Shown: one piece after another, positions 1-64,000 of the stretch
Position numbering within the stretch: the stretch's first letter is position 1
Layout: each line of letters starts with the position of its first letter
NCBI GenBank assembly: GCA_035542375.1
Contig: DATKLO010000101.1
Location: 1,209-65,208, forward strand
Origin: Steroidobacteraceae bacterium
Lineage (GTDB): Bacteria > Pseudomonadota > Gammaproteobacteria > Steroidobacterales > Steroidobacteraceae
Length of the DNA stretch: 64,000 nucleotides
Direction: 5' to 3'
Translations under genes and position numbers: made by a program
Notes under the pieces: model-generated
Databases searched by the model: none
Seen by the model: the letters and a program-made list of their open reading frames with translations, nothing else
What the model was told of the DNA's origin: nothing

Positions 1-2991
1 CATGGCCAGCGCGGTCATGATGACCGGACGGAAGCGTGTGAAGCCGGCATCGTGCGCGGCCTGCACGGCGCTGGCGCCCTCATTCATGCGGTCGCGCGCG
101 AAACTCACGACCAGGATGCTGTTCGCGGTGGCGACTCCCATGCACATGATGGCGCCGGTCAGCGCGGGCACGCTCAGGGTGGTGCCCGTGATCAGGAGAA
201 TCCAGGCGATGCCGGCGATGGCGGCCGGGAGAGCGGTGATGATGATGAAGGGGTCGAGCCACGACTGGAAGTTGATCACGATCAGCAGGTAGACCAGCAC
301 GATGGCGCCGATGAAACCGATGGCCAGTCCGCTGTAGGACGCGGCCATGGTCTGCACCTGGCCGCGCACCACGATGTGCGTGCCCTTGGGCAGCTTGCCC
401 TCCAGAGCCTTGATCTGGGTGTCGATGTCGCGATGGATGGCACCCAGATCGCGGTCCTGTGCGGCACCGAAGATGTCGATGATGAGCTGCGCGTCGTAAC
501 GTGACACGATGGCCGGTCCGAAGCCACGCGTGATGGTGGCGAGCCCGCCGAGAATCTGCGGCTGACCCGTGGTGCTCACCGGCAGGTTTTCCAGATCCTG
601 CAGCGTGGTCATGCGGTACTGCGGCGCCTGGGTGATCAGCGGATATTGCAGGCCCGTCTGCGGATTCAGCCAGAATGTCGGCGCGATCTGCCCGCTGCCC
701 GAAAGAGTCAGGAGCAGGTCGTTGGCGATGTCGTGCTGACTGATGCCGAGCTGCTGCGCGCGACTGCGGTCGGTGACGACGTGCAGCTCAGGCTGGTTCA
801 CCTGCTGCTGGATGCGCAGGTCCACCAGGCCCGGCACGTGCCGCAGCGAACCCAGGAGTTGATCGGCGATGTCCCGGTTGCGCGGACTCGGGCCCACGAT
901 CTGGATGTCGATCGGCGCGGGCACGCCAAAGTTCAGGATCTGACTGACGATGTCCGCCGGCAGGAAGCTGAAGGTCACGCCCGGAAACTGCAATGGCAGC
1001 TGTTCGCGCAGTGTCCGCACGAAACCGCCGGTGGCTGCGTGTTCCCCGGTCAACGACACGAGGATGTCCGCATCGCTGCTTCCCACGGTGCCGGAGTTGC
1101 CGTAAGTCAGATTGATGCTGGAGACCGGCAGGCCGACGTTGTCCACCATGCTGGCGATCTGACGCGGCGGAATGACTTCACGCATGGCCGCCTCGACATG
1201 ATCCACGAGCGCCGCGGTCTCCTCGACGCGCAATCCCGTGGGTCCGCGCACGTGCAGCTTGATCTGTCCCGCGTCCACTTCGGGGAAGAAGTTCCGGCCC
1301 AGGAACGGATACAGGAGCATCGAGCCGAAAGCCACCGCGAGAAACGCCGCCATGAAGGCGCCCCGGTGATGCAGCAGCGTGGTCAGGATCGCCTGATAGC
1401 GGTCGCGGATGATCTCGAAGCGTTTCTCGAACCGCAGCTGGAAGCGACGCAACGGACCGGCGCTGGCGGCCAGGGCGCGCTCCTGCTCGGCGGTGCGCAG
1501 CCAGTATTTGCACAGCGTCGGGACCAGCGTTCGCGACAGCACATAGGACGTCAGCATCGCGAACACGACAGCCTCGGCCAGGGGCACGAACAGATACCGC
1601 GCCACGCCCGACAGCAGGAACATGGGTATGAAAACGATACAGATGGAGAGCGTGGACACCAGCGCCGGAACGGTGATCTGGCGCGAGCCCTCCAGGATGG
1701 CGGGCTCGACGGCCTCACCTTCTTCCAGATGGCGATTGATGTTCTCGATGGTGACCGTGGCGTCGTCGACGAGGATACCGACCGCGAGCGCCAAGCCACC
1801 GAGAGTCATCAGGTTGATGGTCTCCCCCAGCGCATCGAGCATGATGATGGAGGCGAGGATGGAGAGCGGTATGGAGATGGTGATGATGAGTGTGCTGCGC
1901 CAGCTCCCCAGGAACAGGAGCACCATCAGTGCAGTCAGCGCGGCGGCGATGACCCCCTCCATGACGACACCCTTGACGGCGCCACGCACGAACACGGACT
2001 GGTCGCCCGTGGCAGCAACCGAGGCACCGTCGGGAAGCAGCTCACGCACCCGCGACAGGCGCGCCTTGATCTCATTGACGATGCTGAGAGTCGAAGCCGA
2101 GCCGGTCTTCTGGATGCTCATCAATACAGCGCGCTGCCCGTCCACCCGCACGATGTTGGTCTGGGGTGGATGTCCGTCGTGCACGAAGGCGACATCGCGC
2201 ACATAAGTCACGGCACCCGCGCCGTTCTGGCTGCGGATCGGCAGGTCGTTGATGTCCTCGACCCTGATCGGGCTGGCGTTGAGCTTGACGTTGTATTCGC
2301 GGTCGCCGATCTTCTGGGTGCCCGCCGGCACGATCAGGTTCTGGTTGGCGATCGCATTGTTGACATCACTGGCCGTCAGGCCCTGGGCGCGCAGCGCCTC
2401 GGGCTTGAGGTCGATCTGGATCTGGCGCGTCGCGCCACCGTACGGATAGGGGATGGAGGCCCCGGCGATGGTCGCCACCTGCGCGCGCACCACCTGGTTG
2501 GCGAAATCGAACAGCTGCGCCTCGGTGTGCCGGTTGCTCGAGAGGGCCAGCTGGATGATGGGCACGCTCGAGGCGTTGTACTTCAGGACCAGCGGGGGCT
2601 GCGCGCCCGGCGGCATGAACTTGAGGGACAGCTGCCCGAAGGCCGTGCACTGCGCCATGGCCAGGTTGATGTCCACGCCCGGCTGGAAGAACAGCTTGAT
2701 GACCGCGTAGCCGGGATAGGTCTGCGACTCGACGTGCTCGATGTCGTTGACCAGGGTCGTGGCATAGCGCTCGATCTGGCCCGTGATGCGCCCGGACATC
2801 TCATCCGGCGGCATGCCCGAATACTGGTACGTGATCGCGATGATCGGAATGCGGATGTCCGGAAAGATGTCGGTGGGCATCCCCTTCTGCAGGGGCGTGC
2901 CGAGGATGACCAGCAGTCCGATCAGGGGCAGCAGCAGCGCGAGAACGATGAAGGTATAGGGGCGCCGCAGCGCCACCTCGACGATCCACAT
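1..2991 (-). CDS. RND efflux transporter permease (AcrB/AcrD/AcrF family); 3' end lies beyond the left edge
   Basis: Absent from the ORF track because it has no stop in the window. My reverse-strand translation from the ATG (complement of 2989-2991) reads MWIVEVALRRPYTFIVLALLLPLIG...GGLALAVGILVDDATVTIENI...FRPVIMTALAM with no stop down to position 1. It has typical RND length, TM pattern and conserved motifs. Confidence 0.9.
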   Translation of the reverse strand, partial: MWIVEVALRRPYTFIVLALLLPLIGLLVILGTPLQKGMPTDIFPDIRIPIIAITYQYSGMPPDEMSGRITGQIERYATTLVNDIEHVESQTYPGYAVIKLFFQPGVDINLAMAQCTAFGQLSLKFMPPGAQPPLVLKYNASSVPIIQLALSSNRHTEAQLFDFANQVVRAQVATIAGASIPYPYGGATRQIQIDLKPEALRAQGLTASDVNNAIANQNLIVPAGTQKIGDREYNVKLNASPIRVEDINDLPIRSQNGAGAVTYVRDVAFVHDGHPPQTNIVRVDGQRAVLMSIQKTGSASTLSIVNEIKARLSRVRELLPDGASVAATGDQSVFVRGAVKGVVMEGVIAAALTALMVLLFLGSWRSTLIITISIPLSILASIIMLDALGETINLMTLGGLALAVGILVDDATVTIENINRHLEEGEAVEPAILEGSRQITVPALVSTLSICIVFIPMFLLSGVARYLFVPLAEAVVFAMLTSYVLSRTLVPTLCKYWLRTAEQERALAASAGPLRRFQLRFEKRFEIIRDRYQAILTTLLHHRGAFMAAFLAVAFGSMLLYPFLGRNFFPEVDAGQIKLHVRGPTGLRVEETAALVDHVEAAMREVIPPRQIASMVDNVGLPVSSINLTYGNSGTVGSSDADILVSLTGEHAATGGFVRTLREQLPLQFPGVTFSFLPADIVSQILNFGVPAPIDIQIVGPSPRNRDIADQLLGSLRHVPGLVDLRIQQQVNQPELHVVTDRSRAQQLGISQHDIANDLLLTLSGSGQIAPTFWLNPQTGLQYPLITQAPQYRMTTLQDLENLPVSTTGQPQILGGLATITRGFGPAIVSRYDAQLIIDIFGAAQDRDLGAIHRDIDTQIKALEGKLPKGTHIVVRGQVQTMAASYSGLAIGFIGAIVLVYLLIVINFQSWLDPFIIITALPAAIAGIAWILLITGTTLSVPALTGAIMCMGVATANSILVVSFARDRMNEGASAVQAAHDAGFTRFRPVIMTALAM

Positions 2992-3046
2992 GAGCGGAGG
3001 ATTCCCTGGAACCTGAGCTGGGAGCGGGACACGACCCGCAGCTCTC

Positions 3047-3060
3047 GATTATCGATAATC
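3047..3060. promoter_or_regulatory. Perfect 14-bp palindrome GATTATCGATAATC, about 55 nt upstream of the RND start
   Basis: The sequence equals its own reverse complement. It shares GATTA/TAATC half-sites with the palindrome at 3206-3222. Confidence 0.4.
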
Positions 3061-3205
3061 CATCGCTGCCCGCAACCTGTCAAAAGGGAGAGATCCCGGC
3101 GCCGCCAGCCAGGATCTGCGGCGGCGGCGCCCGCGGGCGCGCCACAACCCCCGGAAGTGCAAAGAAGAGTCCGCTGCCGGTTGAACCTGCTGGCTCTGTC
3201 GGGGT

Positions 3206-3222
3206 CGATTACAATGTAATCG
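3206..3222. promoter_or_regulatory. Perfect 8-1-8 palindrome CGATTACA-A-TGTAATCG, upstream of the BI-1-like gene
   Basis: Read directly. It has the same GATTA...TAATC half-sites as 3047-3060 and lies in the 326-nt divergent intergenic region. Confidence 0.4.
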
Positions 3223-3317
3223 GGAGGCTCGGCGGCAGCCGCTGCCTTCAGCCACGGCGGCCGCCGCCCACAGCTGGCACCGAAGCTTACAGTCCTAATG
3301 GAATCAAGGAGATAGAG

Positions 3318-4070
3318 ATGCCTCTGCCCGTCAGGTCCGGCAACCCCGGGTTGAACGACCGGACCTTCTCGAGCCAGCCGCGCGCCCTCGGTGCCGAAGC
3401 CATGACGCTTCAGGGTGCAGTGAACAAGTCGTTCCTGCTGCTCGTGGTGCTGCTGGCGGGCGCGCTCTGGCCGTGGTCCCAGTACATGTCCACGGGCGAT
3501 CCGGCCGTGGTGGGACCGTCGGTGCTGATCGGGCTGATCGGCGGACTCGCACTGGGCCTGGTCATCAGCTTCAAGGCCACTCTGGCGCCCTACCTGGCCG
3601 TGCCGTATGCGGCCCTGGAGGGACTGGCCATCGGGGGTATCTCCGCGGTGCTCGAGCGCCGCTATCCGGGCATCGCCATCCAGGCGGTCGGGCTGACCTT
3701 CGGCGTGCTCGCGGTGCTGCTCGTTGCCTACTCGACGCGCCTGATCCGCGCCACGGAACGGTTCCGCTCCATCGTCATCGGCGCGACGGGCGCCATCGCG
3801 CTCGTGTATCTCGTTTCGCTCGTGCTCGGCTTCTTCCATGTGTCGGTGCCGGTCCTGAACGATGCGACACCGCTGGGAATCATCGTCTCGCTGGCCGTGT
3901 GCGGCGTGGCGGCACTGAATCTCGTGCTGGACTTCGACCTGATCGAGTCGGGCGTGGCACAGGGCGCGCCGCGCTACATGGAGTGGTATGCCGCCTTCGG
4001 GCTGCTGGTCACCCTGGTGTGGCTGTACATGGAAATCCTGCGCCTGCTGAGCAAGATCCGGCGTCAGTAG
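3318..4070 (+). CDS. Bax inhibitor-1/YccA-like integral membrane protein
   Basis: 250 aa with an N-terminal SGNPGL motif followed by about 7 hydrophobic helices, typical of the BI-1-like family. Confidence 0.75.
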   Translation: MPLPVRSGNPGLNDRTFSSQPRALGAEAMTLQGAVNKSFLLLVVLLAGALWPWSQYMSTGDPAVVGPSVLIGLIGGLALGLVISFKATLAPYLAVPYAALEGLAIGGISAVLERRYPGIAIQAVGLTFGVLAVLLVAYSTRLIRATERFRSIVIGATGAIALVYLVSLVLGFFHVSVPVLNDATPLGIIVSLAVCGVAALNLVLDFDLIESGVAQGAPRYMEWYAAFGLLVTLVWLYMEILRLLSKIRRQ

Positions 4071-4540
4071 CCACGCAGCGGCCGGTCCATCAGCTCGAAT
4101 CCCGCGCGCTCGATATAGCCGCGGCGCCGGTAGAACTCGCGGGCGGCGGTGTTCTGCCGCCCGAGTTGCAACTGCAACCTCACGCAGCCCTCGTTCGCCA
4201 GTTCGCGTTCGGCCGCATCGAGCAGCGCCGCCCCTACTCCACGCGAGCGTGCTGACTCACGCACGAAGAACTCGTCGATCTCGGCCATCAACCCCTGATG
4301 CTCGAGACTGAACATGCGCACGGCGATCAGATAACCGAGCGCGACGCTCTGCTGGCTCGCCAGCCAGACTGCACCCAGGGGCGCCGGCTCTCCGGCCGGC
4401 GGCAGCAATCGAGCCAGAAGTAGCTGGATGCGCGCCGCATCGAAGCCCTCGATCCCCTCGAACGCCCAGTACTCACCGACGAGCGGCACGAGGTGCGCGA
4501 TGTCAAAGGAGTCAGCGCGGCGCACCAGCAGCGGATTCAC
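4064..4540 (-). CDS. GNAT family N-acetyltransferase
   Basis: The C-terminal 158 aa of track ORF 4064..4819 carry the acetyl-CoA motif (RSRGVGAALL...REFYRRRGY). The GTG start at 4540 overlaps the upstream peptidase stop (GTGA). The longer ATG-start version would overlap the peptidase gene. Confidence 0.75.
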   Translation of the reverse strand: MNPLLVRRADSFDIAHLVPLVGEYWAFEGIEGFDAARIQLLLARLLPPAGEPAPLGAVWLASQQSVALGYLIAVRMFSLEHQGLMAEIDEFFVRESARSRGVGAALLDAAERELANEGCVRLQLQLGRQNTAAREFYRRRGYIERAGFELMDRPLRGY

Positions 4541-6600
4541 TGGCCCGGCTGCCCCTGCACATGGCGGCCATACCAGCCGGCGATCCGCTCGGCACGATCC
4601 TTGAGGAAGCTGGGGCGCGTCAGCGTGTGATACTGGCCGGGGTAGACGATCAGCTGCGCCGGAACACCCAGGGTCTTCAGTGCCTGATACATCTGCTCGC
4701 CACCGCCGATCGGTACGTTGAAATCCTTGTCGCCGCCCATGAACAGGGTCGGCGTGCGGATCCGGTCCGCATGCAGGAACGGATACGCCAGCTTCAGATA
4801 CACCGCGCTGTTCTGCCACGGTGCACCCAACTCGTGCACGTACTGGATGCTGTATTCGTCGGTGCCGTAACTGGCGAGCGGGTTCGCCATGCCGGCACCG
4901 CTGACCGCCGCCTTGAAGCGCGGCGTGGTGGCGATCATGTAGTCGGTGAGGATCCCGCCGTAGCTCCAGCCGCCGATGCCCAGGCGCGCCGGATCCGCCA
5001 GGCCACGCGCGATCAGGTCATCCACTCCGGCGGTCAGGTCCTGCACTTCCTTGTGGCCCCAGTCCGCGAAGATGGCGCGCGAGAAGGCCTCGCCACGACC
5101 ACTGCTGCCGCGATAGTTGATGCCGAAGGCCACGACGCCCTGCGCCGCCAGCAGCTGGCGCTTGAACTGGTAGTCGTCGAAGGCGAAGGAGTGCTGATCC
5201 TGCAGGTCCGGTCCCCCGTGGATCCAGAGCACCGCCGGATATTGGCGGCCGGGTGTGTAGCCGGGCGGCTTGACCAGCAGGCCGTGGATCGCCGTGCCGT
5301 CACGACTTCGGAAGCGCATGTCCTGCACTTCCCCCAGCTGCAGTTCGGCCATCAGCGCATCGGTGTGGTGAGTCAGCTTGCGCAGCGATCCCCCCTCGAG
5401 CGCGAACAGCTCCACGGGCGAGCGGTCATCGGAGTAGAGAAGCGCCGTGTGCCCTCCTGCCTCGACCACATCCGAGACCACGAAGTCACCACCAGCCAGC
5501 TTCGTCACGGCGCCGTTGCGCAGTTCGACTCGCGCGGGATAGACGATTCCGTCGTCTTCGATCGTCGCTGTCAGCGAGCCATCCGTGGCGAATACACTTG
5601 AAGTGACTGCCCGATCGAGCGTCGGCGTTACCGGGCGGGGGGCGCCGCCGGCGACCCCCACGAGAACCAGCTTGTCTTGAATGTATTGGCTGTACTTGGG
5701 CTCAAGACCCTGTCGGAACAGGATCTGCTTGCCGTCAGCCGTCCACATGAGCTTCTGCTGGTTGGGAACATAGACGCGCAACACGCGGCTCGGTGCGGAG
5801 CCCGGCTGCGCATCGATGACTTCGATGTCCTGCATGCCATCGACATCGGTTCCGCGCTCACGGGTCCGGACGAAGGCGATGCGATGGCCGTCGGCAGACC
5901 AGGCCGGCAGATCGTCGTTGAAGGCCGCATCGCTCGTGAGAGACTCGAGCTTGCGGGTCTCGACATCGAAGAGAAACAGATGCCGCGCGCGCCCCACTCC
6001 CAGGTAGCCGTCCTTGTCTTCCTTGAAATGCATGGCCTCTATTACGATGGGTTTTGGACTGGCGTCCTTGCCTGAATCGGCGCCACCCCTGGCCGCATCG
6101 GCGCCGCCGGACTGTTTCGCGACGTCGGTCGGGGCCTGCTCCATCACGAGGACCAGCCGCTTGCCATCGGGCGACCACTCATAACTCTCGATGTCGCCGC
6201 TGACATGGGTCAGTGTCCGGGCCTCGCCGCCGCGGCGGTCCAGCAACAGGATCTGGTCCTTGTCGGCACCGGCGGGCAGCGACAGGAACGACAGATAGCG
6301 GCCATCGCCGCTCCAGCGCGGTGCCGCGGTATCGTGCGCGGGATTCGTCAGCGGGATCTGCTGCCGCCCGTCCCAGCTGACCATCCAGACGGCCGTGCGC
6401 GTTTCATCCGCATCGCGGTCGTTGGTCGTCACCAGGTAGGCAACCCACTGGCCATCGGGCGACACCTGGGGATCGCTTACCGTCTGCATCTGGTAGAAAT
6501 CATCGGGAGTCAGAGTGCGGCGGGCCGCCTCCGCGGCCGCGGCGCCCTGCGCCAGGCCATACATCCACAGACCAGCGAGGAAGCCGGCAGCTCTCTTCAT
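4537..6600 (-). CDS. S9 family peptidase (prolyl oligopeptidase/acylaminoacyl-peptidase type), secreted, with an N-terminal beta-propeller
   Basis: GGWSYGG nucleophile elbow with downstream D and H. TolB-like propeller repeats are present. I prefer the start at MKRAAGFLAGLWMYGLAQGAAA (signal peptide) over the track start at 6654. Confidence 0.9.
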   Translation of the reverse strand: MKRAAGFLAGLWMYGLAQGAAAAEAARRTLTPDDFYQMQTVSDPQVSPDGQWVAYLVTTNDRDADETRTAVWMVSWDGRQQIPLTNPAHDTAAPRWSGDGRYLSFLSLPAGADKDQILLLDRRGGEARTLTHVSGDIESYEWSPDGKRLVLVMEQAPTDVAKQSGGADAARGGADSGKDASPKPIVIEAMHFKEDKDGYLGVGRARHLFLFDVETRKLESLTSDAAFNDDLPAWSADGHRIAFVRTRERGTDVDGMQDIEVIDAQPGSAPSRVLRVYVPNQQKLMWTADGKQILFRQGLEPKYSQYIQDKLVLVGVAGGAPRPVTPTLDRAVTSSVFATDGSLTATIEDDGIVYPARVELRNGAVTKLAGGDFVVSDVVEAGGHTALLYSDDRSPVELFALEGGSLRKLTHHTDALMAELQLGEVQDMRFRSRDGTAIHGLLVKPPGYTPGRQYPAVLWIHGGPDLQDQHSFAFDDYQFKRQLLAAQGVVAFGINYRGSSGRGEAFSRAIFADWGHKEVQDLTAGVDDLIARGLADPARLGIGGWSYGGILTDYMIATTPRFKAAVSGAGMANPLASYGTDEYSIQYVHELGAPWQNSAVYLKLAYPFLHADRIRTPTLFMGGDKDFNVPIGGGEQMYQALKTLGVPAQLIVYPGQYHTLTRPSFLKDRAERIAGWYGRHVQGQPGQ

Positions 6601-6771
6601 GTCACGAATACCTTGAGTGAATGATGAATGGGACGAGGTAGGGCCCGAATCCACCCTGGCGGACGCGGCCGGACCTGCGGGATTGCGGTTTTTCGCGATC
6701 GTACACGCGGGTCACGCGCGCGTACACATCCGAGCGGGCGGCCCGCCCCGTGCCTCCGTTAAGATGCGCGC

Positions 6772-7767
6772 ATGATTCCTTTTTCCGTGCTCGACCTGTC
6801 ACCCGTCACGGCAGGTGGCAGCGTCGCGCAATCGTTGCGCAATACGCTGGACCTGGCGCGTCATGCCGAAGAGTGGGGCTACCGCCGTTACTGGCTGGCA
6901 GAGCATCACGGCATGCCCGGTATCGCCAGCGCCGCCACGGCGGTCGTGATCGGCCACGTCGCTGCCGGAACGACGCGTATCCGCGTGGGTGCCGGGGGCA
7001 TCATGCTGCCCAATCACTCACCACTGGTGGTCGCCGAGCAGTTCGGCACACTGGAAGCCCTGTTCCCGGGACGCATCGACCTCGGATTGGGTCGCGCGCC
7101 CGGTTCCGACCAGATCACGGCACGCGCGCTGCGACGCAATCTGGCCACCGACCCTGATGAATTCCCGCGCGATGTGCTGGAGCTGATGGGCTACCTTGCG
7201 CCCTCGCCACCTCCCAACCAGATCACGGCGATCCCGGGTGTGGGTTCGGACGTACCGTTGTGGATTCTCGGCTCCAGTCTGTTCGGTGCGCATGTGGCCG
7301 CCGCCCTGGGCCTGCCGTTCGCCTTCGCCTCACATTTCGCGCCGGCCATGTTGTCCGAGGCCATCGACGTGTATCGGCGCGGATTTCGACCCGGACGCCT
7401 GCCGCAGCCCTATTTGATGTTGGGATTCAACATCTTCGCGGCGGATAGCGACGACGAAGCACACCTGTTGGCGAGTTCCGCTCAGCAGGCTTTCGTCAAT
7501 CTGCGCAGTGGGCGTCCCGGGCAATTACCCCCGCCACTGAAGGATTACGAAAGCCAGCTTCATCCGCAGGCACGCGCGATGCTCGCGGATGTACTCGCCT
7601 GTTCGGCCATCGGGTCGGAAGCCACCGTGCGCGCGCGCGTCGCCGATTTCATCGCGCGCACGCGGCCGGATGAACTGATGATCACCTCGCAGATCTTCAG
7701 CCACGAGGCGCGGCTGAGCTCCTACCGGATCGCAGCCGCCGTACGGGACAGTCTTCAGTCCGCATGA
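6772..7767 (+). CDS. LLM-class (luciferase-like) flavin-dependent oxidoreductase
   Basis: [12 protein letters not shown]...[15 protein letters not shown]...[39 protein letters not shown] is the hallmark of the YhbW-like LLM family. Confidence 0.9.
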
Positions 7768-8906
7768 CCCCGAGGAACTCCATGATCTGCACAACGGACT
7801 CTCTGCGCCTGTTACGCACGCTGGCCCTGGTCGGTCTGCTCGCCGTAGAGGCAACCTCGGCGTGGGCAGACGATCATGAACCGATTCAGCACGAGTTCCT
7901 CATCCGCCAGTTCCATACGGAAAGCGGTGCGGTGCTGCCTGAGGCGCACATCATCTATGGAACCTATGGGCATCTGAATGCCGCGGGTGACAACGCTGTG
8001 CTGTTGCCGTCGCATTACATGGCTGACATGCACGGCTACGAATGGCTCATCGGTCCCGGCAAGGCACTGGATCCCCAGCAGCTGTTCCTGGTCACCAGCG
8101 AACTGTTCGGCAACGGCCGGTCCTCCTCGCCCAGCAATACCCCGGAGCCTTTCCACGGACCGCGCTTTCCCGTGATGACCATCCGCGACAATGTGGAAGC
8201 GGTGCACCGGCTGCTGACTGAGCAACTGCACGTGCGTCACCTGCGTGCCGTGATCGGCTTTTCGATGGGCGCGCAGCAAGCGTTCCAGTGGTCGGTGAGC
8301 TACCCGGACTTCATGGACCGGATCGTGGCGACGGCCGGGACCGCCAGGACCTACGGCCACGGTTATGTGCGGCTGGAAGGTCAGATCGCAGCTCTGACCG
8401 CGGATCCGACCTTCAACGGCGGTGACTACGACAAGCCGCCCGAGAAGGGTCTGCAGGCTTTTGGCATGGTGTGGGCAGGATGGCTGTTCTCGCAGGAGTG
8501 GTGGCGACGCGAGCTGTGGCGCGGCGGACCGTTCGGCGACAACTTCAACGCGGTGGTGGAGCATTTTCGCACCAGCTTCATTCCCGGTGCGGATGCCAAC
8601 AACCTGATCCTGCAGGTCCGTTCCTGGGAGAGCAACGACGTCGGCAACACCGGAGCGTTTCATGGCGACACCGAGGCTGCGCTGCGTTCGATCAAGGCGC
8701 GCGTGCTCTACATGCCGTCGGAAACGGATCTGTATTTTCCCGTGACCGATGCCCGCTACGAGGCGGCGTTCATTCCGCACTGTCAGCTCGCCATCATTCC
8801 TTCGATCTGGGGCCATCCGGCCGGTGCCGGCGCCTCGCCGGACGATGCCCGGTTCCTCAACGAGCACATCGCGGCTTTCATGCAGGACGGGACCAGGACC
8901 CACTGA
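7764..8906 (+). CDS. Alpha/beta hydrolase of the homoserine O-acetyltransferase (MetX-like) family, with a signal peptide
   Basis: [10 protein letters not shown] nucleophile elbow, MetX-like length and layout. ATGA overlap with the upstream gene. Confidence 0.75.
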
Positions 8907-8931
8907 GGCCGGGTCCCGAGGGAGACGGGTC

Positions 8932-9414
8932 ATGTGGAATCTGTCCTTGCCGTGGTGGGAATTCCTGCTGCGCGCGACGCTGGTATATGCCTTCCTGATC
9001 CTGATCCTGCGACTCACGGGAAAACGGCAGGTCGGCCAGCTGGCGCCTTTCGATCTGGTGCTGCTGCTCGTGCTGAGCAATGCGCTGCAGAACTCCATGA
9101 ACGGCGGCGACAACTCACTCCTCGGCGGCATGGTCTCGGCGCTGGCGCTGGTGCTGCTCAACTGGCTGGTGGGCTACCTGACGTTCCGCAGCAAGAAGCT
9201 GGCGCGGCTCGTGGAAGGCCGACCGCAGGTGCTGATCCACAACGGTCACGTCTATCGCGACGTGATGGAAAGGAATCAGCTCACCCAGTCCGAGCTGGAT
9301 GCCGCGCTGCGCCTGGCGGGTTGCGGCTGCGTCGCCGACGTCCACTTCGCGATACTCGAAAATAACGGGCAGATCAGCGTGCGCACGCACGCGCTTCCCC
9401 GGAACAGCTCGTGA
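8932..9414 (+). CDS. DUF421 (YetF/YdfR-like) membrane protein
   Basis: In frame within track ORF 8749..9414. MWNLSLPWWEFLLRATLVYAFLILILRLTGKRQVGQLAPFDLVLLL is the characteristic DUF421 N-terminus. Upstream of this ATG the frame overlaps the previous gene. Confidence 0.8.
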   Translation: MWNLSLPWWEFLLRATLVYAFLILILRLTGKRQVGQLAPFDLVLLLVLSNALQNSMNGGDNSLLGGMVSALALVLLNWLVGYLTFRSKKLARLVEGRPQVLIHNGHVYRDVMERNQLTQSELDAALRLAGCGCVADVHFAILENNGQISVRTHALPRNSS

Positions 9415-10574
9415 CCACCTCGCGCAACCTGCAGCTGTCCACGGTTGTCTGCTCGTTTCTCGGCGTCGGACTGGTCTTCGGTTTCCAGCCGCCGCTGATC
9501 GCGCTGGTCCTGACCCGGACCGGAGCCCCGAGTGTCGCAGTGGGCGCGGTCACCAGCGTGAGCACCATTGCCGTGATCATCTTCGGCACGGTGTATCCGC
9601 GGGTCATCGCCAGAATCGGTCTGAAGCGCTCGGTCCTGGCGGGCACGGCCATCGCAGTGATCATCCTTCTGCTCATGCCGGTTCTGGAGACGGTCCCGGC
9701 GTGGACGACGTTGCGATTCATCAACGGCTGCGCGCTCGGGCTGGCGTGGATCGCCAGCGAGGTCTGGCTCAACGCGCTCGCGACCGACGAATCACGCGGG
9801 CGCGTGATGGCTTTCTACGCTGTTGCGTTTGCCGCGGGAGTGATGGCTGGTCCGGCGCTGCTGCGATTCACAGGCACGGCCGGGTGGCTTCCGTTCGTGG
9901 TCGGTGCCGTAGCACTGGCCATCACCGCGGTGCCGCTGCTGTTCATCGGTGAGCCACCGGCGAGCGCGGACACGTATCACCGCGTGCGCCTGGTGCATCT
10001 CATCCGCACTGCTCCCATCATCATGCTGGCGGCCCTCATCGCCGGCCTGGTGGAATCGGCCGACGTGTCGTTGCTGCCTGTATACGGCCTGCACCAGGGA
10101 CTCGACGAGCGCGATGCCCTGCTGCTCGTAACCGTATTCCTGGCCGGCAATATCCTGTTGCAACTGCCTATCGGTTATCTGGCAGATCGACTTGGCCGCA
10201 GACTGGTACTGGGACTGTGTGCGGCGGTGAGTACGATTGGTCCCGTGTTACTGGCCGTCTCTCTGCGCACACCCTGGGCCCTGTGGCCGCTGCTGATAGT
10301 CTGGGGCGGCATGATGTATGCGTTCTATACTCAGGGCATCGCCATGCTCGGCGAGACGTTTCCTCCGCGCGAACTTGCTGACGCCAATGCGGCGTTCGTC
10401 ATGATCTATTGCGCTGGCGGTGTGATAGGGCCCACGGTGGGAGGCTTGGCGATGGACCTATGGAATCCCAACAGTCTGATCCTGTTCCTCAGTAGCGCGA
10501 CGTCCATACTTCTGGTCGCCCTGCTCCTGGAGTCTCGATTGACGGCACGCCTGCGCAGCTCGGAGAACGTATGA
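9411..10574 (+). CDS. MFS transporter
   Basis: 387 aa, about 12 TM helices, loop motif DRLGRR. GTGA overlap with the upstream gene. Confidence 0.85.
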   Translation: MTTSRNLQLSTVVCSFLGVGLVFGFQPPLIALVLTRTGAPSVAVGAVTSVSTIAVIIFGTVYPRVIARIGLKRSVLAGTAIAVIILLLMPVLETVPAWTTLRFINGCALGLAWIASEVWLNALATDESRGRVMAFYAVAFAAGVMAGPALLRFTGTAGWLPFVVGAVALAITAVPLLFIGEPPASADTYHRVRLVHLIRTAPIIMLAALIAGLVESADVSLLPVYGLHQGLDERDALLLVTVFLAGNILLQLPIGYLADRLGRRLVLGLCAAVSTIGPVLLAVSLRTPWALWPLLIVWGGMMYAFYTQGIAMLGETFPPRELADANAAFVMIYCAGGVIGPTVGGLAMDLWNPNSLILFLSSATSILLVALLLESRLTARLRSSENV

Positions 10575-11098
10575 CGGGTACCGTGACGATCAAGGATCTG
10601 GTTGCCGCAGAGGTGCGCCGGCACGCGGAGGATCTCGCGACCGTGCTGGTTGATTGTGTCGAAGGTGGCGCTTCGGTCTCCTTCATGTTGCCTTTCGACA
10701 TGGAGCAGGCGCGCAAGTACTGGCGCGGCCTGGAACAGGCGGTCGCCGACGGCCGCGCGCACGTGTACGCCGCCCTGCAGGGTGAAATTCTCGGCGGTAC
10801 CGTGCAGTTGTGGCTCGATACGCCGGACAACCAGCGCCATCGCGGCGACATCCGCAAGCTTCTCGTGCACCGTTCGGTCAGGCGGCTGGGACTTGCGACG
10901 CGCCTCATGCTGCATGCGGAAACGGAAGCGCGCCGGCTCGGCTTGTCGCTACTGACGCTGGACACGGTCACGGCGAGCCCGGCGGAGAAGCTCTACGAAA
11001 CCCTGGGCTGGCACAAGGTGGGCGTGATTCCGCGCTTCGCGCTCTGGCCCGATGGCCGCTTCTGCGACGCGACGTTCCTCTACAAGGAGATCGGCTGA
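10571..11098 (+). CDS. GNAT family N-acetyltransferase
   Basis: 175 aa with RRLGLATRLM...A.KLYETLGW acetyl-CoA binding motifs. ATGA overlap with the MFS gene. Confidence 0.85.
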   Translation: MTGTVTIKDLVAAEVRRHAEDLATVLVDCVEGGASVSFMLPFDMEQARKYWRGLEQAVADGRAHVYAALQGEILGGTVQLWLDTPDNQRHRGDIRKLLVHRSVRRLGLATRLMLHAETEARRLGLSLLTLDTVTASPAEKLYETLGWHKVGVIPRFALWPDGRFCDATFLYKEIG

Positions 11099-13608
11099 GG
11101 CAGGTCGTGCGCCTCACCCGACGCGGCCGAACAGTTTGCCGCCCCGGCCGGCAGCGGCGCGCCCTGCATCTGCGCCAGCGGGATCGGCCGGCACAGGTGG
11201 AATCCCTGGGCATAGTCCACGCCGATCAGGGCGAGCGCGGTGAGCGCGGCTTCGTTCTCGACGCACTCGGCCACTGTCTCGATTCCCATGACGCGGCCGA
11301 TGCGCTGGATCGCCTCGACCACCGCGAAATCCACGGCATCGCTGCTGATGTCGCGCACGAAAGAGCCGTCGATCTTGATGAAGTCCAGCGGCAGTGCCTT
11401 GAGGTAGGAGAAGGAGGACATGCCGCTGCCGAAATCATCCAGCGCGATGGGACAGCCCAGATCCCGCAGGCGCCGCATCAGTTGCGAGGCGCTCGCCAGG
11501 TTGCCGATGGCCGCCGTCTCGGTCAGCTCCACGCCGAGGTGCCGCCCCGGCAGCCGGTTCGCGCTCAGGCACGTGCCAATGAAGTCCACCAGGCTGGCAT
11601 CGCTGACCGAGGCGCCGGACAGATTGATCATGCAGGTGGGCAACGTGAGCCCACCGGCCCGCAGGGCGGCGAGTTCGCGACAGGCCCGATCGATGACCCA
11701 GCGGTCGATGCGCGGCATCAGCCCGTAACGTTCCGCAGCCGGGATGAATGCCATCGGGGCAATCAACTCGCCCTCCGGTCCGACCATCCGCAGCAAGACC
11801 TCGAAGCGCCTGGCGGTGGGCGCCGCCGCCGAGCCCGCGGGCGCCCCGATCGCGCGGATCTCCTGCGCGTACAGGACGAACCTGTCGCTCTCCAGCGCCG
11901 CGTTCAGCCGTTCGACCCAGCGCATCTCGCCGTGCCGGTTCTTGACCTCCTGGTCATCAGGCCGGTAGAGCTGCACCCGGTTGCGGCCATTGTCCTTGGC
12001 GAGATAACACGCCTGGTCGGCCGCGCTGAGCGTCTCGCTCACCGTCGGCAGGGCCTCACCCAGGGCCAGCACGCCAATGCTGGCGTTCACGACGAAAATG
12101 CGATCCTGCCAGCGGAAACGCAGGTCGGCGATCCGGCACCGGATGCGCTCGGCCAGAACCAGGGCATCCACCGCGGGACAATCGGGCAACAATGCACCGA
12201 ACTCATCGCCGCCGAGGCGCGCGAGCACATCGCTGGCACGCAGTTGCGCCCCTACCAGCCAGGCGACCTGACGGATCAGCTCATCGCCCGCCGCATGGCC
12301 GCACGTGTCGTTGATGACCTTGAACTGGTCGAGATCGAAATACAGCAGCGAGTACTCCCTGCCGGTGGCGCGCTGGTCCTCGATGGCGACAGCCAGGCGC
12401 GACTCGAATTCGCGGCGGTTGGTCAGTCCGGTGAGCGAGTCGTGCGTGGCCTGATGCTGCAGGCGCGCGGCCAGTGCCCGCTCGTGTGTGATATCGCGCA
12501 AGACGAGCACGATGCCGAAGGACTCGCCGTTGCGATCGCGCAGTGGGGCGGCTCGCTCGTGCACAGGGATCTCCAGCCCGTGGCGCGTCCTCAACAGCAC
12601 GCCATTGGCCGCACCGGAGACCGACTCGCCGACGATGACCCGCTCGAGCTGGGCGATGATGCTGGGCTCGTCCGATTGGGGAGCGATCCGCAGCAGCTCG
12701 GTCAACGTGCGACCAAGTGCCTCCGCGTGTGACCAACCCGTCAAACGCTCGGCGGCGGCATTCATGTAGGTCACGCGGCGATCGCGGTTGGCGGTGATGA
12801 CTGCGTCCGAAATCGACCCCAGCGTGACGTGCGCGCGCTTCTGCTCGATGTAGATCCGCTCTTCGCTCGCGCGCAGGTCGCTCGCAAGCTTCTCACCCCG
12901 AACCAGATTGCGCCTCGAGATCGCCGCACCCACCGCTACCAGCGCGGCGCTGCACAGGCACAGCAATACGAGCAGCAGGTTGGTCACCGCGCGGGACAGG
13001 TTTCCCAGGTACACCGTGAAGGCATCTTCCAGCGGGGCGACCCGCTGATGGGTCTCATCGGCCTGCGCCACCAGTGCGGCCACTCGCCGCGCATCGGGAT
13101 GTCCGCTGGTCATCTCCTCGTGCAGGTTGGCGGCGATCGTAGACAGCTGCGCCATCAGCGCATCGCCGCGAGCCCAGAAGCCGATGGCGCTGGCCATCAT
13201 GGAGTTGTGCTGGAACAGCCCGAACAGGCGGATCATCCAGGGCACGTCGTGCGGATCGTTGCGACCCCGGAGAAAACCGCGCGCAGCGACCGTCGTATCC
13301 GGGTGCGCGCTCTGCAACTCCTGCCGCGCCAGCCGGTCACCGAGCGGGACGGCCAGCTCCTCTTGAAAATGACGGTAATCGGTCTGGCTACCGCTCGCAG
13401 CGTACTTGTGGAGCTCCGCCACGGCCTGTCGTTCGGCCTTGGACCACATGCCTTCGCCGTTGACGTAGGCACGCAGTCCGGAGAGCACCACGATACTGGC
13501 CACGCTGAGCAGCAGCATCAGCGACATGATCAGCACCAGGGGCCAGGTCACTGATACCAGCTTGCGGTCGGCGCCAGCGGCGGAGGTCGGAACCGGACTC
13601 AAGGACAT
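11080..13608 (-). CDS. Membrane sensor PAS-GGDEF-EAL protein (c-di-GMP cyclase/phosphodiesterase)
   Basis: Two TM helices flank a periplasmic domain, followed by PAS, RLGGDEFGALL (GGDEF) and an EVLLR...DDFGSG EAL domain. Confidence 0.9.
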   Translation of the reverse strand: MSLSPVPTSAAGADRKLVSVTWPLVLIMSLMLLLSVASIVVLSGLRAYVNGEGMWSKAERQAVAELHKYAASGSQTDYRHFQEELAVPLGDRLARQELQSAHPDTTVAARGFLRGRNDPHDVPWMIRLFGLFQHNSMMASAIGFWARGDALMAQLSTIAANLHEEMTSGHPDARRVAALVAQADETHQRVAPLEDAFTVYLGNLSRAVTNLLLVLLCLCSAALVAVGAAISRRNLVRGEKLASDLRASEERIYIEQKRAHVTLGSISDAVITANRDRRVTYMNAAAERLTGWSHAEALGRTLTELLRIAPQSDEPSIIAQLERVIVGESVSGAANGVLLRTRHGLEIPVHERAAPLRDRNGESFGIVLVLRDITHERALAARLQHQATHDSLTGLTNRREFESRLAVAIEDQRATGREYSLLYFDLDQFKVINDTCGHAAGDELIRQVAWLVGAQLRASDVLARLGGDEFGALLPDCPAVDALVLAERIRCRIADLRFRWQDRIFVVNASIGVLALGEALPTVSETLSAADQACYLAKDNGRNRVQLYRPDDQEVKNRHGEMRWVERLNAALESDRFVLYAQEIRAIGAPAGSAAAPTARRFEVLLRMVGPEGELIAPMAFIPAAERYGLMPRIDRWVIDRACRELAALRAGGLTLPTCMINLSGASVSDASLVDFIGTCLSANRLPGRHLGVELTETAAIGNLASASQLMRRLRDLGCPIALDDFGSGMSSFSYLKALPLDFIKIDGSFVRDISSDAVDFAVVEAIQRIGRVMGIETVAECVENEAALTALALIGVDYAQGFHLCRPIPLAQMQGAPLPAGAANCSAASGEAHDLPQPISL

Positions 13609-13817
13609 GATGCTGCGTCTGCGAAGCCGATGATCGGTGTGGTTTCCAATAGTCTCATGCAGTTGCGGAGGTTGGCAGAAACCGCAGCGAGTGGCGCGGA
13701 GAACTGTGAACCGATCCGCGCTGCGGTGCGACGTGGTTCACAGGGCTCGGCACTCGGGGTATCGCAGAGCTGAAAGCGGCGCGCATTGCGCGCGCAACAT
13801 TCGGCGCCGGAAGGAAC

Positions 13818-15797
13818 TCAGACAGACTGCAGCGGCCTCAACTCGACCAGGGATATCAACACTGTGAGCAGCGTCGCCGGATCGGCGCGCTCGCCGAGTA
13901 TCAGCAGCGACGGCTCGCGCTGGCCGCGCAGCGCCGCACACCCAGCCGCCAGCGCCGCGACCGGACAACGCCAGGGGCCTGCGTGGCCTGGCACTTCGAT
14001 GAGACCGAAGTCCCTGCCCGGTGCGTTGGTTGATCGATCGGCCGCGGGCATGGACTGCAACTGCGTGAGCAGCGAGTGCGCCTGGCCCGCCAGTCCCAGA
14101 GGCAGCCAGCCCCGCGGTGTCGGTTGTTCGTCGGCACAGAGCCGCAGCGTGCCCGAATTCGTCGCAGCGTCCGATGTCGGGCTACCATCCGACTGCACCG
14201 GCAAACACTCACCGGCGATGCGAACATTGACTCCGGCCGCGGCAGCCGCGACCGCTGCAATCCACAAGAGCGGTTGTCCCGCGGGACACACTTCCAGCCA
14301 CATTCCAGCGGACACGTCCTGTGCCGCAAGCCAGGAGGCCAGTCTGCCTGCGAACTCGGCGACATCCCGCCCACTCAGTGCACCCGCCGCGGCGGTATCG
14401 ATCAGGGGCCCATCGGAGCCACTCGCCAACACGAAACAGTCTTGCGCCAGGGACTCGCTCTGGCGTGCGTACTGGCTGGCATGCACACGCTGGAGCAAGT
14501 GAGCGTTGGCGCTCACACACGCGGGAAACAACAACTCCATCCGGCAGAGCGAGTGCAATGTCCGACTCATGATGGCCGGATCACACGCAGCCGACAGTAT
14601 CGACTCATGCGGGAGGCCCGCCGCTGCCAGATGCAGCGCCAGGATACCTGTCTCATCCAGCACGACCGGCCCCTCCGGAAGACGAGCCGTGTACGCCGGA
14701 TGTCGCAGCAGATAGTGACCCACGGTACCGTCATACCCTGCTCGCGACAGTTGCACGCACCGCCTTGCCAGGTTTAGGCGGAACATCGGATTGACGATGT
14801 ACCGAGGCTCCCCCGTATCTTGCTGCGTGCCGCAGGCCGCCGACGTGGCCGGCTGGGCGGGCTGGGTGGTCTCGGTGGGCTGGGTCGGCTGGGTCGGCTG
14901 GGGCAGGATCGCGATCAATCCGTTGTAGTGCGCGGTGTCGGAGTCATCCCTGAGCAATGCGGGCGTCGGACCGTCGAACAGGGCCGCCTCGCTGAACACG
15001 AATCCGCGTCGCGACGTGCCGGCGGTGAGACCGTCCAGCCAGCGACGATAATCGCGACCGTGAACCTTGGTACCACCGCGCTCGAAGTAGGGATCGGGCT
15101 CGCTGTTGGCCAGATGCACGTGCGCAAAGACCACGGCACCGCTGCCGCGATTCACACGCAGGCATTCCGCGGCAAACCGCTCCACGCCAAAGCGGTGCAG
15201 CGCATCGTGCGCGTGCACGAAATCGAAGACTTCATCCGCAAAGGGCAGCGGCCGGCCCGGATGATGGAACAGGATTTCGAGATTGCCAGGGCGTTGCCCG
15301 CTGCCCAGGAGACGTCGAAATCCACGATAACCCAGCACGCTGCTGTCTCCTTCCCACAGACTCACGATGAGCTGTTCGGGAAACAGTCCCGCGAGCCACT
15401 CGCCGCTCCATCCCGTCCGGCACCAGGTATCCAGGATCGCGCCGCCGCGGCGAACCGCCGGGCGAATGTGGGGCAGCAGGGTTTCGAGCGCGCGCTCGGA
15501 CTCGTTGAAAGGCTGAAACGCCGCGTAGGCTTCGATGAGATTGCGCGACTGCTTCTCGCGAAGATAGTCCTCGTACTGGCGCGCCGTGCCAAACAGTCTC
15601 GCGGCCAGGACCTCCAGTGCACCCGGCTCGGACAGTTCGCAGGCGGGTCGCGCCTCGGTGAAGAACGCAAACCCGTCGAGCACGGGAATCGCATCCCGGC
15701 AACCGCACAGCAGATAGCCATGCAGCCGGTCCCCCTGCTCCCGGTAACTTCCCCGGCAATCCGGACAACGCAGCAGGTTGAGCAGGCCCGGGCGCAT
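13818..15797 (-). CDS. Chimeric protein of unknown function: Trm112-like zinc ribbon, degenerate class I methyltransferase-like domain, PTQ-repeat linker, and a C-terminal region resembling the N-terminal lobe of an adenylate-forming enzyme
   Basis: LLNLLRCPDCRGS...LLCGCRDAIPVLDGFAFF (Trm112 type). ILDTWCRTGWSG stands in place of the GxGxG motif. Linker PQPTQPTQPTETTQPAQP. C-terminal part LSGRDVAEFAGRLASWLAAQDVSAGMWLEVCPAGQPLLWIAAVAAAAAGVNV. Last gene of the operon. Confidence 0.7.
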   Translation of the reverse strand: MRPGLLNLLRCPDCRGSYREQGDRLHGYLLCGCRDAIPVLDGFAFFTEARPACELSEPGALEVLAARLFGTARQYEDYLREKQSRNLIEAYAAFQPFNESERALETLLPHIRPAVRRGGAILDTWCRTGWSGEWLAGLFPEQLIVSLWEGDSSVLGYRGFRRLLGSGQRPGNLEILFHHPGRPLPFADEVFDFVHAHDALHRFGVERFAAECLRVNRGSGAVVFAHVHLANSEPDPYFERGGTKVHGRDYRRWLDGLTAGTSRRGFVFSEAALFDGPTPALLRDDSDTAHYNGLIAILPQPTQPTQPTETTQPAQPATSAACGTQQDTGEPRYIVNPMFRLNLARRCVQLSRAGYDGTVGHYLLRHPAYTARLPEGPVVLDETGILALHLAAAGLPHESILSAACDPAIMSRTLHSLCRMELLFPACVSANAHLLQRVHASQYARQSESLAQDCFVLASGSDGPLIDTAAAGALSGRDVAEFAGRLASWLAAQDVSAGMWLEVCPAGQPLLWIAAVAAAAAGVNVRIAGECLPVQSDGSPTSDAATNSGTLRLCADEQPTPRGWLPLGLAGQAHSLLTQLQSMPAADRSTNAPGRDFGLIEVPGHAGPWRCPVAALAAGCAALRGQREPSLLILGERADPATLLTVLISLVELRPLQSV

Positions 15798-15803
15798 CAG
15801 GAC

Positions 15804-15941
15804 TTACCGGTGCAGGTAGTAGAACTCGATCGCATCGCGATCGAAGAAGTAATAGACCAGCACGAGCAGGGCCGCGTACCACAGCGCGTACAACGTGTGG
15901 ACCAACGGTCGGGGCAGGTGGCGGAGGAGCAATTGATACAT
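15804..15941 (-). CDS. 45-aa single-pass microprotein, candidate DltX-like acyl-shuttle protein
   Basis: Not a separate track entry (under 60 aa). Self-translated: MYQLLLRHLPRPLVHTLYALWYAALLVLVYYFFDRDAIEFYYLHR*. It has one TM helix, a basic N-terminus and an aromatic C-terminal hexapeptide FYYLHR. It lies 20 nt after the MBOAT stop and 6 nt before the next start. No strong SD seen. Confidence 0.5.
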   Translation of the reverse strand: MYQLLLRHLPRPLVHTLYALWYAALLVLVYYFFDRDAIEFYYLHR

Positions 15942-15961
15942 GTCGGTACGGCCCGGGAGAT

Positions 15962-17098
15962 TCAGCCCGCACCCGGGATCAGGACGCGCTCGACGGCGCG
16001 GGTCACCCAGAAGCTGAACAGGACGAAATGCAGCGTAATGACACAGGCGAATACCCGCCACAGCGCGGCCGGCAGCGGCGGCAGCGCGGCAATCGACTCT
16101 CCCGCACGCGCGTCGAACCAGCGAAACCCGGCGATTCCGGCACCGTGATAGGCTCCCCAGAGCAGATAGTGGAGCGACAGGTCGTGCCAGATGCCCAGCA
16201 CGATCATGGATGCCATCACGGCGAGAAAGGGCCGGCGCGTGACCGACACCACCGGCGCGTAGACATATTCGCGGCACCAGCCGGCCAGTGTGATGTGCCA
16301 GCGCTGCCAGAAATCGGCGATGTTGCGCGCCACGATGGGCCAGTTGAAATTCTCGCGGATCCGTAATCCCATCAGCGCGCCGAACCCCACCGCGATGTCG
16401 CTGTAGCCGCTGAACAGCACGTACAGCCTCGCCCAGAACAGCAGCACGCTCAGGTACTGATGCAACAGCGGATGGCCGCTGGCACCGGCCAGCAATGGAG
16501 TCAGCTCCTCGCCGATGAGGTAATTGCCCAGCACGACCAGCTTCACCAGGCCGTACAGGATGCGCTGACCACCGTAGGAGAATCGGTCGGAATCCCAGCG
16601 CTTGCGCCGCAGATCACGCAGGTAATCATCGAAGCGATGGATCGGGCCCGCGGGCAGCGTCGCGGGCAGGAAGTGATAGCTAAGATATTCCCCCAGCGTG
16701 TGCGGTCGCAGATGGCCCTTGTACGCCTCCAACAGGTAATGGATCAGGCGGAGCGCATAGAACGCCATGCCCAACGGAAGGACCACGCGCAGGGTGAGCG
16801 ATGTGCTGCTGTGCTCGCTGCGCGCGAGCAGAAGAAGATAGGCGCCAGCAATGATCGTGACGCTGACCAGCAGCACGTATCTCGTCAGCAGTCCGCGCCG
16901 TTGTAAGACGAACGTGACCACGCTGGCCACGGCAAGCAACGCCAGTGAAGTCGGCGACGCCATCGCCAGCAGACCGGCGCCACAGAGCGCAATCAACCAG
17001 GGTTGCAGGGCGCGCCACGGCAGCCAGGCCATGATGACGGCGGCACTCGAACTCGCCAGGACGAGTTGCAGGACGTCCTGCTCAGCCATGGTTCGCAC
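15962..17098 (-). CDS. MBOAT family membrane-bound O-acyltransferase (DltB/AlgI-like)
   Basis: 378 aa, polytopic, with NIADFWQRWHITL and GIWHD conserved-His motifs. Confidence 0.9.
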   Translation of the reverse strand: MRTMAEQDVLQLVLASSSAAVIMAWLPWRALQPWLIALCGAGLLAMASPTSLALLAVASVVTFVLQRRGLLTRYVLLVSVTIIAGAYLLLLARSEHSSTSLTLRVVLPLGMAFYALRLIHYLLEAYKGHLRPHTLGEYLSYHFLPATLPAGPIHRFDDYLRDLRRKRWDSDRFSYGGQRILYGLVKLVVLGNYLIGEELTPLLAGASGHPLLHQYLSVLLFWARLYVLFSGYSDIAVGFGALMGLRIRENFNWPIVARNIADFWQRWHITLAGWCREYVYAPVVSVTRRPFLAVMASMIVLGIWHDLSLHYLLWGAYHGAGIAGFRWFDARAGESIAALPPLPAALWRVFACVITLHFVLFSFWVTRAVERVLIPGAG

Positions 17099-17990
17099 GC
17101 GCCGCCATCAACTTGCCGGCGAGCCATTGGCTGAAGAGTTCGCGACCCGCCGCGGACATGTGCCCCTCGTCGCAGAAAGCCGAGTCCGGCAGTGGCGCCG
17201 CTGACCAGAGCTGGAAACCGTTGTCGCGCGCCAGCTGCGGGAGAATGACGGAGTCGATGCGCGCCAGCGATGAGGGGACCAGCGCCTCGGCCCAGGCAGC
17301 GCGCGGCAGACGGACCAGGATGATCCGCGTCCCCGCCTTCTGCAGAGCGCCCAACATATCCAGGTAGCGCTGGCGACTCAGGGACGAGCTCGGGCGGGTC
17401 GTCTTGAGGTGCGCGGCGTAGATCAACTGCTGGGTTTGAGTCTGGCGGATGCGACATTCCCGTGCGTCGGGAAACTGCTCTGCTCCGCGGTTCTCGCCGA
17501 AGTTGGGATCCACGCCGCTGTCCCCCACCAGCACCTGATGCAACGCCCGCTCCAGCGGCAGCAGGTTCTGGCGGATCGGAAAATGCGCGCCGCGATCCAG
17601 CAGCAGCAGGTCGCTCTCCAGCAGCAGGATGTCGGGCGGATGAGCGGCGAGCGCGCGCAGGGCCGGTTGCACGTCCCAGAAGTTCGCCCCTTCCCAGGTG
17701 ATCCGCTCGAAGTCCACTGCCTGCGAGCCACCGAGACGGGCAGCGAAGTTCGCGTCGAAGTCGACTGCATACAGTGTTTTCGACGAGCCCAGAGCGACGA
17801 TGCGCACAGCAGACGGCGGTGCTGGAACCGTCAGGCGCTCGAGATTGAGATTGGCGTCCGACGCAGCCGTTATATGATGCGCCAGCGCCGGTATCCGGTC
17901 CTCATTGGCCAGGAAGACCAGCAGTACCGCGATGATGCCGGCCGTGCCGTACCAAACGCTCAGCGGTGGAAATTGCCTCGAGGGGCTCAA
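17082..17990 (-). CDS. Membrane-anchored SGNH/DltD-like putative acyltransferase
   Basis: N-terminal TM helix. ALGSSKT resembles SGNH block I (Ser nucleophile) and CDEGHMS resembles block V (DxxH). It sits between the carrier-ligase and MBOAT genes. Confidence 0.6.
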   Translation of the reverse strand: MSPSRQFPPLSVWYGTAGIIAVLLVFLANEDRIPALAHHITAASDANLNLERLTVPAPPSAVRIVALGSSKTLYAVDFDANFAARLGGSQAVDFERITWEGANFWDVQPALRALAAHPPDILLLESDLLLLDRGAHFPIRQNLLPLERALHQVLVGDSGVDPNFGENRGAEQFPDARECRIRQTQTQQLIYAAHLKTTRPSSSLSRQRYLDMLGALQKAGTRIILVRLPRAAWAEALVPSSLARIDSVILPQLARDNGFQLWSAAPLPDSAFCDEGHMSAAGRELFSQWLAGKLMAARANHG

Positions 17991-19813
17991 GCGGACTCGA
18001 GAAACTCGAGAGCCCGGTCCAGACGATCGAGTGACATGATCTGGCGCGGGCTGAAACGCACGCCAAACTCGCGTTCCAGTCCGGCAACGAGTTCCAGATG
18101 CGCCAGCGAGTCCCAGCCCACCACGTCATCCGGGGTGCTCGCGAGACTCAGCATAGCCGCCTCGGTCCTGAAACACTTCGCGGCAACTTCGAGCAGGCGT
18201 CTGGCCCGGTCGGCGGCATCCGTCGCGCCCCCTTGCGCGCGGGCGCGCCGGTCCTGCAGCAGTTCACGCACTGCCTCCATCCGCACCTTGCCGGACAGGC
18301 CGCGCGGCAGCCTCTCCACCCGCTCGAACCGGCTTGGCACCTTGCGCGGCTCGAGTTGCCGGCCGCAGTGAGCCAGCAGTTCCTCGTTGGAAACGCTGTC
18401 CTCGGCGCTGACCACACAGCAGACGGTCTCACCCCAGATCTCGTCCGGCATGCCGATGGTCACCGCCTCGCGTACCGCGGGATGGCGCTGCAATACCTCC
18501 GTGATCTCCTCCGGGTGGATGTTGTAGCCACCGCGGATGATCAGATTCTTGTAGCGACCGCAGATCCAGTAGAAGCCGTCCGCGTCGCGGCGAGCGGCAT
18601 CGCCGGTCCGGAACCAGCCATCGCGCAGCACCTCGGCAGTCAGCTGCGGAGCGTTGAAATAACCCGACATCAGCAGATCACCGCTCATCCACAGTTCGCC
18701 CACTTCATTCACCAGCGCCTCCGTGCCATCCGGCCGCACGATACGCAGCTGGCAGTCCACCGGGACACCGATGCTGCCCGGCCTGCGACTGGCCGCATCC
18801 GGTCCGCAGAACACGCCGCCGACTACCGTTTCGGTGAGTCCGTACACGTTGACGATCGGCACGCGGAAGGTGCTCTCGAAGCTCTCGCACAGGGCGGCTT
18901 CGAGCTGGGCGCCGCACGAGATGAGCAAGCGGAAGTCGCCTCCCTGGAATGCATCGCGATGTTCCAGCCCGAGCCGCTGGATGAGTGCCATCATGGTCGG
19001 CACGGCCACGAGATGCGTGATCCGCAGTTGATACACGGCATCGAGCAGACGGTCGATGGCCGTCACTTCGAAGCGCAGGGGACGGAACACCGCGATCGCG
19101 TTGAAGAATGCGATGACCGGCCCCTGGATCATGCCATCGGCGTGCGCCAGCATCAGAATGTTCAGGATCCGGCTCTGCGGCGTGTAGCCGAAGCGGCGCG
19201 TGAGCGTACGCAAGTGCGCAAACAGGGCGCGATGGCTGATCGCCACACCCTTGGGCTGCTCCGTCGTGCCCGAGGTGAACATCACGTAGGCCAGGGTCTC
19301 CGGGTCGATCGTGCGCGGTGGCGGCCGTGAACCCGCGGCTTCGAGCAGCCCGTGCAGATCATCCCCATCGGCCGCGCGGCGCAGTTTGCCGAACAATCCT
19401 TTGGCAGCCGCGCGGTCGATCATACGAACTGGCGCATCGCCTGCCGGAAGCTCCCAACGGACCGACAGCTCGCGGTCCATCAGAAGCAGGCGCGGTGCGG
19501 CGGCGGCGACCAGCGTGCGTGCGCGCTCCGGACCCATCTCGGGATCCAGGTTGACGACCGTGATGCCCCAACACATCGAAGCGACGAACAACAGGGCGGA
19601 TTCGACCTCGTCAGCCGTGGCGATGATGACTCGGTCGCCCGCCTGCACACCCTGGGAGGCAAACACCGGACCCAGTGCTTCGATCCGTTCGCGCAACTGG
19701 CCAAAGGTGACCGTGCGCCCGGCAGCCACCAGCCAGGGTTTGCGTGCGAGCTGTGGAGCGCAGATCCGCTCGTAGCATTCGAAGGCGTCGGCACTCGCTG
19801 CGCGCTCAAGCAT
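17987..19813 (-). CDS. Adenylate-forming enzyme (AMP-binding) fused to a C-terminal acyl/peptidyl carrier domain
   Basis: MFTSGTTEQPKGV, YGLTET, GWFRTGD, GRYKNLIIRGGYNIHPEEI, LSGKV, then a roughly 80-aa tail with the phosphopantetheine motif GWDSLAHLELV. Confidence 0.9.
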   Translation of the reverse strand: MLERAASADAFECYERICAPQLARKPWLVAAGRTVTFGQLRERIEALGPVFASQGVQAGDRVIIATADEVESALLFVASMCWGITVVNLDPEMGPERARTLVAAAAPRLLLMDRELSVRWELPAGDAPVRMIDRAAAKGLFGKLRRAADGDDLHGLLEAAGSRPPPRTIDPETLAYVMFTSGTTEQPKGVAISHRALFAHLRTLTRRFGYTPQSRILNILMLAHADGMIQGPVIAFFNAIAVFRPLRFEVTAIDRLLDAVYQLRITHLVAVPTMMALIQRLGLEHRDAFQGGDFRLLISCGAQLEAALCESFESTFRVPIVNVYGLTETVVGGVFCGPDAASRRPGSIGVPVDCQLRIVRPDGTEALVNEVGELWMSGDLLMSGYFNAPQLTAEVLRDGWFRTGDAARRDADGFYWICGRYKNLIIRGGYNIHPEEITEVLQRHPAVREAVTIGMPDEIWGETVCCVVSAEDSVSNEELLAHCGRQLEPRKVPSRFERVERLPRGLSGKVRMEAVRELLQDRRARAQGGATDAADRARRLLEVAAKCFRTEAAMLSLASTPDDVVGWDSLAHLELVAGLEREFGVRFSPRQIMSLDRLDRALEFLESA

Positions 19814-21383
19814 TGAACAGCTCTCTCAGTGTGTGTCGAAGTATCTTGCCGCTGGTGTTGCGCGGAATCTGCGTGACGCAACGGAACACAGCCGGTGCCC
19901 GCTCGCGACCGAGGCGATCCGAGACGAAATTGGCGATGGCCTTGAGTTCGGGTCCGGTAGGCTGCCACCCCGCGCGCGGCACCAGTACCGCGGCGATGCT
20001 CTCGCCGCCGGCGGGCTGCGGCAGGCCGCAGACGGCCGCCTCGGCAATGTTGGCGTGTTGTTCGAGCACCGTCTCGATCTCCAGCGGATGGACGCGCTCG
20101 GTGCCCTGCGTCTTGATGAAATTCGAGCGCCGGCCCACGAGTGTGATCCGGCCATCCTGATGCTGTCGGACGATGTCGCCCGTGCGCAGCCAGCCGCCCG
20201 TGAAGCACTGCGCGGTGGCTTCCGGGTCGCCTAGATAGCCGCTCATGGGCCACTCCTGCCGGATCCGCAATTCTCCTGCAGTTCCGGCGGATACCGGCAG
20301 ACCTTCGGCATCCACGATACGGATCTCGCAGCCGGCCGGCCACCCCAGACTGGTGTCGGAGTGACTCCAGCCGGCGAGGCGCTGGCTCAGGCACAGGCCC
20401 ACCGACTCGGTCAGTCCGTAGTAGTTGATCACCGGGATGTGGAAGCGTTCGAAGAAGGCGCTGACCTCCGGGACGCTCAGATCCGTGCCCGTGCAGTACA
20501 TGGCGCGTGTTTCGGCCAGCAGCCCGGATGGAACGCGCTCACCGAGCAGATTGATCTGTCGCAGCAGCAGTGGCGCCGCGACGATTCGCTGCGGCCGCGC
20601 CTGCTGCAACAGCTCGAGTAGCGCGAAGATGTCGGTGCGCCGCGAACGCGGCGCGCACACCCAGTGCATCCCCGCCAGTGGCGCCGCCAGGAAAGCGTTA
20701 CGCAGACCACTCATGCTCTGTGGGTCGGGGAGGTTCAGGAGCCGCTCCCCGGCTGACCATTCGAAGGTACGCACTGCGAGAACGGCGCTGCGCACGAGTG
20801 CTCCGCGGCTCAGTACCACCGCCTTGGGCTCCGCAGTGGTCCCCGAGGTAAACAGACATGCCGCAGGGATGCCCGAGTCGAATTCCCGCGGCAAGGCAGC
20901 CCCGGTTTCAGACGCCGCCGCGGCGGTGCCGGCCGCGAGCGAGTCCATCTCGAATTGCAAGGTCGGCAGCGCCCCATCCAGCGCGTGCCAGCGAGCGCGC
21001 TCGCTCGCGTCGCCGACCACGAGCGCGCGCGGTCCGATCTTGCGAAGAGCGAGCCGACGCAGCGTCTCGGCCCACGAGGGATCGACAGGCACAAAGGCGG
21101 CACCCAGACGCACGCAAGCCCAGAAAGCGATGAATGCCGCGGGGCCTTGCTCGCCACAATGCATTACACGGTCGCCCGCGCACACGCCGCGGGCAACGAG
21201 CTGGCTGGCAGCCCGGTCGATGCTTTCGAGCAATCTGGCTCCGGCCAGTGTTGCGGATTCGCCTGCCGTGGACAGCACGAACTCCGGGCCCGCCGAGCCT
21301 CCCGCGAATAGGGGACCGAGCATGATGCGGCTTCGAGCTCCTTGAGCGCACCGTTGTGATTCTTGTGGGGGCGATAGTAGCAA
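19806..21383 (-). CDS. Adenylate-forming enzyme (AMP-binding), stand-alone
   Basis: FTSGTTAEPKAV, YGLTES, GWLRTGD, GRRSNFIKTQGTERVHPLEIE, PRNTSGKILR. The start may instead be the internal ATG at 21323 (MLGPLF...). Confidence 0.85.
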   Translation of the reverse strand: MLLSPPQESQRCAQGARSRIMLGPLFAGGSAGPEFVLSTAGESATLAGARLLESIDRAASQLVARGVCAGDRVMHCGEQGPAAFIAFWACVRLGAAFVPVDPSWAETLRRLALRKIGPRALVVGDASERARWHALDGALPTLQFEMDSLAAGTAAAASETGAALPREFDSGIPAACLFTSGTTAEPKAVVLSRGALVRSAVLAVRTFEWSAGERLLNLPDPQSMSGLRNAFLAAPLAGMHWVCAPRSRRTDIFALLELLQQARPQRIVAAPLLLRQINLLGERVPSGLLAETRAMYCTGTDLSVPEVSAFFERFHIPVINYYGLTESVGLCLSQRLAGWSHSDTSLGWPAGCEIRIVDAEGLPVSAGTAGELRIRQEWPMSGYLGDPEATAQCFTGGWLRTGDIVRQHQDGRITLVGRRSNFIKTQGTERVHPLEIETVLEQHANIAEAAVCGLPQPAGGESIAAVLVPRAGWQPTGPELKAIANFVSDRLGRERAPAVFRCVTQIPRNTSGKILRHTLRELFNA

Positions 21384-21552
21384 CGCATCACCGGCCAGAT
21401 GCGTTTTGTTACCAAAATGCCTGCGGGCCGACAGCTTGCGTCAGGTCATGGGCTGCGGCCACCGCACCCGCCCCTCCTTCAGATATCTTTTCATTATCAA
21501 TTAGTTACCCGCGGAAAGCCGTTCTCCACGGGTCCGCGCCGCGCAGTCAGCT

Positions 21553-23856
21553 TCAGGTACCCGCCGCCTGCTCCCGGATGGGCAGGCGGCGGATGCGGCG
21601 GCCCGTCGCCGCAAAGATCGCATTGCAGATTGCCGGGGCGACCGGCGGTATACCCGGCTCGCCGACACCACCGAGGGGAACACTCCAGTCCGTGGCGGGA
21701 ACCAGATGCACACGGATATCGCGCGGCGCCGTATCCATGCGCGTCACACGGTACTGGTGGAAGTTGTCCTGTTGCGAGCGCCCCTTCTTGAACGTGATCT
21801 CGCCAAGCGTGGCCAGGCTCACTCCCATGACGACCGCCCCCTCGAGTTGCGAGCGCACCCGATCCGGGTTCACGCGCGGCCCACAGTCGAAGGCGACGTC
21901 GACGCGTGGAATCTGTAGATAGCCCTTGTCATTGACGGACACCTCCGCCACCACGGCCACGTAACTGAGGAAGCTGTAGTGGGCGGCGAGCCCGAGGCCG
22001 CTGCCCTTGGGCATGCCGCGGCCCCACTCGGCTTCGCGGCAGACCGTCTCGATCACGTTGCGCAACCTCCCGGTGTTGACCGGATAACGCTGCGGCGACT
22101 CGCCGTGGTTCCAGCCGTCGTGCTGGGAGGTTGGATCGATCATGCGCGGCGCGCCGATGAGATCGAGCAGGAAATCGCGGTGATCGCGACCCGCCGCGGC
22201 GGCCAGTTCGGCGACGAAGGACTGCACGGCGAACGCATGTGGCACGTTGGACACCGAACGGAACCAGCCGATGCGCGTATGCGCGATGGCCTCCGGGTTT
22301 TCGATCCGCAGGTTGGGGATGTCGTAGGGGAGATTGACCAGGCCCATCCCGAGCTCGAATGGCGCCTCGTGGCGCGGGTCGGGGGCGAAGATCGAGATGA
22401 TCGTGGGCGCGACACTGCGATGCAGCCACGCAGAGACTTTGCCCGAGGCGTCCAGGCCTGCCTGCAATCGCTCCACGGAAACCGTGTGGAAGAAATCGTG
22501 GTGCAGGTCATCGTCGCGAGTCCACGTCACTTTGACGGGTCGCCCGCCCATCTTCTGGGAAAGCAAAGCCGCTTCCGTGGCGAAGTCAGGTTTGGACTTG
22601 CGGCCAAATCCACCACCCAGCAGCGTGACGTGAACGGTGACCTGCTCGAACTTCAATCCGAGGTGCTTAGCGACATCTTCCCGTGTCACTTGCGGCGCCT
22701 GTGTTGGCGCCCAGACTTCGCAACGTCCGTCGACGATGCGCGCCACGGCTGCCGGGGGCTCCATCGTGGCATGGGCTATGTGCGGCAGGTAATACTCGGC
22801 CTCGACCTTGCGCACCGCCTTGCCGATGGCGCCGTCGAAATCACCGGCCTCCCGCACGACCTGACCGGGGTTGCGCGCCGCCCGTTCGAGCTCCGCGCGA
22901 TAGGTCTCGGAGTCGTACACCCCATGCTCGCCGTCATCCCAGCTGATCCTCAGGGCGTTGCGTCCCTTCATGGCCGCCCACGTGTCGCTGGCAATCACTG
23001 CGACACCCGCCAGCGGGTGAAACTGCGCTGCGGCCACCGGCGCCGGCATCTCCATGACCTCGACCACTCCGGGCACCTTGCGTGCCTCGGCCGCATCGAA
23101 ATGATTCACACGCCCCCCCAGCACGGGGGAGCGCGCGATGACGGCATACAACATGCCCTCGAACCAGGGATCGATGCCGTATTGCGCCTTGCCCGTGGCG
23201 ATATCGAGGCCATCGAGCAAACGGATGTTGTCGCGGCCGATGATCCGGAACTGTGCCGGCGACTTCAGCCGGACCGATTCCCGCGGCGGCACACGCAGTT
23301 TCGCCGCACGGCGCGCCAGAGCGCCAAATCCCAGTTTGCGGCCGCTCCTTTCATGTACCACTTCGTGGTTCACGGCCTTCACCTCACCCACCGCCACACC
23401 CCAGCTCGCAGCGGCAGCCTGCTCGAGCATGGTGCGCGCGGCGGCACCACAGCGCCTCATGGGATCGACGAAATGCCGGGTGCTGCGCGAGCCGTCCGTA
23501 TCCTGGTTGCCGTATTTCTCCTCGTCGGCCGGCGCCTGCTGGACGCGCACGCGACCCCAGTCAGCCTCCATCTCATCGGCCACGATCATCGGCATCCCGG
23601 TCCGCACGCCCTGCCCCATCTCCGAGCGATGCACGAGAATCGTCACCGTCCCGTCATCGGCTATGGCAATGAAGGCCAGCGGATCGTCGCGCCAGCCATG
23701 CGGCATGCCATCGGCTCCGTATTTCGGGGAGTCTTCTGCCTTTAGAACAGCGGGCACGGTAGCCACCAACACGAGCGCGCCCAGGCTGCGCAGGTGGGCC
23801 AGGAACTCACGCCGCGAGGGATCTGCCGGAAGCTGCGGTTCGATTCGTGCGTTCAT
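21553..23856 (-). CDS. Molybdopterin-binding large subunit of an aldehyde oxidase/xanthine dehydrogenase-family hydroxylase (IorB-like), Tat-exported
   Basis: I prefer the start [30 protein letters not shown] (twin-arginine-like), which gives an ATGA overlap with the 2Fe-2S subunit. The body is typical of the isoquinoline oxidoreductase beta / membrane aldehyde dehydrogenase family. Confidence 0.85.
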
Positions 23857-24350
23857 GCCGGCGTCCCCTGACGGGCCGCCTGCTTGACGGCGGCGCGTAT
23901 GCGTGGATAGGTGCCGCAACGGCAGATGTTTCCCGACATCGCGGCGTCTATGTCCGCATCGGTCGGCGCAGGTGTTGCCGCGAGCAGCGCCGCGGCCGAC
24001 ATGATCTGTCCCGCCTGGCAGTAGCCGCACTGGGGCACATTGAGAGCTTGCCAGGCCTCCTGCAGCGCTTTGCCCTGCGCGCTCTCGCCCACACCTTCAA
24101 TCGTGGTGATCTTCTTTCCGGCCACGGACGAGACCGTGAGGACACAGGAGCGGACCGCCTGTCCGTCAACATGCACCGTGCAGGCGCCACACAGCGCCAT
24201 ACCGCATCCGTATTTCGTTCCCGTCATCCCAAGGTGATCGCGCAACACCCACAACAAAGGCGTGTCGTCCGTGGCGGTAACCGTCACGCTACGACCATTG
24301 ATGGAGAGTTCCACGGTGCCTTGCTCCCCGCGGCGCAGAAGCGCCGCCAC
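23853..24350 (-). CDS. (2Fe-2S)-binding small subunit of the Mo-hydroxylase (IorA-like)
   Basis: [16 protein letters not shown] and [10 protein letters not shown]...CRCGTYPRI cluster motifs. Confidence 0.9.
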
Positions 24351-24447
24351 AGTGTTCAGTCGGTATCGGTCCAGGGGTCGGTCGGTCGACCGTAAGAATG
24401 CTCGCCGTATACACTAGCCGTCAATTTCTTGCGCCGGATACCTCCTG

Positions 24448-26616
24448 ATGAATGCCATCCGTCCGTTCGTAGCGAGCGCGCTGTTAGCGTTTTCGCTCAC
24501 CCTGCACGCGGCATCGCCCACTTCGTTCACACTGGCGCAGATGCTCCAGTACACCTACCCCGACCAACTGGCTGCGGCCGAGAAAGCCGATGCGATGGCG
24601 TGGGTCGTCAATTCCAGGGGTGTGCGCAACGTCTGGGTCGCACGCGGACCGGATTTCGTGGCACGGCAGATCACGAAGTTCACGGACGATGATGGGCAGG
24701 AGATTACCCAGCTGACGTTCTCAGCCGACGGCGCACACCTGCTCTTCGTGCGCGGAGGCGACCACGGGGAGAACTGGCCCGCGGAAGGCAACCTGGAGCC
24801 GGATCCAGACTCCTCGCCTGCGCAGCCCTCCACGGCGATCTGGAGGGCGTCGTTCTCGGGCGATGCTCCCGTGAGGCTCGCCGAAGGCGATGCTCCGGCC
24901 ATTTCGTCGGCGGGTCAACTTGCGTATCTCAAGGACGGGCGGGTGTGGACAGTGCCGCTCGATGGTCAGGGCAACGCGGAGCAGCTCTTCTTCGACCGCG
25001 GCAAGGCTACCGATTTGAGGTGGTCGCCGGATGGCAAACATCTCGCGTTCGTTTCCCAACGCGGCGACCACGCCTTCATCGGCATCTTCAGCGCCACCGA
25101 CCAGCCGATCCGCTACCTGGCGCCATCCACCGGCATCGACAGCTCACCACGGTGGTCGGACGACGGAACCCGAATCGCCTTCGTGCGACGCCCGGGCGAG
25201 GGTGGACCTCCAGAATCCCTCCTGCAACAGATTCCGCATCCGTGGTCAATCTGGGTCGGCCAGGTCAGTGATGCCTCGGGCAAGCGCGTATGGCAGTCGC
25301 CGCAGACCCTGGCCGGGTCCTACCCTGACGTGGAAGGACAGGCCAATCTCCACTGGGGAGCGGGTGACCGTCTCGTATTCCTCGCGTACCTGGATGAGTG
25401 GCCCCATCTGTATTCGATACCTGCGACGGGTGGTTCACCTACGTTGCTGACGCCCGGCCCCTTCATGGTCGAGCACGTCACGCAGAGCCGCGACCGACGC
25501 TACATGATCTACGATGCCAACACCGGCACCTCCGCCGGAGATCACGACCGGCGGCACCTGTTTCGGGTTGCGGTGGATTCACCAGGTCCCGTGGCGATCA
25601 CATCCGGAGACACGCTCGAGTGGACTCCGGTGACGGCAGCCAGCGATCGGATTGCATTCATTTCCGCAGGAGCGCAGCAGCCACCGGTGGTCGCGACGAT
25701 TCACCTGGATGGCACGCAGCGCAAACCGGCCGATGCCCACGAGCGTGGCGGCGATTTTCCCAGCAGTCAGCTCATCGTGCCTCAGCCGGTGACGTTCCAG
25801 GCCACCGACGGCGTCCAGGTACATGGGCAGCTGTTCCAGCGAACCGACCCGAAATCGCTCAAGAGGGGTGTCAGGCAGCCGGCAGTGATTTTCGTGCACG
25901 GCGGCCCGCCACGGCAGATGCTCCTTGGCTGGCATTACATGGGCTACTACAGCAACGCCTATGCGGTGAACCAATACCTCGCCAACCATGGGTTCGTCGT
26001 GTTGTCCGTCAACTACCGGCTCGGCATCGGTTACGGACGCGCCTTCCATCAACCCGATCACGCCGGTCTGGCCGGAGCTGCCGAGTACCAGGACGTGCTG
26101 GCGGGGGCCCGCTACCTCCAATCGCTACCGGGAGTCGATCCTGCCCGGATCGGGATCTGGGGTGGTTCATACGGCGGCTACCTCACGGCACTGGCGCTCG
26201 CTCGCAACTCCGACGTTTTCAAGGCGGGAGCCGATCTGCATGGCGTGCACGACTGGTCGCAGCTGCTGGAGCTGTGGGCCGGCAAGCCTTCGTCCGGCTA
26301 CGAGAAAGGGGACCGCGAGGCCGCCGTCAGGATGGCCTGGAGCTCCTCACCCGTGGCGTCCATTGACAGCTGGAAGTCACCCGTGCTGCTCATTCATGGC
26401 GACGATGATCGCAATGTTCCCTTCCAGCAGACCGTGGATCTGACCCGACGACTGCAGGCTGCCGGAGTCCAGTACGCAGAACTGATCCTGCCCAACGAGA
26501 TCCACGACTTCCTGCGCCACGCCTCCTGGCTGCAGGTGGACGGCGCCGTCGTGGACTACTTTGTGGGTGCTTTCAGCGTGCCGCAGTCCGGCGCCCCCCA
26601 GTCGAGGACTCGCTAG
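24448..26616 (+). CDS. S9 family peptidase, secreted, with a beta-propeller N-domain
   Basis: Signal peptide MNAIRPFVASALLAFSLTLHA, GGSYGG nucleophile elbow, HGDDDRNVP region. Confidence 0.9.
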   Translation: MNAIRPFVASALLAFSLTLHAASPTSFTLAQMLQYTYPDQLAAAEKADAMAWVVNSRGVRNVWVARGPDFVARQITKFTDDDGQEITQLTFSADGAHLLFVRGGDHGENWPAEGNLEPDPDSSPAQPSTAIWRASFSGDAPVRLAEGDAPAISSAGQLAYLKDGRVWTVPLDGQGNAEQLFFDRGKATDLRWSPDGKHLAFVSQRGDHAFIGIFSATDQPIRYLAPSTGIDSSPRWSDDGTRIAFVRRPGEGGPPESLLQQIPHPWSIWVGQVSDASGKRVWQSPQTLAGSYPDVEGQANLHWGAGDRLVFLAYLDEWPHLYSIPATGGSPTLLTPGPFMVEHVTQSRDRRYMIYDANTGTSAGDHDRRHLFRVAVDSPGPVAITSGDTLEWTPVTAASDRIAFISAGAQQPPVVATIHLDGTQRKPADAHERGGDFPSSQLIVPQPVTFQATDGVQVHGQLFQRTDPKSLKRGVRQPAVIFVHGGPPRQMLLGWHYMGYYSNAYAVNQYLANHGFVVLSVNYRLGIGYGRAFHQPDHAGLAGAAEYQDVLAGARYLQSLPGVDPARIGIWGGSYGGYLTALALARNSDVFKAGADLHGVHDWSQLLELWAGKPSSGYEKGDREAAVRMAWSSSPVASIDSWKSPVLLIHGDDDRNVPFQQTVDLTRRLQAAGVQYAELILPNEIHDFLRHASWLQVDGAVVDYFVGAFSVPQSGAPQSRTR

Positions 26617-27248
26617 CCGCCCAGTGCTTCGATCAGAGCCTGCGTGCCGAGGGTCCAGCCGAAGAACGACTCGACGTTGAAGATGGTGGCCTCCTGCGCG
26701 GCGGGGGGCCCCGCCGGCATGGCGGCATCCGTGACCAGGATCGGCCAGTACTCATTGAAGTACGCATCGCGCAGCGTCGATTCGACGCAAACGTTGGTGG
26801 CGATGCCCGTAAAAAAGAGATACCGGATGCCGCGCACCCGCAGGACGGAGTCCAGCGTGGTACCCGCGAATCCGCTGTAACGGGTCTTGAGAACGACCAC
26901 GTCGGCCGGCTGTGGGCTCAGCTCCCGCACGATCTCGAAGTCCCACGTCCCCTCCACCAGCAGCTTGCCGCGCAGTTCGGGTCTTGCCCGCATCAGACAC
27001 AGCGCGGTCTCCTTGCGTGGGTTGGGCGACAGATCGCCGCCGCCGTTGCTGAGGTCCGGTTTGTAGCCCGTCTGCAGGTAGACCACCGGTACCCGCCGGG
27101 CGCGCGCCGCCGTCAGGACTGAACCGATGGCGCGGACCACCGCCTGAGCACCCGAGATGTCGACTCCCGCCAGGTCGAGCAGACCGCCTTTGCTGGCGAA
27201 GGCGTTCTGCATGTCCACCACGACGATCGCGGACTGCTCGAAGTTCAT
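26613..27248 (-). CDS. rutB: Isochorismatase-family cysteine hydrolase, closely RutB-like (ureidoacrylate amidohydrolase type)
   Basis: The 211 aa from MNFEQSAIVVVDMQNAFASKGGLLDLAGVDIS...FTGIATNVCVESTLRD...FNVESFFGW match E. coli RutB as I recall it, block for block. The N-terminal extension of the track ORF (to 27614) looks non-coding. No other rut genes are adjacent. Confidence 0.75.
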   Translation of the reverse strand: MNFEQSAIVVVDMQNAFASKGGLLDLAGVDISGAQAVVRAIGSVLTAARARRVPVVYLQTGYKPDLSNGGGDLSPNPRKETALCLMRARPELRGKLLVEGTWDFEIVRELSPQPADVVVLKTRYSGFAGTTLDSVLRVRGIRYLFFTGIATNVCVESTLRDAYFNEYWPILVTDAAMPAGPPAAQEATIFNVESFFGWTLGTQALIEALGG

Positions 27249-27649
27249 CCCGAGGGGTTCGGGTCGTGTAGGCAGCGTGAGATCAGACAACGTAGGAACC
27301 GCCCTTGCTGACGTCAATACCCAACTGGCGGTGCCAGCCTGCGTTGACGCCGCTGCATGATTGCACGCGGGTGACCGGCTTCGCCAGCGCACCGCAGCGT
27401 AACCCCCGCGCCGCCCTGCCCGGCTGATTTTGAATACATTCGAGCCTGCGCGGCACCTGCTGCTTGCGCGCGCCACCGCACGGTGCAACCATCGCGCCAC
27501 AGCGAAACTGTTACCCGCATCCGGCGCCAGGAGTGTCACGCCGCCTGCAGCAGCAGGCCGGCATCCCGCGCTACCGGCTGTCCGGGCGAACAATGAGCTG
27601 ATGCTTGCCTTCACTTCCGCAATACAACCAACTCGAAGGGGATAAGGTC

Positions 27650-28108
27650 ATGCGCTCAACTCTGAAACTCATCGCACTCTCGCTGGCACTGGCCCTGGGC
27701 TCCGGGGCCGCACTCGCCGATCTGACGCCCTACAAGGACTACACGATCAGCGATGCGGTCTGGTCGGTCACCACGATCAAGGTGCACTCCAACATGGAGG
27801 ATGCCTACCTGGAGGGTCTCAAGCAGACCTGGGTCGCCTCCAACGAGGTGGCGAAGAAGCTCGGCCAGATCGAGGACTACCACATCTATCGCAGCGACCT
27901 GCCCGACAGCGGCAGCTTCAACCTGCTGCTGGTCGTGCGCTTCAAGAACAATGAAATGCTGGCGCCCAACAAGGCGCGCTATGACGCGTTCATGAAGGAG
28001 TGGGGCGCCGAGCGCGACAAGAAGACCACCGAGACCGCGCAGAAGGAGTATCCGGCGATGCGCGACATCGTCGGCGAATACCAGGTCCGCGAAATCATCC
28101 TGAAGTAG
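27650..28108 (+). CDS. Secreted hypothetical protein (152 aa)
   Basis: The internal ATG is preceded by AAGGGGA. Signal peptide MRSTLKLIALSLALALGSGAALA. No family recognised. Confidence 0.6.
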   Translation: MRSTLKLIALSLALALGSGAALADLTPYKDYTISDAVWSVTTIKVHSNMEDAYLEGLKQTWVASNEVAKKLGQIEDYHIYRSDLPDSGSFNLLLVVRFKNNEMLAPNKARYDAFMKEWGAERDKKTTETAQKEYPAMRDIVGEYQVREIILK

Positions 28109-28169
28109 CCCTCAGGCCACCGGTGGGCGCGCCGTCACGACGGCGCGCCCCATTGGATTCCCTCCCAGC

Positions 28170-29201
28170 ATGCTGTTCGAACAGATCGCAGCCGGCGGCT
28201 GCCGCTCCTATCTCATCGGTTGCGCGGAAAGCTGCGCGGCCGCGGTGGTCGATCCTGAGTTGAGCCAGGTCGATCGTTATCTGGCGCTCGCGGCCCGCGA
28301 CGGGCTGCGCATCCACTACGCCATCGACACTCACACGCACGCGGACCACTTCTCCGCCACGCGCGAGGTAGCGCGTCGCCTGAATGTGCCGATCGCCATG
28401 CATCAGGCGAGTCCCGCCCCGTTCGTGAACATGCGCCTTGGGGACGGCGAGTCCATCGTGCTGGGCAAGCTGCGCATCCAGATCATGCACACGCCCGGAC
28501 ACACTCGTGACTCGATGTGCCTGCGCGTCGGCAACCGTCTTTTCACCGGCGACACGCTTCTCATCGGCGCCACTGGAAGAACGGACTTGCCGACGGGAGA
28601 TCCCGAGGCGTTGTACGACAGCCTGTTCAATCGCGTCCTCAAGCTCGATCCCGAGCTGGAGGTATACCCGGCTCACGAGTACAAGAACCGCGACCACACC
28701 ACGCTGGCCCAGGAGATCGCGACCAATCCACGACTGCAGAAACGTGACAGAAGCGAGTTCGTCGAGATGATGCGCAACCTGAACCTGTCCATGCCCACGC
28801 ATCTGACGGAGGCCCTGCGCACCAATCTGTCCGGCGGCAAGACCATCAACGAGCTGCTGGCCGAGGCCACGGCCATCGTGCCCTTCATGTCGCTCGGAGA
28901 ACTCAAGAGTCGCATCGATGCGCAAGACCAGGACCTGGTGGTGCTCGATGTCCGCGAGCGCGACGCCTTCGTAGCCGGGCACGTGCCCGGCGCGCGCCTT
29001 CTGCCACGGGGCCAGCTGGAACTTCGGGTCAACGAGGAACTGCCCGACCCGACCGTGCGGATCCTCACCGTCTGCGAGTTTGGACGAGTCTCCACACTGG
29101 CCGCCGCTACATTGCGTCAGATCGGCTTCCAGCGGGCCATTGCGCTGGACGGTGGCATGAAGGCGTGGCGAGAAGCCGGCTATCCGCTCGTGACCGGTTG
29201 A
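28170..29201 (+). CDS. MBL-fold persulfide dioxygenase (ETHE1-like) fused to a rhodanese domain
   Basis: DTHTHADH, TPGHTRDS, FTGDTLLIGATGRTDLPTGD, then a C-terminal rhodanese domain with the CEFGRVS active-site loop. Confidence 0.85.
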   Translation: MLFEQIAAGGCRSYLIGCAESCAAAVVDPELSQVDRYLALAARDGLRIHYAIDTHTHADHFSATREVARRLNVPIAMHQASPAPFVNMRLGDGESIVLGKLRIQIMHTPGHTRDSMCLRVGNRLFTGDTLLIGATGRTDLPTGDPEALYDSLFNRVLKLDPELEVYPAHEYKNRDHTTLAQEIATNPRLQKRDRSEFVEMMRNLNLSMPTHLTEALRTNLSGGKTINELLAEATAIVPFMSLGELKSRIDAQDQDLVVLDVRERDAFVAGHVPGARLLPRGQLELRVNEELPDPTVRILTVCEFGRVSTLAAATLRQIGFQRAIALDGGMKAWREAGYPLVTG

Positions 29202-29223
29202 CCGTGCCGATCGGGCTGACCGG

Positions 29224-30450
29224 CTAACCGTGCGGAAGTGTCTGACCGGGCTGGCCGGCCGGCGCGCCTTTCGCCGGCGCCTCGAAAGGCAGGCCCGCGT
29301 ACTGTTCCGCGAGGGCGATCTGCGCGTGCGGTGAGTTCCTGAGATATTCGAGTTCGTATTCCTGGGCGCGCTGATCGAAGTCACTGCTGCCGGGAAAGCG
29401 ATGCAGGAGCAGGGTCAGGTACCAGGAGATCCGCACCGAACTCCACACGCGGCGCAGCGCGGTGTCGCTGTAGGCATCAAGCAGCGCTGTCGTACCGCTG
29501 CCGTAGAAGGCGGCCAACGCCCGCGAAAGATAATAGACATCGGAGACTGCGAGATTGAGCCCCTTTGCACCGGTCGGCGGGACGATGTGAGCGGCATCCC
29601 CGGCAAGGAACAACCGTCCGTGTCGCATGGGCTCCGAGACGAAGCTGCGCAACGGGGCGATTGATTTCTCGATCGCCGGTCCCGCGACGATGGCGTCAGC
29701 CAGTTCCTTGGGGAAACGTGCGCGCAACTCATCCCAGAAACGATCGTCCGGCCACTCATCCAGTTTCGTGTCCAGCGGCACCTGAATGTAGTACCGGCTG
29801 AGCTGCAGACTCCGTGCCGATGCGAGGGCAAAGCCGCGCGGATGATTCGCGTAGATGATGTCCGGCAGGGGTGCAGTCCGCGCCAGAACTCCGAGCCAGC
29901 CGAAGGGATAGTCCTTGGTGAATTCGCGGCGAATGGCGGCTGGGATGGATGCGCGCGAGACACCATGAAAGCCGTCGCAGCCGGCAATGAAATCGCATTC
30001 GATGCACTGTTCACCGGTGGGGTCGCGCAGGCGCACGGTGGGGCGCTCCGATTGCACACCGCGCAGCTCTACCTGCTCGACATCCGTCAGAACCTGGGCA
30101 GCGCGCCTGTCAGCGGCCGCGAACAGATCCTCCTGCAAGCTGGTCTGACCATAGGTCATGAAGCGCTTGCCGACGCAAGTGGCCACATCGATGAAGAAGC
30201 CCTCCCGCCCGGCCCAGACGATCCTCATGCCATCGTGTGACTGGCCTTCCCGGTCCATGCGCTCCGACAGTCCATTGGCGCGCAGGACATCGACGGTGGT
30301 CTGTTCGAGAACGCCGGCGCGAATGCGAGCGAGCACATGCGCCCTGCTGTGTTTCTCCACGACAATACTGTGAATGCCGTGCCGGTGCAGGATATGCGCG
30401 AGCAACAGCCCCGCGGGCCCGGCACCAATGATGGCGACCTGCGTCTTCAA
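29224..30450 (-). CDS. pobA: 4-hydroxybenzoate 3-monooxygenase
   Basis: (L)KTQVAIIGAGPAGLLL...RIRAGVLE...YPFGWLG...YANHPRGFAL...LFLAGDAAHIVPPTGAKGLNLA is near-collinear with Pseudomonas PobA. TTG start chosen at 30450 by homology. It carries a short Pro/Gly-rich C-terminal extension. Confidence 0.9.
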   Translation of the reverse strand: MKTQVAIIGAGPAGLLLAHILHRHGIHSIVVEKHSRAHVLARIRAGVLEQTTVDVLRANGLSERMDREGQSHDGMRIVWAGREGFFIDVATCVGKRFMTYGQTSLQEDLFAAADRRAAQVLTDVEQVELRGVQSERPTVRLRDPTGEQCIECDFIAGCDGFHGVSRASIPAAIRREFTKDYPFGWLGVLARTAPLPDIIYANHPRGFALASARSLQLSRYYIQVPLDTKLDEWPDDRFWDELRARFPKELADAIVAGPAIEKSIAPLRSFVSEPMRHGRLFLAGDAAHIVPPTGAKGLNLAVSDVYYLSRALAAFYGSGTTALLDAYSDTALRRVWSSVRISWYLTLLLHRFPGSSDFDQRAQEYELEYLRNSPHAQIALAEQYAGLPFEAPAKGAPAGQPGQTLPHG

Positions 30451-30457
30451 GGGTGCA

Positions 30458-31321
30458 TCAGGCGGGCTTGCGGGCGCGCAGATGCGCCGTGCGCAACTCA
30501 CCTCGCTGCAGGACAAGCACCAGCTGCCGCCAGTTGTCCACGAAATGCCGTGCGCGCGCCGCGCCCAGGCGCTCGATCAGGAGGGGTTGCCATTCGCCGG
30601 CCAGCGAGGCCAGTTCGCGCTCGGCCAGCGCCGTGTACCAGGCGCTGCGATCCCGGACCTCGATGTCAACGAAACCGGCATTACGCAGAGCGCTGGCACT
30701 GTCCTCGGCCGACGCCAGGTTGTAGGTGAGACCCTCCAGGCGGAAGTATTCCAGCATGGCCTCGGAATACGCACCGGAGCCGCCCCGCAGCCAGTCACCG
30801 GCGATGAAGCGCCCACCCGGCACCAGAACCCGGTGGATGTCCGCGAACAGAGCCGGTTTATCCGGGATCTGCAACAGCGAGTCCTTTGAGAAGACGACAT
30901 CGAAGTGGGCCGCGGGAAACGCCAGCGGTCCCGGCGACACCTGGAGGAACTCGAGACGATCCGGGAGTCCGGCGCGCACCGCCCGCTGCCGTGCCTGGGC
31001 GAGCAGATCGGGCTCCAGATCGATGCCGATGACCTGCCGCGCCCCATGATCGCGGGCGAGGAGGACATCCACGGCACCCAGTCCGCAGCCTATATCGAGC
31101 ACGCGCGCGCCGCGGATGTCGAGGTGTTCGAGGATGCGTGCCACTTCTTCGGCGCCGCCTGGCGACAGGAACCCGTCACCCCAGACGATCTGCAGCAGCT
31201 GCTGCATGCCGTCGTCGTATTCCCCGATTTCCCCGGGCCGGTCGATCTTGATTTCCACCGTGGACCCCTGGCTCACCGGCCGGGCAAGCCGCTCAATGGG
31301 CGGGCTTTGCGCACGTCGCAC
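30458..31321 (-). CDS. Class I SAM-dependent methyltransferase
   Basis: VLDIGCGLGAVDVLLA motif I and VLVPGGRFIAGDW. Start uncertain: the 31321 start overlaps the upstream gene by 29 nt, and an internal GTG/ATG is possible. Confidence 0.8.
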   Translation of the reverse strand: MRRAQSPPIERLARPVSQGSTVEIKIDRPGEIGEYDDGMQQLLQIVWGDGFLSPGGAEEVARILEHLDIRGARVLDIGCGLGAVDVLLARDHGARQVIGIDLEPDLLAQARQRAVRAGLPDRLEFLQVSPGPLAFPAAHFDVVFSKDSLLQIPDKPALFADIHRVLVPGGRFIAGDWLRGGSGAYSEAMLEYFRLEGLTYNLASAEDSASALRNAGFVDIEVRDRSAWYTALAERELASLAGEWQPLLIERLGAARARHFVDNWRQLVLVLQRGELRTAHLRARKPA

Positions 31322-32513
31322 TGCGCACGGCCGCCAAGGCGCGATCGGCGAGTTCGGCGTCGAAGGGAATGTCCTTCTCGATGTCCCAACCGGTAAAGGT
31401 CACGATCAGCTGCTCGGCGGGAAACACCATCAGCCGCTGGCCGCCGAGCCCGATGGCGTGCCAGATGAAGTCCTGCGAATCGGCGCGTGGCTGGAGCCAC
31501 CATTTATATCCGTAGCGCAAGCCCTGCCAGCCCGTATCGATGGCCGGCCGCAGCGACTCCTGGATCCAGTCGTGTGATACCAACCGCTTGCCTTCCCACA
31601 CACCATCGTTGAGGTACAGGTAACCGATCTTCGCCAGATCCGCTCCGTTGAGGTAAAGGCCGCCTTCGGTATCGACGACGCCGAGGTAGGTCCGCTTCCA
31701 GTGGTGTTTGATGCCAAGGGGCGTGAACAGGTACGCCTCGGCGTACGCATCGATGTCCTGTCCGGTCTCCTTCCTGAAGATGTAAGCCAGCAGTTCCGTA
31801 GCGCCGCTGCTGTAGTTGAAGACCGTGCCCGGATCATGCGCCATGGGCTTGTCGATCACATACTGCACCCAGTCATCGGTTGCTTCCATCAGGCTCGAAT
31901 CGCTGCGCGGATCGTCGTAGGGCACGTCCTCCAGCCAATCGAGGCCGCTGGTCATGGTGAGCACGTCCCTCAGGGTCATCCGGCGCTTGCGCTCGTCGAC
32001 ATTCCTGACCCTCTTCGCATCGAAGTAGCTGAGCACGGGAGTGTCCACACTCGCCTTGAAATCGCCTCGGGTCCTGGCGATCCCGATGATCACGGAGGTC
32101 ACCGTCTTGCTGACGGACTGCATCGTGTGAAGATCCGTGCCGTGGTAGTACGGGTGCCAGGCGGGATCGTAGTAGTTGTAGGGACCGGTCAGGCGAGCAT
32201 TCAGGGGTCCCCGGGTCTTCGCCTGCTTGCCGTAGATCCTGCCGTAATCATGGTCGTAGGTTCGGCTGAACACCTGCGTGCCGCAGCGAAATACCTGGAC
32301 GCTGTCCACCAGGCTGTACTTGCCCTTCGCCAGATCCGAGTCGAGCTGCGCGAGCACCTGCTCGTCGAGGCCCACGCTGGCCGGAGTTCCCTGCCGCCAG
32401 CCGTGAGTCGGCCAGGGTGGCGACGTTTGCTGAGCGCCTGAAGCGGGACGACCGACTGACAGGACCGCGATCGACAGCAGCACGGTTGACAGGACCACGA
32501 CCAGCTGGCGCAT
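31293..32513 (-). CDS. Serine hydrolase of the beta-lactamase/transpeptidase-like family, secreted
   Basis: SVSKTVT (SxxK) motif. I prefer the start MRQLVVVLSTVLLSIAVLSV (signal peptide). Confidence 0.85.
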   Translation of the reverse strand: MRQLVVVLSTVLLSIAVLSVGRPASGAQQTSPPWPTHGWRQGTPASVGLDEQVLAQLDSDLAKGKYSLVDSVQVFRCGTQVFSRTYDHDYGRIYGKQAKTRGPLNARLTGPYNYYDPAWHPYYHGTDLHTMQSVSKTVTSVIIGIARTRGDFKASVDTPVLSYFDAKRVRNVDERKRRMTLRDVLTMTSGLDWLEDVPYDDPRSDSSLMEATDDWVQYVIDKPMAHDPGTVFNYSSGATELLAYIFRKETGQDIDAYAEAYLFTPLGIKHHWKRTYLGVVDTEGGLYLNGADLAKIGYLYLNDGVWEGKRLVSHDWIQESLRPAIDTGWQGLRYGYKWWLQPRADSQDFIWHAIGLGGQRLMVFPAEQLIVTFTGWDIEKDIPFDAELADRALAAVRSATCAKPAH

Positions 32514-32687
32514 GAGGGCACTCTCTCGGATCGTCGAAAAGCGGGGTGGTGCGGGTGGAATTCTAGCCACCCGTCCTGATCGCGACTACTTGCGGGCAGC
32601 TTCCACCAGGGCACGGATCGCCCACCGCCTGACCTTGCGGGCTTCCGCCTCATCGCGCCGCAGTACGTCCTTGAATACGACCAGGCG

Positions 32688-32774
32688 CCCCAGCCGCCGC
32701 CCGGCGAGCCCAGCGCTCCGGCGAGCCCAGCACCCCGGCGGCCCCAGCACCCCGGCGGCCCCAGCACCCCGGCG
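32688..32774. repeat. Tandem 17-nt repeat (consensus GCCCCAGCACCCCGGCG): four full units plus one degenerate unit, intergenic
   Basis: Units at 32707-32723, 32724-32740, 32741-32757 and 32758-32774, the last two identical. The period is not a multiple of 3. Confidence 0.75.
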
Positions 32775-32782
32775 GCCGCCAA

Positions 32783-32854
32783 TATGGGTAGCTCCCCCGA
32801 CCAAGTTGGGTAGCCGCTGCCGATTCCGCCGCGGCGGCCTTTCTCCAGCATGTA
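32783..32854 (+). promoter_or_regulatory. Conserved cis-element, copy A (promoter/operator and/or 5' leader) upstream of the DUF4242 operon
   Basis: Ungapped 72-nt alignment to 33659-33730 with four conserved blocks: TATGGGKAGC, CAAGYTGGGTAGC, GCCGATTC, TTTCTCCAGSATGWA. Confidence 0.5.
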
Positions 32855-32891
32855 GTCCACCGGACCCGCCGGTCCGAACTGGAGAAAACCG

Positions 32892-33164
32892 ATGCCACGC
32901 TACCTGATCGAACGAGAGTTTCCCGCCGGACTGGCGATTCCGGTGGACGACTCGGGCGTCGCCCTGTGCCGTAACGTCATCCAGAACAACGCCGAGGACG
33001 GGGTGACCTGGATTCATTCCTACGTGACGCCCGATCGCAGGCAGACCTTCTGCATCTACGACGGTCCGTCGCCGGAAGCGGTACGGCGGGCGGCCACCCG
33101 CAACAAGCTCCCCATCTCGAGCATCACCGAAGTGCGGGTGCTCAATCCTTACTTCTACAGCTGA
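32892..33164 (+). CDS. DUF4242 domain protein (SCO4226-like small ferredoxin-fold protein)
   Basis: MPRYLIEREFP...W..SYVT.D...FCIYDGPS.EAVR.AA..N.LP...I.EV is the typical DUF4242 pattern. Confidence 0.75.
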   Translation: MPRYLIEREFPAGLAIPVDDSGVALCRNVIQNNAEDGVTWIHSYVTPDRRQTFCIYDGPSPEAVRRAATRNKLPISSITEVRVLNPYFYS

Positions 33165-33181
33165 AACGCAGGAGATCTGAC

Positions 33182-33538
33182 ATGAAAACCCTGATCGCGC
33201 TGGCAGCACTGTTCGTCGCGGCACCCGCATTCGCCGACGACGCGGCCTCTCACTCTGCCCCGACGGCGGCCAAGCCGGCCGTCCACCGTTACCTGGTCGA
33301 ACGCACGTTCCCGCCGCAGGCCCTCAAAGGCCTGAACGCCGAAACCAAGAGCAAGGTGAACGCCAACAACAAGTCAGTCGGCGTGAAGTGGATCACCTCG
33401 TACGCGAACTCAGACGAGACCAAGACGTTCTGCGTCTACGAGGGTCCGAATGAAGCTGCCATCCGCAAGGCGGCTGAACTGAACAAGCTGCCGGTCGACA
33501 GCATCACCGAAATTCCCGTGACGCTGTCGCCGCGCTGA
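33182..33538 (+). CDS. DUF4242 domain protein with a signal peptide
   Basis: MKTLIALAALFVAAPAFA signal peptide, then HRYLVERTFP...WITSYAN.DETKTFCVYEGPNEAAIRKAAELNKLPVDSITEI. AGGAG RBS. Confidence 0.75.
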   Translation: MKTLIALAALFVAAPAFADDAASHSAPTAAKPAVHRYLVERTFPPQALKGLNAETKSKVNANNKSVGVKWITSYANSDETKTFCVYEGPNEAAIRKAAELNKLPVDSITEIPVTLSPR

Positions 33539-33658
33539 GACAGCCGGGCGCCGAGATGACAACTTCCGTGACCGTTCCTCGAAACCCCTCTTGCGCGGAA
33601 CGGTCACGGCGGGCTGCCGCTGCGTTGTTCATTCCCAACGCCCCGTTCGGCTCCTCGA

Positions 33659-33730
33659 TATGGGGAGCGCAGGTCCACAAGCTGGGTAGCTCGCGCCGAT
33701 TCGCACCAGAACCGGTTTCTCCAGGATGAA
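33659..33730 (+). promoter_or_regulatory. Conserved cis-element, copy B, upstream of the 42-aa ORF
   Basis: See copy A. Block order and spacing are identical at a constant offset of 876 nt. Confidence 0.5.
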
Positions 33731-33762
33731 CACTGACCGTGGGGTACCAACGGAGAGAGACG

Positions 33763-33891
33763 ATGAAAGGACTGATCACACTGACCGCAGCGCTGCTGCT
33801 GACCTTCATCCTGCTGGCGCCGTCCGCCGACGCGACGCCTCTGGCGCCGATGGCCGGTCCCAAGGCGCCCATGCACCTGGCCAGCGAATGA
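33763..33891 (+). CDS. 42-aa secreted peptide (hypothetical)
   Basis: Not in the track (under 60 aa). Self-translated: MKGLITLTAALLLTFILLAPSADATPLAPMAGPKAPMHLASE*. A GGAGAGAGA SD lies ahead of the ATG. The sequence is signal-peptide-like followed by an 18-aa Pro/Met/His-containing tail. It is preceded by cis-element copy B. Confidence 0.35.
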   Translation: MKGLITLTAALLLTFILLAPSADATPLAPMAGPKAPMHLASE

Positions 33892-33903
33892 AAACCGTTC
33901 CCG

Positions 33904-36498
33904 CTACGACTCGCTGGCGTCATCCTGACGGCGCGCCAGCTTCACGGCCGCCACTCGCGATGCGACTCCGAGCTTCGCCAGGATGGCCGATACGTGCCGG
34001 TCAACGGTCCGGGTGGAAAGAAACAGCCGTTTGGCAATCGCTCCATTGGTCAGACTCTCGGACATCAGCGCCAGAATCTGCGCTTCCCTGCGTGTCAGGC
34101 CCCGTGGATGACTCCTGGTGGAATCACGCTGTCCGCGCGGCACGTTGCGTATTCCGTCCTGACGCATTCGCCTCCTGAGCATCGCGATCGCGGGCCACGC
34201 TCCGAGTCGCTGCAACTGCTCGAGTGCCTCAAGCTGCTGAGGCTCTTCGCCGCAATCCGCAAGGACACGCGCGGTTTCATATGGGCAGCCGAGTTCCGAC
34301 CAGGCGTTGGCCGCAGCCTTCCAGTCACGCGAGAGTTCCAGGCGGTACGGCGCGGCAATGTCATCAGGCGTTGCCTCGAGTTCCCCCACGGCACGAAGCG
34401 CCGCGGTCAGCGCACCCTTCAGCCAGGGATCCCGCTGTCGGGCAGCCAGTTCATAGGCTGACCGGACGTACCCGGATACCTCTTCCCACTGATCCGTCAG
34501 CCGACCCAGATCGGCCAGGGCCACCGCCACCGGCCCGATCCTTTGCAGCTCCTGGGTGGTATCCGCCAGTGTCCGGGCTTCCTCCAGCACCGCGCGGGCA
34601 TCGGGATCGCCGCGCCGAACCCGCAGGTGCCCGATTACCGTGAGGGCCGGCAGGCGACTGACATTGATGGCACGTGGATGCCGCAGCACAGCTTCCGCAT
34701 CCTCGCTCGCCGCATCCCAGTCGCCGCGCTCGAAATTCAGGCGCGCCCGCCAGGCAAGCATGTAGAGCCGCCAAGAGTCCAGATCGTGCGCTTCACAATA
34801 GGCCAGCCCGGCTCCCAGGGCTTTCTGCGCCGCTTCATAGCGCCGCGCCGCGGTGGAACTGGAAGAGAGGTTCGTATACGCACGCGCCGCGTGTTCCTGC
34901 AGACCATGCTCCAGCGCCAGAGCCAGGCTCCGGTCGAGATCCGCCCAGCCGCCTTCATCGCCACCCATCGACCGCGATGTACCCCGGTTGTTGAGAGCGT
35001 GGCTCAGCGTATCGATATCCTCCAGTCGCTCCGCGAGTTCGATCGCGCGGTTGGCCCAGCTCACGGCCGCCACCGTGTCGTGAGCCAACATCCGCAGTTG
35101 CGATTGATTGCTGTAGGCCATTGCAAGTTCCCGGCCAGGTGCAAGCCCATCCAGTGTGGTGATCGCGGCGTTCGCGTAGCGATCCGCGTCCGCACCCCGT
35201 CCCGCGAACCAGCTCAGACGCGACATCCAGCGCAGCGTGTCGCCTTCCTCCCGTGTTCGACCCTGCGAGCGCCAGTGCGTGAGGGCCTCGAGACGCGCGG
35301 CGAGCGCCTGTTCGGTTTGACCGGTCAGGTAGTACTCGTACGACAGATGCTGTTGCAGCTGTGCCCGCTCGTCACCCGACAGGCGCGCTCCATACCTGAG
35401 GGCTGCCTCGAAATGTGCCGCAGCCTCCCGATGCGAACCCACCGATCCAGCCTGCGCAGCCGCAACAGGTGCCAGCCGCAACACGGCGTCCGCGTCCCTG
35501 GCCCCATCGGCATGGTGCACGAGTCGGGCCGCGGGTATATCAGACTGGGCCGCGAGCAACCTGAGCGCCTGGGCGTGCAGACTCTGCCGCAGCGTCGGGA
35601 GCAGGGATTCCTCCACGGCTCGGCGCACCAGCTCGTGGCGGAATCCCAGGGTGTCATCGTCGTGCAGCACCATGCCCACTTCGACACATCCCGCTATGGC
35701 TGCATCGTCTGCCTGCAACGCCTGACGGACCAGCGACAGTTCCGTCTTGCCGGGCACCACAGACACGAGCTCCGCGACCTGCCTGGCCGCGGGGGAAAGG
35801 CGCGCGGTCCGCGCGAGCACCGCGTCGCGAACCGTCGCCGGAACGGAGTCGATGCCCGACGCCAGCACTTCCGTGACGAACAGGGGATTGCCAGCGGTGA
35901 TGCGGTAGAGACCTTCCGGCGAACGCCCCGCGGCGCGGGCCAGTTCGGCAACCGCGGCCTCGGACAGCGGCGTGATCGAGACCCGCGCCATGTTCGCGCG
36001 CGGCAGATCGCCGATCACCCCGCGCAAGGGGTGCTTCGAGTTGACTTCATCGTCGCGGAAGGAGACCGCGATCATCGAGCGGGTGGTGTGAATGCGCCGT
36101 CCCAGGAACTTCAGCAGATCGAGTGTCGCCTCGTCCGCCCAGTGCATGTCCTCGAACACCACCAGTGTCGGTTCACGTTCCAGCTCATCGAGCGCCAGCG
36201 CAAAGAGGTCCTCGCGCCGGGCCCCGGAACCGAGTGCCGTCAGCAGCGCTCCGCCGGTCCGTCGGGCCACATCCCACAACGGCGCCAACGGGCGCGGCGC
36301 GAACAGATCGTCGCACCCTCCCCACAGCACCCGCACCGCGGTCTGCGCCGCGGCGAATTCGCGCAGCAACAGGGTCTTGCCCACGCCGGCTTCGCCACCA
36401 ACCAGCACCACGATGCCCGACTCGGTGCGCGCACCCTGCAGTCGTTGCGCGAGATCGGCAAGCAGACGCTCTCTTTCGAGCAACTTCACTCGGCTCAT
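33904..36498 (-). CDS. Large ATP-binding LuxR-family regulator (LAL/MalT-like STAND: AAA ATPase, TPR, LuxR HTH)
   Basis: GGEAGVGKT Walker [18 protein letters not shown] Walker B, TPR-like middle region, C-terminal LTRREAQILALM...[16 protein letters not shown] prefer the start MSRVKLLERERLL. Confidence 0.9.
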   Translation of the reverse strand: MSRVKLLERERLLADLAQRLQGARTESGIVVLVGGEAGVGKTLLLREFAAAQTAVRVLWGGCDDLFAPRPLAPLWDVARRTGGALLTALGSGARREDLFALALDELEREPTLVVFEDMHWADEATLDLLKFLGRRIHTTRSMIAVSFRDDEVNSKHPLRGVIGDLPRANMARVSITPLSEAAVAELARAAGRSPEGLYRITAGNPLFVTEVLASGIDSVPATVRDAVLARTARLSPAARQVAELVSVVPGKTELSLVRQALQADDAAIAGCVEVGMVLHDDDTLGFRHELVRRAVEESLLPTLRQSLHAQALRLLAAQSDIPAARLVHHADGARDADAVLRLAPVAAAQAGSVGSHREAAAHFEAALRYGARLSGDERAQLQQHLSYEYYLTGQTEQALAARLEALTHWRSQGRTREEGDTLRWMSRLSWFAGRGADADRYANAAITTLDGLAPGRELAMAYSNQSQLRMLAHDTVAAVSWANRAIELAERLEDIDTLSHALNNRGTSRSMGGDEGGWADLDRSLALALEHGLQEHAARAYTNLSSSSTAARRYEAAQKALGAGLAYCEAHDLDSWRLYMLAWRARLNFERGDWDAASEDAEAVLRHPRAINVSRLPALTVIGHLRVRRGDPDARAVLEEARTLADTTQELQRIGPVAVALADLGRLTDQWEEVSGYVRSAYELAARQRDPWLKGALTAALRAVGELEATPDDIAAPYRLELSRDWKAAANAWSELGCPYETARVLADCGEEPQQLEALEQLQRLGAWPAIAMLRRRMRQDGIRNVPRGQRDSTRSHPRGLTRREAQILALMSESLTNGAIAKRLFLSTRTVDRHVSAILAKLGVASRVAAVKLARRQDDASES

Positions 36499-36655
36499 GG
36501 GAAAAGGCGTCGACCGATGATCCTGACACGAACGGACCGGGCAACGCACGATGGTACTGCCGCTGGCGCACCGAAGTCACCTGCCGGAAGCGGCCGGACG
36601 GTTGCGCGTATCTATAACATGATATATAAATAGTTATGCAACTGAGATCGGGAAC

Positions 36656-37162
36656 GTGATGGACGTGGTCCGGGATCTGGGGCACTTGACCCTGGGGAGC
36701 CGCCTGAAGCGGCTGGGCGAGCGGCTACAGGCGCAGGCCCAGGACCTGATCGAGGAAGCCGGTGTCGAACTGCCCGCCTCGCACTATCCGCTGCTGGCCG
36801 CGCTCGACCGGCTCGGCCCGTCGGGTGTGGGAGAACTGGCCCAGGCCGTTGGCATCAGCCAGCCGGGAGTGACGCGGATGCTGGACAATCTGCAGTCGCG
36901 GGGCTGGGTGAGTTCGCAGCGCCAGAGCGCTGACCGGCGGGTACGGCCCATCGCGTTGACTCGGTCGGGTCGCCAGTTGATCAGCCGCTCGAAGCAGGCA
37001 ATCTGGCCCAGGATCGAAGCCGCGGTCGCCGACGCCTGCGCGGGCGGTTCAGGTTCATTGCTTGCGCAACTATCCGCGCTCGAGGACGCTCTCGCCGACG
37101 CGCCCTTGCAAGTCCGGGCGACGCGGCTTTCTGCACGAGGCCGTGGGCATGCCGCAGCTTGA
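36656..37162 (+). CDS. MarR family transcriptional regulator
   Basis: 168 aa winged-helix protein: LAALDRLGPSGVGELAQAVGISQPGVTRMLDNLQSRGWV...DRRVRPIALT. Confidence 0.85.
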   Translation: MMDVVRDLGHLTLGSRLKRLGERLQAQAQDLIEEAGVELPASHYPLLAALDRLGPSGVGELAQAVGISQPGVTRMLDNLQSRGWVSSQRQSADRRVRPIALTRSGRQLISRSKQAIWPRIEAAVADACAGGSGSLLAQLSALEDALADAPLQVRATRLSARGRGHAAA

Positions 37163-37823
37163 CCGACCCGTCTGGGAGAGTCTGCTCTCCTGGCACGCCC
37201 CTTTGTCCATCGGAAATGATCTGGCGCGACGGTTCGCGCCCGATGTGAATCTGTTCGCCTCGGCGCGCGATGACAGCCCCGCCGCGCTCACCGCACTGAC
37301 GAAGCTGGTGCAACCTGGCGGACGCCTCTTCATCCTCCAGGTTCCACCGATCGTCGTACCTCCCGGTGTCCGGGTCCTGAAGGTGGCCAGGGGAGTGCAG
37401 ATGATTGCGACCCGGAGCATCGATGCTCCACCCCTCGACGACATCGTGAAACTGACCGACGCCGACGCGCCGGAGATGCTGGCTTTGGCCACGCTCACGG
37501 AGCCGGGGCCCTTCCTCGAACGCACCCACAGGATGGGTACATTTTTGGGCATCCGCATCGACGGCCGGTTGGCCGCCATGGCGGGCGAGCGCTTCCGCTT
37601 CCCGGGCCATACCGAAGTCAGCGGTGTCTGCACGCACCCAGACTTTCGCGGACGGGGGCTGGCGCGCCGGCTGTCAGCAGCGGTCGCCGCCAGCATCCAG
37701 ACGCGCGGAGATCTGCCCTTCCTGCACGCGTGGGCCACCAACCACGCAGCCATATCGCTCTATGAGTCGCTCGGGTTCGCGCTGCGCGCCGAAGTTGATG
37801 TGAAAGTGATCGAGCGTATCTGA
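37149..37823 (+). CDS. GNAT family acetyltransferase (FR47-like C-terminal domain)
   Basis: VCTHPDFRGRGLARRLSAAV...AISLYESLGF. The start at MPQLDRPVW overlaps the marR end by 14 nt. Confidence 0.8.
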   Translation: MPQLDRPVWESLLSWHAPLSIGNDLARRFAPDVNLFASARDDSPAALTALTKLVQPGGRLFILQVPPIVVPPGVRVLKVARGVQMIATRSIDAPPLDDIVKLTDADAPEMLALATLTEPGPFLERTHRMGTFLGIRIDGRLAAMAGERFRFPGHTEVSGVCTHPDFRGRGLARRLSAAVAASIQTRGDLPFLHAWATNHAAISLYESLGFALRAEVDVKVIERI

Positions 37824-38023
37824 CACTCAACGGTTCGGGCTGCCGGGCAGCGCCGCTGCGCACCGCACGATTGCGGCTTCGAGAGCAATCCGGTGGCTGT
37901 TGAAGGCGTGATCCGTGTCCATCGTCATGCTGCTCGGATGCGAGACGGGGCATGGGCCTGCTGAGCGGATTGAACCAGGCCGCGCCCCTGGCAGAGCACC
38001 CACGCCGATGGCTCATTCCGTCA

Positions 38024-40615
38024 TCAGCGGCCACCCGATTCCGGGTCGCTGCTCGAACTGCCGATGACCGCGGCAGCCTCGGCGCGTGTCCTGACACCGA
38101 GCTTGGCCAGAATCGCCGAGACGTGGTGATCGACCGTCTTGGTGGACAGATAGAGCCGCTTGGCGATGGCGGAATTGCGCATGCCCCGCGCCACCAGGGC
38201 CAGAATCTCCGCCTCGCGCCGGGTGAGCCCGAAAGCATTGCGCCGAGTCGATTCCTTGACGCCGCGGGGTACGTTGCGGACACCCTGTGCGCGCATCTTC
38301 TTGCGCAGCAGACGCTCGGCAGGCGCTGCTCCCAATTCCTTGAAAAGGGTCAACGCCTCGCGCTGCTCGGCCTCACCGCCGTGACAACACAGCACACACG
38401 CATATTCATATGTGCATCCCAGGGACTTCCACACTGCGGCGGCGCCACGCCAGTCACCGGCGATCTCGAGGGCATAAGGGTCTGAAACATCGGACGGTGT
38501 TTCATCAAGCGCTCCGACCCGAATCAACCAGACCGCAAGTTCTCCCTTCATGCGAGGATCCCGGCGCGCGCGCACCAGTTCATACGCGGTGCGAGCCTCC
38601 CGGATGACACCTTCACGGTCCTCGGTCAACCAGGCGGCCTCGGCCCGAATTGCCGCGAGCGTGCCCACCCGCTGCAGCTCACGTGCGCTACCTGCAAGCT
38701 CCTCCGCCTCCCTGATGGGTGTGGCAGCGTCGGGATCACCGCGCCGCACGCGCATGTGCCCGACGATCCGGAGCGCCGGGATCCGGGTAACAGCTGTGGC
38801 TCGCGGGTGCCGAAGCACGATCTCCGCATCCGCACTGGCGCCGTCCCAATCGTCCCGCTCGAACTTCAGACGGGCGCTGTAGGCCATGAGGTACAGCCAC
38901 CACGAATCGAGATCATGGTCCTCGCAGTACCGCAGGCCATCCTGGAGAAAAGCCAGCGCGCGCGCGTACTCGCGCCGCGAGACCGCCATCGCACAGCAGT
39001 TGGTGTAGGCGCGAGCCAGTTCGATCTGCAGGCCCTGTTTCAAGGCAATCCCGAGGCAGCGCTCGAGATCCGCCCAGCCGGCTTCATCCGCAGCGATCAG
39101 CCGGGTCGTGCCGCGCGTGTTCAGTGCATCGGCGAGTATCTCAAGCTGTCGGTTGGGTTCCGCCCAGGCGATGGCACGCCCCGCCCATTCGATCGCGGAA
39201 TCGATCTCGTGCGCCTCCATGTCGAGCTGCGCCCGGTTGGCATACGCCATGGCGAGCTCCGCGCCGGGCGGATCGGAACCCAGAATCCCGACCGATTCCG
39301 CCGCGTACTGTTCCGCCTGGCGACGCCGCCCCACGAACCAATGAAGCCGCGACAGCCAGCGCAGGGTATCGGCTTGCTTGAGGCGATTGCCCGCAAGACG
39401 CCAGACCCGCAGGGCCGCCTCGCGCGCGACGATGGCGCGTTCATGCTGGCTGGTGAGGTAGCACTCGAAAGCGAGTAGTTCCTGAAGGCGGGTACGCTCC
39501 AGTGGGGAAACATCGTCCGAATAGCGCAACGCCATCTCGTAATGCGACACCGCCTCCCGGTGCGCACCCACCGTTGCGGCCTGATCGGCCGCGATGGCGG
39601 CGAGCCTGCGGACTGCGTCGCCATCGCGAGCACCGTCGGCGTGGTGGGCAAGCCTGGCTGCCGACACATCCGGGCGGCCAGTGAGCGCTTTAAGTGCCGC
39701 GGCATGCAGACTCTGCCGCTGTTGCGGAAACAGCGAGTCCTCGAGCGCTCGCCGCACGAGCTCATGCCGGAACCCGATCGAGCCATCCGCATGCAGCACC
39801 ATCCCCATGCTGACACAACCGGCGATCCCCGACTGGTCAACGCACAGCGCGCTCTCGAGCAACCAGGGTTCAGCCTTGCCCGGCACGACACAGACGAATT
39901 CCGCGATCGCACGGGCCGAGGGTGAGAGCCGCGCCGCGCGCGCGAGCACGGCATCACGCACGGTCGCCGGCACGGAATCAACACCCGAAGCGAGAACCTC
40001 CGTCACGAACAGAGGGTTGCCCCCGGTGATCTTGTAGAGATCACCGGCCGCATGCGCCGCCACGCCGGCGAGTTCCGCCACGGCCGATTCCGACAGGGGC
40101 ACGAGAGACACCCTTCGTGTGCTGGCGCTCGGCAAGTCACCGATGACCATCCGCAGAGGATGTTGCGTACCGAGCTCATCGTCCCGGAATGTCGCGGCAA
40201 TCATCGAACGCGTGGTGTGAATGCGCCGGCCGAGAAACTTCAGCAGGTCGAGTGTCGCTTCATCCGCCCAGTGCATGTCCTCGAGTACGAGCAGGATGGA
40301 TTCGCGCTCGAGTACGGTCAGAGCCAGTGAAAACACGTGTTCGCGCCGATCCTTGGAAGTCAGCGCCTCCAGTAGCTCGCCTCGTATCTGTCGGGCGATG
40401 TCCCAGACCGGTGCCAGCGGCCGGGGCGTCGACAGATCGTCACACCCGCCCCACAACACGCGGACGCCCGCCCGGGACGCGAACTCACGCAGCAGCGTTG
40501 TCTTGCCGACGCCAGCTTCGCCGCCGATGAGCATCACGCAGCCCGCTCGAGTGCGCGCGGCCTCGAGCCACATCGCGAGGTCGGTCAGCAACCGGTCTCT
40601 TTCCAGCAGTTTCAC
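38024..40615 (-). CDS. Large ATP-binding LuxR-family regulator (LAL/MalT-like), paralog of 33904..36498
   Basis: Same architecture as its paralog. The N-terminal about 150 aa are very similar ([39 protein letters not shown] identical run). LuxR HTH at the C-terminus. Confidence 0.9.
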
Positions 40616-40716
40616 GTATTTGGCAGGCGCTTCGGTCCGGGAACCGACAGTTTTAGCCGATCGGTGCCGTCACCGCAAAAGCGGCCCGCGATCCTCCGGG
40701 TGCGCGCGGTTCCCGC

Positions 40717-42069
40717 TCAGGACGGCGCGTAGTCGGGGGCCCGGGTATGGCGCGAACGAGCCGCGAATGCATAGGCAGGCAAGCACAGGGACAGGAACAG
40801 GACGGCGGTCAGTCCGGAGCGCCAGTCCTCGATGAGTGCCGCGACCAGAAAACTCAGCGAACCGGCCAGCACGATGCCCGTGGAGAACGGATACCCGAGA
40901 GCCCTGTAGGGACGCGGCAGGGCGGGATTGCGCCATCGCAGTGCAAATACGGACGCGAACGTGACCACGTAATTCAGCAGGATCAGCACGGCGAACAGCG
41001 CGATCAGTTGATTGAAACTGCCGGTCAGTATCATCGCGGTGCTTGTCACCGTCGTCGCGATCAGTGCCGCATGGGGGGTACCGCCAGTGTTCACGCCGGC
41101 CAGAGCAGCGGGTATCCAGCCCTCGCGAGCCATCGAGAAGAGGACGCGAGACCCGATGATGACATTGCCGTTGACCAGGTTCAGTGCGATCAGGATCGAG
41201 ATGGCAGTCATCAATGCGCCGCTGCCGTGTGGCAGAACGACATCCGCCGCCGTGGCGGCTGGCAGTGTCGAGGCAGCGAGTACCGGAATCGGCAGCACGC
41301 GCAGGAAGGCATAGTTGATGAGCAGGTACAGGCCCACCACCATCAAGGCCCCGCCAATGATGGCGCGTGGCAGGGTTCGGGAGCAGTCCAGACTCTCCTC
41401 CGCGGTGTAGACCGGCGCATACCAGCCATCGTAGGCAGTGAGGATGGCGCGAATGGCCGGTACGATCGCCAGCAAGGTTCCAGCCGCAGTGGTGCCCGCG
41501 GCATTGAGCACGGCCCCGTTCGCGGCGGTCGCCGGCGCAACCGGATGGGACATAAAGCACGCCCCGATCAGGACCATCAGAAGAATGCCGGTTGCGGCGC
41601 TGACGCCCGAAATGAGCGAACTGCCGAGGCGCACGCCCGCCAGGTGCATCACGGTGAACAGGATCAGTATTGCGCTCGCCGCGACGCTTTCGTATCGCGC
41701 CAGGACTGGCCACAGCGTGGCGAGAAACTGGATCGCCGCGACGGCGCCATAGGCCAGAGTGGCCACGGAGGCCAGCCAGTCAACCCAGCCGACCACGAAG
41801 CCGGCTCCTTCGCCGAAGGCATGACGGGCGAAGACCCGGAGCCCGCCAGCCTCAGGGTATGCAGCGGCCAGCTCCGAGACGGAGACCGCTCCCATGAGCG
41901 CGTACAGGCCTCCCAAACACCAGCAGATCATGATGAGGCCAGGACTGCCCATGGCCGCCGCCACCATGCCGGGCAAACGCAGGATGCCGATGCCCACCAT
42001 GGTCCCGAACACGAAAGCCAGGCCGAATCCCAACCCCAGTATCCGTCGCAGCCGCCGTGAAGAACTCAT
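40717..42069 (-). CDS. APC superfamily amino acid/polyamine permease
   Basis: 450 aa, about 12 TM helices, typical N-terminal LGLGFGLAFVFGTMVGIGIL motif. Confidence 0.9.
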   Translation of the reverse strand: MSSSRRLRRILGLGFGLAFVFGTMVGIGILRLPGMVAAAMGSPGLIMICWCLGGLYALMGAVSVSELAAAYPEAGGLRVFARHAFGEGAGFVVGWVDWLASVATLAYGAVAAIQFLATLWPVLARYESVAASAILILFTVMHLAGVRLGSSLISGVSAATGILLMVLIGACFMSHPVAPATAANGAVLNAAGTTAAGTLLAIVPAIRAILTAYDGWYAPVYTAEESLDCSRTLPRAIIGGALMVVGLYLLINYAFLRVLPIPVLAASTLPAATAADVVLPHGSGALMTAISILIALNLVNGNVIIGSRVLFSMAREGWIPAALAGVNTGGTPHAALIATTVTSTAMILTGSFNQLIALFAVLILLNYVVTFASVFALRWRNPALPRPYRALGYPFSTGIVLAGSLSFLVAALIEDWRSGLTAVLFLSLCLPAYAFAARSRHTRAPDYAPS

Positions 42070-42394
42070 GCGGCGGCTGCCGACAGGCGCCCGGTGCAGC
42101 GCGGATGGACTGTTTCAGTCATTGTGACCGCTGCCCGTTCGGGTGATGGCCCGGGGACCCCGGACCGAGGGTATGTCATATCCCTGTGCAATTCCAAGCA
42201 TTCGGCTGGGTCTGGTTGAGTTCCACGGTCGCGCGAGCGGCTGCGGTGCCCTCCGGGTCCACTCTGCGCCAAACCCGACAATATGCCTCCCAACCCATAC
42301 GCACTTACCCTCGCCTCCTAGGTAGACGCCACGCTGGTCAGCTTTGTACGACAGACTATCTTGATGGCACCTCTGGCATCCCGGGCGCGCACTC

Positions 42395-43825
42395 ATGCGA
42401 ATCGAAGGCCGTCGCTACTTTCAGTGCGCCATCGCATGCTCCGGACTGCTGGCGTTGCTGCTCGCCTTCCCCGTCCGCTCGGTTCCGAGCTTTGCACGGC
42501 AAACCGGGATGGCCTGCGAGGCCTGTCACACGGTTTACCCGGAACTGACCCACTTCGGCCGGGTCTTCAAAGCCAACGGTTACGTCCTGGACAACGTGAA
42601 ACAGGTCCGGGACGTGGACGCCCGCAGATCCGAACTGCTCGAGCTCGCGCAGATTCCGCCGCTGTCGATCATGGCTCAGGTCTCGTACACGCAGCTGAAG
42701 ACTCCGCTGCCGGACCTCGCTAACGTCTCGGTCCCGGGTGAAGCGCAAAACGGCACGGCCGCATTTCCGCAGCAGCTGAGCCTGTTCTATGCGGGCAAGA
42801 TCGCGCCGCATTTCGGCGCCTTCTTCCAGCTCACCTATGGCAACGATTCGGGCTCCATCGGCATCGACAATACCGACCTGCGCTTCGCCGACATGCGGAT
42901 TCTGGGCGAGGATCGCAGCCTGATCTACGGCGTCTCGGTCAACAACAATCCCACCGTGCAGGACTTGTGGAATTCGACGCCCGCATTCGGATTTCCCTAC
43001 GCGACGAGCAACGCCATGGTGTCGCCATTGGCCGCAACGATGATCGACGGCACGCTAGCCCAGGACGTCGCGGGAATCAGCGCCTACGCGTTCTGGAACG
43101 AGTCGGCCTACGCGGAATTCGGAGTCTATCGATCGGCGAAGCAGGCTGCGGCCAACCAGCTCACCGGTGCCGCCGGCCCCCTGGACGGAACGGTATCGAA
43201 CGTCATCCACGGTGTAGCGCCGTACTGGCGATTCGCGTACGAGCATAACTGGGGCCACCATTCCCTCGAGGCGGGTCTTTATGGACTGGAAGTCAGACTG
43301 CTTCCCGGCGGCAGTCCGGCGGCGCCGTCTGCGTTGCAGGGCCCGTACAATCGCTTCAACGACGTCGCCGAGGACGTCCAGTATCAGTTCATAGCGGACC
43401 AATTCCTCGTCACGGCAGCGGCCACGCGCATCCATGAAAGCATGTCACTGGCGGCGAGCCAGGCATCCGGCGCGGCGAGCAACCTGTCTGATTCCCTGAC
43501 CACGACTCGCGTCAGTTCCACCTGCTACTATCGCAGGCGCATCGGCGGCACGCTCGCGTACTTCGCGACGACCGGCAGCGCGGACTCTGATCTGTATCCG
43601 TCCCCTGCTGCGGGGAGTGCGGGTGTGATCACCAGCGCCAACAACCGCCCAGACACGCGGGGTTGGATGCTGGAGGCGAATTACCTGCCCTGGCTCAATA
43701 CCAAGCTGTCGGTGCAGTACACACGCTACCTGAAATTCAACGGGGGCAGCGCCAATTACGATGGGGTCGGGCGTTCAGCCTCGGCAAACGACACGTGGTA
43801 CTTCCTGCTCTGGTTCGCCTACTGA
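42395..43825 (+). CDS. Fused monohaem cytochrome c / outer-membrane beta-barrel protein (Cyc2-like)
   Basis: A signal peptide is followed within about 10 residues by SFARQTGMACEACHTVYPEL (CxxCH then PxL). About 430 aa follow with alternating beta-strand character. The sequence ends FLLWFAY, an aromatic OMP C-terminus. Confidence 0.65.
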   Translation: MRIEGRRYFQCAIACSGLLALLLAFPVRSVPSFARQTGMACEACHTVYPELTHFGRVFKANGYVLDNVKQVRDVDARRSELLELAQIPPLSIMAQVSYTQLKTPLPDLANVSVPGEAQNGTAAFPQQLSLFYAGKIAPHFGAFFQLTYGNDSGSIGIDNTDLRFADMRILGEDRSLIYGVSVNNNPTVQDLWNSTPAFGFPYATSNAMVSPLAATMIDGTLAQDVAGISAYAFWNESAYAEFGVYRSAKQAAANQLTGAAGPLDGTVSNVIHGVAPYWRFAYEHNWGHHSLEAGLYGLEVRLLPGGSPAAPSALQGPYNRFNDVAEDVQYQFIADQFLVTAAATRIHESMSLAASQASGAASNLSDSLTTTRVSSTCYYRRRIGGTLAYFATTGSADSDLYPSPAAGSAGVITSANNRPDTRGWMLEANYLPWLNTKLSVQYTRYLKFNGGSANYDGVGRSASANDTWYFLLWFAY

Positions 43826-43836
43826 GAGGGATGCCC

Positions 43837-44508
43837 ATGAACAGCCATGCGCGGCCAGTCCCCCTGTTCGAGTCACGTCACTCGTTTTTTCTTGCGATCC
43901 TGGCCACAGCCATGAGCTTCGTTGCGCCGGAAGCCAATGCGCAGACGGCAAGTGACGCCGGGCACCTCGCGACTCTCAACGCACGCAATCTCGCCGTCGG
44001 CGTCTGCGGCACCTGTCATGGCGCGCGTGGCAATAGCGTGCAGCCGAAATTTCCACGGCTGGCGGGCCAGGATGCCGGTTATCTCGCCGCGCAGTTGCGC
44101 AACTTCCGTTCGCAGACACGTGGGGATCCGGACGCGATCGGATACATGTGGGGCATGGCTGCGGAATTGTCAGACGAGACCATAGAGGCGCTGGCGAAGT
44201 ACTACGCAGGCCAAAAGCCAGTTGGCGCGAACGCACGGGAAGTCTCCGCGGGCTCCCACGGCCGGGAGATCTACGAACGCGGAATCGCAGCCGAAGGTGT
44301 GCCAGCCTGCGCCGCGTGTCACGGCGCGGACGCGCACGGCACGGCGACCTTCCCTCGCCTTGCCGGTCAGCATGCCCAATATGTCCTCAAGCAGCTTGGA
44401 TCGTTCCAGACGAACATGCGCAACGTGGCCGTCATGCATGGCGTTGCGCTGAATCTGCGTCTGTCGGAGATGGAAGAGGTCGCCGCTTATCTCGAGTCTC
44501 TGCCCTAG
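43837..44508 (+). CDS. Dihaem cytochrome c4-type, periplasmic
   Basis: Two CxxCH motifs (CGTCHG, CAACHG), each followed by a Met-containing distal-ligand region. Signal peptide present. GAGGG RBS. The start lies 12 nt after the upstream stop. Confidence 0.85.
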   Translation: MNSHARPVPLFESRHSFFLAILATAMSFVAPEANAQTASDAGHLATLNARNLAVGVCGTCHGARGNSVQPKFPRLAGQDAGYLAAQLRNFRSQTRGDPDAIGYMWGMAAELSDETIEALAKYYAGQKPVGANAREVSAGSHGREIYERGIAAEGVPACAACHGADAHGTATFPRLAGQHAQYVLKQLGSFQTNMRNVAVMHGVALNLRLSEMEEVAAYLESLP

Positions 44509-44513
44509 ACGCC

Positions 44514-44963
44514 TCACTCCACTTTGACGCGCGTACCCTTCAGTGTCGTGGCAAGAGGGGACCCCCGCTCATTGCCTTCGGAATCGTAGAACCTCGCCTG
44601 CGCATCCCCCGTGAACACGTCATCCCGGACGCTGAGTGAGAAAGTGATCTCCGTGCGGCCAGCGAACCTGTGGGTGTTCCGGTCGGCCGTGATCTCCACC
44701 CACTTCCCCCTGGTCCTTCCCGCCTGTGATACCCAGACACCCTTGCCGTCGCTGTCGCTCGTTCCGGCATCCCCGGCATCCGGATTGGCCTGCTGCATGG
44801 TGCCGTCGGCGTTGAAGACGTACATGTGATACGGAAAGGGCGCCGCACTGTCCTTCACGATCCACGTTCCGACGATCGCCCTTCCGCCCTCGCCCGCCGC
44901 GGTACACGCCCACAGCGCGCACGCCATGAGCACCAAACCCGGTGCCGGCAGTATCCGGCGCAT
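44514..44963 (-). CDS. Small lipoprotein (hypothetical)
   Basis: I prefer the start MRRILPAPGLVLMAC, which has a lipobox-like LMAC. The beta-rich body has no recognised family. Confidence 0.55.
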   Translation of the reverse strand: MRRILPAPGLVLMACALWACTAAGEGGRAIVGTWIVKDSAAPFPYHMYVFNADGTMQQANPDAGDAGTSDSDGKGVWVSQAGRTRGKWVEITADRNTHRFAGRTEITFSLSVRDDVFTGDAQARFYDSEGNERGSPLATTLKGTRVKVE

Positions 44964-44977
44964 CGTGTGAAAGCGGT

Positions 44978-45838
44978 TCACGTAACGGGCTTTGAGCCGC
45001 CAAAGTAAGGCGCGAGTTCGAAGGCCCGCAACGCCTCGCACAGATCCCGGTCCTCCTCGGCAAACGCGCACACGTCGAAATACGGCACGGCGACGCCATT
45101 CACCCGGTTCGAGCACAGGTAACCGTTCAGGTCGATGAACTGCGCGGCGTGGGTCGCACCCAGATGGATGAGATAGTTGCCGAAGTTGTCGTACACGATG
45201 AAATACCGGTAGCCCGCCTGCAAGAGCGCCTGGTAGCTGCCGATGCCGTCAGCCACTCCGTTGGGCTGCTCGAACGGGGCGTATTCGTAGTACAGGACGG
45301 GCTTGAGTTCGGCCAGCAGTTCGACCGATGTCATGATGATCTGGAAGTCGAAGCCGTCCGTGTCCGTCTTGATGAGCCGCGGCCGCGAGAAGCCGGCAGC
45401 CCCCGTCAGCAGTTCGCGCAGGCTCCTGACTCTGATGTCGCCGCCCCGGTTCGGGTCGGACACCAGCTTGGCCGTGCCGGCCTCGGTACTCTGCAGGGCA
45501 TAGACGTTGGCCGATGCAGCATCCCCGACGAAGGCCGCTTCGATGGCGATATGCGGGCCGATCCGCCGCGCGTTCTCCCGCAGAAACGGCAGAAACGCCT
45601 CGCCCCCCTCGATACAGAGAGTGGGTATGTCGTGGTAGGTATTGATGAGCGCAGCGGTGTCACCGACGTTCGCCCCGATATCAATCGCCGTCGAATCCGG
45701 ATATTTCTGCCAGACGAGCCGGGCGATCTCACCGAGCGCGCGGTCGTAGCGCTTCCAGCGGGCCTGGTACCGATCCAGGGCATGATCGGCAGGCAGCTGC
45801 AGACTGGTACGGCCGATGGTGTATTCCTTTACCTGCAT
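44978..45838 (-). CDS. FkbM family methyltransferase
   Basis: IDIGANVGDT SAM motif and LIKTDTDGFDFQII, typical of the FkbM family. Confidence 0.8.
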   Translation of the reverse strand: MQVKEYTIGRTSLQLPADHALDRYQARWKRYDRALGEIARLVWQKYPDSTAIDIGANVGDTAALINTYHDIPTLCIEGGEAFLPFLRENARRIGPHIAIEAAFVGDAASANVYALQSTEAGTAKLVSDPNRGGDIRVRSLRELLTGAAGFSRPRLIKTDTDGFDFQIIMTSVELLAELKPVLYYEYAPFEQPNGVADGIGSYQALLQAGYRYFIVYDNFGNYLIHLGATHAAQFIDLNGYLCSNRVNGVAVPYFDVCAFAEEDRDLCEALRAFELAPYFGGSKPVT

Positions 45839-45936
45839 CGCACGTCAGCCGGATTTTCGGCGGAGGCCACGGGAATTTCAGAAATTGACATAGCGCGCAT
45901 CTTAGCGCGCGCACCACCTCCCGGCCCAGACGCGGG

Positions 45937-47391
45937 TCAGCGCCCTGGCGGCTTCGCTGCCACCCCGTCCCCCAGGATCGCCCGACCCGGAAACGTATAC
46001 GCCACCAGGGCGCCGTTGTTGATGAGAAGCGTTCCGTTGACGATCACGTACCTCATGCCGACGCTTGGCTCCATCGGTGCTGCATAGGTAGAGCGGTCGC
46101 GGACCGTCTTCGGATCAAACGCGATCACATCGGCGTCCGCGCCTTCCTGCAGCCTGCCCTTGCGGCGGGCGGCAGCCGTACCCTTTTCGAGGCGCTGCGC
46201 GGGCATGAGACTCATCTTGCGGATGGCGTCCATGAGGGTAAGGCGTCCCTGCTCGCGCACGTAACGCGCGAGAACCCGGGAAAAAGTACCGGCGTTGCGC
46301 GGGTGACCCCGCTCGCCGTCGCTCGCGATCATGACGAGCGGCTCGGTGACCACCTTGTCCACCATTTCCTGCGTATTGATGAACAGAAGCACCGTGACCG
46401 GATCGTGGGAGGCATGCAGCTCCTCGAAGCGCGCCTGGGTGAGGCGTTCGCCCGTATCCGGCAAGGCGATGGCGTCGTAGTCAACACCGAATTTCTCGCG
46501 CCAGCCGGGATTGAACAGCGCTGAGTTGACGTAGGTCATGCCCGCATCGTACGGATAGGCTTCGGTGCTGACATCGATGCCCCGGGCCCGGGCACCGGCG
46601 ATGAGCGCAACGCACTCCAGCCCGTCCTTCAGACAGCTGCTGTTGACGTGCACGATCTGCAGTGACGCGCCCGAGATGGTGGCCGCAGCGATGACTTCAC
46701 TGACGGACTCGATGCTCGAGCCGGGCTCGAGTCTTCCCGCACTGCGTACGTGGGTGAACACCGGCACGTGTCGTTCAGCGGCCACCTGGAACATCCGGAT
46801 CACCTCGAACCGGGTCGCACCCGGGGTGTACTGGATCCCCATGCCGACACCCAGGGCGCCGGCATCGAGCTGGCTGCGCAACCGGTTCTGCATCTGCAGG
46901 ATCTGCTGATCGCTGGCCGGATCATCCGTGGCGTGACCCGCGCGCGGTATCAGCTCATCCCCACCCAGCGGTGCATCGAAGGCGAGCGCGCGCGCGGCAC
47001 CGTGACTCGCCGTGGCGCCATAGTTGATCAGCGACCTGCCCTCTTTCCTGGCCAGGAAGGTACCGATATCCGGCGCGCCGATCTCCATTTCGAGACCGGT
47101 CGTCACGCCGTCGAATGCCTTGACGCGACCGCTCTCGTTGTCCTGGCCATGCTGATGCAGATCGATGAACCCGGGAGCCACGACCAGTCCACGGGCGTCC
47201 AGCACCCGTTTGCCGGGTAAAGGATCCGCCGAGATGCGAGTAATCCTGCCGTCGCTGATGCCGACGTTCCGGGTGGCATCCAGTCCGCTCTCCGGGTCCA
47301 TGACACGCCCGCCCTTCAGCACGAGGTCGTACTGCTCGGCGAAAGCGCCGGTGCAGAACATCGAGACGAGCAGAACGAACAGTGTGCGCAT
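45937..47391 (-). CDS. N-acyl-D-amino-acid deacylase (D-aminoacylase) family amidohydrolase, secreted
   Basis: Signal peptide, PGFIDLHQHG metal motif, family-typical length and C-terminal beta-sandwich (YVIVNGTLLI). Confidence 0.85.
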   Translation of the reverse strand: MRTLFVLLVSMFCTGAFAEQYDLVLKGGRVMDPESGLDATRNVGISDGRITRISADPLPGKRVLDARGLVVAPGFIDLHQHGQDNESGRVKAFDGVTTGLEMEIGAPDIGTFLARKEGRSLINYGATASHGAARALAFDAPLGGDELIPRAGHATDDPASDQQILQMQNRLRSQLDAGALGVGMGIQYTPGATRFEVIRMFQVAAERHVPVFTHVRSAGRLEPGSSIESVSEVIAAATISGASLQIVHVNSSCLKDGLECVALIAGARARGIDVSTEAYPYDAGMTYVNSALFNPGWREKFGVDYDAIALPDTGERLTQARFEELHASHDPVTVLLFINTQEMVDKVVTEPLVMIASDGERGHPRNAGTFSRVLARYVREQGRLTLMDAIRKMSLMPAQRLEKGTAAARRKGRLQEGADADVIAFDPKTVRDRSTYAAPMEPSVGMRYVIVNGTLLINNGALVAYTFPGRAILGDGVAAKPPGR

Positions 47392-47588
47392 GACGGAGCG
47401 GCCCCCGGATGAAATCGCCGGCTAGAATGCGCTGTAAAGCGGAAGCGGCGCAATGACGAGCGGGAGAGGCGACCCGTGTCGCTTCAGCGCAGCGCGATGT
47501 CGCTCTTATGCAACAATTGTGACGGGGAGCGTTCATTGATTGGCCGCCGCGTTCGTGTAATTGACAACGTCACCGCTTGCGGTTTCTT

Positions 47589-49640
47589 ATGGCTGCACAC
47601 GAGGTCTCTGGGATCTTTAATGTGAGCTCTCCAGCGGAGCCATTGGGTACCCTTGAGGTGGCGCTCGCTCACGCAACGCGGATGCTGCGTGGCGATCCGA
47701 AGCTGGCTGCGCAACAGGCGCGCGAAATCCTCAGGGTCGCACCCAGCCACCCGGAGGCGCTGCTGTTACTGGGTGTGGCCTCGCGTATCGCAGGAGACAT
47801 CGACACCGCGCTGGCGACGCTGGAACGGCTTGTCAGGTCCCAGCCCAACTGGGCCATGGCGCACTACGAATGGGGCGTCACCCTCGGCGATGTGGGTCGG
47901 GTGGACGCCGCGGTGCTCGAACTGCAACGTGCGGTGGCACTGAAACCCGACCTGCCCGATGCGTGGCGCGACCTCGCCAGCCAGCTGACGGTACTGGGGG
48001 ACCGGGAAGGCGCGGACCGGGCCTATGCCCGGCACATCCGCCTCTCCAACCGCTCGCCGCATCTGATGGCCGCCGCCGCGGCGCTCAGCGAGAACCAGCT
48101 GCCGCGGGCCGAGCATCTGCTGCGCGAACACCTCAAGAGGGATCCGAATGATGCGGCCGCCATCCGCATGTTCGCTGAAGTGGCCGGCCGGCTGCGCCGC
48201 TATCACGATGCGGAGAACCTGCTGGTTCGCTGCCTGGAGCTGGCGCCAGAATTCAACGCCGCCCGTTACAACTATGCGATGGCGCTGTATCGCCTGAACA
48301 AGCCCGTGGCCGCGCTGCGCCAGATCGACATCCTGATGACAAGCGAGCCGCGCAATTCCGGCTACCGCAATCTGCGCGCCGTGGTGCTGGCGAACATCGG
48401 CTCCTACCAGGAGTCGCTGGAGATCTACGCGGATGTGCTGGCCAAGCATCCGGACCAGGCGCGCATCTGGCTGAGCTACGGACATGCCCTGGCCACCGCC
48501 GGCCGGACCGAGGAAGGGATTGCGGCCTATCGCCGTTCCATCGCGCTGGTGCCCTCTCTGGGGGAGGCTTACTACAGCCTGGCGAACCTCAAGACGTTTC
48601 GTTTCGATGCGCACGACGTGGAGGCCATGCGCACGCAGCTGCAGGGCTCCGCGATCAACGACGAGGACCGCATCCATTTCCACTTCTCCCTGGCGAAGGC
48701 CCTGGAGGACTCGGGCAGCTACGCCGAGTCGTTCGAGCATTACTCCAGGGGTAACGAGCTGCGCGCCGCCCGGGTCGGTTACGACCCGGCGTCCACCTCA
48801 GACCTGGTCCAGCGCGCCAAGCGGGTGTTCACCCCGGAATTCTTCGCCAGCCGCACCAGTCACGGCTCCCCGCGACCCGATCCCATCTTCATCGTGGGCC
48901 TGCCGCGCGCCGGGTCCACCCTGCTGGAGCAGATCCTCGCGAGCCACTCCCAGGTCGAGGGCACGATGGAACTGCCCGACATCATGGCGATGGCCTCAAG
49001 GCTCGGGGGCCAGGCCGAACGGCAGCAGGACTCGGCGTACCCGGAGGTGCTGGCCGGCCTGAGCGCGCAGGAATGCCGCGCCCTGGGCGAACAGTACCTC
49101 GAGCAGACCCGCATCCAGCGCAAGACGGACAAGCCGTTCTTCATCGACAAGATGCCCAACAATTTCCTGCACATCGGGCTCATCCGGCTGGTCCTGCCCC
49201 GTGCGCGGATCATCGATGCGCGACGCCACCCGATGGCCTGCTGCTTCTCGGGTTTCAAGCAGAACTTCGCACAGGGGCAGCGCTACACCTACCGGCTCGG
49301 GGACATCGGTCGCTATTACCGCGACTACGTCGAGCTGATGGCGCACTTCGACTCGGTGCTGCCCGGCGGCATCCACCGCGTCATCTACGAGCGGCTGATC
49401 GAGGATACGGAGGCGGAAGTGCGCCGGCTGCTCGAGTTCTGCGGGTTGCCGTTCGAGCCGGGCACGCTCAGTTTCTACAACAACGAGCGCGCGGTACGGA
49501 CCGTCAGCGCCCAGCAGGTGCGCAAACCGATTTTCCGTGACGGCATCGATCACTGGCGGCACTACGAAGAGTGGCTCGCGCCGCTGCGCGCAGCGCTGGG
49601 TCCGTTGGCCGATACCTATCCGGAGGTGCCCCGGTTCTGA
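47589..49640 (+). CDS. TPR-repeat protein fused to a sulfotransferase domain
   Basis: N-terminal half has TPR repeats. The C-terminal half has the PAPS 5'-phosphosulfate loop IFIVGLPRAGSTLLEQIL and RHP...SGFKQ. ATG at 47589 preferred over TTG at 47577. Confidence 0.8.
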   Translation: MAAHEVSGIFNVSSPAEPLGTLEVALAHATRMLRGDPKLAAQQAREILRVAPSHPEALLLLGVASRIAGDIDTALATLERLVRSQPNWAMAHYEWGVTLGDVGRVDAAVLELQRAVALKPDLPDAWRDLASQLTVLGDREGADRAYARHIRLSNRSPHLMAAAAALSENQLPRAEHLLREHLKRDPNDAAAIRMFAEVAGRLRRYHDAENLLVRCLELAPEFNAARYNYAMALYRLNKPVAALRQIDILMTSEPRNSGYRNLRAVVLANIGSYQESLEIYADVLAKHPDQARIWLSYGHALATAGRTEEGIAAYRRSIALVPSLGEAYYSLANLKTFRFDAHDVEAMRTQLQGSAINDEDRIHFHFSLAKALEDSGSYAESFEHYSRGNELRAARVGYDPASTSDLVQRAKRVFTPEFFASRTSHGSPRPDPIFIVGLPRAGSTLLEQILASHSQVEGTMELPDIMAMASRLGGQAERQQDSAYPEVLAGLSAQECRALGEQYLEQTRIQRKTDKPFFIDKMPNNFLHIGLIRLVLPRARIIDARRHPMACCFSGFKQNFAQGQRYTYRLGDIGRYYRDYVELMAHFDSVLPGGIHRVIYERLIEDTEAEVRRLLEFCGLPFEPGTLSFYNNERAVRTVSAQQVRKPIFRDGIDHWRHYEEWLAPLRAALGPLADTYPEVPRF

Positions 49641-49713
49641 TTCGATCGTAGATGTGGCATACGTGGGCCGACGAGGGGGCCGGCACACACAAACAACTTG
49701 AAGGGGTGGGTCC

Positions 49714-52221
49714 ATGACTCGTAGTCGAAAGAGAAAACTGGCGCGACTGCGCGGCAAGCTGCTCGGCATGCCGCTGGCATCGGCTGTACTGATGGGGAGC
49801 GGGATCGCGGCCGCCGCGGACGCTCCGGCGGAGGCGCCGGAGGAAGGCGCGCTCCAGGAAGTGGTGGTGACCGCACAGAAGCGCGCGGAAGACCTGCAGA
49901 AGGTCCCGATCAGCCTGCAGGTGCTCAACACCGAGAAGCTCGACCAGATGCAGGTGCATGACCTGGACGATTACACCAAGCTGCTGCCGAGCGTGACATA
50001 TCGGTCCAACGGACCGGGCCAGGCGGAACTGTTCTTCAGAGGCATATCCACCAGCTCCAGCGCAACGCCGCTGCACGCAGGCTTCCTCCCATCGAGCGGC
50101 CTGTATCTGGATGAGATACCCGTAACGACAGTCGCCGGCGCGCTCGATATCCACATCTACGACATCGCACGCGTCGAGGCCCTCGCAGGTCCACAGGGCA
50201 CCCTGTACGGCGCCAGCTCCCTGTCAGGCACGTTGCGCATCATCACGAACAAGCCCGACCCGTCAGCCTTCTCCGCCGGCTACGACTTCAAAGCCGACAA
50301 GTGGCTGCATGGTGACCCTGGCGGCAGCGTCGAAGGCTACGTGAACATTCCGCTGTCGGAGAATGCGGCGGTCCGCCTGGTCGGGTACTACGACCATGAG
50401 GGCGGTTACATCAACAATGTGTTCCGGCAGGATACGTTCCAGCGCTACTCGCCCTCCGGCACGCCCGTTGCGGGCGGACCCAACGGCGGACCGGACGGCT
50501 TCCCGAATTACGATCCCATCACGATCAACAACGCGGATGTCGTCAAGAAGCACTGGAACGATGTCAGCAGCTATGGCGGCCGCGCTGCCCTCAAGGTGGA
50601 TCTGAACGACTCCTGGACCATCACGCCGCAGCTGCTGGCCCAGAACCAGAAGACCCACGGCGACTTCGCCTTCGATCCGCATTTCGGCGACCTGAATGTC
50701 GGCGATTACTTCGAGGGTTACAACAAGGACACCTGGTACCAGTCCGAGCTGACCATAGAGGGCAAGATCAGCAACTGGGACATGGTCTACTCGGGCGGCT
50801 ACTTCACCCGTACGGTCGACAACCTGGTCGACTACTCGCAGTACTCGGTGGCGTACGACGCGCAGGCGATCGCGAACTCATACGCCTATACCCGCTTCAT
50901 CGACGCCAACGGCCAGTTGCTCGATCGTCCCGTCCAGTACACGAAGAACCGGGACAAGTACACCAAGATGAGCCATGAGTTGCGGATCTCCTCGCCGCAG
51001 GACTACCGCCTCAGGGCGACGGCCGGACTGTTCTACCAGCGCCAGACCGACAACATCCGTGCCGAGTTCGACGCGCCGAACCTGCCGGTTTACTACGAAG
51101 TGGCCGGACAGCAGGATGTGTACTACCTGTCGCAGATGGTGCGCGTCGATCGCGACTACGCCGTGTTCGGCGAGGCGAGCTTCGACATCACCAACCAGTT
51201 GAAGCTCAATGCCGGCATCCGCGAGTTCTGGGTCAACAACACGCTGGTAGGGTTTTTCGGGTTCAACGACAACGGCTATTCGACCCACAGCGGCGAGGCC
51301 CTGTGCTTCGCGGAAGGCAACCCGCTCCTGACCACGCCGGGTGTGTACACGGGCGGCCTCCTGCCCTGCGTCAATATCGACAGCAAGGTGGTCGAGAATG
51401 GCGAGACGCATCGGGTCAATCTTCAATATCAGGTCAATCCGGACCTGATGGTCTACGGAACCTACTCGACCGGCTTCCGGCCGGGTGGCAACAACCGCCT
51501 GCCGACCGCGGGGTCCTATCGCTCGGACACGCTCTCCAACTTCGAACTCGGCTGGAAGACCAGCTGGATGGATCGCCGGCTGCGCTGGAATGGCGCGCTG
51601 TTCTACGAAAAATGGAAGAACGTGCAGACCGCGGTCCAGGGACAATACGGCATCACGTCCATCGTGAATGCGGGCGACGCCAAGGTCGAGGGCATGGAGT
51701 CGGAGCTGGAGTGGGCCGCCACCGAGCACCTGACGGTATCGGCATCGGGCACGGGTCTGCTGAAACTCGAGACCACGACCGTTTTCTGCCGTCCCTCCAT
51801 TCTCGGAGTACCGCAGTCAACCTGTACGCCTGACTTCGTCGATGCACCGCCGGGTACCCAGCTGCCCGTGACTCCCAAGGTCAAGCTGAACGGAACCGCC
51901 CGGTACGCCTTCAACACGGGTCAGTACAAGACCTTCGCCCAGGTGTCGGCGTCCCACCAGAGTTCGACCACGTTCAGCCTGGAGTCAACCAGCATCTACG
52001 CTGGAAATACCCCGTCGTTCACGACAGTGGACTTCTCGGCTGGCACGGGCCTGAACAACTGGCACATCGAGGCTTACATCCAGAACGCGTTCGACAAGCG
52101 CGGTGAGCTGGGCAAGAACTCGGAGTGCAACGACCTCGTCGCGCACTACTGCCTGCTCAATGCGCACGTGTATCCGATCGCGCCGATGCAGTACGGCATC
52201 AAGTTCGGACAGAAGTTCTAG
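49714..52221 (+). CDS. TonB-dependent receptor
   Basis: Signal peptide, plug motif LQEVVVTAQKRAEDLQKVPISL, long beta-barrel, C-terminal ...YGIKFGQKF. Confidence 0.9.
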   Translation: MTRSRKRKLARLRGKLLGMPLASAVLMGSGIAAAADAPAEAPEEGALQEVVVTAQKRAEDLQKVPISLQVLNTEKLDQMQVHDLDDYTKLLPSVTYRSNGPGQAELFFRGISTSSSATPLHAGFLPSSGLYLDEIPVTTVAGALDIHIYDIARVEALAGPQGTLYGASSLSGTLRIITNKPDPSAFSAGYDFKADKWLHGDPGGSVEGYVNIPLSENAAVRLVGYYDHEGGYINNVFRQDTFQRYSPSGTPVAGGPNGGPDGFPNYDPITINNADVVKKHWNDVSSYGGRAALKVDLNDSWTITPQLLAQNQKTHGDFAFDPHFGDLNVGDYFEGYNKDTWYQSELTIEGKISNWDMVYSGGYFTRTVDNLVDYSQYSVAYDAQAIANSYAYTRFIDANGQLLDRPVQYTKNRDKYTKMSHELRISSPQDYRLRATAGLFYQRQTDNIRAEFDAPNLPVYYEVAGQQDVYYLSQMVRVDRDYAVFGEASFDITNQLKLNAGIREFWVNNTLVGFFGFNDNGYSTHSGEALCFAEGNPLLTTPGVYTGGLLPCVNIDSKVVENGETHRVNLQYQVNPDLMVYGTYSTGFRPGGNNRLPTAGSYRSDTLSNFELGWKTSWMDRRLRWNGALFYEKWKNVQTAVQGQYGITSIVNAGDAKVEGMESELEWAATEHLTVSASGTGLLKLETTTVFCRPSILGVPQSTCTPDFVDAPPGTQLPVTPKVKLNGTARYAFNTGQYKTFAQVSASHQSSTTFSLESTSIYAGNTPSFTTVDFSAGTGLNNWHIEAYIQNAFDKRGELGKNSECNDLVAHYCLLNAHVYPIAPMQYGIKFGQKF

Positions 52222-52238
52222 TCGGATCGGACCCACGA

Positions 52239-52268
52239 AGCCGGCGCCCGCGAGGGCGTCGGCTTTTT
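52239..52268 (+). terminator. Rho-independent terminator (possibly bidirectional)
   Basis: 11-bp GC-rich stem AGCCGGCGCCC/GGGCGTCGGCT (one G.U pair) with a GCGA tetraloop followed by TTTTT. It lies between the convergent TBDR and MFS genes. Confidence 0.65.
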
Positions 52269-53545
52269 CATTGTCGCTGCCGCCCGCAATCGACACTGAG
52301 CCACGCGACGGCGGCGATCAGCGCCAGCAGGGCACCGGTCTCGAATGCCGTATCCCAGTGGCCGCTGGCCGACATCGCGGCGACCAGCGGCTGACAGATC
52401 AGACCGCCCATGTTGCCACCCGTGTTGAGAACACCGGTGGCCGCACCGGAATCGGTACCCGCCGCGCGCATGGTGGCGGCCCAGTAGGGACCTTCATTGA
52501 TCTCAACCGCGGCAAAGGCAAGGGCCAGACCCAGCACCGCGCCATAGGGGTCATCGACGCGGATCGTGAATAGCAACAGTGCGCCAGCCAGAGGCAGGAA
52601 AAGCAGCGGCACGACCCGATAGCCGCGGCGCGGCCCCCAGCGCAGAACGCAACGGTCACAGATGAATCCACCGGCGGCCGCGCCCACGGCGGCTCCGATC
52701 CAGGGGATCATGCCGGCGACACCACTTTCGATGCCGGCGAAGTGGCGCACCTGGACCAGATACAGGAAGGACCAGTAGGTCAGAAGGTAGAACGCGTAGT
52801 TCATGCACAGATAGGAGAAGGTCAGCACCAGCACATCCCGGTTCCCCGCAATCTGGCCCAGGCGTCGCCAGGTCAACGGGGGTGCTGTCTCCGCACGGGA
52901 ATCGAGCTCCGCAAGTTCCTCAGCGGTCACCCGTGGGTGCTGGCGCGGCAGGTTCCGTCCATACAGACCCCAGCCGACCGTGACGAAAGCCATTGGAAGC
53001 GTGGCGAGCACGAGGGCCGTTCGCCATCCAAACGACTCCGTGAGCGCCACGACCACGAGCGGAGTCACGGCTCCGCCGATCACCATCCCGCTGCTCTGCA
53101 AGCCGTTGGCGACCGCCCACTGTCGTGTCGGGAACCACGCCTCGACCACTGAGGCGAACACGGGAAATATCGGTGCGAGCGCCACTCCGAGCACCAGTTG
53201 GGCAGCCAGGAGGGACACGAAAAGTGCCGTGCCCGTGAGTGTCATCGACAGAAATGGCAATGCCACCGTCGCCGCGAGGCTCACAATCCCGATGAACACG
53301 TAAGTTCGGCGGGCACCGAATATCTGGCCGAGAGCGCCACCGGGTATCTGCATGGCGGCATAGGTCACGAAGAATGCCGTGTTGAGCAGCCCCAGTTGCA
53401 CCTGACCGAGATGCAGGACGGGCATGAAGGTGTCCGCCGCAACCGCTACGCACGTGCGCTGTACGAAGGACATCAGCGCAAAGGCAAACATGAATATGAG
53501 GATCCACCAGCGGACTCGGATGTGCCGGAGGTTCGTTGCCGTCAT
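52268..53545 (-). CDS. MFS transporter (anion:cation symporter-like)
   Basis: 425 aa, 12 TM helices, N-terminal RVRWWILIFMFAFALMSFVQR typical of the ACS subfamily. Confidence 0.85.
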   Translation of the reverse strand: MTATNLRHIRVRWWILIFMFAFALMSFVQRTCVAVAADTFMPVLHLGQVQLGLLNTAFFVTYAAMQIPGGALGQIFGARRTYVFIGIVSLAATVALPFLSMTLTGTALFVSLLAAQLVLGVALAPIFPVFASVVEAWFPTRQWAVANGLQSSGMVIGGAVTPLVVVALTESFGWRTALVLATLPMAFVTVGWGLYGRNLPRQHPRVTAEELAELDSRAETAPPLTWRRLGQIAGNRDVLVLTFSYLCMNYAFYLLTYWSFLYLVQVRHFAGIESGVAGMIPWIGAAVGAAAGGFICDRCVLRWGPRRGYRVVPLLFLPLAGALLLFTIRVDDPYGAVLGLALAFAAVEINEGPYWAATMRAAGTDSGAATGVLNTGGNMGGLICQPLVAAMSASGHWDTAFETGALLALIAAVAWLSVDCGRQRQ

Positions 53546-54492
53546 GCCGCGCTCGCCACCCCTCTGAGCCAGGCGAGCAGCGGCTCGCGCACGATGTCCA
53601 TTTCCGAGTAGTGCCAGCGATCCTCGGTATAGCCCTCGAGCAGGTCCAGCATCGCCTTTGCGGCTGCGGGGTCTGTCCCGATTGAAGCGAGCGGATCGCT
53701 GTAGGTATGCAGGCTGAAGGCCACCGCCCGGGAATCGGACAGCCGGCTCAGGGTCTGCCGCTCCACGCGAATGAACAGAAGTTCCCCCATCCTCCCGGGC
53801 TCGCGCGCCAGGGCATCGCGGATCGCGTGCATGGCGTTCGCATTGGCCTGATGCGGGTCGTCATGGGGGAAAAACAGAGTCGCCATGGGTGTCACTTGCC
53901 AGTTGAAGCGCTCGCAGGGGGTGTCCTCGTGAACGCTCGAGAGCACCCGATCGATCCTGCCACCCAGCTTGTCGGTCAGCGTGGGCACTGGAATATGCGC
54001 CCAGTGCACCGTCTGGCCGACGGCGGAGACCAGGCGCCCCGAACTCGAATAAGCGTTGGACGTGGCGACGATGCGCATCGCCCCGTGCCTTTCCTGCAGC
54101 AACATGAAGTCTTCTTCGATGATGTCGCTGAGCTGGCGCAGCGGCTCGACCGCCGGGTCATCGAGCCGCCAGGTCAGGGATTCATGGTGTGACCTCAGCA
54201 AAGCCCCGCTCAGCGAATAGCGCTCCCCGTGGTCTGTCGCCAGGTGAGCCACCACGCGATCCCTGAGCTCGCGTTGTGCTTCGAGGGATTCGGGAAGCGC
54301 GCGGTAATAGCTGGCAGTGTGGTCGTGCAATCGCTTGCGCTTTTCGCGCATGTTGTCGGCGTGGCGGGGACTGAACTGGATCCATTCGCTCAGGCGGGTT
54401 GAGCGCAAGCCCAGTGTGAAATCCGCGCTCGCCCAGCGAAAGGGTTGGTAGGCGGGTACGGCGGCGGCCAGTTGGCCGGTTCCAGGGGGCAT
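53542..54492 (-). CDS. DUF3445 family protein (haem-dependent oxidative N-demethylase alpha-subunit-like)
   Basis: YQPFRW...FTLGL, EEDFMLLQ, FIRVERQTLSRL are patterns I associate with DUF3445. ATGA overlap with the MFS gene. Confidence 0.7.
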   Translation of the reverse strand: MPPGTGQLAAAVPAYQPFRWASADFTLGLRSTRLSEWIQFSPRHADNMREKRKRLHDHTASYYRALPESLEAQRELRDRVVAHLATDHGERYSLSGALLRSHHESLTWRLDDPAVEPLRQLSDIIEEDFMLLQERHGAMRIVATSNAYSSSGRLVSAVGQTVHWAHIPVPTLTDKLGGRIDRVLSSVHEDTPCERFNWQVTPMATLFFPHDDPHQANANAMHAIRDALAREPGRMGELLFIRVERQTLSRLSDSRAVAFSLHTYSDPLASIGTDPAAAKAMLDLLEGYTEDRWHYSEMDIVREPLLAWLRGVASAA

Positions 54493-54598
54493 ATGAGGCC
54501 GATTGTAGGGCGGATCACGGCCGGGCGGGGCGCGACCGTGGGGGTGCTAGGGGAGCCGGCGGCTGGGGTCGGGGTTGGGTTTGCGGTTGGAGTTGAGG

Positions 54599-55135
54599 TC
54601 ACTCCCCCGTGGCGGCCAGCTCCAGGAGGGATCCCATCCGTCCCAGGTGCAGCACGAGCGGGTGCAGTCCCGAGCGCTCATGCTGCTCGACATGTCCCAG
54701 CAGGATGGTGTGATCCCCTTCCTGGTGGCGCGAGTAGGTGCTGCATTCGAACGTCGCGGCACTGCCCCGGAGGCGGGGACATCCGCCCAGGCCGGCATCG
54801 AACTCCCTATCCCACCCGTTGAACTTGTCGGGCGCAGGGCGCGAGAAATGCACGGCAAGCTCGCGCTGCCCGGCCGCCAGCACGCTGATCGCGAAATACT
54901 TCGCGGATACGAAAGCATCGGCACTGCGCGCGTCGTCGCGGATACTCCACAGAACGAGTGGCGGATCGAGAGACACGGAGGCGAACGAGTTGATGGTCAT
55001 CCCCTCGCGCTTGCCGGAAGGCGTGACGGTAGTCACGAGACAGATTCCGGTGGGGAAGGTTCCGAGCGACTGGCGAAAGGCGCGCGCATCCGTCGTGGTC
55101 GGTGTATCGCCAGTCAGAAGCGTCCATGAATACAC
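54599..55135 (-). CDS. Flavin reductase (HpaC/RutF-like)
   Basis: FRQSLGTFPTGICLVTT...GMTINSFASVSLDPPLVLWSI is the canonical flavin-reductase domain. Confidence 0.85.
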   Translation of the reverse strand: MYSWTLLTGDTPTTTDARAFRQSLGTFPTGICLVTTVTPSGKREGMTINSFASVSLDPPLVLWSIRDDARSADAFVSAKYFAISVLAAGQRELAVHFSRPAPDKFNGWDREFDAGLGGCPRLRGSAATFECSTYSRHQEGDHTILLGHVEQHERSGLHPLVLHLGRMGSLLELAATGE

Positions 55136-55150
55136 GGAGTGTACTTCCGC

Positions 55151-56455
55151 TCAGTATTGACCTTTGGGCGTTATCCCCAGCAGATGCTGTCCCACCATGG
55201 ACGACACCGCGTCCCAGTTGAGAGTGATGTGACGCACGATCGCATTTGAATCACGCCACATGCGCTGGATGGGTTGGCTGAGCGCGAGTCCGCTGCCACC
55301 GACCGCCGAGAATACGGATTCGACGGCGTCCCGTGCGAGTCGTGCGGCAAACGCGTGATCGCGCCGGTTACGAATCCGTTGATCGACGCTCAAGGTCTGC
55401 CCACGCATCACGATGTGCTCAACCTCAGCGGTATCCCGTGTAATCAACATCCGCGCCGTGTCAGCCAACGCTGACGCTTCTGCAACTCGGGACTGTACCG
55501 GATAGAACTCGCTGAGCCGATTTCCGCCGCCGCCCACGGCTCCGCGCGTGACTCGTACGCCGCAGAGATTGACGAACTCCTCGACAGCACCCAGCGCGGC
55601 GCCGAGCAGCGGTGAAACCAGGCAGACCGGCAATGCCGAGAGCATCGGGATGCGAAACAGCGGATGCGTGTTGACTGCCGCTCCGGGCGACGATCCGGAT
55701 GCCACCGCCGCGACCATGAGTCGTCGGTGTGCCGGAACGAACACCGGCTCGTCGATCAGTACCGTCTTGGAGCCGGTACCCGCCTGCCCCGCCACGTGCC
55801 AGTTGTCTTCGATCCGCCATTGCGATCGCGGTACCAGCACGAAGCCCGGCTGCGGTGGCGCACCGCTCACGGATGCGGGGAACTGGGCGCCGAGAATCAC
55901 CCACTCCGAGTTGTCGACGTTGGAAACAAACTGCCAGCGACCCTCGACGAGGAAACCATCGTCCACCACCTGGGCACGTCCGGTGGGCGTGTAGGAGACG
56001 CAGGCGAAGGCATCCGGGTCTTGCTTCCAGACATCATCCTGCGCAGCTTCCGGGAAGCCCGCGATGAGCCATTGATGAATCGCGCCGATGGCGCAGTTCC
56101 AGGCCGAGGATGTGCAGCCTCGGCCCAGCTCGGAAATCACGTCGATGAAGGCCGTGAAACCGTACTCATAGCCGCCATAACGTGCCGGCTGCATGAGCTT
56201 GAAGAATCCCGCTTCGCGGAAGGACTGGATCGTCTCGGGCGAAACCCGTCGCGCCGCCTCCACACCCGCCGCGCCGGCCGACAGCATCGGCACCAGTTCG
56301 CGCGCCCGGGCAACGATGCTGGACAGCGGCGGTGCGCCCGGCACGGGCGAATTGCGGCCCGGAGCAGACATGTCCACGGGACTGACGTTGAGGAACAGCT
56401 GGGCGGCATTTGCTCCATCCTTCGCGTCTTCAACGGTCAGATTCGCCTGCAGCAT
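55151..56455 (-). CDS. Acyl-CoA dehydrogenase-fold flavin-dependent monooxygenase (oxygenase component of a two-component system)
   Basis: ACAD-like three-domain layout (FFKLMQPARYGGYE..., GRWQFVSN...). A flavin reductase gene lies 15 nt downstream. Confidence 0.75.
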   Translation of the reverse strand: MLQANLTVEDAKDGANAAQLFLNVSPVDMSAPGRNSPVPGAPPLSSIVARARELVPMLSAGAAGVEAARRVSPETIQSFREAGFFKLMQPARYGGYEYGFTAFIDVISELGRGCTSSAWNCAIGAIHQWLIAGFPEAAQDDVWKQDPDAFACVSYTPTGRAQVVDDGFLVEGRWQFVSNVDNSEWVILGAQFPASVSGAPPQPGFVLVPRSQWRIEDNWHVAGQAGTGSKTVLIDEPVFVPAHRRLMVAAVASGSSPGAAVNTHPLFRIPMLSALPVCLVSPLLGAALGAVEEFVNLCGVRVTRGAVGGGGNRLSEFYPVQSRVAEASALADTARMLITRDTAEVEHIVMRGQTLSVDQRIRNRRDHAFAARLARDAVESVFSAVGGSGLALSQPIQRMWRDSNAIVRHITLNWDAVSSMVGQHLLGITPKGQY

Positions 56456-56708
56456 GGGGCCCCCAACCTGTACTCAGCGCAGTATCGCCGCCGCTGCCGC
56501 CAGGGCAAATGAAGTTAGGGAATACCGCGCATGCTCCGGCTTCGGGCCCCAGCGCGTGCGTCGCGTCGTCAACGGGCCCGGGACTGGTCCGCCGTTACTG
56601 CCACACCTCGATCTTCAGGCCCGGGCACCTGGGCAAAGTGCTTGATATTGTGGGCAGCACGCGCGGGCAGCGGCGTGAGACCCGGCTTCCCCGTATATTC
56701 TATTTGTG

Positions 56709-56732
56709 GTATATGTCTTAAATGAAATATAC
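56709..56732. promoter_or_regulatory. Inverted repeat GTATAT-N12-ATATAC spanning the arsR-family start codon (candidate autoregulatory operator)
   Basis: Read directly. It lies in an AT-rich patch inside a GC-rich intergenic region, and the ATG at 56722 falls inside the spacer. Confidence 0.4.
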
Positions 56733-57057
56733 ATTTGCAGCCATCGCTGAACCCAACCGGCGCGCCATCCTGAACCTGCTCGCGTCCGCCGAGCGATCGG
56801 TGGGCGATCTCGAAGAACACTTGCGCCTGCCGCAACCCTCGGTCTCCAAGCACCTGCGGGTGCTGCGCGAGGCGGGGTTCGTGGCGGCGCGCGTCGACGC
56901 GCAGCGACGTCTCTACCGGCTCAGGCCCGAGCCGCTCATGGAACTTGACGCGTGGCTCGCCCCGTTCCGCCGGTTCTGGTCGGGCCATGTCGATGCGCTC
57001 GAGCGCCATCTCGATCGGCTGAACCCACTGCCCGTACGCAAGGGGAAGAAACGATGA
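56722..57057 (+). CDS. ArsR/SmtB family transcriptional regulator
   Basis: FAAIAEPNRRAILNLLASAERSVGDLEEHLRLPQPSVSKHLRVLREAGFV. Confidence 0.85.
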   Translation: MKYTFAAIAEPNRRAILNLLASAERSVGDLEEHLRLPQPSVSKHLRVLREAGFVAARVDAQRRLYRLRPEPLMELDAWLAPFRRFWSGHVDALERHLDRLNPLPVRKGKKR

Positions 57058-57617
57058 GCAGTCGCGACGGCTACAGACCGGGACCGGCGGCGGGAGCCGA
57101 GGTGCGCAAGGATGGTGACAAGTGGACGCTCATCCTCGTTCGGGAGCTGCGTCATTCACCCGAAAAGGTGTGGCAAGCGCTGACTGACCCCGTACAGCTG
57201 CGCGAATGGGCGCCATTCGATGCCGATCGCAACCTTGCAAGCGTCGGCAGCGTAAAGCTTTCCACAGTCGGAACACCCAGGCCGCAGGTGTCCGATTCGC
57301 AGGTGATCCGTGCGGAGGCCCCGAGGATCCTGGAGTACCGCTGGGGTGGAAACGACCTGCGCTGGCTGCTCGAGCCACTTGGCCAGGGCACGCGGCTCAC
57401 GTTGTGGCACAACATTGATCGGGGCTTCATCTCGATGGGCGCGGCCGGCTGGCACATCTGCCTCGATGTGCTGGATCACTTCGCAGGCGGCGATCCTCTG
57501 GGCCGCATTGTCGCCGGGGATGCCATGAAGTTCGACTGGCCACGCCTGAATGTCGAGTACGCCAGACAATTCGGGATCGAGGCGCCGAGCTGGCCATCCG
57601 GACTACCGAGGGGTTGA
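57054..57617 (+). CDS. SRPBCC (Aha1/START-like) family protein
   Basis: ATGA overlap with arsR. PEKVWQALTDPVQLREW... is typical of the SRPBCC partner commonly paired with ArsR regulators. Confidence 0.75.
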   Translation: MSSRDGYRPGPAAGAEVRKDGDKWTLILVRELRHSPEKVWQALTDPVQLREWAPFDADRNLASVGSVKLSTVGTPRPQVSDSQVIRAEAPRILEYRWGGNDLRWLLEPLGQGTRLTLWHNIDRGFISMGAAGWHICLDVLDHFAGGDPLGRIVAGDAMKFDWPRLNVEYARQFGIEAPSWPSGLPRG

Positions 57618-57629
57618 GACCTGTCGAAC

Positions 57630-57657
57630 CCGCCGCCATCCGCTCGGATGGCGGCGG
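57630..57657. terminator. Strong GC hairpin (12-bp stem CCGCCGCCATCC/GGATGGCGGCGG, loop GCTC) between convergent genes; no U-tract
   Basis: Read directly. The position fits a terminator, but the lack of a T-run lowers confidence. Confidence 0.4.
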
Positions 57658-57681
57658 ACGATGCGGTGAGCGGAACGCCGG

Positions 57682-59358
57682 TCAATCGCCCTGGCCCGGC
57701 AGTCCAAACAGGAACGAGGGGAACTGCTCCGGCGAGAAGAAGTCCGGGACTTGCTCGGATACCAGCGGCTGGGCCACGTACTTCCAGCCCTGGTTCTGTG
57801 CGGTGCCCGCCGTCCCGAGGCTGTCCAGATCACCCTGATCGAACGCGAAGACGAAGATCCTGCTGGGGTTGTCGTGGACATGCGCTTGCTGGTCGTCATC
57901 GAGCACGAAGCTGGCCAGGAAATCGTTGTCGCTCGACAGGTAGAGCGTGTGCTTGGTGACCCCGTTCAGGCTGATGTCCTGCCCGAAGGTGATGCCTTCC
58001 AGTTTCGCAGGAAGGTCAACGGCCGGATCAAGGCCGTGAGCCTTGATGACCGCGACCACGTCGAGGAAAGGCACCTTCTGCAGCGCGACGGCCGCGGGAC
58101 TGTTCGTCAGGAAGCTGGGGTTGTTGCTCACATCCGCGACACCCGCGGCCTGGATGTCTACCAGGTTGAGCATCTTGTACCCGGCGGAACCGCCGCCCTC
58201 GAATCCCTTGCCGTCGCGTTCATCCACCAGGAACTGATGGTTGTTGACGGCGAGAATCTCGCTGATGGTGGTGTACTTGCCGGGTTTGGTGGCGAACAGC
58301 GGATAGGCGTATTGGGCCTTGACCTTGCCGCTGGCGATATCGATGGCCACCATGCGCGTGAACGCGCCATTGGGACCGGTGCCGCCGTCCTGGATCAGAG
58401 CGCTCTGCAGCGCGACGAGCAGCGTCTTGCCATCTGGCGTGATGGCCAACCCCTCCGCGCCTTTGTTCGCCACCCTTCCCTGCAACCGTGTGCTGTTGCT
58501 GTTTTGCGTATCCGACCCGAAGCTGCCGGTCTCCGTGGTGGTGGTCGTGTTCGGGATGACGGCGAAGCTGTCAGGCAGCCTGAACGAGCGGATGCGCTGA
58601 CCCGTGGCGCGCAGGAACTGATAGACATACGGGCCATATTCGTCGGAGATGAAGACGAACAGGCCGTCGTTGGAGATCTTGATGCTCTCCGGGTCGAGTC
58701 GGGCGTTATCGGGATTGTTCGACAGGTTCGGATACGCCGCGGGCCTGGCCGAATTGAAGGCGAAGCCGTCGGAGCGGCCCGTAAAGTAGTACCTGTGGCT
58801 GAACTTGTTGAGGGCCGGTGCGCCGTCGCCGATGGCGTTGCCCTTGTCATCGGTGAAGGCGCCTGCCTTGCCATAGTTCAGCGGTGTCTGACTCCAGAGG
58901 AGCGTCGTCGCGCGCAGGGTCGGCGTCAGGATGAACGGCAAACCAGCGACATCGAAGGGAGGCGTCAGTCCACTGACCGGATTTGGTGTCGTATTGCTGT
59001 CCTGAACACCGGCATCCGAGGGTGAGACCGGCAGCAGCCGAAGATTGAACGTGTGGAAGCGGTTGATGTAGGACACCGTGCTGTCGATGCTGGAGGCGTA
59101 TTCCACGGCATTGGGGCCACGATCGGGCAGCATCAGGAAGGTGTCTCCGCCCGCGTAAGCGATCGAGGATCCGAAGCCGCCCAGGCGGTTGCCGGGCACG
59201 GCGTTCTCCAGCGGCGCGGCGGTCTGATTGCTCAGGTCTTCGTAGGTTGCGGGTACACTGGCGGCGGCCACCAGATCGGGGCTGGCGTATGCATTCAGCA
59301 TGGGAACGGTGGCGAACGCCGCGGCCATCAGGCTGCGATTCACGACTGTGCGGATCAT
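57682..59358 (-). CDS. Secreted protein of the esterase-like-activity-of-phytase (phytase-like beta-propeller) family
   Basis: Signal peptide MIRTVVNRSLMAAAFATVPMLNAYA. DPESIKISNDGLFVFISDEYGPYVYQF and KGAEGLAITPDGKTL resemble that family. Confidence 0.55.
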   Translation of the reverse strand: MIRTVVNRSLMAAAFATVPMLNAYASPDLVAAASVPATYEDLSNQTAAPLENAVPGNRLGGFGSSIAYAGGDTFLMLPDRGPNAVEYASSIDSTVSYINRFHTFNLRLLPVSPSDAGVQDSNTTPNPVSGLTPPFDVAGLPFILTPTLRATTLLWSQTPLNYGKAGAFTDDKGNAIGDGAPALNKFSHRYYFTGRSDGFAFNSARPAAYPNLSNNPDNARLDPESIKISNDGLFVFISDEYGPYVYQFLRATGQRIRSFRLPDSFAVIPNTTTTTETGSFGSDTQNSNSTRLQGRVANKGAEGLAITPDGKTLLVALQSALIQDGGTGPNGAFTRMVAIDIASGKVKAQYAYPLFATKPGKYTTISEILAVNNHQFLVDERDGKGFEGGGSAGYKMLNLVDIQAAGVADVSNNPSFLTNSPAAVALQKVPFLDVVAVIKAHGLDPAVDLPAKLEGITFGQDISLNGVTKHTLYLSSDNDFLASFVLDDDQQAHVHDNPSRIFVFAFDQGDLDSLGTAGTAQNQGWKYVAQPLVSEQVPDFFSPEQFPSFLFGLPGQGD

Positions 59359-59652
59359 CGGGTGCTCCTGCGGTTCTTTTCGGGTGAGTCACGCCGGGCC
59401 CGCCCCTGAATCGGGACGAACCGGCGCTGCGAAAGCTCGCGGAAAGCTAATTTGCCCGTATGACAGTCGTGTGATCGCGGAACGGCGGATCAGCAAAGAA
59501 TTGTCATGCGCCCCTGAGCGGATCTCGCTGGAGCGCTCACTGCCGCCGCGTCTTCCGCCGATGCGGACCGGTGGTGCCGAAGACGCTGACGAGGTTCCTT
59601 CTGCAGTTCCCTGGCATCACACGGGGCAGCGTAACCGGGAAGGCGCAACTTC

Positions 59653-60912
59653 CTACGGGATGGCAACATTGAGCCGCGTGAGTCCACGGAATCCGAATAC
59701 CGGACTCCAGGCGGGTGTCGGATCGAGCAGTCGCATTCTGGGGAAGCGTCGCAACGCCCTTTGCACCGCGATCTGCCCTTCAAGGCGCGCCAGCGTCGCG
59801 CCCAGGCACACGTGCGCATCGCCGCCAAACGCGATGTGCCGCAGGTGCTGCCGGTGAATGTCAAAGCGATCGGGGTTCTCGAAGCGGCGCGGATCCCTCT
59901 GGGCAGCGGCGGTCAACAGCAGCAGCGCCGAGCCCTTGCCGATTCGATGCCCGTCGTATTCGACGTCCTCAGTAGCGACGCGCACTGCGCCCTGGACTGG
60001 TGACTCATAGCGCAGCACTTCCTCGATTGCCGGCCGTATCGCCTCGTCGCTGGCGCGGACATCGGCGCACGCCTCGGGGTTGCGTAGCAGTGTCAGCATT
60101 GCGTTTCCGATGAGGCTGCGGGTCGTCTCATGGCCCGCGAACAGCAGCAGTACACATTGTGCCTGCAGTTCCTCCTCGCTCATCCCGCCATCCTCCCTGG
60201 AAATTCCGAGGAGCAGTTCCAGCAGATCGTCGCCGCCGCCGGAATTGCGCTCGCGCATGATCGTGCCGAACATCTCCGTGAGGGTCCGCGCAGCGGACTG
60301 CGCGGCGTGACCGCCCTCGACCGTCCTGTGTGGATCACCCCACCAGACCGCGATCGCGTCGGACAGATTGACGCACTGCTGCTCCAGTTCGCGCGGAACA
60401 CCCAGCAAGCGCGAAATCACGCGCACCGGCAGCGGGTACGCGAGATCCCGGACGAGGTCCGGTTGAGCCGCATCGGCCATGGCGTCCAGAAGTTCCTCGA
60501 CTGCGGTTTCTGTCGTGGCACGCAGCCGTTCGGTCGCCATCGGCGAGAATCCCGCGTTCATCAGCTTTCTCAGGCGGGTATGGTCGGGCGCGTCCCGGAA
60601 CAGCAGCCAGCGCCCCATATGCTCGTAGAGATACGGCAGATCGTTTCTGCCCTGCCCCGGCAGCATCTGCATCGCCTGGAGGCGTTTTGCCGCCGACAGC
60701 CGCGGATCCCTGAAGAGCCTCACGCAGGCGTCGTAAGTGAACGCGATGGCGTGCGGCGGCGGTTTGACCGGCGACTGGATCGGCGGTCCCTCGAGATGCA
60801 TCCGATAGGTCGGATAGGGATCCTGGACGAACTCGGGAGTGAACAGCGGCGCGGGCACCTGAGTGGCCTGTAGGCTCATGGATTTCCCCCGGTCGGGCAT
60901 GGCCAGCGCCAA
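59653..60912 (-). CDS. Cytochrome P450
   Basis: FGGDAHVCLGATLAR haem-thiolate loop, EEVLRYESP (ExxR), AGHETT I-helix. The start may be the internal MSLQATQ at 60879. Confidence 0.9.
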   Translation of the reverse strand: MALAMPDRGKSMSLQATQVPAPLFTPEFVQDPYPTYRMHLEGPPIQSPVKPPPHAIAFTYDACVRLFRDPRLSAAKRLQAMQMLPGQGRNDLPYLYEHMGRWLLFRDAPDHTRLRKLMNAGFSPMATERLRATTETAVEELLDAMADAAQPDLVRDLAYPLPVRVISRLLGVPRELEQQCVNLSDAIAVWWGDPHRTVEGGHAAQSAARTLTEMFGTIMRERNSGGGDDLLELLLGISREDGGMSEEELQAQCVLLLFAGHETTRSLIGNAMLTLLRNPEACADVRASDEAIRPAIEEVLRYESPVQGAVRVATEDVEYDGHRIGKGSALLLLTAAAQRDPRRFENPDRFDIHRQHLRHIAFGGDAHVCLGATLARLEGQIAVQRALRRFPRMRLLDPTPAWSPVFGFRGLTRLNVAIP

Positions 60913-61089
60913 GCCTGGTTGAATCCATCATGTCAGCTGTTGGATGTGGATGCCAGTACGGGACGCTGCGGCGCAGCGTATGCTGCGGCATTCTCCCGAA
61001 TAGGGCGCCATGCGACACTCACGTGCGACGAATCTGCGCTCCGGGTACCCTCTCCAGCAGCACAGGTACCGCGGAACTGGAGTCACCAG

Positions 61090-61554
61090 GTGATCCGGAC
61101 TTTCCTGCTGTCGATCCACTTGCTGGCCGTCATCGTCTGGTTGGGATTCGGCCTGTATGAGCTTCTGCTGGTCCGGGAGATCCACAAGGCGCGGGGCCTG
61201 CCCGAGGAAGTCCCGCTGATTCGCATCTATGGTCGCTACGCCGGAATCGTCGCCGTGGCTACGCTGGTGGTCGCCGCTGCCGGAGTGGCGATGGCCGTGA
61301 TTCTCGGTTGGGGTTTCTTCACCGTGCTGTGGCTGGGCGTCAAGCAGGCGATCATGGCCGCGATAATCCTTGGCATGGTCGTCCTCACCCCGCGATTCGC
61401 CCGCGCCTATGCGGCAATCGCCGCCCTCTCCGGCGACAGTGCGGGCAGCCTCGAAGCGGCTCGCGCCGCCATTCAACGAGTGGAGGCTCCCGTGCTGCTG
61501 ATGAGGATAGGCGGGCTCGTGGCGGTCGTTCTTGCCGTATGGCGTCCGACTTAG
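61090..61554 (+). CDS. Integral membrane protein (about 4 TM helices), hypothetical
   Basis: A GTG start preceded by GGAG 9 nt upstream yields VIRTFLLSIHLLAVIVWLGFGLYELLL... The N-terminal 57 aa of the track ORF look non-coding. Confidence 0.5.
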   Translation: MIRTFLLSIHLLAVIVWLGFGLYELLLVREIHKARGLPEEVPLIRIYGRYAGIVAVATLVVAAAGVAMAVILGWGFFTVLWLGVKQAIMAAIILGMVVLTPRFARAYAAIAALSGDSAGSLEAARAAIQRVEAPVLLMRIGGLVAVVLAVWRPT

Positions 61555-61632
61555 GACGGAATCTCGAGCCGTCCGCTCGAAACTCGGTTCGCCGGCGCCC
61601 GGCGCCCGGCACCCGGGAGTCAGTCAGCCCGA

Positions 61633-62505
61633 TCAGTCATACCAGGCGGGCGACTTACGCACGACGCGAAACAGCTCCATGCTGTGCCCGATCCAGAGGG
61701 TCGCCCCGGTTCGCTGCAACAGCTCTTCGACCTTCCTGCGCGACTGGACCGTGCCCGATGTCTTTTCCTCGTCGGGCATACGGTTGAGAGTGCGTTCTTC
61801 CTCATAGTGATAAAGGTCGCCCGATAGCACCACGGGCCCCGTATTCTTGAGGCGCACCAGCAACGAGCAATGCCCCTCCGTGTGCCCCGGCGTCGCAATC
61901 ACGGTGACCGAACCATCCCCGAAAACATCGTGGTCGCCCTTCAGCAGCATGGTCTTGCTGTGCTCCAGCTGGGAATACTGGCTGAACCAGGCGTAAGCGC
62001 GCGCCTCCTTGCTGAACATCCGGTCCCGATCGCCCTGGTATACCAGCCAGGTGGCACCGGCGAAGTCACTGGCATTGCCTACATGGTCCCAGTGGTAGTG
62101 GGACAGCACCAGGTAGTCGATATCCGCGGGCGCGACTCCGATGTCGGCCAACTGCCCGCTCAGGGTGTTGAACTTGATCTGGGCATAACCGTCCAGCACG
62201 TTCTCGTACAGCGGCCTGCCGACCAGCCGGTCGTTGAGTCCGGTGTCGTACAGCAGCATGCCCTTCGGATGGACGACCAGATAGCAGGTGACCCCCATGT
62301 TGGTGTCCTTGACCTCCTCGCGCTTCAGGTTGTAGTCCTCCGGCTTGTTGTAAACCAGAGTTCCACAGTCGAACACGTACAGGCGCGGGCTCGTCACCCT
62401 GGGCTTCGGAGTGAGTTCGGCGGCACCGGCTCGAGGCGCGGACAGTATGATCCCGAGCGCTGCAGCGGCTATCAGGCAGATGACCGTTCTACTTGCCAGG
62501 TACAT
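61633..62505 (-). CDS. MBL-fold hydrolase of the N-acyl homoserine lactonase-like family, with a signal peptide
   Basis: SHYHWDHVGN (HxHxDH) and PGHTEGH. Length and layout match AttM/AiiB-type lactonases. Confidence 0.75.
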   Translation of the reverse strand: MYLASRTVICLIAAAALGIILSAPRAGAAELTPKPRVTSPRLYVFDCGTLVYNKPEDYNLKREEVKDTNMGVTCYLVVHPKGMLLYDTGLNDRLVGRPLYENVLDGYAQIKFNTLSGQLADIGVAPADIDYLVLSHYHWDHVGNASDFAGATWLVYQGDRDRMFSKEARAYAWFSQYSQLEHSKTMLLKGDHDVFGDGSVTVIATPGHTEGHCSLLVRLKNTGPVVLSGDLYHYEEERTLNRMPDEEKTSGTVQSRRKVEELLQRTGATLWIGHSMELFRVVRKSPAWYD

Positions 62506-62644
62506 GGTGCATTCTCACAGGGTAGAGATGCGAAATCCGTCGTTGATGGGCTTGAGGGTCACTCATCTTACACGCACTGCGGAAGGTGGTCGCCTGCGCC
62601 GACGCGATGAAGGCCGTTGCCGCGCGTTTCCCGGACGATTTCGC

Positions 62645-63034
62645 ATGAACACGGTCAGGGACGTGCTGGGAGTTGCAGTACCGACCGTTCAGGCGCGAAT
62701 CGCAGTCGCCGAGGGGCGCTCCGACGAGGCGGTGGCGGCGCTTCGGCTGGCCATCGCCGCGGAGGATCGGCTTGCGTACAACGAGCCGAAGGACTGGTTT
62801 TTTCCCGCGCGTCACCTGTTGGGGGCGCAACTGATGCAAGCCGGCAAAGCACACGAAGCCGAGAGAGTCTACCGGGACGACCTGCAACGCAATCCCGCCA
62901 ATGGGTGGGCGCTCTATGGACTGAGCGCCGCACTGAAGGCGCAAGGCAGAACCGTCGAGGCGGCCGAGGCGGCCCGGCAATTCGAGATCGCATGGAGCGG
63001 CGCGGACACCCGATTGACGGCATCGGCCTTCTGA
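62645..63034 (+). pseudogene. Probable C-terminal remnant of a larger TPR-like protein
   Basis: 129 aa (…AEDRLAYNEPKDWFFPARHLLGAQLMQAGKAHEAERVYRDDLQRNPANGWALYGL…TASAF). This resembles the C-terminal end of much longer proteins as I recall them. Only about 140 nt separate it from the neighbouring gene, so there is no room for the N-terminal part. Confidence 0.4.
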
Positions 63035-63128
63035 GCCTGCCTGCAGCTTCGTAACTCCTCGCTTCATGCGATCGGAGATGTCGTCGCACGGCTCTCGCCA
63101 GGCGCGAGAGAAGTCCCCTCGGCCAGGT

Positions 63129-64000
63129 CTACTTTGGAGTCCCGTCTCTCAGTCGCGTCGTCCCCCAGAAGCCATCCGGCAACGCGGTCGGATCATCCGG
63201 CAGTCCCGCGCGACGGACGGCCAATTCCGATTCCCGTTCCGCTGTGTTGAGGACTCTTTCTTCGTCCACGGTCAACACATGGCGGTCCCGCATCAGGACT
63301 CGTCCATCGACAATGACCGTCGCGACGTCCCCGCCGCTGGCGTAGTAGACCATGCGATAGACGGGCATGTTCATCGGCACCAGGTGCGGCTTGAACCAGT
63401 CCACCAGGATGACGTCCGCCCTCTTGCCGGGTTCGAGCGAGCCGATTTCATTTTCCATGCCAAGCGCCTTCGCGGCATCGATGGTGGTCATCTCCAGCAC
63501 CTTGCCGGCGGGTAACACCCGGGCATCGTGGAAGTAGAAGCGGTGATAGCGCGTCGCCTGAAACATGTGCCGGAACATGTCGAAGCTGCGATCCGGCGCC
63601 ACGCCATCCGACCCCAGCATGACAATCGCCCCGGCATCGATCAGTTCCGTCACCGGGCAGCGGCCGTTCATCGAGAAGACCGAGCTGGGATTGTGCGAGA
63701 TGCGCGTCCCCGTCGATGCTACCAGCCGGATTTCCTCATCCGTCAGATTGGTCGCATGTGACAGGATGACGTCCGGGCCGAGCAGACCGAGCACGTCATT
63801 CGCATACTTGACCGTGCCGCGGGTGTGCCCGTCCTGAAGAAACAATACCTGGTACCGCTTCGACAGGTCGCGAGCGATGCGCGCTTCGCGCTTCACCTCG
63901 TCAAGCGCCTCTCCAGCGAGGTGCTCATCCGGGCTGATGGTGGGAAACACCACCGCCATGTGCACACGTCCATCGCCCAGGCCATTGCCCTTGCGGATCA
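63129..64000 (-). CDS. Amidohydrolase-superfamily deaminase/chlorohydrolase-like enzyme; 5' end beyond the right edge
   Basis: GSDGVAPD, HATNLTDEEI and KRADVILVD motifs. The reading frame stays open upstream of the track ATG (63965) to the window end (…IRKGNGLGDGRVHMAVV…). Confidence 0.8.
   Translation of the reverse strand, partial: IRKGNGLGDGRVHMAVVFPTISPDEHLAGEALDEVKREARIARDLSKRYQVLFLQDGHTRGTVKYANDVLGLLGPDVILSHATNLTDEEIRLVASTGTRISHNPSSVFSMNGRCPVTELIDAGAIVMLGSDGVAPDRSFDMFRHMFQATRYHRFYFHDARVLPAGKVLEMTTIDAAKALGMENEIGSLEPGKRADVILVDWFKPHLVPMNMPVYRMVYYASGGDVATVIVDGRVLMRDRHVLTVDEERVLNTAERESELAVRRAGLPDDPTALPDGFWGTTRLRDGTPK

Follow-up and report, generated by a model that had tools for sequence, protein, structure and literature searches.

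We have identified in a Steroidobacteraceae MAG (a gammaproteobacterium of soil, hence a Gram-negative diderm) an operon that probably encodes a self-contained, carrier-protein-dependent acyl relay. As judged from homology and conservation, the relay would modify an extracytoplasmic molecule of the envelope by the logic of the Dlt pathway. The operon occupies positions 13818–21383 on the minus strand of the window, i.e. of the whole 64 000-nucleotide stretch of DNA that was analysed. The same set of genes, referred to below as the cassette, recurs in ∼20 independent loci from several phyla, which far exceeds chance.

Gene order and recurrence of the cassette

The six genes are co-directional, translationally coupled and overlapping or tightly packed, with all ORFs intact; NCBI annotation calls the same genes, the 45-aa ORF included (HVO46233.1). 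They encode A1, a stand-alone adenylate-forming (ANL) enzyme (525 aa, 19806–21383; Pfam AMP-binding); A2-CP, an adenylate-forming enzyme with a C-terminal carrier domain (608 aa, 17987–19813; Pfam AMP-binding and PP-binding); a candidate SGNH-fold transferase (302 aa, 17082–17990), recognized by its AF2 model and Foldseek; a DltB-like MBOAT (378 aa, 15962–17098; Pfam MBOAT and TIGR04091); a DltX-like microprotein (45 aa, 15804–15941), recognized by ortholog alignment and by adjoining the MBOAT; and a 659-aa accessory protein that combines a zinc ribbon with a methyltransferase fold (13818–15797; weak Pfam matches, AF2 and Foldseek).

The first-pass annotation, which had described six tightly coupled minus-strand genes, was accurate in its coordinates, in the 8-bp overlap of A1 and A2-CP (ATGCTTGA) and in the gaps of 20 nt from MBOAT to microprotein and of 6 nt from microprotein to the 659-aa gene. 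The motifs it quoted (GWDSLAH, GSSK, DEGH, FWQRWHITL, GIWHD and FYYLHR) were all present, and Pfam profile searches of the kind it proposed gave AMP-binding twice, PP-binding and MBOAT. The junction of A2-CP with the SGNH gene, given there as ATGA, reads TTGA, a TTG start over a TGA stop. The 17-bp overlap of the SGNH and MBOAT genes holds if the MBOAT starts at GTG 17098; with ATG 17089 as the start (375 aa) the overlap is 8 bp (ATGGCTGA). Translation of A1 may begin at ATG 21323 (505 aa), which has AGGAG 14 nt upstream, as an alternative to TTG 21383. The intergenic region upstream of the operon (21384–21552, minus strand) contains an AT-rich stretch and is presumed, by position alone, to be the operon promoter region; a minus-strand consensus scan of it found no sigma-70 site, and no Rfam family was detected there.

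Cassettes were found in Gamma- and Alphaproteobacteria, Bacteroidota, Nitrospinota, Thermodesulfobacteriota, Sericytochromatia and one Mycobacterium. The flanking genes vary between loci, and an all-against-all comparison of the cassette neighbourhoods revealed no other neighbour in common. Polysaccharide genes were missing from the flanks in six of the seven contexts examined; one cassette is embedded among glycosyltransferases and sulfotransferases. Some loci depart from the common composition: a radical-SAM/SPASM protein takes the place of the methyltransferase-fold protein in L007 and L008, A2 is split over two ORFs in M. stomatepiae, and A1 is split in L089. A literature search found no paper describing this architecture.

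MBOAT, microprotein and SGNH partner

The MBOAT (Pfam MBOAT, 4.9e-21) carries its catalytic His268 (16295–16297) within FWQRWHITL, and the second motif GIWHD at 16181–16195. Its sole NCBIfam match is TIGR04091 DltB (1.5e-45), with a score of 156 bits versus the cut-off of 375; its sole sequence matches in PDB are the DltB structures 6bug and 8jem (3e-28), with the RWH histidine aligned. The only curated match is to DltB, and the MBOAT does not group with acetyl-CoA-using families. The protein is short: its C-terminus coincides with the end of DltB, with no fused C-terminal acyl-shuttle motif, while ∼40 related long MBOATs end in FIYFQF. Identity to long MBOATs of the PatA/AlgI type is ∼30–38%.

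The microprotein has a basic N-terminus, one membrane helix (∼aa 12–32) and the C-terminal sequence F40-Y-Y42-L-H-R45 (aa 40–45), in which Tyr42 (15816–15818) is the predicted acyl acceptor. A homologous ORF of 44–51 aa is situated directly 3′ of the MBOAT gene in 17 loci examined, and the microprotein directly follows the MBOAT in every checked cassette locus with a readable microprotein ORF. In the alignment of 16 orthologs Met1 and Tyr42 alone are invariant; 25 further database homologs all have Tyr at position −4 and Phe or Ile at −6. The Tyr at −4 is therefore invariant in 41 sequences, the remainder of which falls to 19–60% identity. The published DltX motif, FxYxxF, has its Tyr equally far from the C-terminus. 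We detected no sequence similarity between the microprotein and DltX, and the microproteins do not conserve the Phe that closes FxYxxF. The extracytoplasmic acyl shuttle has just this signature: an invariant Tyr at −4 in a one-helix microprotein beside a DltB-type MBOAT.

The SGNH protein has an N-terminal membrane anchor (∼aa 7–30, by hydropathy), with the catalytic domain predicted to be periplasmic. Block I is GSSK (aa 68–71), with the nucleophile Ser70 at 17781–17783, and block V is D274-E-G-H277 (17160–17171). There was no Pfam or NCBIfam match, and the protein fails the Pfam DltD model. The AF2 model (pLDDT 76, pTM 0.76) has, in a Foldseek search against PDB, top matches that are all SGNH/GDSL proteins (best 4ppy, 2e-5), with PatB (8tlb) at rank 41 and DltD (7dxm) at rank 44. 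Among 62 diverse relatives G68, S70 and H277 never vary, and conservation of D274 is at least 90%; both the fold and the Ser/Asp/His residues proposed from the sequence are present. Clustering at 50% identity leaves the family with 805 representatives. As the modelled protein is no nearer to DltD than to ordinary esterases, it could have a hydrolase role.

Adenylating enzymes and the methyltransferase-fold protein

A1 (AMP-binding 5.4e-52, AMP-binding_C 7e-12) has a P-loop, TSGTTAEPK, at 20823–20849, a family-specific MSGLRN within the A4 region at 20697–20714 and a degenerate A8 motif; in both NCBIfam and PDB it is closest to acyl-CoA ligases and to the A domains of NRPSs. A2-CP (AMP-binding 1.1e-64, AMP-binding_C 1.3e-14) has in its A4 region an invariant H-x-D-G-x-x-Q-G-P (19118–19147). 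Its carrier domain (∼aa 540–599, 18017–18196) matches PP-binding just above threshold (2.1e-4, 21.9 bits versus a cut-off of 20.8), and Ser569 (18107–18109) in GWDSLAH (aa 566–572) is the predicted site of phosphopantetheine attachment; all core motifs are kept, and GWDS is invariant, in 13 orthologs. The top matches of A2-CP were the long-chain-fatty-acid-CoA ligase PRK06187 in NCBIfam (294 bits) and, as a single domain, oxalate-CoA ligase in PDB (175 bits). The best matches of the two enzymes are fatty-acid, oxalate and malonyl-CoA ligases, and DltA is absent from the best 25 NCBIfam and the best 60 PDB matches of either. By motif comparison, A2 presumably has Ala, not Asp, at the position that binds the alpha-amino group. 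Since both enzymes resemble acyl-CoA ligases and not DltA, D-alanine is probably not the cargo; nor, probably, is an alpha-amino acid bound canonically.

The 659-aa protein begins with a Cys4 zinc ribbon (CPDC at 15756–15767), followed by a class I methyltransferase fold, whose motif I is the non-canonical D123-x-W125-x-R127-x-G129 (15408–15434), and a middle domain with no assigned function. The C-terminal domain (∼aa 450–659) resembles a truncated N-terminal subdomain of ANL enzymes, without the P-loop. Pfam matches were weak (Methyltransf_11, 7.8e-5; Trm112p, 0.04); for the AF2 model (pLDDT 89.5, pTM 0.91) the best Foldseek match was RlmA(I) (1p91, 6e-6), with further class I methyltransferases ranking after it. 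Across 44 homologs the DxWxRxG residues never change, which argues for selection and not decay; YAAFQPFNE and H226-x-H228-x-x-N231 are likewise invariant. Many homologs are fusions to a full AMP-binding enzyme (∼900–1070 aa, typically ∼940 aa), and residues 460–540 align with the start of the AMP-binding domain of these fusions (hhalign E-value 6.4e-5, probability 64%). As A1 is fused behind the methyltransferase-fold domain in many relatives, the 659-aa protein belongs to the system. The first-pass annotation had listed the second adenylating enzyme and the large protein as extra components; both are indeed present, though as a conserved pair rather than as additions.

Proposed relay, rival explanations and known systems

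In the relay that we propose, cytoplasmic A2-CP would adenylate a carboxylic acid and load it as a thioester onto the phosphopantetheine arm of its own carrier at Ser569, the phosphopantetheinyl transferase having to come from elsewhere. A1 and the methyltransferase-fold protein would cooperate, probably in making or tailoring the acyl unit or in supplying a second one. The MBOAT would use His268 to draw the acyl group off this thioester and would transfer it, across the inner membrane, to the microprotein, whose periplasmic C-terminal tail bears the accepting Tyr42. Ser70 of the SGNH protein (Ser70/Asp274/His277) would then attack the acyl-tyrosine ester, and the acyl group would pass to a hydroxyl or amine of the acceptor. 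That the cassette travels on its own between bacteria so unlike one another suggests an acceptor common to many of them; our guess is peptidoglycan, a membrane lipid or periplasmic glucans, as no polysaccharide, LPS or peptidoglycan genes are situated beside the cassette in the window. Why the system should require two adenylating enzymes, together with a methyltransferase-fold protein whose SAM motif is non-canonical, is not accounted for by the analogy with Dlt.

An ordinary Dlt operon gained by horizontal transfer, D-alanylating an anionic envelope polymer in the style of Firmicutes or of Bordetella dra, would account for DltB being the sole curated match and the sole solved relative of the MBOAT, and for components that correspond to DltA, C, B, D and X in adenylation, carrier, MBOAT, SGNH protein and microprotein. 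This origin is nonetheless very unlikely: the MBOAT falls far below the DltB cut-off, DltA is missing from the best matches of both adenylating enzymes, A2 has the presumed Ala in place of Asp, the SGNH partner fails the DltD model, the carrier is fused, the gene order is different, and the set has two further conserved members, a second ANL enzyme and a methyltransferase-fold protein. We give still less credence to acetyl-CoA-dependent O-acetylation of the PatA/PatB or AlgI/AlgJ type beside unrelated acyl-CoA ligase genes. Such systems make up most of the MBOAT/SGNH pairs of Gram-negative bacteria, and the identity to their long MBOATs was noted above; however, the MBOAT here has neither the two extra helices nor the fused FIYFQF motif, its gene is translationally coupled to the SGNH gene and the latter to A2-CP, and in all the phyla the MBOAT of each cassette locus is accompanied by ANL and carrier genes and by nothing else.

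Eukaryotic MBOATs acylate lipids and alcohols. There is some chance, albeit a small one, that the operon makes a lipid or small secreted metabolite, with the ANL enzymes and the carrier building an acyl unit, the MBOAT acylating a membrane lipid or alcohol, and the SGNH protein acting as lipase or thioesterase. The similarity of the ANL enzymes to fatty-acid-CoA ligases, a tailoring protein of methyltransferase fold or radical-SAM/SPASM type (typical of such pathways), the scarcity of flanking polysaccharide genes and an SGNH model equally near to esterases and transferases all agree with it. The acyl-shuttle signature of microprotein and MBOAT, the signal-anchor of the SGNH protein, which is not of cytoplasmic form, and the one cassette inside a glycosyltransferase and sulfotransferase cluster speak against it. 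Hardly any weight can be given to the idea that in this genome the operon is a relic, decaying or already inactive. Split genes do occur in M. stomatepiae and L089, and in the 659-aa protein the ANL remnant is truncated and the SAM motif non-canonical; but the window has six intact ORFs that retain every catalytic motif, their composition matches that of the surrounding genome, and the non-canonical residues are those invariant in 44 homologs.

The closest parallel to the proposed acyl relay is the Dlt pathway of Firmicutes (DltX-DltA-DltB-DltC-DltD), responsible for D-alanylation of teichoic acids. As in Dlt, an acid would be loaded onto a phosphopantetheinyl carrier at the expense of ATP, the short MBOAT is of DltB type and has no motif fused to it, the microprotein is a separate protein with one helix and Tyr at −4, the SGNH partner is anchored in the membrane, and the genes form an operon. 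In contrast to Dlt, the adenylating enzymes are acyl-CoA-ligase-like, the carrier is fused, the microprotein gene comes after that of the MBOAT and not at the head of the operon, its product ends in F-x-Y-[LM]-x-x versus FxYxxF, the SGNH partner of ∼300 aa fails the DltD model, and the set includes, as integral members, a second ANL enzyme and a zinc-ribbon/methyltransferase-fold protein. To our knowledge, the cassette hosts (diderms and a mycobacterium) have no teichoic acids, unlike the hosts of Dlt.

PatA/PatB (peptidoglycan O-acetylation) and AlgI/AlgJ/AlgX likewise pair, in diderm hosts, an MBOAT with a periplasmic SGNH transferase and make use of an acyl-tyrosine shuttle motif, and our SGNH model also matches PatB (8tlb); they differ in using acetyl-CoA as donor, with no carrier protein or microprotein, and in that the motif is part of the MBOAT itself, borne on two additional helices. 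Apparently uncharacterized triads of Bacteroidota (e.g. L057, Ferruginibacter) share the carrier motif GWDSLxH and a related MBOAT followed by an SGNH-like gene; however, the carrier is stand-alone, the MBOAT has a fused FMYFQF motif, there is no microprotein, and the part of the locus examined contains no ANL or methyltransferase-fold genes.

The diderm setting by itself is not new. Bordetella dra (dlt-like) and Vibrio cholerae AlmEFG modify the envelope of diderms through a DltA/DltC-like adenylation and carrier step; dra is a close homolog of Dlt and uses D-alanine, and AlmEFG employs a lipid A acyltransferase, not an MBOAT/microprotein/SGNH relay. We know of no second ANL enzyme or methyltransferase-fold protein in either. 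The fused carrier, the microprotein 3′ of the MBOAT and the diderm host, all pointed out in the first-pass annotation, are borne out by the sequence and its source. Its reading of a Dlt-type relay is supported, each component that it inferred having passed a test; judged from sequence, the cassette would function like Dlt, yet lies outside the Dlt families as curated thresholds delimit them.

Layout of the cassette and its adenylating enzymes

We observed six minus-strand ORFs with almost no spacing at 13818-21383: A1, a stand-alone adenylate-forming (ANL) enzyme (19806-21383, 525 aa); A2-CP, an ANL enzyme fused to a carrier domain (17987-19813, 608 aa); an SGNH-like protein (17082-17990, 302 aa); an MBOAT protein (15962-17098, 378 aa); a microprotein ending FYYLHR (15804-15941, 45 aa) and an accessory protein (13818-15797, 659 aa). 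No stand-alone carrier gene was found within the operon. The NCBI annotation of this Steroidobacteraceae MAG agrees on the genes, the 45-aa ORF included (HVO46232.1, HVO46233.1, HVO46236.1), and G+C content is uniform over the cassette region. Scans of the operon and its leader for promoters, terminators and Rfam families returned nothing usable. As Steroidobacteraceae belongs to Gammaproteobacteria, the host is a diderm.

The first-pass annotation had described the region as a tightly coupled Dlt-type operon. All the motifs it quoted are present in the window proteins, and most of its junctions were reproduced: the DNA between A1 and A2-CP reads ATGCTTGA, in agreement with an 8-bp overlap; the gaps on either side of the microprotein gene are 20 and 6 nt; the SGNH and MBOAT genes overlap by 17 bp if the latter starts at GTG 17098 (8 bp with the alternative start, ATG 17089). 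The ATGA reported between A2-CP and the SGNH gene has to be corrected to TTGA, a TTG start over a TGA stop with a 4-bp overlap. The start of A1 may be ATG 21323, located behind AGGAG, instead of TTG 21383.

Both A1 and A2 have Pfam matches to AMP-binding (5e-52 and 1e-64, respectively) and AMP-binding_C; residues 540-599 of A2 match PP-binding at 2.1e-4, just above threshold, and this carrier has the GWDS serine. The ANL core motifs A3 (P-loop), A5 (YGxTE), A7 (TGD), A8 and A10 (GK) are complete in A2, and its orthologs retain every one of them along with the carrier motif GWDS[LMF]xHL. In A1 we found A3, A5, A7 and A10, with A8 degenerate; A1 orthologs retain the P-loop, NYYGLTE, TGD and GK, have a family-specific MSGLRN in A4 and share the degenerate A8.

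The database neighbours of both enzymes are acyl-CoA-ligase-like. Their best NCBIfam matches were fatty-acid, malonyl and o-succinylbenzoate CoA-ligase families, all below their own cut-offs, with DltA models absent from the best 25 matches of either enzyme. The best single-domain PDB matches of A2 were oxalate-CoA ligase and FadD13; those of A1 were acyl-CoA and feruloyl-CoA synthetases plus an NRPS, and DltA structures did not appear among the best 60 matches of A1 or of A2. We attempted to read the substrate from the A4 region, where A2 orthologs have an invariant H-x-D-G-x-x-Q-G-P; HMMER alignments to NRPS A domains were inconsistent with each other. When A2 is set against aryl-acid A domains (motif AHNY), its His would presumably occupy the Phe234 position, and we take Ala, not Asp, to stand where the alpha-amino group is bound. 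At the motif level, A2 may be read as acyl- or aryl-acid-like, with His and without Asp. Given this reading and the database neighbours, D-alanine or another canonical alpha-amino acid is unlikely to be the cargo.

MBOAT, microprotein and SGNH partner

The MBOAT protein matches Pfam MBOAT at 4.9e-21. Its sole NCBIfam match was DltB TIGR04091 (1.5e-45, 156 bits versus an equivalog cut-off of 375) and its sole matches to solved structures were DltB 6bug and 8jem (3e-28). FWQRWHITL aligns with DltB FWNRWHMSL, the stretch bearing the catalytic His, and the two proteins terminate at about equal positions. Judged by these matches, the window MBOAT is a DltB homolog and not an equivalog; it has no fused C-terminal shuttle motif. 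Long MBOAT relatives (about 470-510 aa) from the same genome scan carry a fused terminal motif of FIYFQF type, while downstream of short Opitutaceae MBOATs lies a microprotein ending PFIYVAF or PFIYVSF. Comparison with the long fused and short split relatives therefore places the window MBOAT in the split, DltB-like kind, and not with an acetyl-CoA family, a grouping that would have told against the Dlt-type proposal. In two Opitutaceae MAG loci (L016:11198-11398, L069:5198-5365) the MBOATs are about 405 aa long without the fused motif and the microprotein comes next, so that a near-canonical DltX motif occurs in Verrucomicrobiota.

Public genomes were scanned with the window MBOAT, and the six window proteins were then mapped onto the loci returned. 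In every cassette locus whose sequence allowed reading, an ORF of 44-51 aa directly follows the MBOAT gene; its product has a basic N-terminus and a single hydrophobic helix and ends in [F/I/L]-x-Y-[L/M/...]-x-x. When 16 orthologs, 19-60% identical, were aligned, only Met1 and Tyr42 proved invariant; with 25 more database homologs, all of 44-49 aa, the Tyr at position -4 was present in 41 out of 41 microproteins. Position -6 in the 16 cassette sequences is F (11), I (3) or L (2), and a terminal F is not conserved. The window microprotein had no Pfam match, and no sequence similarity to PDB chains was found. In DltX the acyl-shuttle motif is FxYxxF, with the acyl-accepting Tyr equally far from the C-terminus (PMC12148441). 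The basic N-terminus and single helix suggest that the hexapeptide with the Tyr would lie outside the cytoplasm.

We considered that the microprotein could be a frameshifted tail of the MBOAT. This explanation was rejected: the 45-aa frame has its own ATG and is delimited by stops in all loci, and it encodes one helix versus two in the fused MBOATs. In Novosphingobium (L014) the microprotein terminates NVYVDVRGQ, three residues past the usual end; the gene after it (L014:10713-11840) encodes a weak ApbA/PanE-like reductase (7e-4).

The 302-aa protein has no Pfam match at all, DltD (PF04914) included, and neither does any of the 12 homologs found by a word-indexed search. Their alignment has an invariant GSSK-type block (G68, S70, K71), N167/G169 and D274-x-x-H277. 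The AlphaFold model built on it (pLDDT 76, pTM 0.76) shows a helix at the N-terminus and, after it, an alpha/beta domain, and the top of the Foldseek list versus PDB consisted of SGNH/GDSL esterases and acyltransferases only (4ppy at 2e-5), with PatB 8tlb at rank 41 and DltD 7dxm at rank 44. A HMMER scan of 1.84 billion cluster representatives detected 805 relatives at E up to 1e-3 (314 at 1e-10), nearly all about 300 aa long, each representing a cluster at 50% identity. Among 62 diverse members only G68, S70 and H277 remained invariant, with D274 conserved in at least 90%; the SGNH blocks are retained in 11 cassette loci. A few of the 62 match Lipase_GDSL_2, SGNH, DUF1574 or DltD, all below threshold, the DltD match occurring in one member only (E 0.05). 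As the 12- and 62-sequence profiles gave nothing significant versus PDB (for the latter, DltD 6o93 only, at E 0.23), the fold assignment rests on structure prediction and the invariant residues. We concluded that the protein probably belongs to a subfamily of SGNH proteins that lacks annotation and carries a signal anchor; of the features on which the first-pass annotation depended, the SGNH fold is predicted and the Ser/Asp/His residues are present.

The 659-aa protein and distribution of the cassette

In Pfam, the 659-aa protein has weak matches to Methyltransf_11 and Trm112p only. Its AlphaFold model is confident (pLDDT 89.5, pTM 0.91), and the N-terminal part matches zinc-ribbon and class I methyltransferase structures; the best Foldseek hits were RlmA(I), which ranked first, KamB, NovO, CouO and other class I enzymes (6e-6 to 3e-4). 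The glycine-rich SAM motif I (D/E-x-G-x-G-x-G) is not present. At its site (15408-15434) we found D123-T-W125-C-R127-T-G129, in which D, W, R and G do not vary among 44 homologs; other invariant clusters of the family are YAAFQPFNE, D198/H201/R202, H226/H228/N231 and R365/H366. The protein thus appears to have a methyltransferase fold, with SAM binding doubtful because motif I reads D-x-W-x-R-x-G; with such a motif the domain may bind something other than SAM or have no catalytic function. Such a fold with an invariant non-glycine motif, fused to an adenylating enzyme as described below, represents unexplained enzymology.

We found >290 homologs, many of them roughly 900-1070 aa long (typically ~940 aa), which continue from this N-terminal region into a complete AMP-binding enzyme; at these loci the fusion replaces A1 at the operon head. 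Within the window protein, residues 460-540 align to the extreme N-terminal end of the fused AMP-binding domain, and hhalign matched the protein to ANL enzymes (E 6e-5, 64% probability). On these two grounds the C-terminal third (aa about 450-659, 13818-14450) most likely descends from a fused ancestor, as a truncated ANL N-subdomain; it is without a P-loop and is confidently folded in the model. The 659-aa protein and the second adenylating enzyme, regarded in the first-pass annotation as extra components, instead belong to the system. At two loci (L007:11209-12165, L008:1362-2309) a radical-SAM + SPASM protein (Pfam 7e-17 and 4e-13) directly follows the microprotein, in the slot of the 659-aa protein, no homolog of which was detected at L007; the replacement hints at a tailoring role for this position.

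The cassette is common, as seen from the 805 cluster representatives of the SGNH partner and the homologs of the methyltransferase-fold protein. It is in the window's gene order in Panacagrimonas (L001) and is present on a 658-kb metagenomic contig; the products have 508/606/299/374/45/625 aa in Alcanivorax and 506/600/298/369/45/671 aa in Caulobacter ginsengisoli. Rearranged cassettes were observed in Sericytochromatia, Chitinophagales, Cytophaga aurantiaca, Nitrospinaceae, Roseitalea, Colwellia, Flavobacteriales and Novosphingobium. An unexpected occurrence is mycobacterial: in Mycobacterium stomatepiae AP022587.1 (L085:6031-7867) A2 is split into ORFs of 342 and 252 aa. At another locus (L089:4431-5955) two ORFs, of 182 and 302 aa, stand in place of A1; both cases may reflect frameshifts, pseudogenes or assembly errors.

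The flanks vary between loci. In the window they encode a PAS-GGDEF-EAL protein, a molybdopterin oxidoreductase, S9 peptidases and an MFS transporter. The PAS-GGDEF-EAL gene (11080-13608, minus strand) is directly downstream of the cassette, and a related GGDEF-EAL gene lies about 3 kb downstream in Panacagrimonas; this proximity may be due to chance, such genes being too common to interpret. The two S9 prolyl-oligopeptidase paralogs (4537-6654, 24448-26616) are accompanied in the window by two large ORFs with no Pfam match at 1e-5 (646-3219, plus strand, 857 aa; 28095-29384, minus strand, 429 aa). In Alcanivorax (L086) the cassette has an ATP sulfurylase gene just upstream, encoded on the other strand. 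In C. ginsengisoli (L088:12389-19732) a gene for a 2447-aa protein without a Pfam domain is immediately downstream, followed by prepilin peptidase and secretin genes.

Proposed acyl relay and known systems

Taken together, the data make it likely that the cassette encodes a carrier-dependent acyl relay running through MBOAT, microprotein and SGNH protein to an envelope acceptor; we infer every step by reading homology, conservation and gene coupling against what is published on the mechanisms of Dlt and PatAB. A2-CP would put an acid on its own carrier domain, the MBOAT would transfer it, at the periplasmic face, to the microprotein's Tyr42, and Ser70 of the anchored SGNH protein would accept the acyl group and pass it to the envelope acceptor. 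A1 and the methyltransferase-fold protein would act as a pair making or tailoring the acyl unit. If this relay is true, a mutant in the SGNH Ser should build up the acyl group on Tyr42 of a 45-residue peptide, and the envelopes of many Gram-negatives and of some mycobacteria contain an ester for which no one has searched. Envelope esters usually alter charge, resistance to antimicrobial peptides and lysozyme, properties of the biofilm matrix or immune recognition.

As to the acceptor, conserved neighbours give no hint: when the surroundings of 16 loci were compared all against all, no genes common beyond the cassette were found. That the cassette spreads alone into very different bacteria favours a widely shared molecule. 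A specific exopolysaccharide may be the acceptor as well, since one cassette, of the fused form and from a metagenomic lineage, sits inside a polysaccharide cluster (L081:1-22832) with GT4 and WecG glycosyltransferases, a hexapeptide acyltransferase and at least six sulfotransferases. Favouring the widely shared molecule, we tentatively propose a fuller reading, to which we give somewhat less than even weight: a new acyl ester, not of D-alanine, on such an envelope component (e.g. peptidoglycan, the head group of a membrane lipid or periplasmic glucans), with the acid made or tailored by the methyltransferase-fold/ANL pair and the cassette spread across many diderm phyla and reaching at least one mycobacterium. 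If true, this would add a new modification of the envelope, and the first acyl shuttle with carrier protein and microprotein outside Dlt.

Our literature search found no paper on the cassette, which may nevertheless be listed in the supplement to Schultz et al. 2023; the passages found of a review do not mention Gram-negative dlt loci.

A side observation concerns a Ferruginibacter MAG (L057:443-3141) and locus L035, which have an 80-aa stand-alone carrier with the GWDSLxH motif of the window carrier, followed by a 484-aa MBOAT with fused FMYFQF, an SGNH-like gene (GDS...DGH) and a glycosyltransferase-like gene. Such a gene set combines carrier dependence with an MBOAT bearing the fused motif, and is intermediate between Dlt and the PatA/AlgI type.

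In mechanism the cassette would work like Dlt. Its carrier is fused to the C-terminus of A2, whereas DltC is small and stands alone, and its ANL enzymes do not qualify as DltA, the D-alanine-specific enzyme. The SGNH partner lacks the PF04914 match that defines DltD; the predicted SGNH fold and the anchor are nevertheless there. The microprotein has one helix, is encoded beside the MBOAT and keeps Tyr at -4 but not the terminal F of the DltX motif. The cassette has the general features of an MBOAT-SGNH shuttle (the MBOAT His, the Tyr hexapeptide and an SGNH partner with Ser/His/Asp residues), and differs from PatAB and AlgI-type systems by its carrier protein, its microprotein and an MBOAT without a fused motif. 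Non-Dlt MBOAT/SGNH pathways were stated in a 2025 mechanistic paper (PMC12148441) to have neither a carrier protein nor a DltX-like microprotein; the cassette possesses both, outside Firmicutes.

What the first reader, a model, noticed from the sequence alone, without database searches (positions are those of the whole stretch)
15804..15941. Unlisted 45-aa microprotein with a C-terminal FYYLHR hexapeptide resembling the DltX acyl-shuttle motif
Reverse-strand translation gives MYQLLLRHLPRPLVHTLYALWYAALLVLVYYFFDRDAIEFYYLHR*. It has one TM helix and a basic N-terminus (predicted cytoplasmic), with a short tail outside. Firmicute DltX proteins, as I recall them, end in FIYNEF (F-x-Y-x-x-F), and the Tyr is the acyl acceptor. 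Here the last six residues are F-Y-Y-L-H-R, so the F-x-Y core is kept. The ORF sits between the MBOAT gene and the last operon gene with very short spacers, which is the expected placement for a component that bridges MBOAT and SGNH proteins. It is below the 60-aa cutoff and appears in the track only as the tail of a spurious 157-aa ORF (15804..16277).
Basis: partly seen in the sequence, partly recalled or inferred. Interest (0 to 1): 0.8.

Follow-up and report, generated by a model that had tools for sequence, protein, structure and literature searches.

The report
DltX-like acyl-shuttle microprotein beside a short MBOAT
The 45-codon gene is real, conserved across several bacterial phyla, and most likely encodes a tiny membrane protein whose tail tyrosine ferries an acyl group from a membrane acyltransferase to a periplasmic transferase, as DltX does in Gram-positive bacteria, though it belongs to an unannotated family in an undescribed six-gene cassette.

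Summary
The ORF at 15804..15941 (-) exists exactly as described. It is protein-coding: pN/pS is about 0.2-0.6 in its own frame and 0.7-3.9 in the other two. A profile search finds 292 clusters of roughly 45-aa proteins. Tyr at the fourth-last position is present in 166 of the 168 small members examined, and Phe at the sixth-last in 160.

In 12 genomes from at least six phyla the gene directly follows a short MBOAT that ends without a motif, often overlapping its stop codon. Forty more distant MBOATs carry FIYFQF-type ends fused to themselves.

The window cassette also encodes two adenylating enzymes, one fused to a carrier domain. It encodes a membrane-anchored SGNH-fold protein with invariant G-x-S and D-x-x-H, and a 659-aa protein of unknown role. 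The MBOAT's only solved relatives by sequence are DltB.

The family is not a sequence member of Pfam DltX: there is no hit, while a genuine DltX scores 2e-21. The last residue here is Arg, not Phe. The acyl group and the acceptor are unknown. This is a new variant of a known mechanism. A second split family ending PFIYVAF turned up in passing.

The parts
15804..15941 (-). 45-codon microprotein gene (ATG at 15941, TAA at 15806-15804)
   Evidence: Translation. Homologues. Purifying selection in this frame only.
15807..15824 (-). C-terminal hexapeptide F40-Y41-Y42-L43-H44-R45. Tyr42 (15816-15818) is the proposed acyl acceptor.
   Evidence: Tyr42 is the only invariant column in A2 and A3. Tyr is at -4 in 166/168 and Phe at -6 in 160/168. 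hhalign places it in register with the FIYFQF end of fused MBOATs.
15846..15911 (-). Transmembrane helix of the microprotein (residues 11-32), preceded by basic residues R7, H8 and R11
   Evidence: Hydropathy. AF2 helix 11-32 with pLDDT 88-90.
15962..17098 (-). Short DltB-like MBOAT (378 aa) ending RVLIPGAG without a motif. The conserved His305 lies at 16184-16186 in GIWHD.
   Evidence: PF03062, E 4.9e-21. Best NCBIfam hit is DltB TIGR04091 at 156 bits, below the 375 cut-off. The only PDB sequence relatives are DltB 6BUG and 8JEM, E 3e-28. His positions.
17082..17990 (-). 302-aa membrane-anchored SGNH-fold protein, the proposed DltD/PatB-type final transferase. TM helix at 10-28. Invariant G68-x-S70 and D274-x-x-H277.
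   Evidence: No Pfam or NCBIfam hit. Alignment A4. AF2 model with pLDDT 76. All the best-scoring Foldseek matches to solved natural proteins are SGNH/GDSL enzymes; PatB 8tlb and DltD 7dxm appear further down at ranks 41 and 44.
17987..19813 (-). 608-aa adenylating enzyme fused to a carrier (PP-binding) domain, the proposed acyl donor
   Evidence: PF00501, PF13193 and PF00550. Conserved upstream of the MBOAT in L001-L012.
19806..21383 (-). 525-aa second adenylating enzyme without a carrier domain. First gene of the cassette. Role unknown.
   Evidence: PF00501 and PF13193. Conserved in related loci.
13818..15797 (-). 659-aa last gene of the cassette: N-terminal Zn-ribbon (Trm112/UPF0434-like), weak methyltransferase-like region, remainder unknown
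   Evidence: Methyltransf_11, E 7.8e-5. PDB 2js4, E 0.097. A homologue is present in 8 of the 12 related loci, at either end of the cassette.

Best explanation
The 45-aa product is a single-pass inner-membrane microprotein, N-terminus in and 13-residue tail out. It acts as the detachable acyl shuttle of a carrier-protein-dependent MBOAT-SGNH acylation machine.

The proposed steps are all inferred by analogy with Dlt and PatAB:
1. The 608-aa adenylating enzyme loads an acyl or aminoacyl group onto its own phosphopantetheinyl carrier domain.
2. The short DltB-like MBOAT (His305) passes the group through the membrane onto Tyr42, the fourth-last residue of the microprotein.
3. The flexible tail delivers it to Ser70 of the periplasmic SGNH-fold 302-aa protein.
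4. That protein esterifies an unidentified envelope polymer or lipid.

What is shown here is that the gene is real and under purifying selection, and that its position, size, topology and F-x-Y-x-x-x end are conserved across phyla. It is also shown that the MBOAT lacks the fused motif and that all the partner parts are encoded alongside. In evolutionary terms the microprotein corresponds to the last helix plus motif that other bacterial MBOATs carry fused.
For: The gene is coding: pS 0.55-0.93 against pN 0.14-0.40 in its own frame, while pN/pS is 0.7-3.9 in the other frames.

The family is large and uniform. There are 292 clusters at E<=1e-3, nearly all 44-49 aa. Tyr is at -4 in 166/168 and Phe at -6 in 160/168. 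Tyr42 is the sole invariant residue even at 16-24% identity.

Synteny is tight. In L001-L012 the gene starts -17 to +17 nt from the stop of a short MBOAT.

Split and fused forms are complementary. Forty MBOATs carry a fused F[ILM]Y[FYA]x[F] end. Of the 39 that do not, 34 have a separate small ORF with a TM helix and [FILMV]xYxxx end nearby on the same strand. The same scan gave 3 hits in the 40 fused loci.

The profile of the family matches the last 48 residues of fused MBOATs in register (hhalign prob 70%, E 4e-5, score 23.1). This is as good as genuine DltX (56%, 1e-4, 21.8) and above all 40 column shuffles (max 15.3).

The partners are present: a carrier domain and adenylating enzymes, a DltB-like MBOAT, and an SGNH fold with an N-terminal anchor and invariant GxS and DxxH.

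The architecture equals that of DltX: TM 11-32 plus a disordered tail, against TM 12-33 plus a tail in B. thuringiensis DltX.

The mechanism has precedent in DltX Tyr and PatA Tyr acyl intermediates (PMC12148441).
Against: No sequence membership in DltX. PF12459 gives no hit even at E<=10, while B. thuringiensis DltX scores 2e-21. The direct profile comparison with DltX scores 12.7 (P 0.023), which is not above the shuffles (max 17.7).

The last residue is Arg in this clade and variable elsewhere (L/W/Y/I/F/R/G), whereas the described motif ends in Phe.

The gene lies after the MBOAT, not before the adenylase gene as dltX does.

The window has no evident Shine-Dalgarno sequence.

Novosphingobium homologues carry the Tyr 7 residues from the end.

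A co-fold with the MBOAT could not be run.

No experiment shows translation or Tyr acylation. The acyl group, the acceptor, and the roles of the second adenylase and the 659-aa protein are unknown.
Confidence: 0.77

Rival explanations
1. The microprotein is real but is only a structural, assembly or regulatory subunit of the MBOAT complex. The conserved Tyr serves packing or binding and is never acylated. The MBOAT would hand the acyl group directly to the SGNH protein or to the acceptor.
For: The terminal Phe of the canonical motif is not kept. There is no significant direct similarity to DltX. No biochemical data exist.
Against: The only invariant residue is the Tyr, at a fixed distance from the free C-terminus in 166/168 members. 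That is exactly the geometry of the proven acyl-Tyr sites in DltX and PatA. MBOATs without this partner carry the motif fused.
Confidence: 0.14
2. It is a true DltX orthologue and the cassette is a Gram-negative dlt operon that D-alanylates an envelope polymer, as proposed for the Dickeya and Pectobacterium dlt genes.
For: The MBOAT's best family and only solved relatives are DltB. The logic of adenylase, carrier, MBOAT, SGNH and microprotein is the same. dlt genes with a same-topology but dissimilar DltX are reported in Gram-negatives (PMC5541007).
Against: The MBOAT scores 156 bits against a DltB equivalog cut-off of 375. The adenylases match generic acyl-CoA-ligase models best and no DltA model is among the hits listed. 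The SGNH protein has no DltD Pfam hit. PF12459 is not matched. The cassette has a second adenylase and a 659-aa extra gene that dlt operons lack.
Confidence: 0.06
3. The ORF is spurious, or is a fragment of a once-fused MBOAT split by a frameshift or an assembly error, and makes no functional product.
For: It is below usual gene-calling length. It lies in a 65% GC region where long chance ORFs abound. The window has no clear Shine-Dalgarno sequence.
Against: The split is conserved with its own start codon in 12 genomes of several phyla and 5 metagenome contigs, with frame-specific purifying selection. There are 292 database clusters of the same length. The MBOAT also lacks the preceding extra helix, so a single frameshift cannot explain the arrangement.
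Confidence: 0.02

Closest known systems
DltX (Pfam PF12459), the acyl-shuttle microprotein of the Firmicute dltXABCD teichoic-acid D-alanylation pathway
   Same: It is a ~45-50-aa single-pass membrane protein with a short basic N-terminus, a ~22-residue helix and a 12-15-residue outside tail. Phe lies at -6 and an invariant Tyr at -4 from the C-terminus. It is encoded with a short MBOAT that lacks its own motif, an adenylating enzyme, a carrier and a membrane-anchored SGNH protein.
   Different: There is no detectable match to the DltX HMM. The terminal residue is Arg here and variable in the family, not Phe. The gene follows the MBOAT instead of preceding the adenylase gene. The hosts are Gram-negative phyla. 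The carrier is fused to the adenylase. The cassette has a second adenylase and a 659-aa protein.
The fused C-terminal acyl-shuttle motif of PatA, AlgI and WssH-type bacterial MBOATs (FIYANF / FIYFQF)
   Same: Both have a final TM helix followed by a short linker and F-x-Y-x-x-x at the extreme C-terminus. The profile-profile match is in register (prob 70%, E 4e-5). Both are partnered with a periplasmic SGNH transferase.
   Different: Here the element is a separate polypeptide and the MBOAT ends after its core. The donor is predicted to be a carrier-protein thioester rather than acetyl-CoA.
Gram-negative dlt-like loci (Dickeya and Pectobacterium dltXABCD)
   Same: Both are Dlt-type logic in a Gram-negative host. 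The literature notes a small protein with the DltX topology but no sequence similarity (PMC5541007).
   Different: I could not retrieve those sequences to compare them. The window cassette has a different gene content and order.

Membership tests
DltX (PF12459; NCBI 'teichoic acid D-Ala incorporation-associated protein DltX') | Significant match to the family HMM | tested here: not met
   No PF12459 hit for the window protein, 7 close relatives or 4 distant relatives, even at E<=10. The positive control, B. thuringiensis DltX, scores E 2e-21. No NCBIfam hit. Direct hhalign against 5 DltX sequences gives P 0.023, within the shuffle range.
DltX (PF12459; NCBI 'teichoic acid D-Ala incorporation-associated protein DltX') | A ~50-aa single-pass membrane microprotein with a basic N-terminus and a short extracytoplasmic C-terminal tail | tested here: met
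   45 aa. Hydrophobic segment at 13-31. AF2 helix 11-32 and coil 33-45. R7, H8 and R11 precede the helix. The orientation itself is inferred from the positive-inside rule.
DltX (PF12459; NCBI 'teichoic acid D-Ala incorporation-associated protein DltX') | Invariant Tyr fourth from the C-terminus with Phe two residues before it (the F-x-Y of FxYxxF) | tested here: met
   Tyr at -4 in 166/168 and Phe at -6 in 160/168 representatives. It is the sole invariant column in A2 and A3.
DltX (PF12459; NCBI 'teichoic acid D-Ala incorporation-associated protein DltX') | Terminal Phe of the FxYxxF hexapeptide | tested here: not met
   The window ends in Arg. Family-wide the last residue is L 49, W 30, Y 21, I 20, R 15 and F 12 of 168.
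DltX (PF12459; NCBI 'teichoic acid D-Ala incorporation-associated protein DltX') | Tyr is transiently acylated by the MBOAT and donates the group to the SGNH protein | not testable with these tools
   This needs reconstitution and mass spectrometry, or Tyr-to-Phe genetics.
Dlt pathway (DltA/DltB/DltC/DltD) | The MBOAT is a DltB equivalog | tested here: not met
   TIGR04091 is the best hit but scores 156 bits against a cut-off of 375. It is DltB-like in extent, and its only PDB relatives are 6BUG and 8JEM.
Dlt pathway (DltA/DltB/DltC/DltD) | Adenylating enzyme plus phosphopantetheinyl carrier as the acyl donor | tested here: met
   PF00501 and PF13193 twice. PF00550 is fused to the 608-aa enzyme. 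D-Ala specificity was not tested.
Dlt pathway (DltA/DltB/DltC/DltD) | DltD-family SGNH transferase | tested here: inconclusive
   No Pfam or NCBIfam hit at all, hence none to DltD models. The fold is SGNH, with an N-terminal anchor and invariant GxS and DxxH. DltD 7dxm is only a weak structural match (E 4e-3).
Fused-motif bacterial MBOATs (PatA/AlgI/WssH type) | Two extra C-terminal helices ending in FxYxxF on the MBOAT itself | tested here: not met
   The MBOAT ends RVLIPGAG 13 residues after the region that aligns with DltB. Forty more distant relatives do carry the fused motif.

The most novel reading that the evidence does not exclude
The cassette is a previously unrecognised, phylum-spanning, carrier-protein-dependent envelope-acylation pathway of Gram-negative bacteria. 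It would install something other than acetate or D-alanine, with two adenylases and a methyltransferase-like protein suggesting a tailored acyl or aminoacyl group. Detachable Tyr-shuttle microproteins would then be a general, repeatedly evolved or ancestral partner of short MBOATs, with at least two new families beyond DltX. This would contradict the published statement that non-Dlt MBOAT pathways lack such a microprotein.
Probability: 0.45. Interest if true: 0.7.

Novelty: new variant of a known kind. Interest (0 to 1): 0.6.

Why it matters
The acyl-Tyr shuttle is the recently established way that bacteria move acyl groups from the cytoplasm onto envelope polymers. The literature held here describes the free-standing shuttle (DltX) as a Gram-positive feature. 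It states that other MBOAT pathways lack such a microprotein and instead carry the motif fused (PMC12148441; PMC13653941).

This locus shows an unannotated family of ~45-aa shuttles, at least 292 clusters, in Proteobacteria, Bacteroidota, Nitrospinota, Thermodesulfobacteriota and cyanobacterial relatives. The family is tied to an undescribed six-gene cassette.

That gives a concrete and testable handle on an unknown envelope modification: one Tyr codon, one Ser and one His. It also flags a class of genes that annotation pipelines miss or label as hypothetical.

Tried and rejected
- **Pfam and NCBIfam scans of the microprotein.** Both were negative, including relaxed thresholds and relatives.
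- **PDB sequence search.** I searched with the family profile and with a DltX profile. Neither found a DltX chain, so no structural comparison of the shuttle was possible.
- **Direct profile comparison with five DltX sequences taken from plasmid-labelled Firmicute records.** The alignment is in register but not significant.
- **The Schultz et al. 2023 primary paper (PMC10664464).** It is not held, so I relied on its description in PMC12148441.
- **Rfam scan of the window.** Nothing found.
- **Promoter and terminator scan of the operon.** Nothing above shuffles.
- **GC profile.** There is no compositional island.
- **PDB and family searches of the 659-aa protein.** Only a marginal Zn-ribbon match and a weak methyltransferase match.
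- **Idea that split shuttles go with carrier-dependent donors.** I rejected this because the second split family (PFIYVAF) in L031 has no adenylase or carrier nearby.
- **First hhalign run.** Its fused-MBOAT set wrongly included L001, whose MBOAT happens to end LTYLTR. I removed L001 and reran.

Full report
**Observation**

The minus-strand ORF at 15804..15941 reads MYQLLLRHLPRPLVHTLYALWYAALLVLVYYFFDRDAIEFYYLHR*. In the mechanical ORF list it appears only as the tail of a 157-aa GTG ORF. It sits 20 nt after the stop of a 378-aa MBOAT (15962..17098; PF03062, E 4.9e-21) and 6 nt before the ATG of a 659-aa gene.

Hydropathy gives one hydrophobic segment at residues 13-31. An AF2 model built on 28 homologues gives helices 2-8 and 11-32 and an unstructured tail 33-45. 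The description is therefore correct in every detail.

**Is it a gene?**

A word-indexed search found seven 45-aa relatives at 71-98% identity. A profile search found 27. An exhaustive HMMER search of 1.84 billion cluster representatives found 292 at E<=1e-3, almost all 44-49 aa and matched end to end.

I took DNA from four metagenome contigs and one genome that carry close relatives. It shows pS 0.55-0.93 against pN 0.14-0.40 in the ORF's frame. In the other two frames pN/pS is 0.7-3.9. The gene is protein-coding and under purifying selection.

**What is conserved**

In alignments reaching down to 16-24% identity, the only invariant residue is Tyr42, the fourth residue from the end. Among 168 small representatives:
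- Tyr is at -4 in 166. The two exceptions are off by one residue.
- Phe is at -6 in 160.
- The last residue is usually hydrophobic or aromatic (L 49, W 30, Y 21, I 20, F 12). It is Arg or Gly in the window's own clade.

The family motif is F-[R/Y/K]-Y-x-x-Phi at a free C-terminus. This is the geometry of the published FXYXXF acyl-shuttle motif (PMC12148441).

**Context in other genomes**

A scan of one genome per species returned 80 loci with relatives of the MBOAT.
- The 12 closest (36-52% identity) come from Nevskiales and Xanthomonadales-type Gammaproteobacteria, Alphaproteobacteria, Bacteroidota, Nitrospinota, Thermodesulfobacteriota and Sericytochromatia. All have a short MBOAT followed by the ~45-aa ORF, starting -17 to +17 nt from the MBOAT stop.
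- Forty more distant MBOATs are longer and end in FIYFQF, FIYFRF, FIYANF and similar motifs.
- Of the 39 MBOATs without a fused motif, 34 have a separate small ORF nearby on the same strand with a TM helix and an [FILMV]xYxxx end. The same scanner gave 3 hits in the 40 fused loci.

Split and fused forms are thus complementary. That is what is expected if the microprotein supplies the missing shuttle.

**Relationship to DltX and to fused motifs**

The Pfam DltX model (PF12459) recognises B. thuringiensis DltX at E 2e-21. It gives nothing for the window protein or its relatives, even at E<=10. NCBIfam gives nothing.

A direct profile-profile comparison with five Firmicute DltX sequences aligns the helix and the F-x-Y in register. 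It scores only 12.7, within the range of column-shuffled controls.

Against the last 48 residues of the 40 fused MBOATs, the new family scores 23.1 (prob 70%, E 4e-5). Genuine DltX scores 21.8 (56%, 1e-4) and the shuffles reach at most 15.3. The microprotein therefore resembles the terminal helix plus motif of fused MBOATs at least as well as DltX does. It cannot be filed as a sequence member of the DltX family.

**The rest of the machine**

Upstream on the same strand lie three genes:
- a 525-aa adenylating enzyme;
- a 608-aa adenylating enzyme with a C-terminal PP-binding carrier domain;
- a 302-aa protein with no family hit.

The 302-aa protein has an N-terminal TM helix (10-28) and invariant G68-x-S70 and D274-x-x-H277. 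Its AF2 model (pLDDT 76) has SGNH/GDSL enzymes as all of its best-scoring matches to solved natural proteins. The envelope transferases PatB (8tlb) and DltD (7dxm) also appear, but only at ranks 41 and 44.

The MBOAT keeps the family His (H305, GIWHD). Its best NCBIfam model is DltB, below the equivalog cut-off. Its only solved sequence relatives are DltB structures, aligned almost to both C-termini.

Both adenylases upstream of the MBOAT are detectable in ten of the twelve related loci (the other two contigs are too short), and a homologue of the 659-aa gene in eight. A clear match to the 302-aa protein appears in only three loci, though a gene-sized gap of about 900 nt lies in the same place. 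The close metagenomic relatives keep all six genes but have different flanking genes. No compositional island is visible.

**Mechanism**

The best-supported reading is a Dlt-like relay: carrier thioester, then MBOAT His305, then Tyr42 of the microprotein, then Ser70 of the SGNH protein, then an envelope acceptor.

The parts and their conservation are shown. The chemistry is inferred from DltX and PatA and from the DltX-DltD tail interaction (PMC13653941). The acyl group, the acceptor, and the roles of the first adenylase and the 659-aa protein remain unknown. The 659-aa protein has a marginal Zn-ribbon match and a weak methyltransferase match.

**Weak points**

- There is no HMM membership in DltX.
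- The terminal Phe is absent.
- The gene order differs from dltXABCD.
- The window has no clear Shine-Dalgarno sequence, although relatives show GGAGG or overlapping stop and start codons.
- Novosphingobium homologues carry three extra C-terminal residues.
- No co-fold could be run.

**Novelty**

The held literature describes the free shuttle as Gram-positive and says that other MBOAT pathways lack it. One paper notes that the Gram-negative species carrying dlt genes (it names Dickeya and Pectobacterium) have a small protein with the DltX topology but no sequence similarity. Searches for the motif or for microprotein partners of MBOATs found nothing else. The primary 2023 paper was not available.

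I rate this a new variant of a known kind. The mechanism is familiar. The protein family, the cassette and the taxonomic range are new.

Noticed in passing
L031 8201-8335; L025 8411-8548; L063 8076-8201; L016 7198-7398; 21 loci in all: There is a second, distinct family of free microproteins (38-70 aa) ending PFIYVAF, PFIYVSF or PFIYANF. It lies on the same strand after a short MBOAT plus one ~390-460-aa gene with no Pfam hit, in Opitutae, Verrucomicrobiota, Melainabacteria, Obscuribacterales and cyanobacteria. L031 has no adenylase or carrier nearby, and PF12459 is not matched.
   Followed up: partly
L013 5726-5854: In this alphaproteobacterial locus the candidate shuttle ORF (42 aa, ending FRYQMY) lies just upstream of the short MBOAT instead of downstream.
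   Followed up: no
L014 6792-6920 (and the same genus in L019): The Novosphingobium homologue of the microprotein ends ...NVYVDVRGQ, so the Tyr is 7 residues from the end rather than 4. It is either a genuine variant or a different stop in these MAGs.
   Followed up: no
L061 1967-2191: A locus whose MBOAT already has a fused FIYFQF end also encodes a separate 74-aa ORF ending APFIYQLF, about 4 kb upstream. It may serve another acyltransferase.
   Followed up: no
window 13818-15797 (-): The 659-aa last gene of the cassette has an N-terminal CxxC...CxC ribbon like UPF0434/Trm112 (PDB 2js4, E 0.097). It also has a weak Methyltransf_11 match with an unusual DTWCRTGW motif that is conserved in distant loci. 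Its C-terminal half is uncharacterised.
   Followed up: partly
L085, L087, L088, L089 against window 13818-21383: Close relatives keep the six-gene cassette intact but have unrelated genes on both sides, such as ribosomal L28/L33, peptidase M20 and a TonB receptor. This suggests the cassette moves as a unit. The GC content of the window shows no island.
   Followed up: partly
window 11080-13608 (-): A PAS-GGDEF-EAL protein (842 aa) is encoded 210 nt downstream of the cassette on the same strand. It is a possible c-di-GMP link to envelope or biofilm functions, but it is not conserved next to the cassette in relatives.
   Followed up: no
L001 about 7126-7143 (MBOAT C-terminus): The Panacagrimonas MBOAT itself ends ...LTYLTR, mimicking an [L]xYxxR end although it also has the separate microprotein. 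This is probably chance, but it contaminated my first fused-motif set.
   Followed up: yes

Follow-up and report, generated by a model that had tools for sequence, protein, structure and literature searches.

The LAL-type regulator MalT of E. coli is the archetype of its class and acts as an activator. The promoters controlled by MalT have a poor –35 hexamer and carry several half-sites, of which the proximal one covers the –35 region and those upstream are direct repeats. Soil bacteria encode many LAL/STAND regulators; to our knowledge, an operator or a regulon has been defined for few of them. Among the other relevant systems, NarL recognizes 7-2-7 pairs of heptamers, and the lux box of LuxR is centered at –42.5, where it overlaps the –35 region. 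The transposase genes of IS10 and IS50 are subject to fold-back inhibition of read-through transcripts. The operators of GerE (Bacillus subtilis) and PedR (Synechocystis) are described by RWWTRGGYNNYY; the GerE consensus is reported as RWWTRGGYN2YY (PMC2695774), and the PedR report gives the PedR consensus and describes both proteins as activating and repressing (PMC13421787).

The 64 kb stretch of DNA analyzed here (the window) contains two copies, A and B, of a 72-nt element with the same half-site sequence as the GerE and PedR operators. The half-site unit is consistent with both consensus sequences, and the adjoining regulator carries a GerE-type HTH for which PedR is the best named match. 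Whereas GerE and PedR are small and essentially HTH only, the HTH is here the C-terminus of a STAND ATPase of 860–900 aa, and the array of two direct repeats 22 bp apart plus an inverted repeat is not reported for GerE or PedR in the passages of the sources that were consulted. The architecture of the regulator (NTPase, helical sensor region, LuxR-type HTH) is shared with MalT, and the element resembles the MalT promoters in having two direct units and an inverted core near the –35 region. The preliminary description had drawn the parallel to MalT; the comparative data favor a LAL-type regulator, whereas the MalT box GGGGAKGAGG, or GGGGA(T/G)GAGG, is absent from 32780–32860 and 33656–33735 at up to two mismatches. 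Outside the HTH, the similarity of the LAL proteins to MalT is not significant, and whereas MalT targets genes of sugar catabolism, the element precedes small DUF4242, UrcA-like, and peptide genes. As in NarL and LuxR sites, inverted 7-nt cores lie 2 nt apart (3 nt in the window) and constitute a plausible site for a GerE-family dimer. The half-site is distinct from both TACYYMT and the lux box, and an extra in-phase direct repeat lies upstream. The element is an ordinary kind of gene switch, and current understanding is not overturned by it. The coordinates of the features are collected in Table 1.

Table 1. Features of the two elements, their target genes, and the adjoining regulators (coordinates are those of the window)
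Feature	Position	Strand	Remarks
Copy A unit 1 (CAATATGGGTAGC)	32780..32792	+	Distal half-site, direct orientation; PWM columns 0–12
Copy A unit 2 (CAAGTTGGGTAGC)	32802..32814	+	Begins 22 bp after unit 1
Copy A box 3 (CTGCCGATTC)	32817..32826	+	C before CGAT in 55/55 relatives
Copy A TTTCTCCAG	32840..32848	+	End of promoter spacer; overlaps first 3 nt of –10
Copy A putative –10 hexamer CAGCAT	32846..32851	+	Position 25 nt after C of CGAT
Copy A putative 5′ UTR	32858..32891	+	Start near 32858 (±2), deduced from –10 position
DUF4242/SCO4226-like gene, 90 aa	32892–33164	+	Pfam PF14026, E = 7.6e-22
DUF4242/SCO4226-like gene, 118 aa	33182–33538	+	Pfam PF14026, E = 2.4e-19
Target operon of copy A (both DUF4242 genes)	32892..33538	+	Downstream of copy A
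Copy B unit 1 (CGATATGGGGAGC)	33656..33668	+	PWM match 33.0
Copy B unit 2 (CAAGCTGGGTAGC)	33678..33690	+	Begins 22 bp after unit 1
Copy B box 3 (GCGCCGATTC)	33693..33702	+	CGAT at 33697–33700
Copy B TTTCTCCAG (33716–33724), overlapping putative –10 CAGGAT (33722–33727)	33716..33727	+	From alignment of relatives
Copy B target, 42-aa ORF MKGLITLTAALLLTFILLAPSADA-TPLAPMAGPKAPMHLASE	33763..33891	+	SD GGAGAGAGA at 33752–33760
LAL1, proposed cognate regulator	33904..36549	–	Pfam AAA_16 NTPase and C-terminal GerE HTH; convergent with targets
LAL2, paralogue	38024..40615	–	AAA_16 and GerE; 60% identical to LAL1

On realignment, positions 32783–32854 and 33659–33730 match without gaps at an offset of 876 nt with 45/72 identities concentrated in four blocks, which reproduces the count of the preliminary description. 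Its direct repeats 22 bp apart were recovered as exactly two perfect matches to TGGGKAGC-N14-TGGGTAGC in the window (copies A and B), with the spacing also kept in relatives, and its account of the context, with copy A before the DUF4242 pair and copy B before a 42-aa ORF, was borne out. The exact sequence TGGGTAGC occurs three times in the 64 kb, every time within copy A or copy B. A third double-box match at 36693 was rejected; it has three mismatches, is at chance level, and lies inside a probable MarR-type ORF (36656–37162). A 48-nt position weight matrix (PWM) was derived from the elements of relatives. The scores of copies A and B are 41.7 and 33.0 (the latter for a match that starts at 33656), compared with 11.0 for the best of 20 shuffled windows, and no third element was detected in the window with this matrix.

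The direct-repeat unit of blocks 1 and 2 is CAAnnTRGGYA at a spacing of 22 bp, and the column counts of the family give R-W-W-T-R-G-G-[Y/G]-N-N-Y-Y. The preliminary description had found no known motif in the element; the unit is a recognizable RWWTRGGYNNYY motif. The sequence ATATGGGTAGCT in unit 1 of copy A fits RWWTRGGYNNYY exactly, and the other three units of the window match by eye 8–9 of the 10 specified positions of the GerE/PedR consensus. Two exact matches to RWWTRGGYNNYY were found versus 6.0 expected by chance; a single exact match is not rare, and the weight therefore rests on the family profile. In the PWM columns for 55 relatives, A1, A2, T5, R6, G7, G8, and A10 of unit 1 are near-invariant, A23 of unit 2 is invariant, and A24 is present in 54/55. 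Unit matches appear at positions 0 and 22 in 52/55 and 53/55 relatives, respectively, which is partly by construction because the alignment is the one used to build the matrix. Since the repeats start exactly 22 bp apart, both lie on one face of the helix.

Block 3 (CCGAT) looks like a third half-site, inverted and placed over the –35 region. The reverse complement of 32817–32823 is TCGGCAG, the core of an inverted unit, and this core ends 18–19 nt before the –10 hexamer. Together with unit 2, the core of box 3 forms an imperfect palindrome, 7-2-7 in the family and 7-3-7 in the window. The positions of unit 2 and box 3 are complementary as T-A in 37/42, G-C in 39/42, and G-C in 41/42 sequences. 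In this register 79.8% of the cells are complementary, versus 19–61% when the partner is slid by 1–3 columns; the inner positions are complementary in only about half of the sequences. The –35-region half-site is a partial inverted copy only, with the mirrored part confined to the 7-nt core T-N-G-G-N-A-G. Box 3 as a full inverted unit was rejected, since the 13-nt unit matrix recognizes it in 3/55 sequences. Alternatively, sigma or some other factor could contact the CCGAT box.

Counting 25 nt from the C of CGAT leads to a hexamer whose second position is A and whose sixth is T in 45/55 relatives; in most of the others it is shifted by 1 nt. In distant relatives the hexamer reads TAnnnT. This –10 hexamer, which falls within block 4, emerged only from the alignment of relatives; a scan of 32400–34000 with the consensus sigma-70 promoter found no promoter, and inspection of the alignment revealed no canonical –35, that is, no TTGACA-like hexamer at a spacer of 16–18 nt. 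Promoters of the sigma-54 and ECF types, and boxes 1 and 2 as a –35/–10 pair, were rejected by inspection because the spacings do not fit. The transcript of copy B would start near 33734. If the start lies 7 nt past the hexamer, the palindrome would be centered about 43 bp upstream of it, close to the place of the lux box, and would take the position of a class II-type activator site, which overlaps the –35 region and is centered near –41.5 or –42.5. The preliminary description had read the blocks as tandem activator sites for the adjoining LAL/MalT-type regulators. The comparative evidence supports this reading and refines it, in that the 72 nt appear to be the entire promoter, beyond activator sites alone. 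A hairpin is predicted at 32861–32876 (CGGACC-CGCC-GGTCCG) in the putative 5′ UTR of copy A. On inspection, hairpins of differing sequence are seen at the same place of the 5′ UTR in relatives.

Of about 75 usable relatives, 55 have the architecture of the element before a DUF4242 gene, at 93–140 nt from the start codon. These 55 relatives, with protein identity as low as 62%, share the blocks, the spacings, and the distance to the start codon, and the repeats with their 22-bp spacing are kept before DUF4242 homologues in dozens of unrelated contexts. A 78-nt matrix is passed by 55/84 distinct upstream regions. Scores above 26 for the 48-nt core were obtained at 56 distinct loci, in most cases –93 to –140 relative to a DUF4242 start, and the remaining core matches lie before small proteins of other kinds, which by eye look secreted. 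A cultured case is provided by a plasmid of Deinococcus taeanensis TS293 (NZ_CP083459.1), in which the element and a DUF4242 gene come after a LAL gene (40% identical). A search for the block pattern had been proposed in the preliminary description. The strict form, TGGGNAGC-N14-TGGGNAGC-N4-8-CCGATTC, is too clade-specific and gave one match in 185,579 species genomes. That match, in a Gemmatimonadaceae MAG (L004), was rejected; it is without block 4 and is consistent with chance. It is the looser architecture that recurs in dozens of relatives.

Both large regulators named in the preliminary description were found by Pfam to contain AAA_16 (E about 1e-18) and GerE (PF00196), with weak matches to NACHT, nSTAND, and TPR. 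The NCBIfam MalT model covers residues 817–873 only, at 41.7 bits versus a cutoff of 537. The true start of LAL1 is probably internal, near 36498–36489, because the alignment to LAL2 begins at residue 21. The recognition helix is near-identical between LAL1 and LAL2 (13 residues versus STRTVDRHVSAIL), and LAL2 could bind the same sites as LAL1. A LAL orthologue adjoins the element in 45/56 element-bearing loci, in three arrangements and unrelated neighborhoods, and LAL is absent from 18/27 loci without the element; it is the only regulator that consistently adjoins the element. Regulators of the SARP type, with heptamer repeats phased at 11 or 22 bp, were rejected, since the regulator domain is GerE and there is no match to SARP or Trans_reg_C. 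By our count, the helix S-T-[KR] pairs with GGTA or GGCA units and the helix S-[P/E/A]-K mostly with GGGA units, and in the clade with TAAGGT units the helix KTASVHVTNLL replaces the majority helix, with S/V/T in place of D/H/S at the three base-contacting positions; this covariation involves a few clades only, and the counts ignore kinship. The pairing of this regulator with these targets was not found in the literature searched.

With a probability of roughly 0.75, each copy of the element forms a full promoter of the sigma-70 type and requires the adjoining LAL-type transcription factor as its activator. The repeated TGGGTAGC boxes would most likely be docking sites for the large LuxR-type regulator next door. 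The STAND-type LAL, and possibly also its paralogue 4 kb away, would oligomerize upon binding a signal and ATP. A dimer of the C-terminal HTH domains would sit on the palindrome, and further LAL protomers would fill the upstream repeat or repeats. The bound LAL would recruit RNA polymerase to an otherwise weak promoter and thereby turn on the DUF4242 pair from copy A and, from copy B, the small peptide that looks secreted.

A second layer of control is predicted in the RNA. The TTTCTCCAG of copy A could base-pair with the ribosome-binding region CTGGAGAAA at 32879–32887, which is the SD region of this copy, and a 9-bp helix between the two is present in the minimum-free-energy fold. In the fold of copy B, UUUCUCC pairs with GGAGAGA. 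The predicted SD accessibility for an element identical to copy A (L017) is 0.20 in the read-through RNA versus 0.90 in the RNA from the putative start; the values for copy B are 0.19 and 0.49, respectively. For the SD against the segment around the –10, the energies are –12.2 kcal/mol for native and –10.5 kcal/mol for non-native combinations (permutation p about 1e-4), and three control segments gave p above 0.29. The effect is heterogeneous, with a clear drop in SD accessibility in only about 20/54 sequences. These models suggest that pairing of TTTCTCC with the ribosome-binding site is limited to transcripts begun further upstream. Such read-through RNA would be poorly translated, and RNA begun at the promoter of the element would keep its ribosome-binding site free. 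No same-strand gene from which to read through lies upstream of copy A in the window. As in IS10 and IS50, the 5′ arm of the helix is upstream of the putative start, and the helix could form only in transcripts initiated outside the element; unlike in those transposase genes, the context is a regulated chromosomal promoter, and the fold-back is a prediction that varies between clades.

The same sites and the same protein would also be expected if the LAL were a repressor or a dual regulator that blocks RNA polymerase until a signal arrives. The overlap of the palindrome with the –35 region is compatible with repression, and the sign of regulation is uncertain because activation and repression are both reported (PMC13421787) for GerE and PedR, whose sites follow the same unit consensus. 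Repression is nevertheless unlikely. The lack of a recognizable –35 and the noncanonical –10 of the window (CAGCAT) are typical of promoters that need an activator, and the in-phase array of upstream half-sites, which extends to a third repeat another 22 bp upstream in L018, L019, and L021, resembles the activator arrays of MalT. Binding of the repeats by another factor, such as a NarL-type response regulator of the GerE family, or use of an alternative sigma factor would make the adjacency of the LAL coincidental or indirect. This is improbable, although the RWWTRGGY-type unit is common to many GerE-family proteins and the element of L020 lacks a LAL over 4 kb to each side (that of L060 over 4 kb upstream and 2.8 kb downstream). 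LAL alone among the regulators travels with the element across its arrangements and neighborhoods, and a different unit goes with a different recognition helix in this protein. A sigma factor would not be expected to recognize identical –35 and –10 boxes, and a conventional –10 lies further downstream.

It is highly improbable that an upstream promoter transcribes the conserved blocks into a cis-regulatory RNA in which the repeats act. The pairing of TTTCTCCAG with the SD in both copies, which first prompted the consideration of a riboswitch or leader for blocks 1–3, and the significant SD-specific complementarity around the –10 across the family would fit such an RNA. A riboswitch or leader was rejected, since RNAalifold assigned 0 consensus pairs to blocks 1–3 over 42 diverse sequences. 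No Rfam match was obtained for the whole window at the gathering score or for 32600–33950 at E up to 1. The blocks are conserved by sequence and by the fixed 22-bp spacing, without compensatory changes, and the A2/T6 –10 hexamer lies downstream of them. TTTCTCC is not conserved beyond the clade of the window, and shuffling does not worsen the predicted fold of copy B (z = +0.46). Chance similarity, or a decaying local duplication without function, has a close to negligible probability. Three other ungapped 72-nt pairs do match or exceed 45/72 over all offsets of 100–2999 in the whole window (48, 48, and 46, the only pairs that outscore the element), one of which is formed by the two DUF4242 paralogues. 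Neither chance nor decay would be expected to reproduce the blocks, the spacings, and the start-codon distance in 55 relatives and in Deinococcus, or to give PWM scores so far above the shuffled maximum.

For the LAL-dependent promoter, an operator model (unit, spacing, palindrome, and –10) is now available together with a proposed cognate regulator and a small set of targets, and the module on the Deinococcus taeanensis plasmid makes experiments possible. Tentatively, the element may define an undescribed regulon that spans phyla, in which a fixed cassette driven by a STAND/LAL regulator precedes small genes, with anti-Shine–Dalgarno insulation in several lineages. Its members would be DUF4242 proteins, of which some carry a secretion-type leader, together with UrcA-like proteins that look secreted and a peptide rich in Met and His. 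In the lineages with an anti-Shine–Dalgarno arm, only regulator-initiated transcripts would be translated, which would amount to built-in insulation against read-through. If real, an arm embedded in a promoter would be an instance of such insulation outside of the transposase genes from which we know the principle. The apparent joint change of helix and half-site provides material for a specificity code of GerE domains.

We know of no role for the DUF4242 proteins or for the small peptide, and the regulon may help to assign one. The control of SCO4226 was rejected as a guide, since the Streptomyces gene is controlled by PhoRP and not by a LAL; the DUF4242 proteins of the window are only distant relatives of SCO4226, at 25 and 19 bits versus a cutoff of 125. 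SCO4226 has a Ni-binding fold; with the UrcA-like co-targets and the Met/His-rich peptide, this makes metals candidate inducers. The 42-aa ORF has no Pfam or NCBIfam family match. A gene of 42 or 43 aa is called at the place of this ORF in L001, L002, L003, L005, and L009, the first three of which are 99.5–100% identical to the window and therefore uninformative on conservation. The 118-aa DUF4242 protein has a leader that resembles a signal peptide, and the 42-aa product, which is Met/His-rich, looks by eye like a signal peptide.

The two copies of the 72-nt element, A and B, are interpreted as LAL-dependent promoters that would be bound by the large LuxR-type regulators (LAL1 and LAL2) encoded nearby. 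Self-alignment of the window reproduced the preliminary description of both copies: they align without gaps with 45/72 identities that fall in four blocks. Just three other ungapped 72-nt pairs score above 45/72 at offsets of 100-2999 in the window, one of them being the DUF4242 paralogue pair. The exact sequence TGGGTAGC occurs three times in 64 kb, every time inside copy A or B, and the double-box pattern has two perfect matches in the window. The matrix scores of copies A and B are 41.7 and 33.0, respectively, against a maximum of 11.0 in shuffles, and no third copy was found in the window by matrix scoring. A third double-box match, with 3 mismatches, lies inside a coding region at chance level and was rejected. 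The self-similarities 331/2452 (offset 2121; 48/72 ungapped) and 19234/20807 (offset 1573; 46/72 ungapped) score higher or as high and may be paralogous coding segments.

The gene context agrees with the earlier placement of copy A ahead of the DUF4242 pair and copy B ahead of a 42-aa ORF, both near two LAL genes. LAL1 and LAL2 share 60% identity, their recognition helices are nearly the same, and both C-termini contain a GerE-type HTH; the best named NCBIfam match for the HTH of LAL1 is PedR. The alignment of the two proteins opens at LAL1 residue 21 (VKLLER versus MKLLER), and therefore the longest LAL1 ORF, starting at 36549, probably overshoots the true start. The orthologue in the related contig L005 is assigned 864 aa by gene callers.

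Coordinates of the features in the window and in related loci (window positions unless a locus is named)
Feature	Position	Strand	Remarks
Copy A	32783-32854		
Copy B	33659-33730		
DUF4242/SCO4226-like gene	32892-33164		90 aa; 112 nt downstream of copy A
DUF4242 paralogue	33182-33538		118 aa; signal-peptide-looking leader; after the 90-aa gene
Small ORF	33763-33891		42 aa; 107 nt downstream of copy B
Small ORF in relatives	L005 4932-5063; L009 2349-2480		42-43 aa
LAL1	33904-36549	minus	AAA_16 + GerE; convergent with the DUF4242 genes and 42-aa ORF
LAL1 start region	36489-36549		
Probable MarR-type gene, then GNAT gene			beyond LAL1, before LAL2
LAL2	38024-40615	minus	second LAL
Hairpin	33568-33607		11-bp stem (GTGACCGTTCC...GGAACGGTCAC); between second DUF4242 gene and copy B
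Terminator-like stem	33607-33622		followed by T-rich tail
17-nt tandem repeat (CCCGGCGGCCCCAGCAC)	32700-32777		4.6 copies, 91% matches; ends 2 nt short of copy A unit 1
15-nt tandem repeat (CGATTGACAGGACCA)	32453-32500		3.2 copies, 69% matches
~24-nt tandem repeat	L005 4740-4825		three copies, GTTCGTTCCC[A/G]CGTGACCCAACA-like
Cassette before UrcA-family genes	L019:458; L036:674; L076:349; L087:621		
Further cassettes in relatives	L043:449; L095:564(-); L078:63(-)		
Plasmid element	L097 4387-4500		NZ_CP083459.1

Contigs with an identical DUF4242 protein show 99.5-100% DNA identity and are uninformative on conservation; homologues at 76-96% identity were used. A module consisting of a DUF4242 gene (90 aa), a second one (118-121 aa) and a convergent LAL gene (858-900 aa) was found in five unrelated neighbourhoods. 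Upstream of all five, a pair of CAAnnTGGGYA boxes at 22-bp spacing is followed by a C[CG]GAT box and a block containing CATG, the layout being 111-117 nt away from the ATG. Another 80 loci (62-100% identity) came from scanning metagenome contigs with the protein as guide. A search for the blocks in relatives had been suggested earlier, and an iterated position weight matrix detected the element in 55 of the 84 different upstream regions, of which ~75 extend far enough to judge; it starts 93-140 nt ahead of the start codon. Scores above 26 for the 48-nt core occur almost exclusively at these DUF4242 upstream sites among ~890,000 positions scanned. The remaining matches precede other small genes, and one, in locus L072, is placed ahead of the first gene of a DUF4242 pair. 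Since the other genes include four of the UrcA family (TIGR04433, E about 1e-18) and, in locus L043, one for a 180-aa protein that has no family match and by eye looks secreted, the proposed regulon exceeds the DUF4242 genes. In a cultured organism, Deinococcus taeanensis, a plasmid carries a LAL gene, then CATGGGGAA-N13-CATAGGGAATTTTCCCGATG, then a DUF4242 gene; this LAL, annotated as 'AAA family ATPase', is 40% identical to LAL1 over its full length.

The column statistics of 55 sequences agree with the direct repeats 22 bp apart in the preliminary description. Positions A1, A2, T5, R6, G7, G8 and A10 of unit 1 (CAAnnTRGGYA) are near-invariant and are repeated 22 columns on in unit 2. In the alignment, which was pre-registered at 22 bp and used to build the matrix, 52 sequences have a unit match at position 0, 53 have one at position 22, and three have an extra unit at -22. 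By inspection, a few loci missed by the matrix (L035, L075 and L079) have a 21-bp spacing. With the alignment anchored on CGAT, the preceding base is C in 55/55 sequences. Reversed, this box (box 3) reads T-C-G-G-N-A/G-G, which mirrors T-R-G-G-N-A-G, the core of the unit, so that box 3 makes up an imperfect palindrome together with unit 2. The two halves are separated by 2 nt, and by 3 nt in the clade of the window. In register, complementarity extends to 79.8% of cells versus 19-61% with the partner slid, and is contributed mostly by the outer T..GG / CC..A positions (37-41 of 42).

A hexamer located 25 nt downstream of the C of CGAT carries the sequence signature of a -10 element: its second base is A and its sixth is T in 45/55 sequences, and most others are off by one base. 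In the window it reads CAGCAT or CAGGAT; distant relatives have TAGCCT, TACCGT, TAGGTT or TATCGT. At a spacer of 16-18 nt, no hexamer resembles TTGACA. If the start is taken ~7 nt past the hexamer, the palindrome would be centred near -43 and the unit cores near -47.5 and -69.5, with a 5' UTR of ~30-35 nt in the window. From this anatomy, blocks 1 and 2 are units 1 and 2, block 3 is an inverted half-site over the -35 region, and block 4 is the spacer end plus the -10 hexamer.

The preliminary description recognized no known motif and likened the sites to MalT boxes. The MalT box is absent from the element, and the unit is consistent with the GerE consensus RWWTRGGYN2YY (PMC2695774) and the PedR consensus 5'-RWWTRGGYNNYY-3' (PMC13421787). 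Unit 1 of copy A is an exact consensus match, with 2 exact matches found versus 6.0 expected; the argument rests on the family profile because one such match could well arise by chance. A LAL homologue was found in the DNA around 45/56 element-bearing loci (convergent downstream, 19; divergent upstream, 12; same strand upstream, 12; same strand downstream, 2), and in 9 of the 11 others the contig runs out within ~1.2 kb of the gene, on one side or both. Among element-less loci, 18/27 are without a LAL, and those with one mostly carry a variant cassette. In loci L040, L045, L050 and L054, TAAGGT/TAGGGT-like units with the same 22-bp spacing lie ~120 nt upstream of the DUF4242 start, with an inverted TTGAGGT in L040 and L054; L041 and L047 have the same units and no LAL match. 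The variant cassette has a TTGAGGT-like inverted core and a TAGCGT -10 hexamer. The LAL recognition helix of the first four, KTASVHVTNLL, differs from the majority helix at residues that would map onto the base-contacting positions K188, V189 and K192 of NarL. A natural re-specification of regulator and operator is possible. In the other sequences, S-T-[KR] helices occur with GGTA or GGCA units and S-[P/E/A]-K helices mostly with GGGA units. Both correlations come from few clades and take no account of phylogeny.

In the proposed mechanism, a STAND regulator would oligomerise upon sensing its signal, bind both the palindrome at the -35 region and the in-phase repeat(s) upstream, and recruit RNA polymerase to a promoter that lacks a -35 hexamer. 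The comparisons show the conservation, the spacing, the -10 hexamer, the neighbouring regulator gene and the fit to the consensus, and from these we infer which protein binds, the sign of regulation, the start site and the insulation against read-through. The element would work similarly to MalT-, LuxR- and NarL-controlled promoters, as an ordinary activator-dependent promoter with GerE-family sites, and differs from the MalT-box type. Speculatively, a link to metal or envelope stress could be read from the targets, which are DUF4242 proteins, UrcA-like proteins and a Met/His-rich peptide. The DUF4242 targets are distantly related to SCO4226, which binds Ni (PMC4186839); the Streptomyces protein is under PhoRP control (PMC4991794), and its function is therefore not transferable. 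None of the nine papers found to mention DUF4242 or SCO4226 deals with this regulator or motif, and a literature search on LAL footprints yielded only Streptomyces pathway regulators and unrelated LuxR proteins. The element would give a widespread and as yet uncharacterised LAL subfamily a defined operator model.

A riboswitch was rejected because Rfam gave no match, RNAalifold predicted no pair in blocks 1-3 (42 diverse sequences), and TTTCTCC is limited to the window's clade. In the predicted fold, TTTCTCCAG pairs with the ribosome-binding site (SD) region in both copies. Family-wide, the last 23 nt up to the start codon show specific complementarity to a 24-nt segment that takes in the end of the spacer, the -10 hexamer and the following 6 nt (mean of native duplexes, -12.2 kcal/mol, versus non-native, -10.5 kcal/mol; permutation p about 1e-4). 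No such specificity was found for the inferred 5' UTR, box 3 or unit 1 segments (p = 0.61, 0.35 and 0.29). The partners vary by clade (TTTCTCCAG/CTGGAGAAA in the window, CGATCTCCCT/AGGGAGATCG in L043 and CCTTTCTTTGA/TCAAAGAAAGG in locus L089). Because the 5' arm is located at the inferred start or upstream of it, solely transcripts begun further upstream would be able to form the helix. Predicted SD accessibilities for inferred-start RNA, read-through RNA and RNA with the upstream part shuffled are 0.90, 0.20 and 0.59 for copy A, 0.49, 0.19 and 0.47 for copy B, and 0.52, 0.39 and 0.45 for the family mean (Wilcoxon p = 2.7e-4 for inferred-start versus read-through; p = 0.03 for read-through versus shuffled). 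A clear drop is seen in just ~20/54 sequences, and we regard the fold-back as a secondary, lineage-variable feature. Fold-back inhibition is known from IS10 and IS50, which the present case resembles; an anti-SD arm may be built into the promoter.

The hairpin and stem at 33568-33632 probably terminate the operon and would thereby restrict read-through into copy B; L005 and the related locus L009 also have the long hairpin. In the D. taeanensis plasmid (L097), unit 1 lies within the 3' end of the LAL coding sequence and the LAL stop codon TAG inside unit 2 (CATAGGGAA), so that the target promoter abuts the regulator gene and is open to read-through from it. In the 42-43 aa ORF, a hydrophobic leader precedes a short mature part (TPLAPMAGPKAPMHLA...) in which Met and His are conserved, and the ORF has no family match. 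Since L009 keeps this ORF and lacks the element upstream of it, the second copy of the promoter is either dispensable or a recent gain. The 17-nt tandem repeat is shared by the near-identical contigs L001, L002 and L017 and absent in L005 (DUF4242 protein 96% identical), whose upstream sequence diverges from 32779 leftwards; it may be a strain-specific expansion. The ~24-nt repeat of L005, between the terminator hairpin and copy B, is absent from the window, and the 15-nt repeat lies in the 5' end of an opposite-strand beta-lactamase-fold gene.
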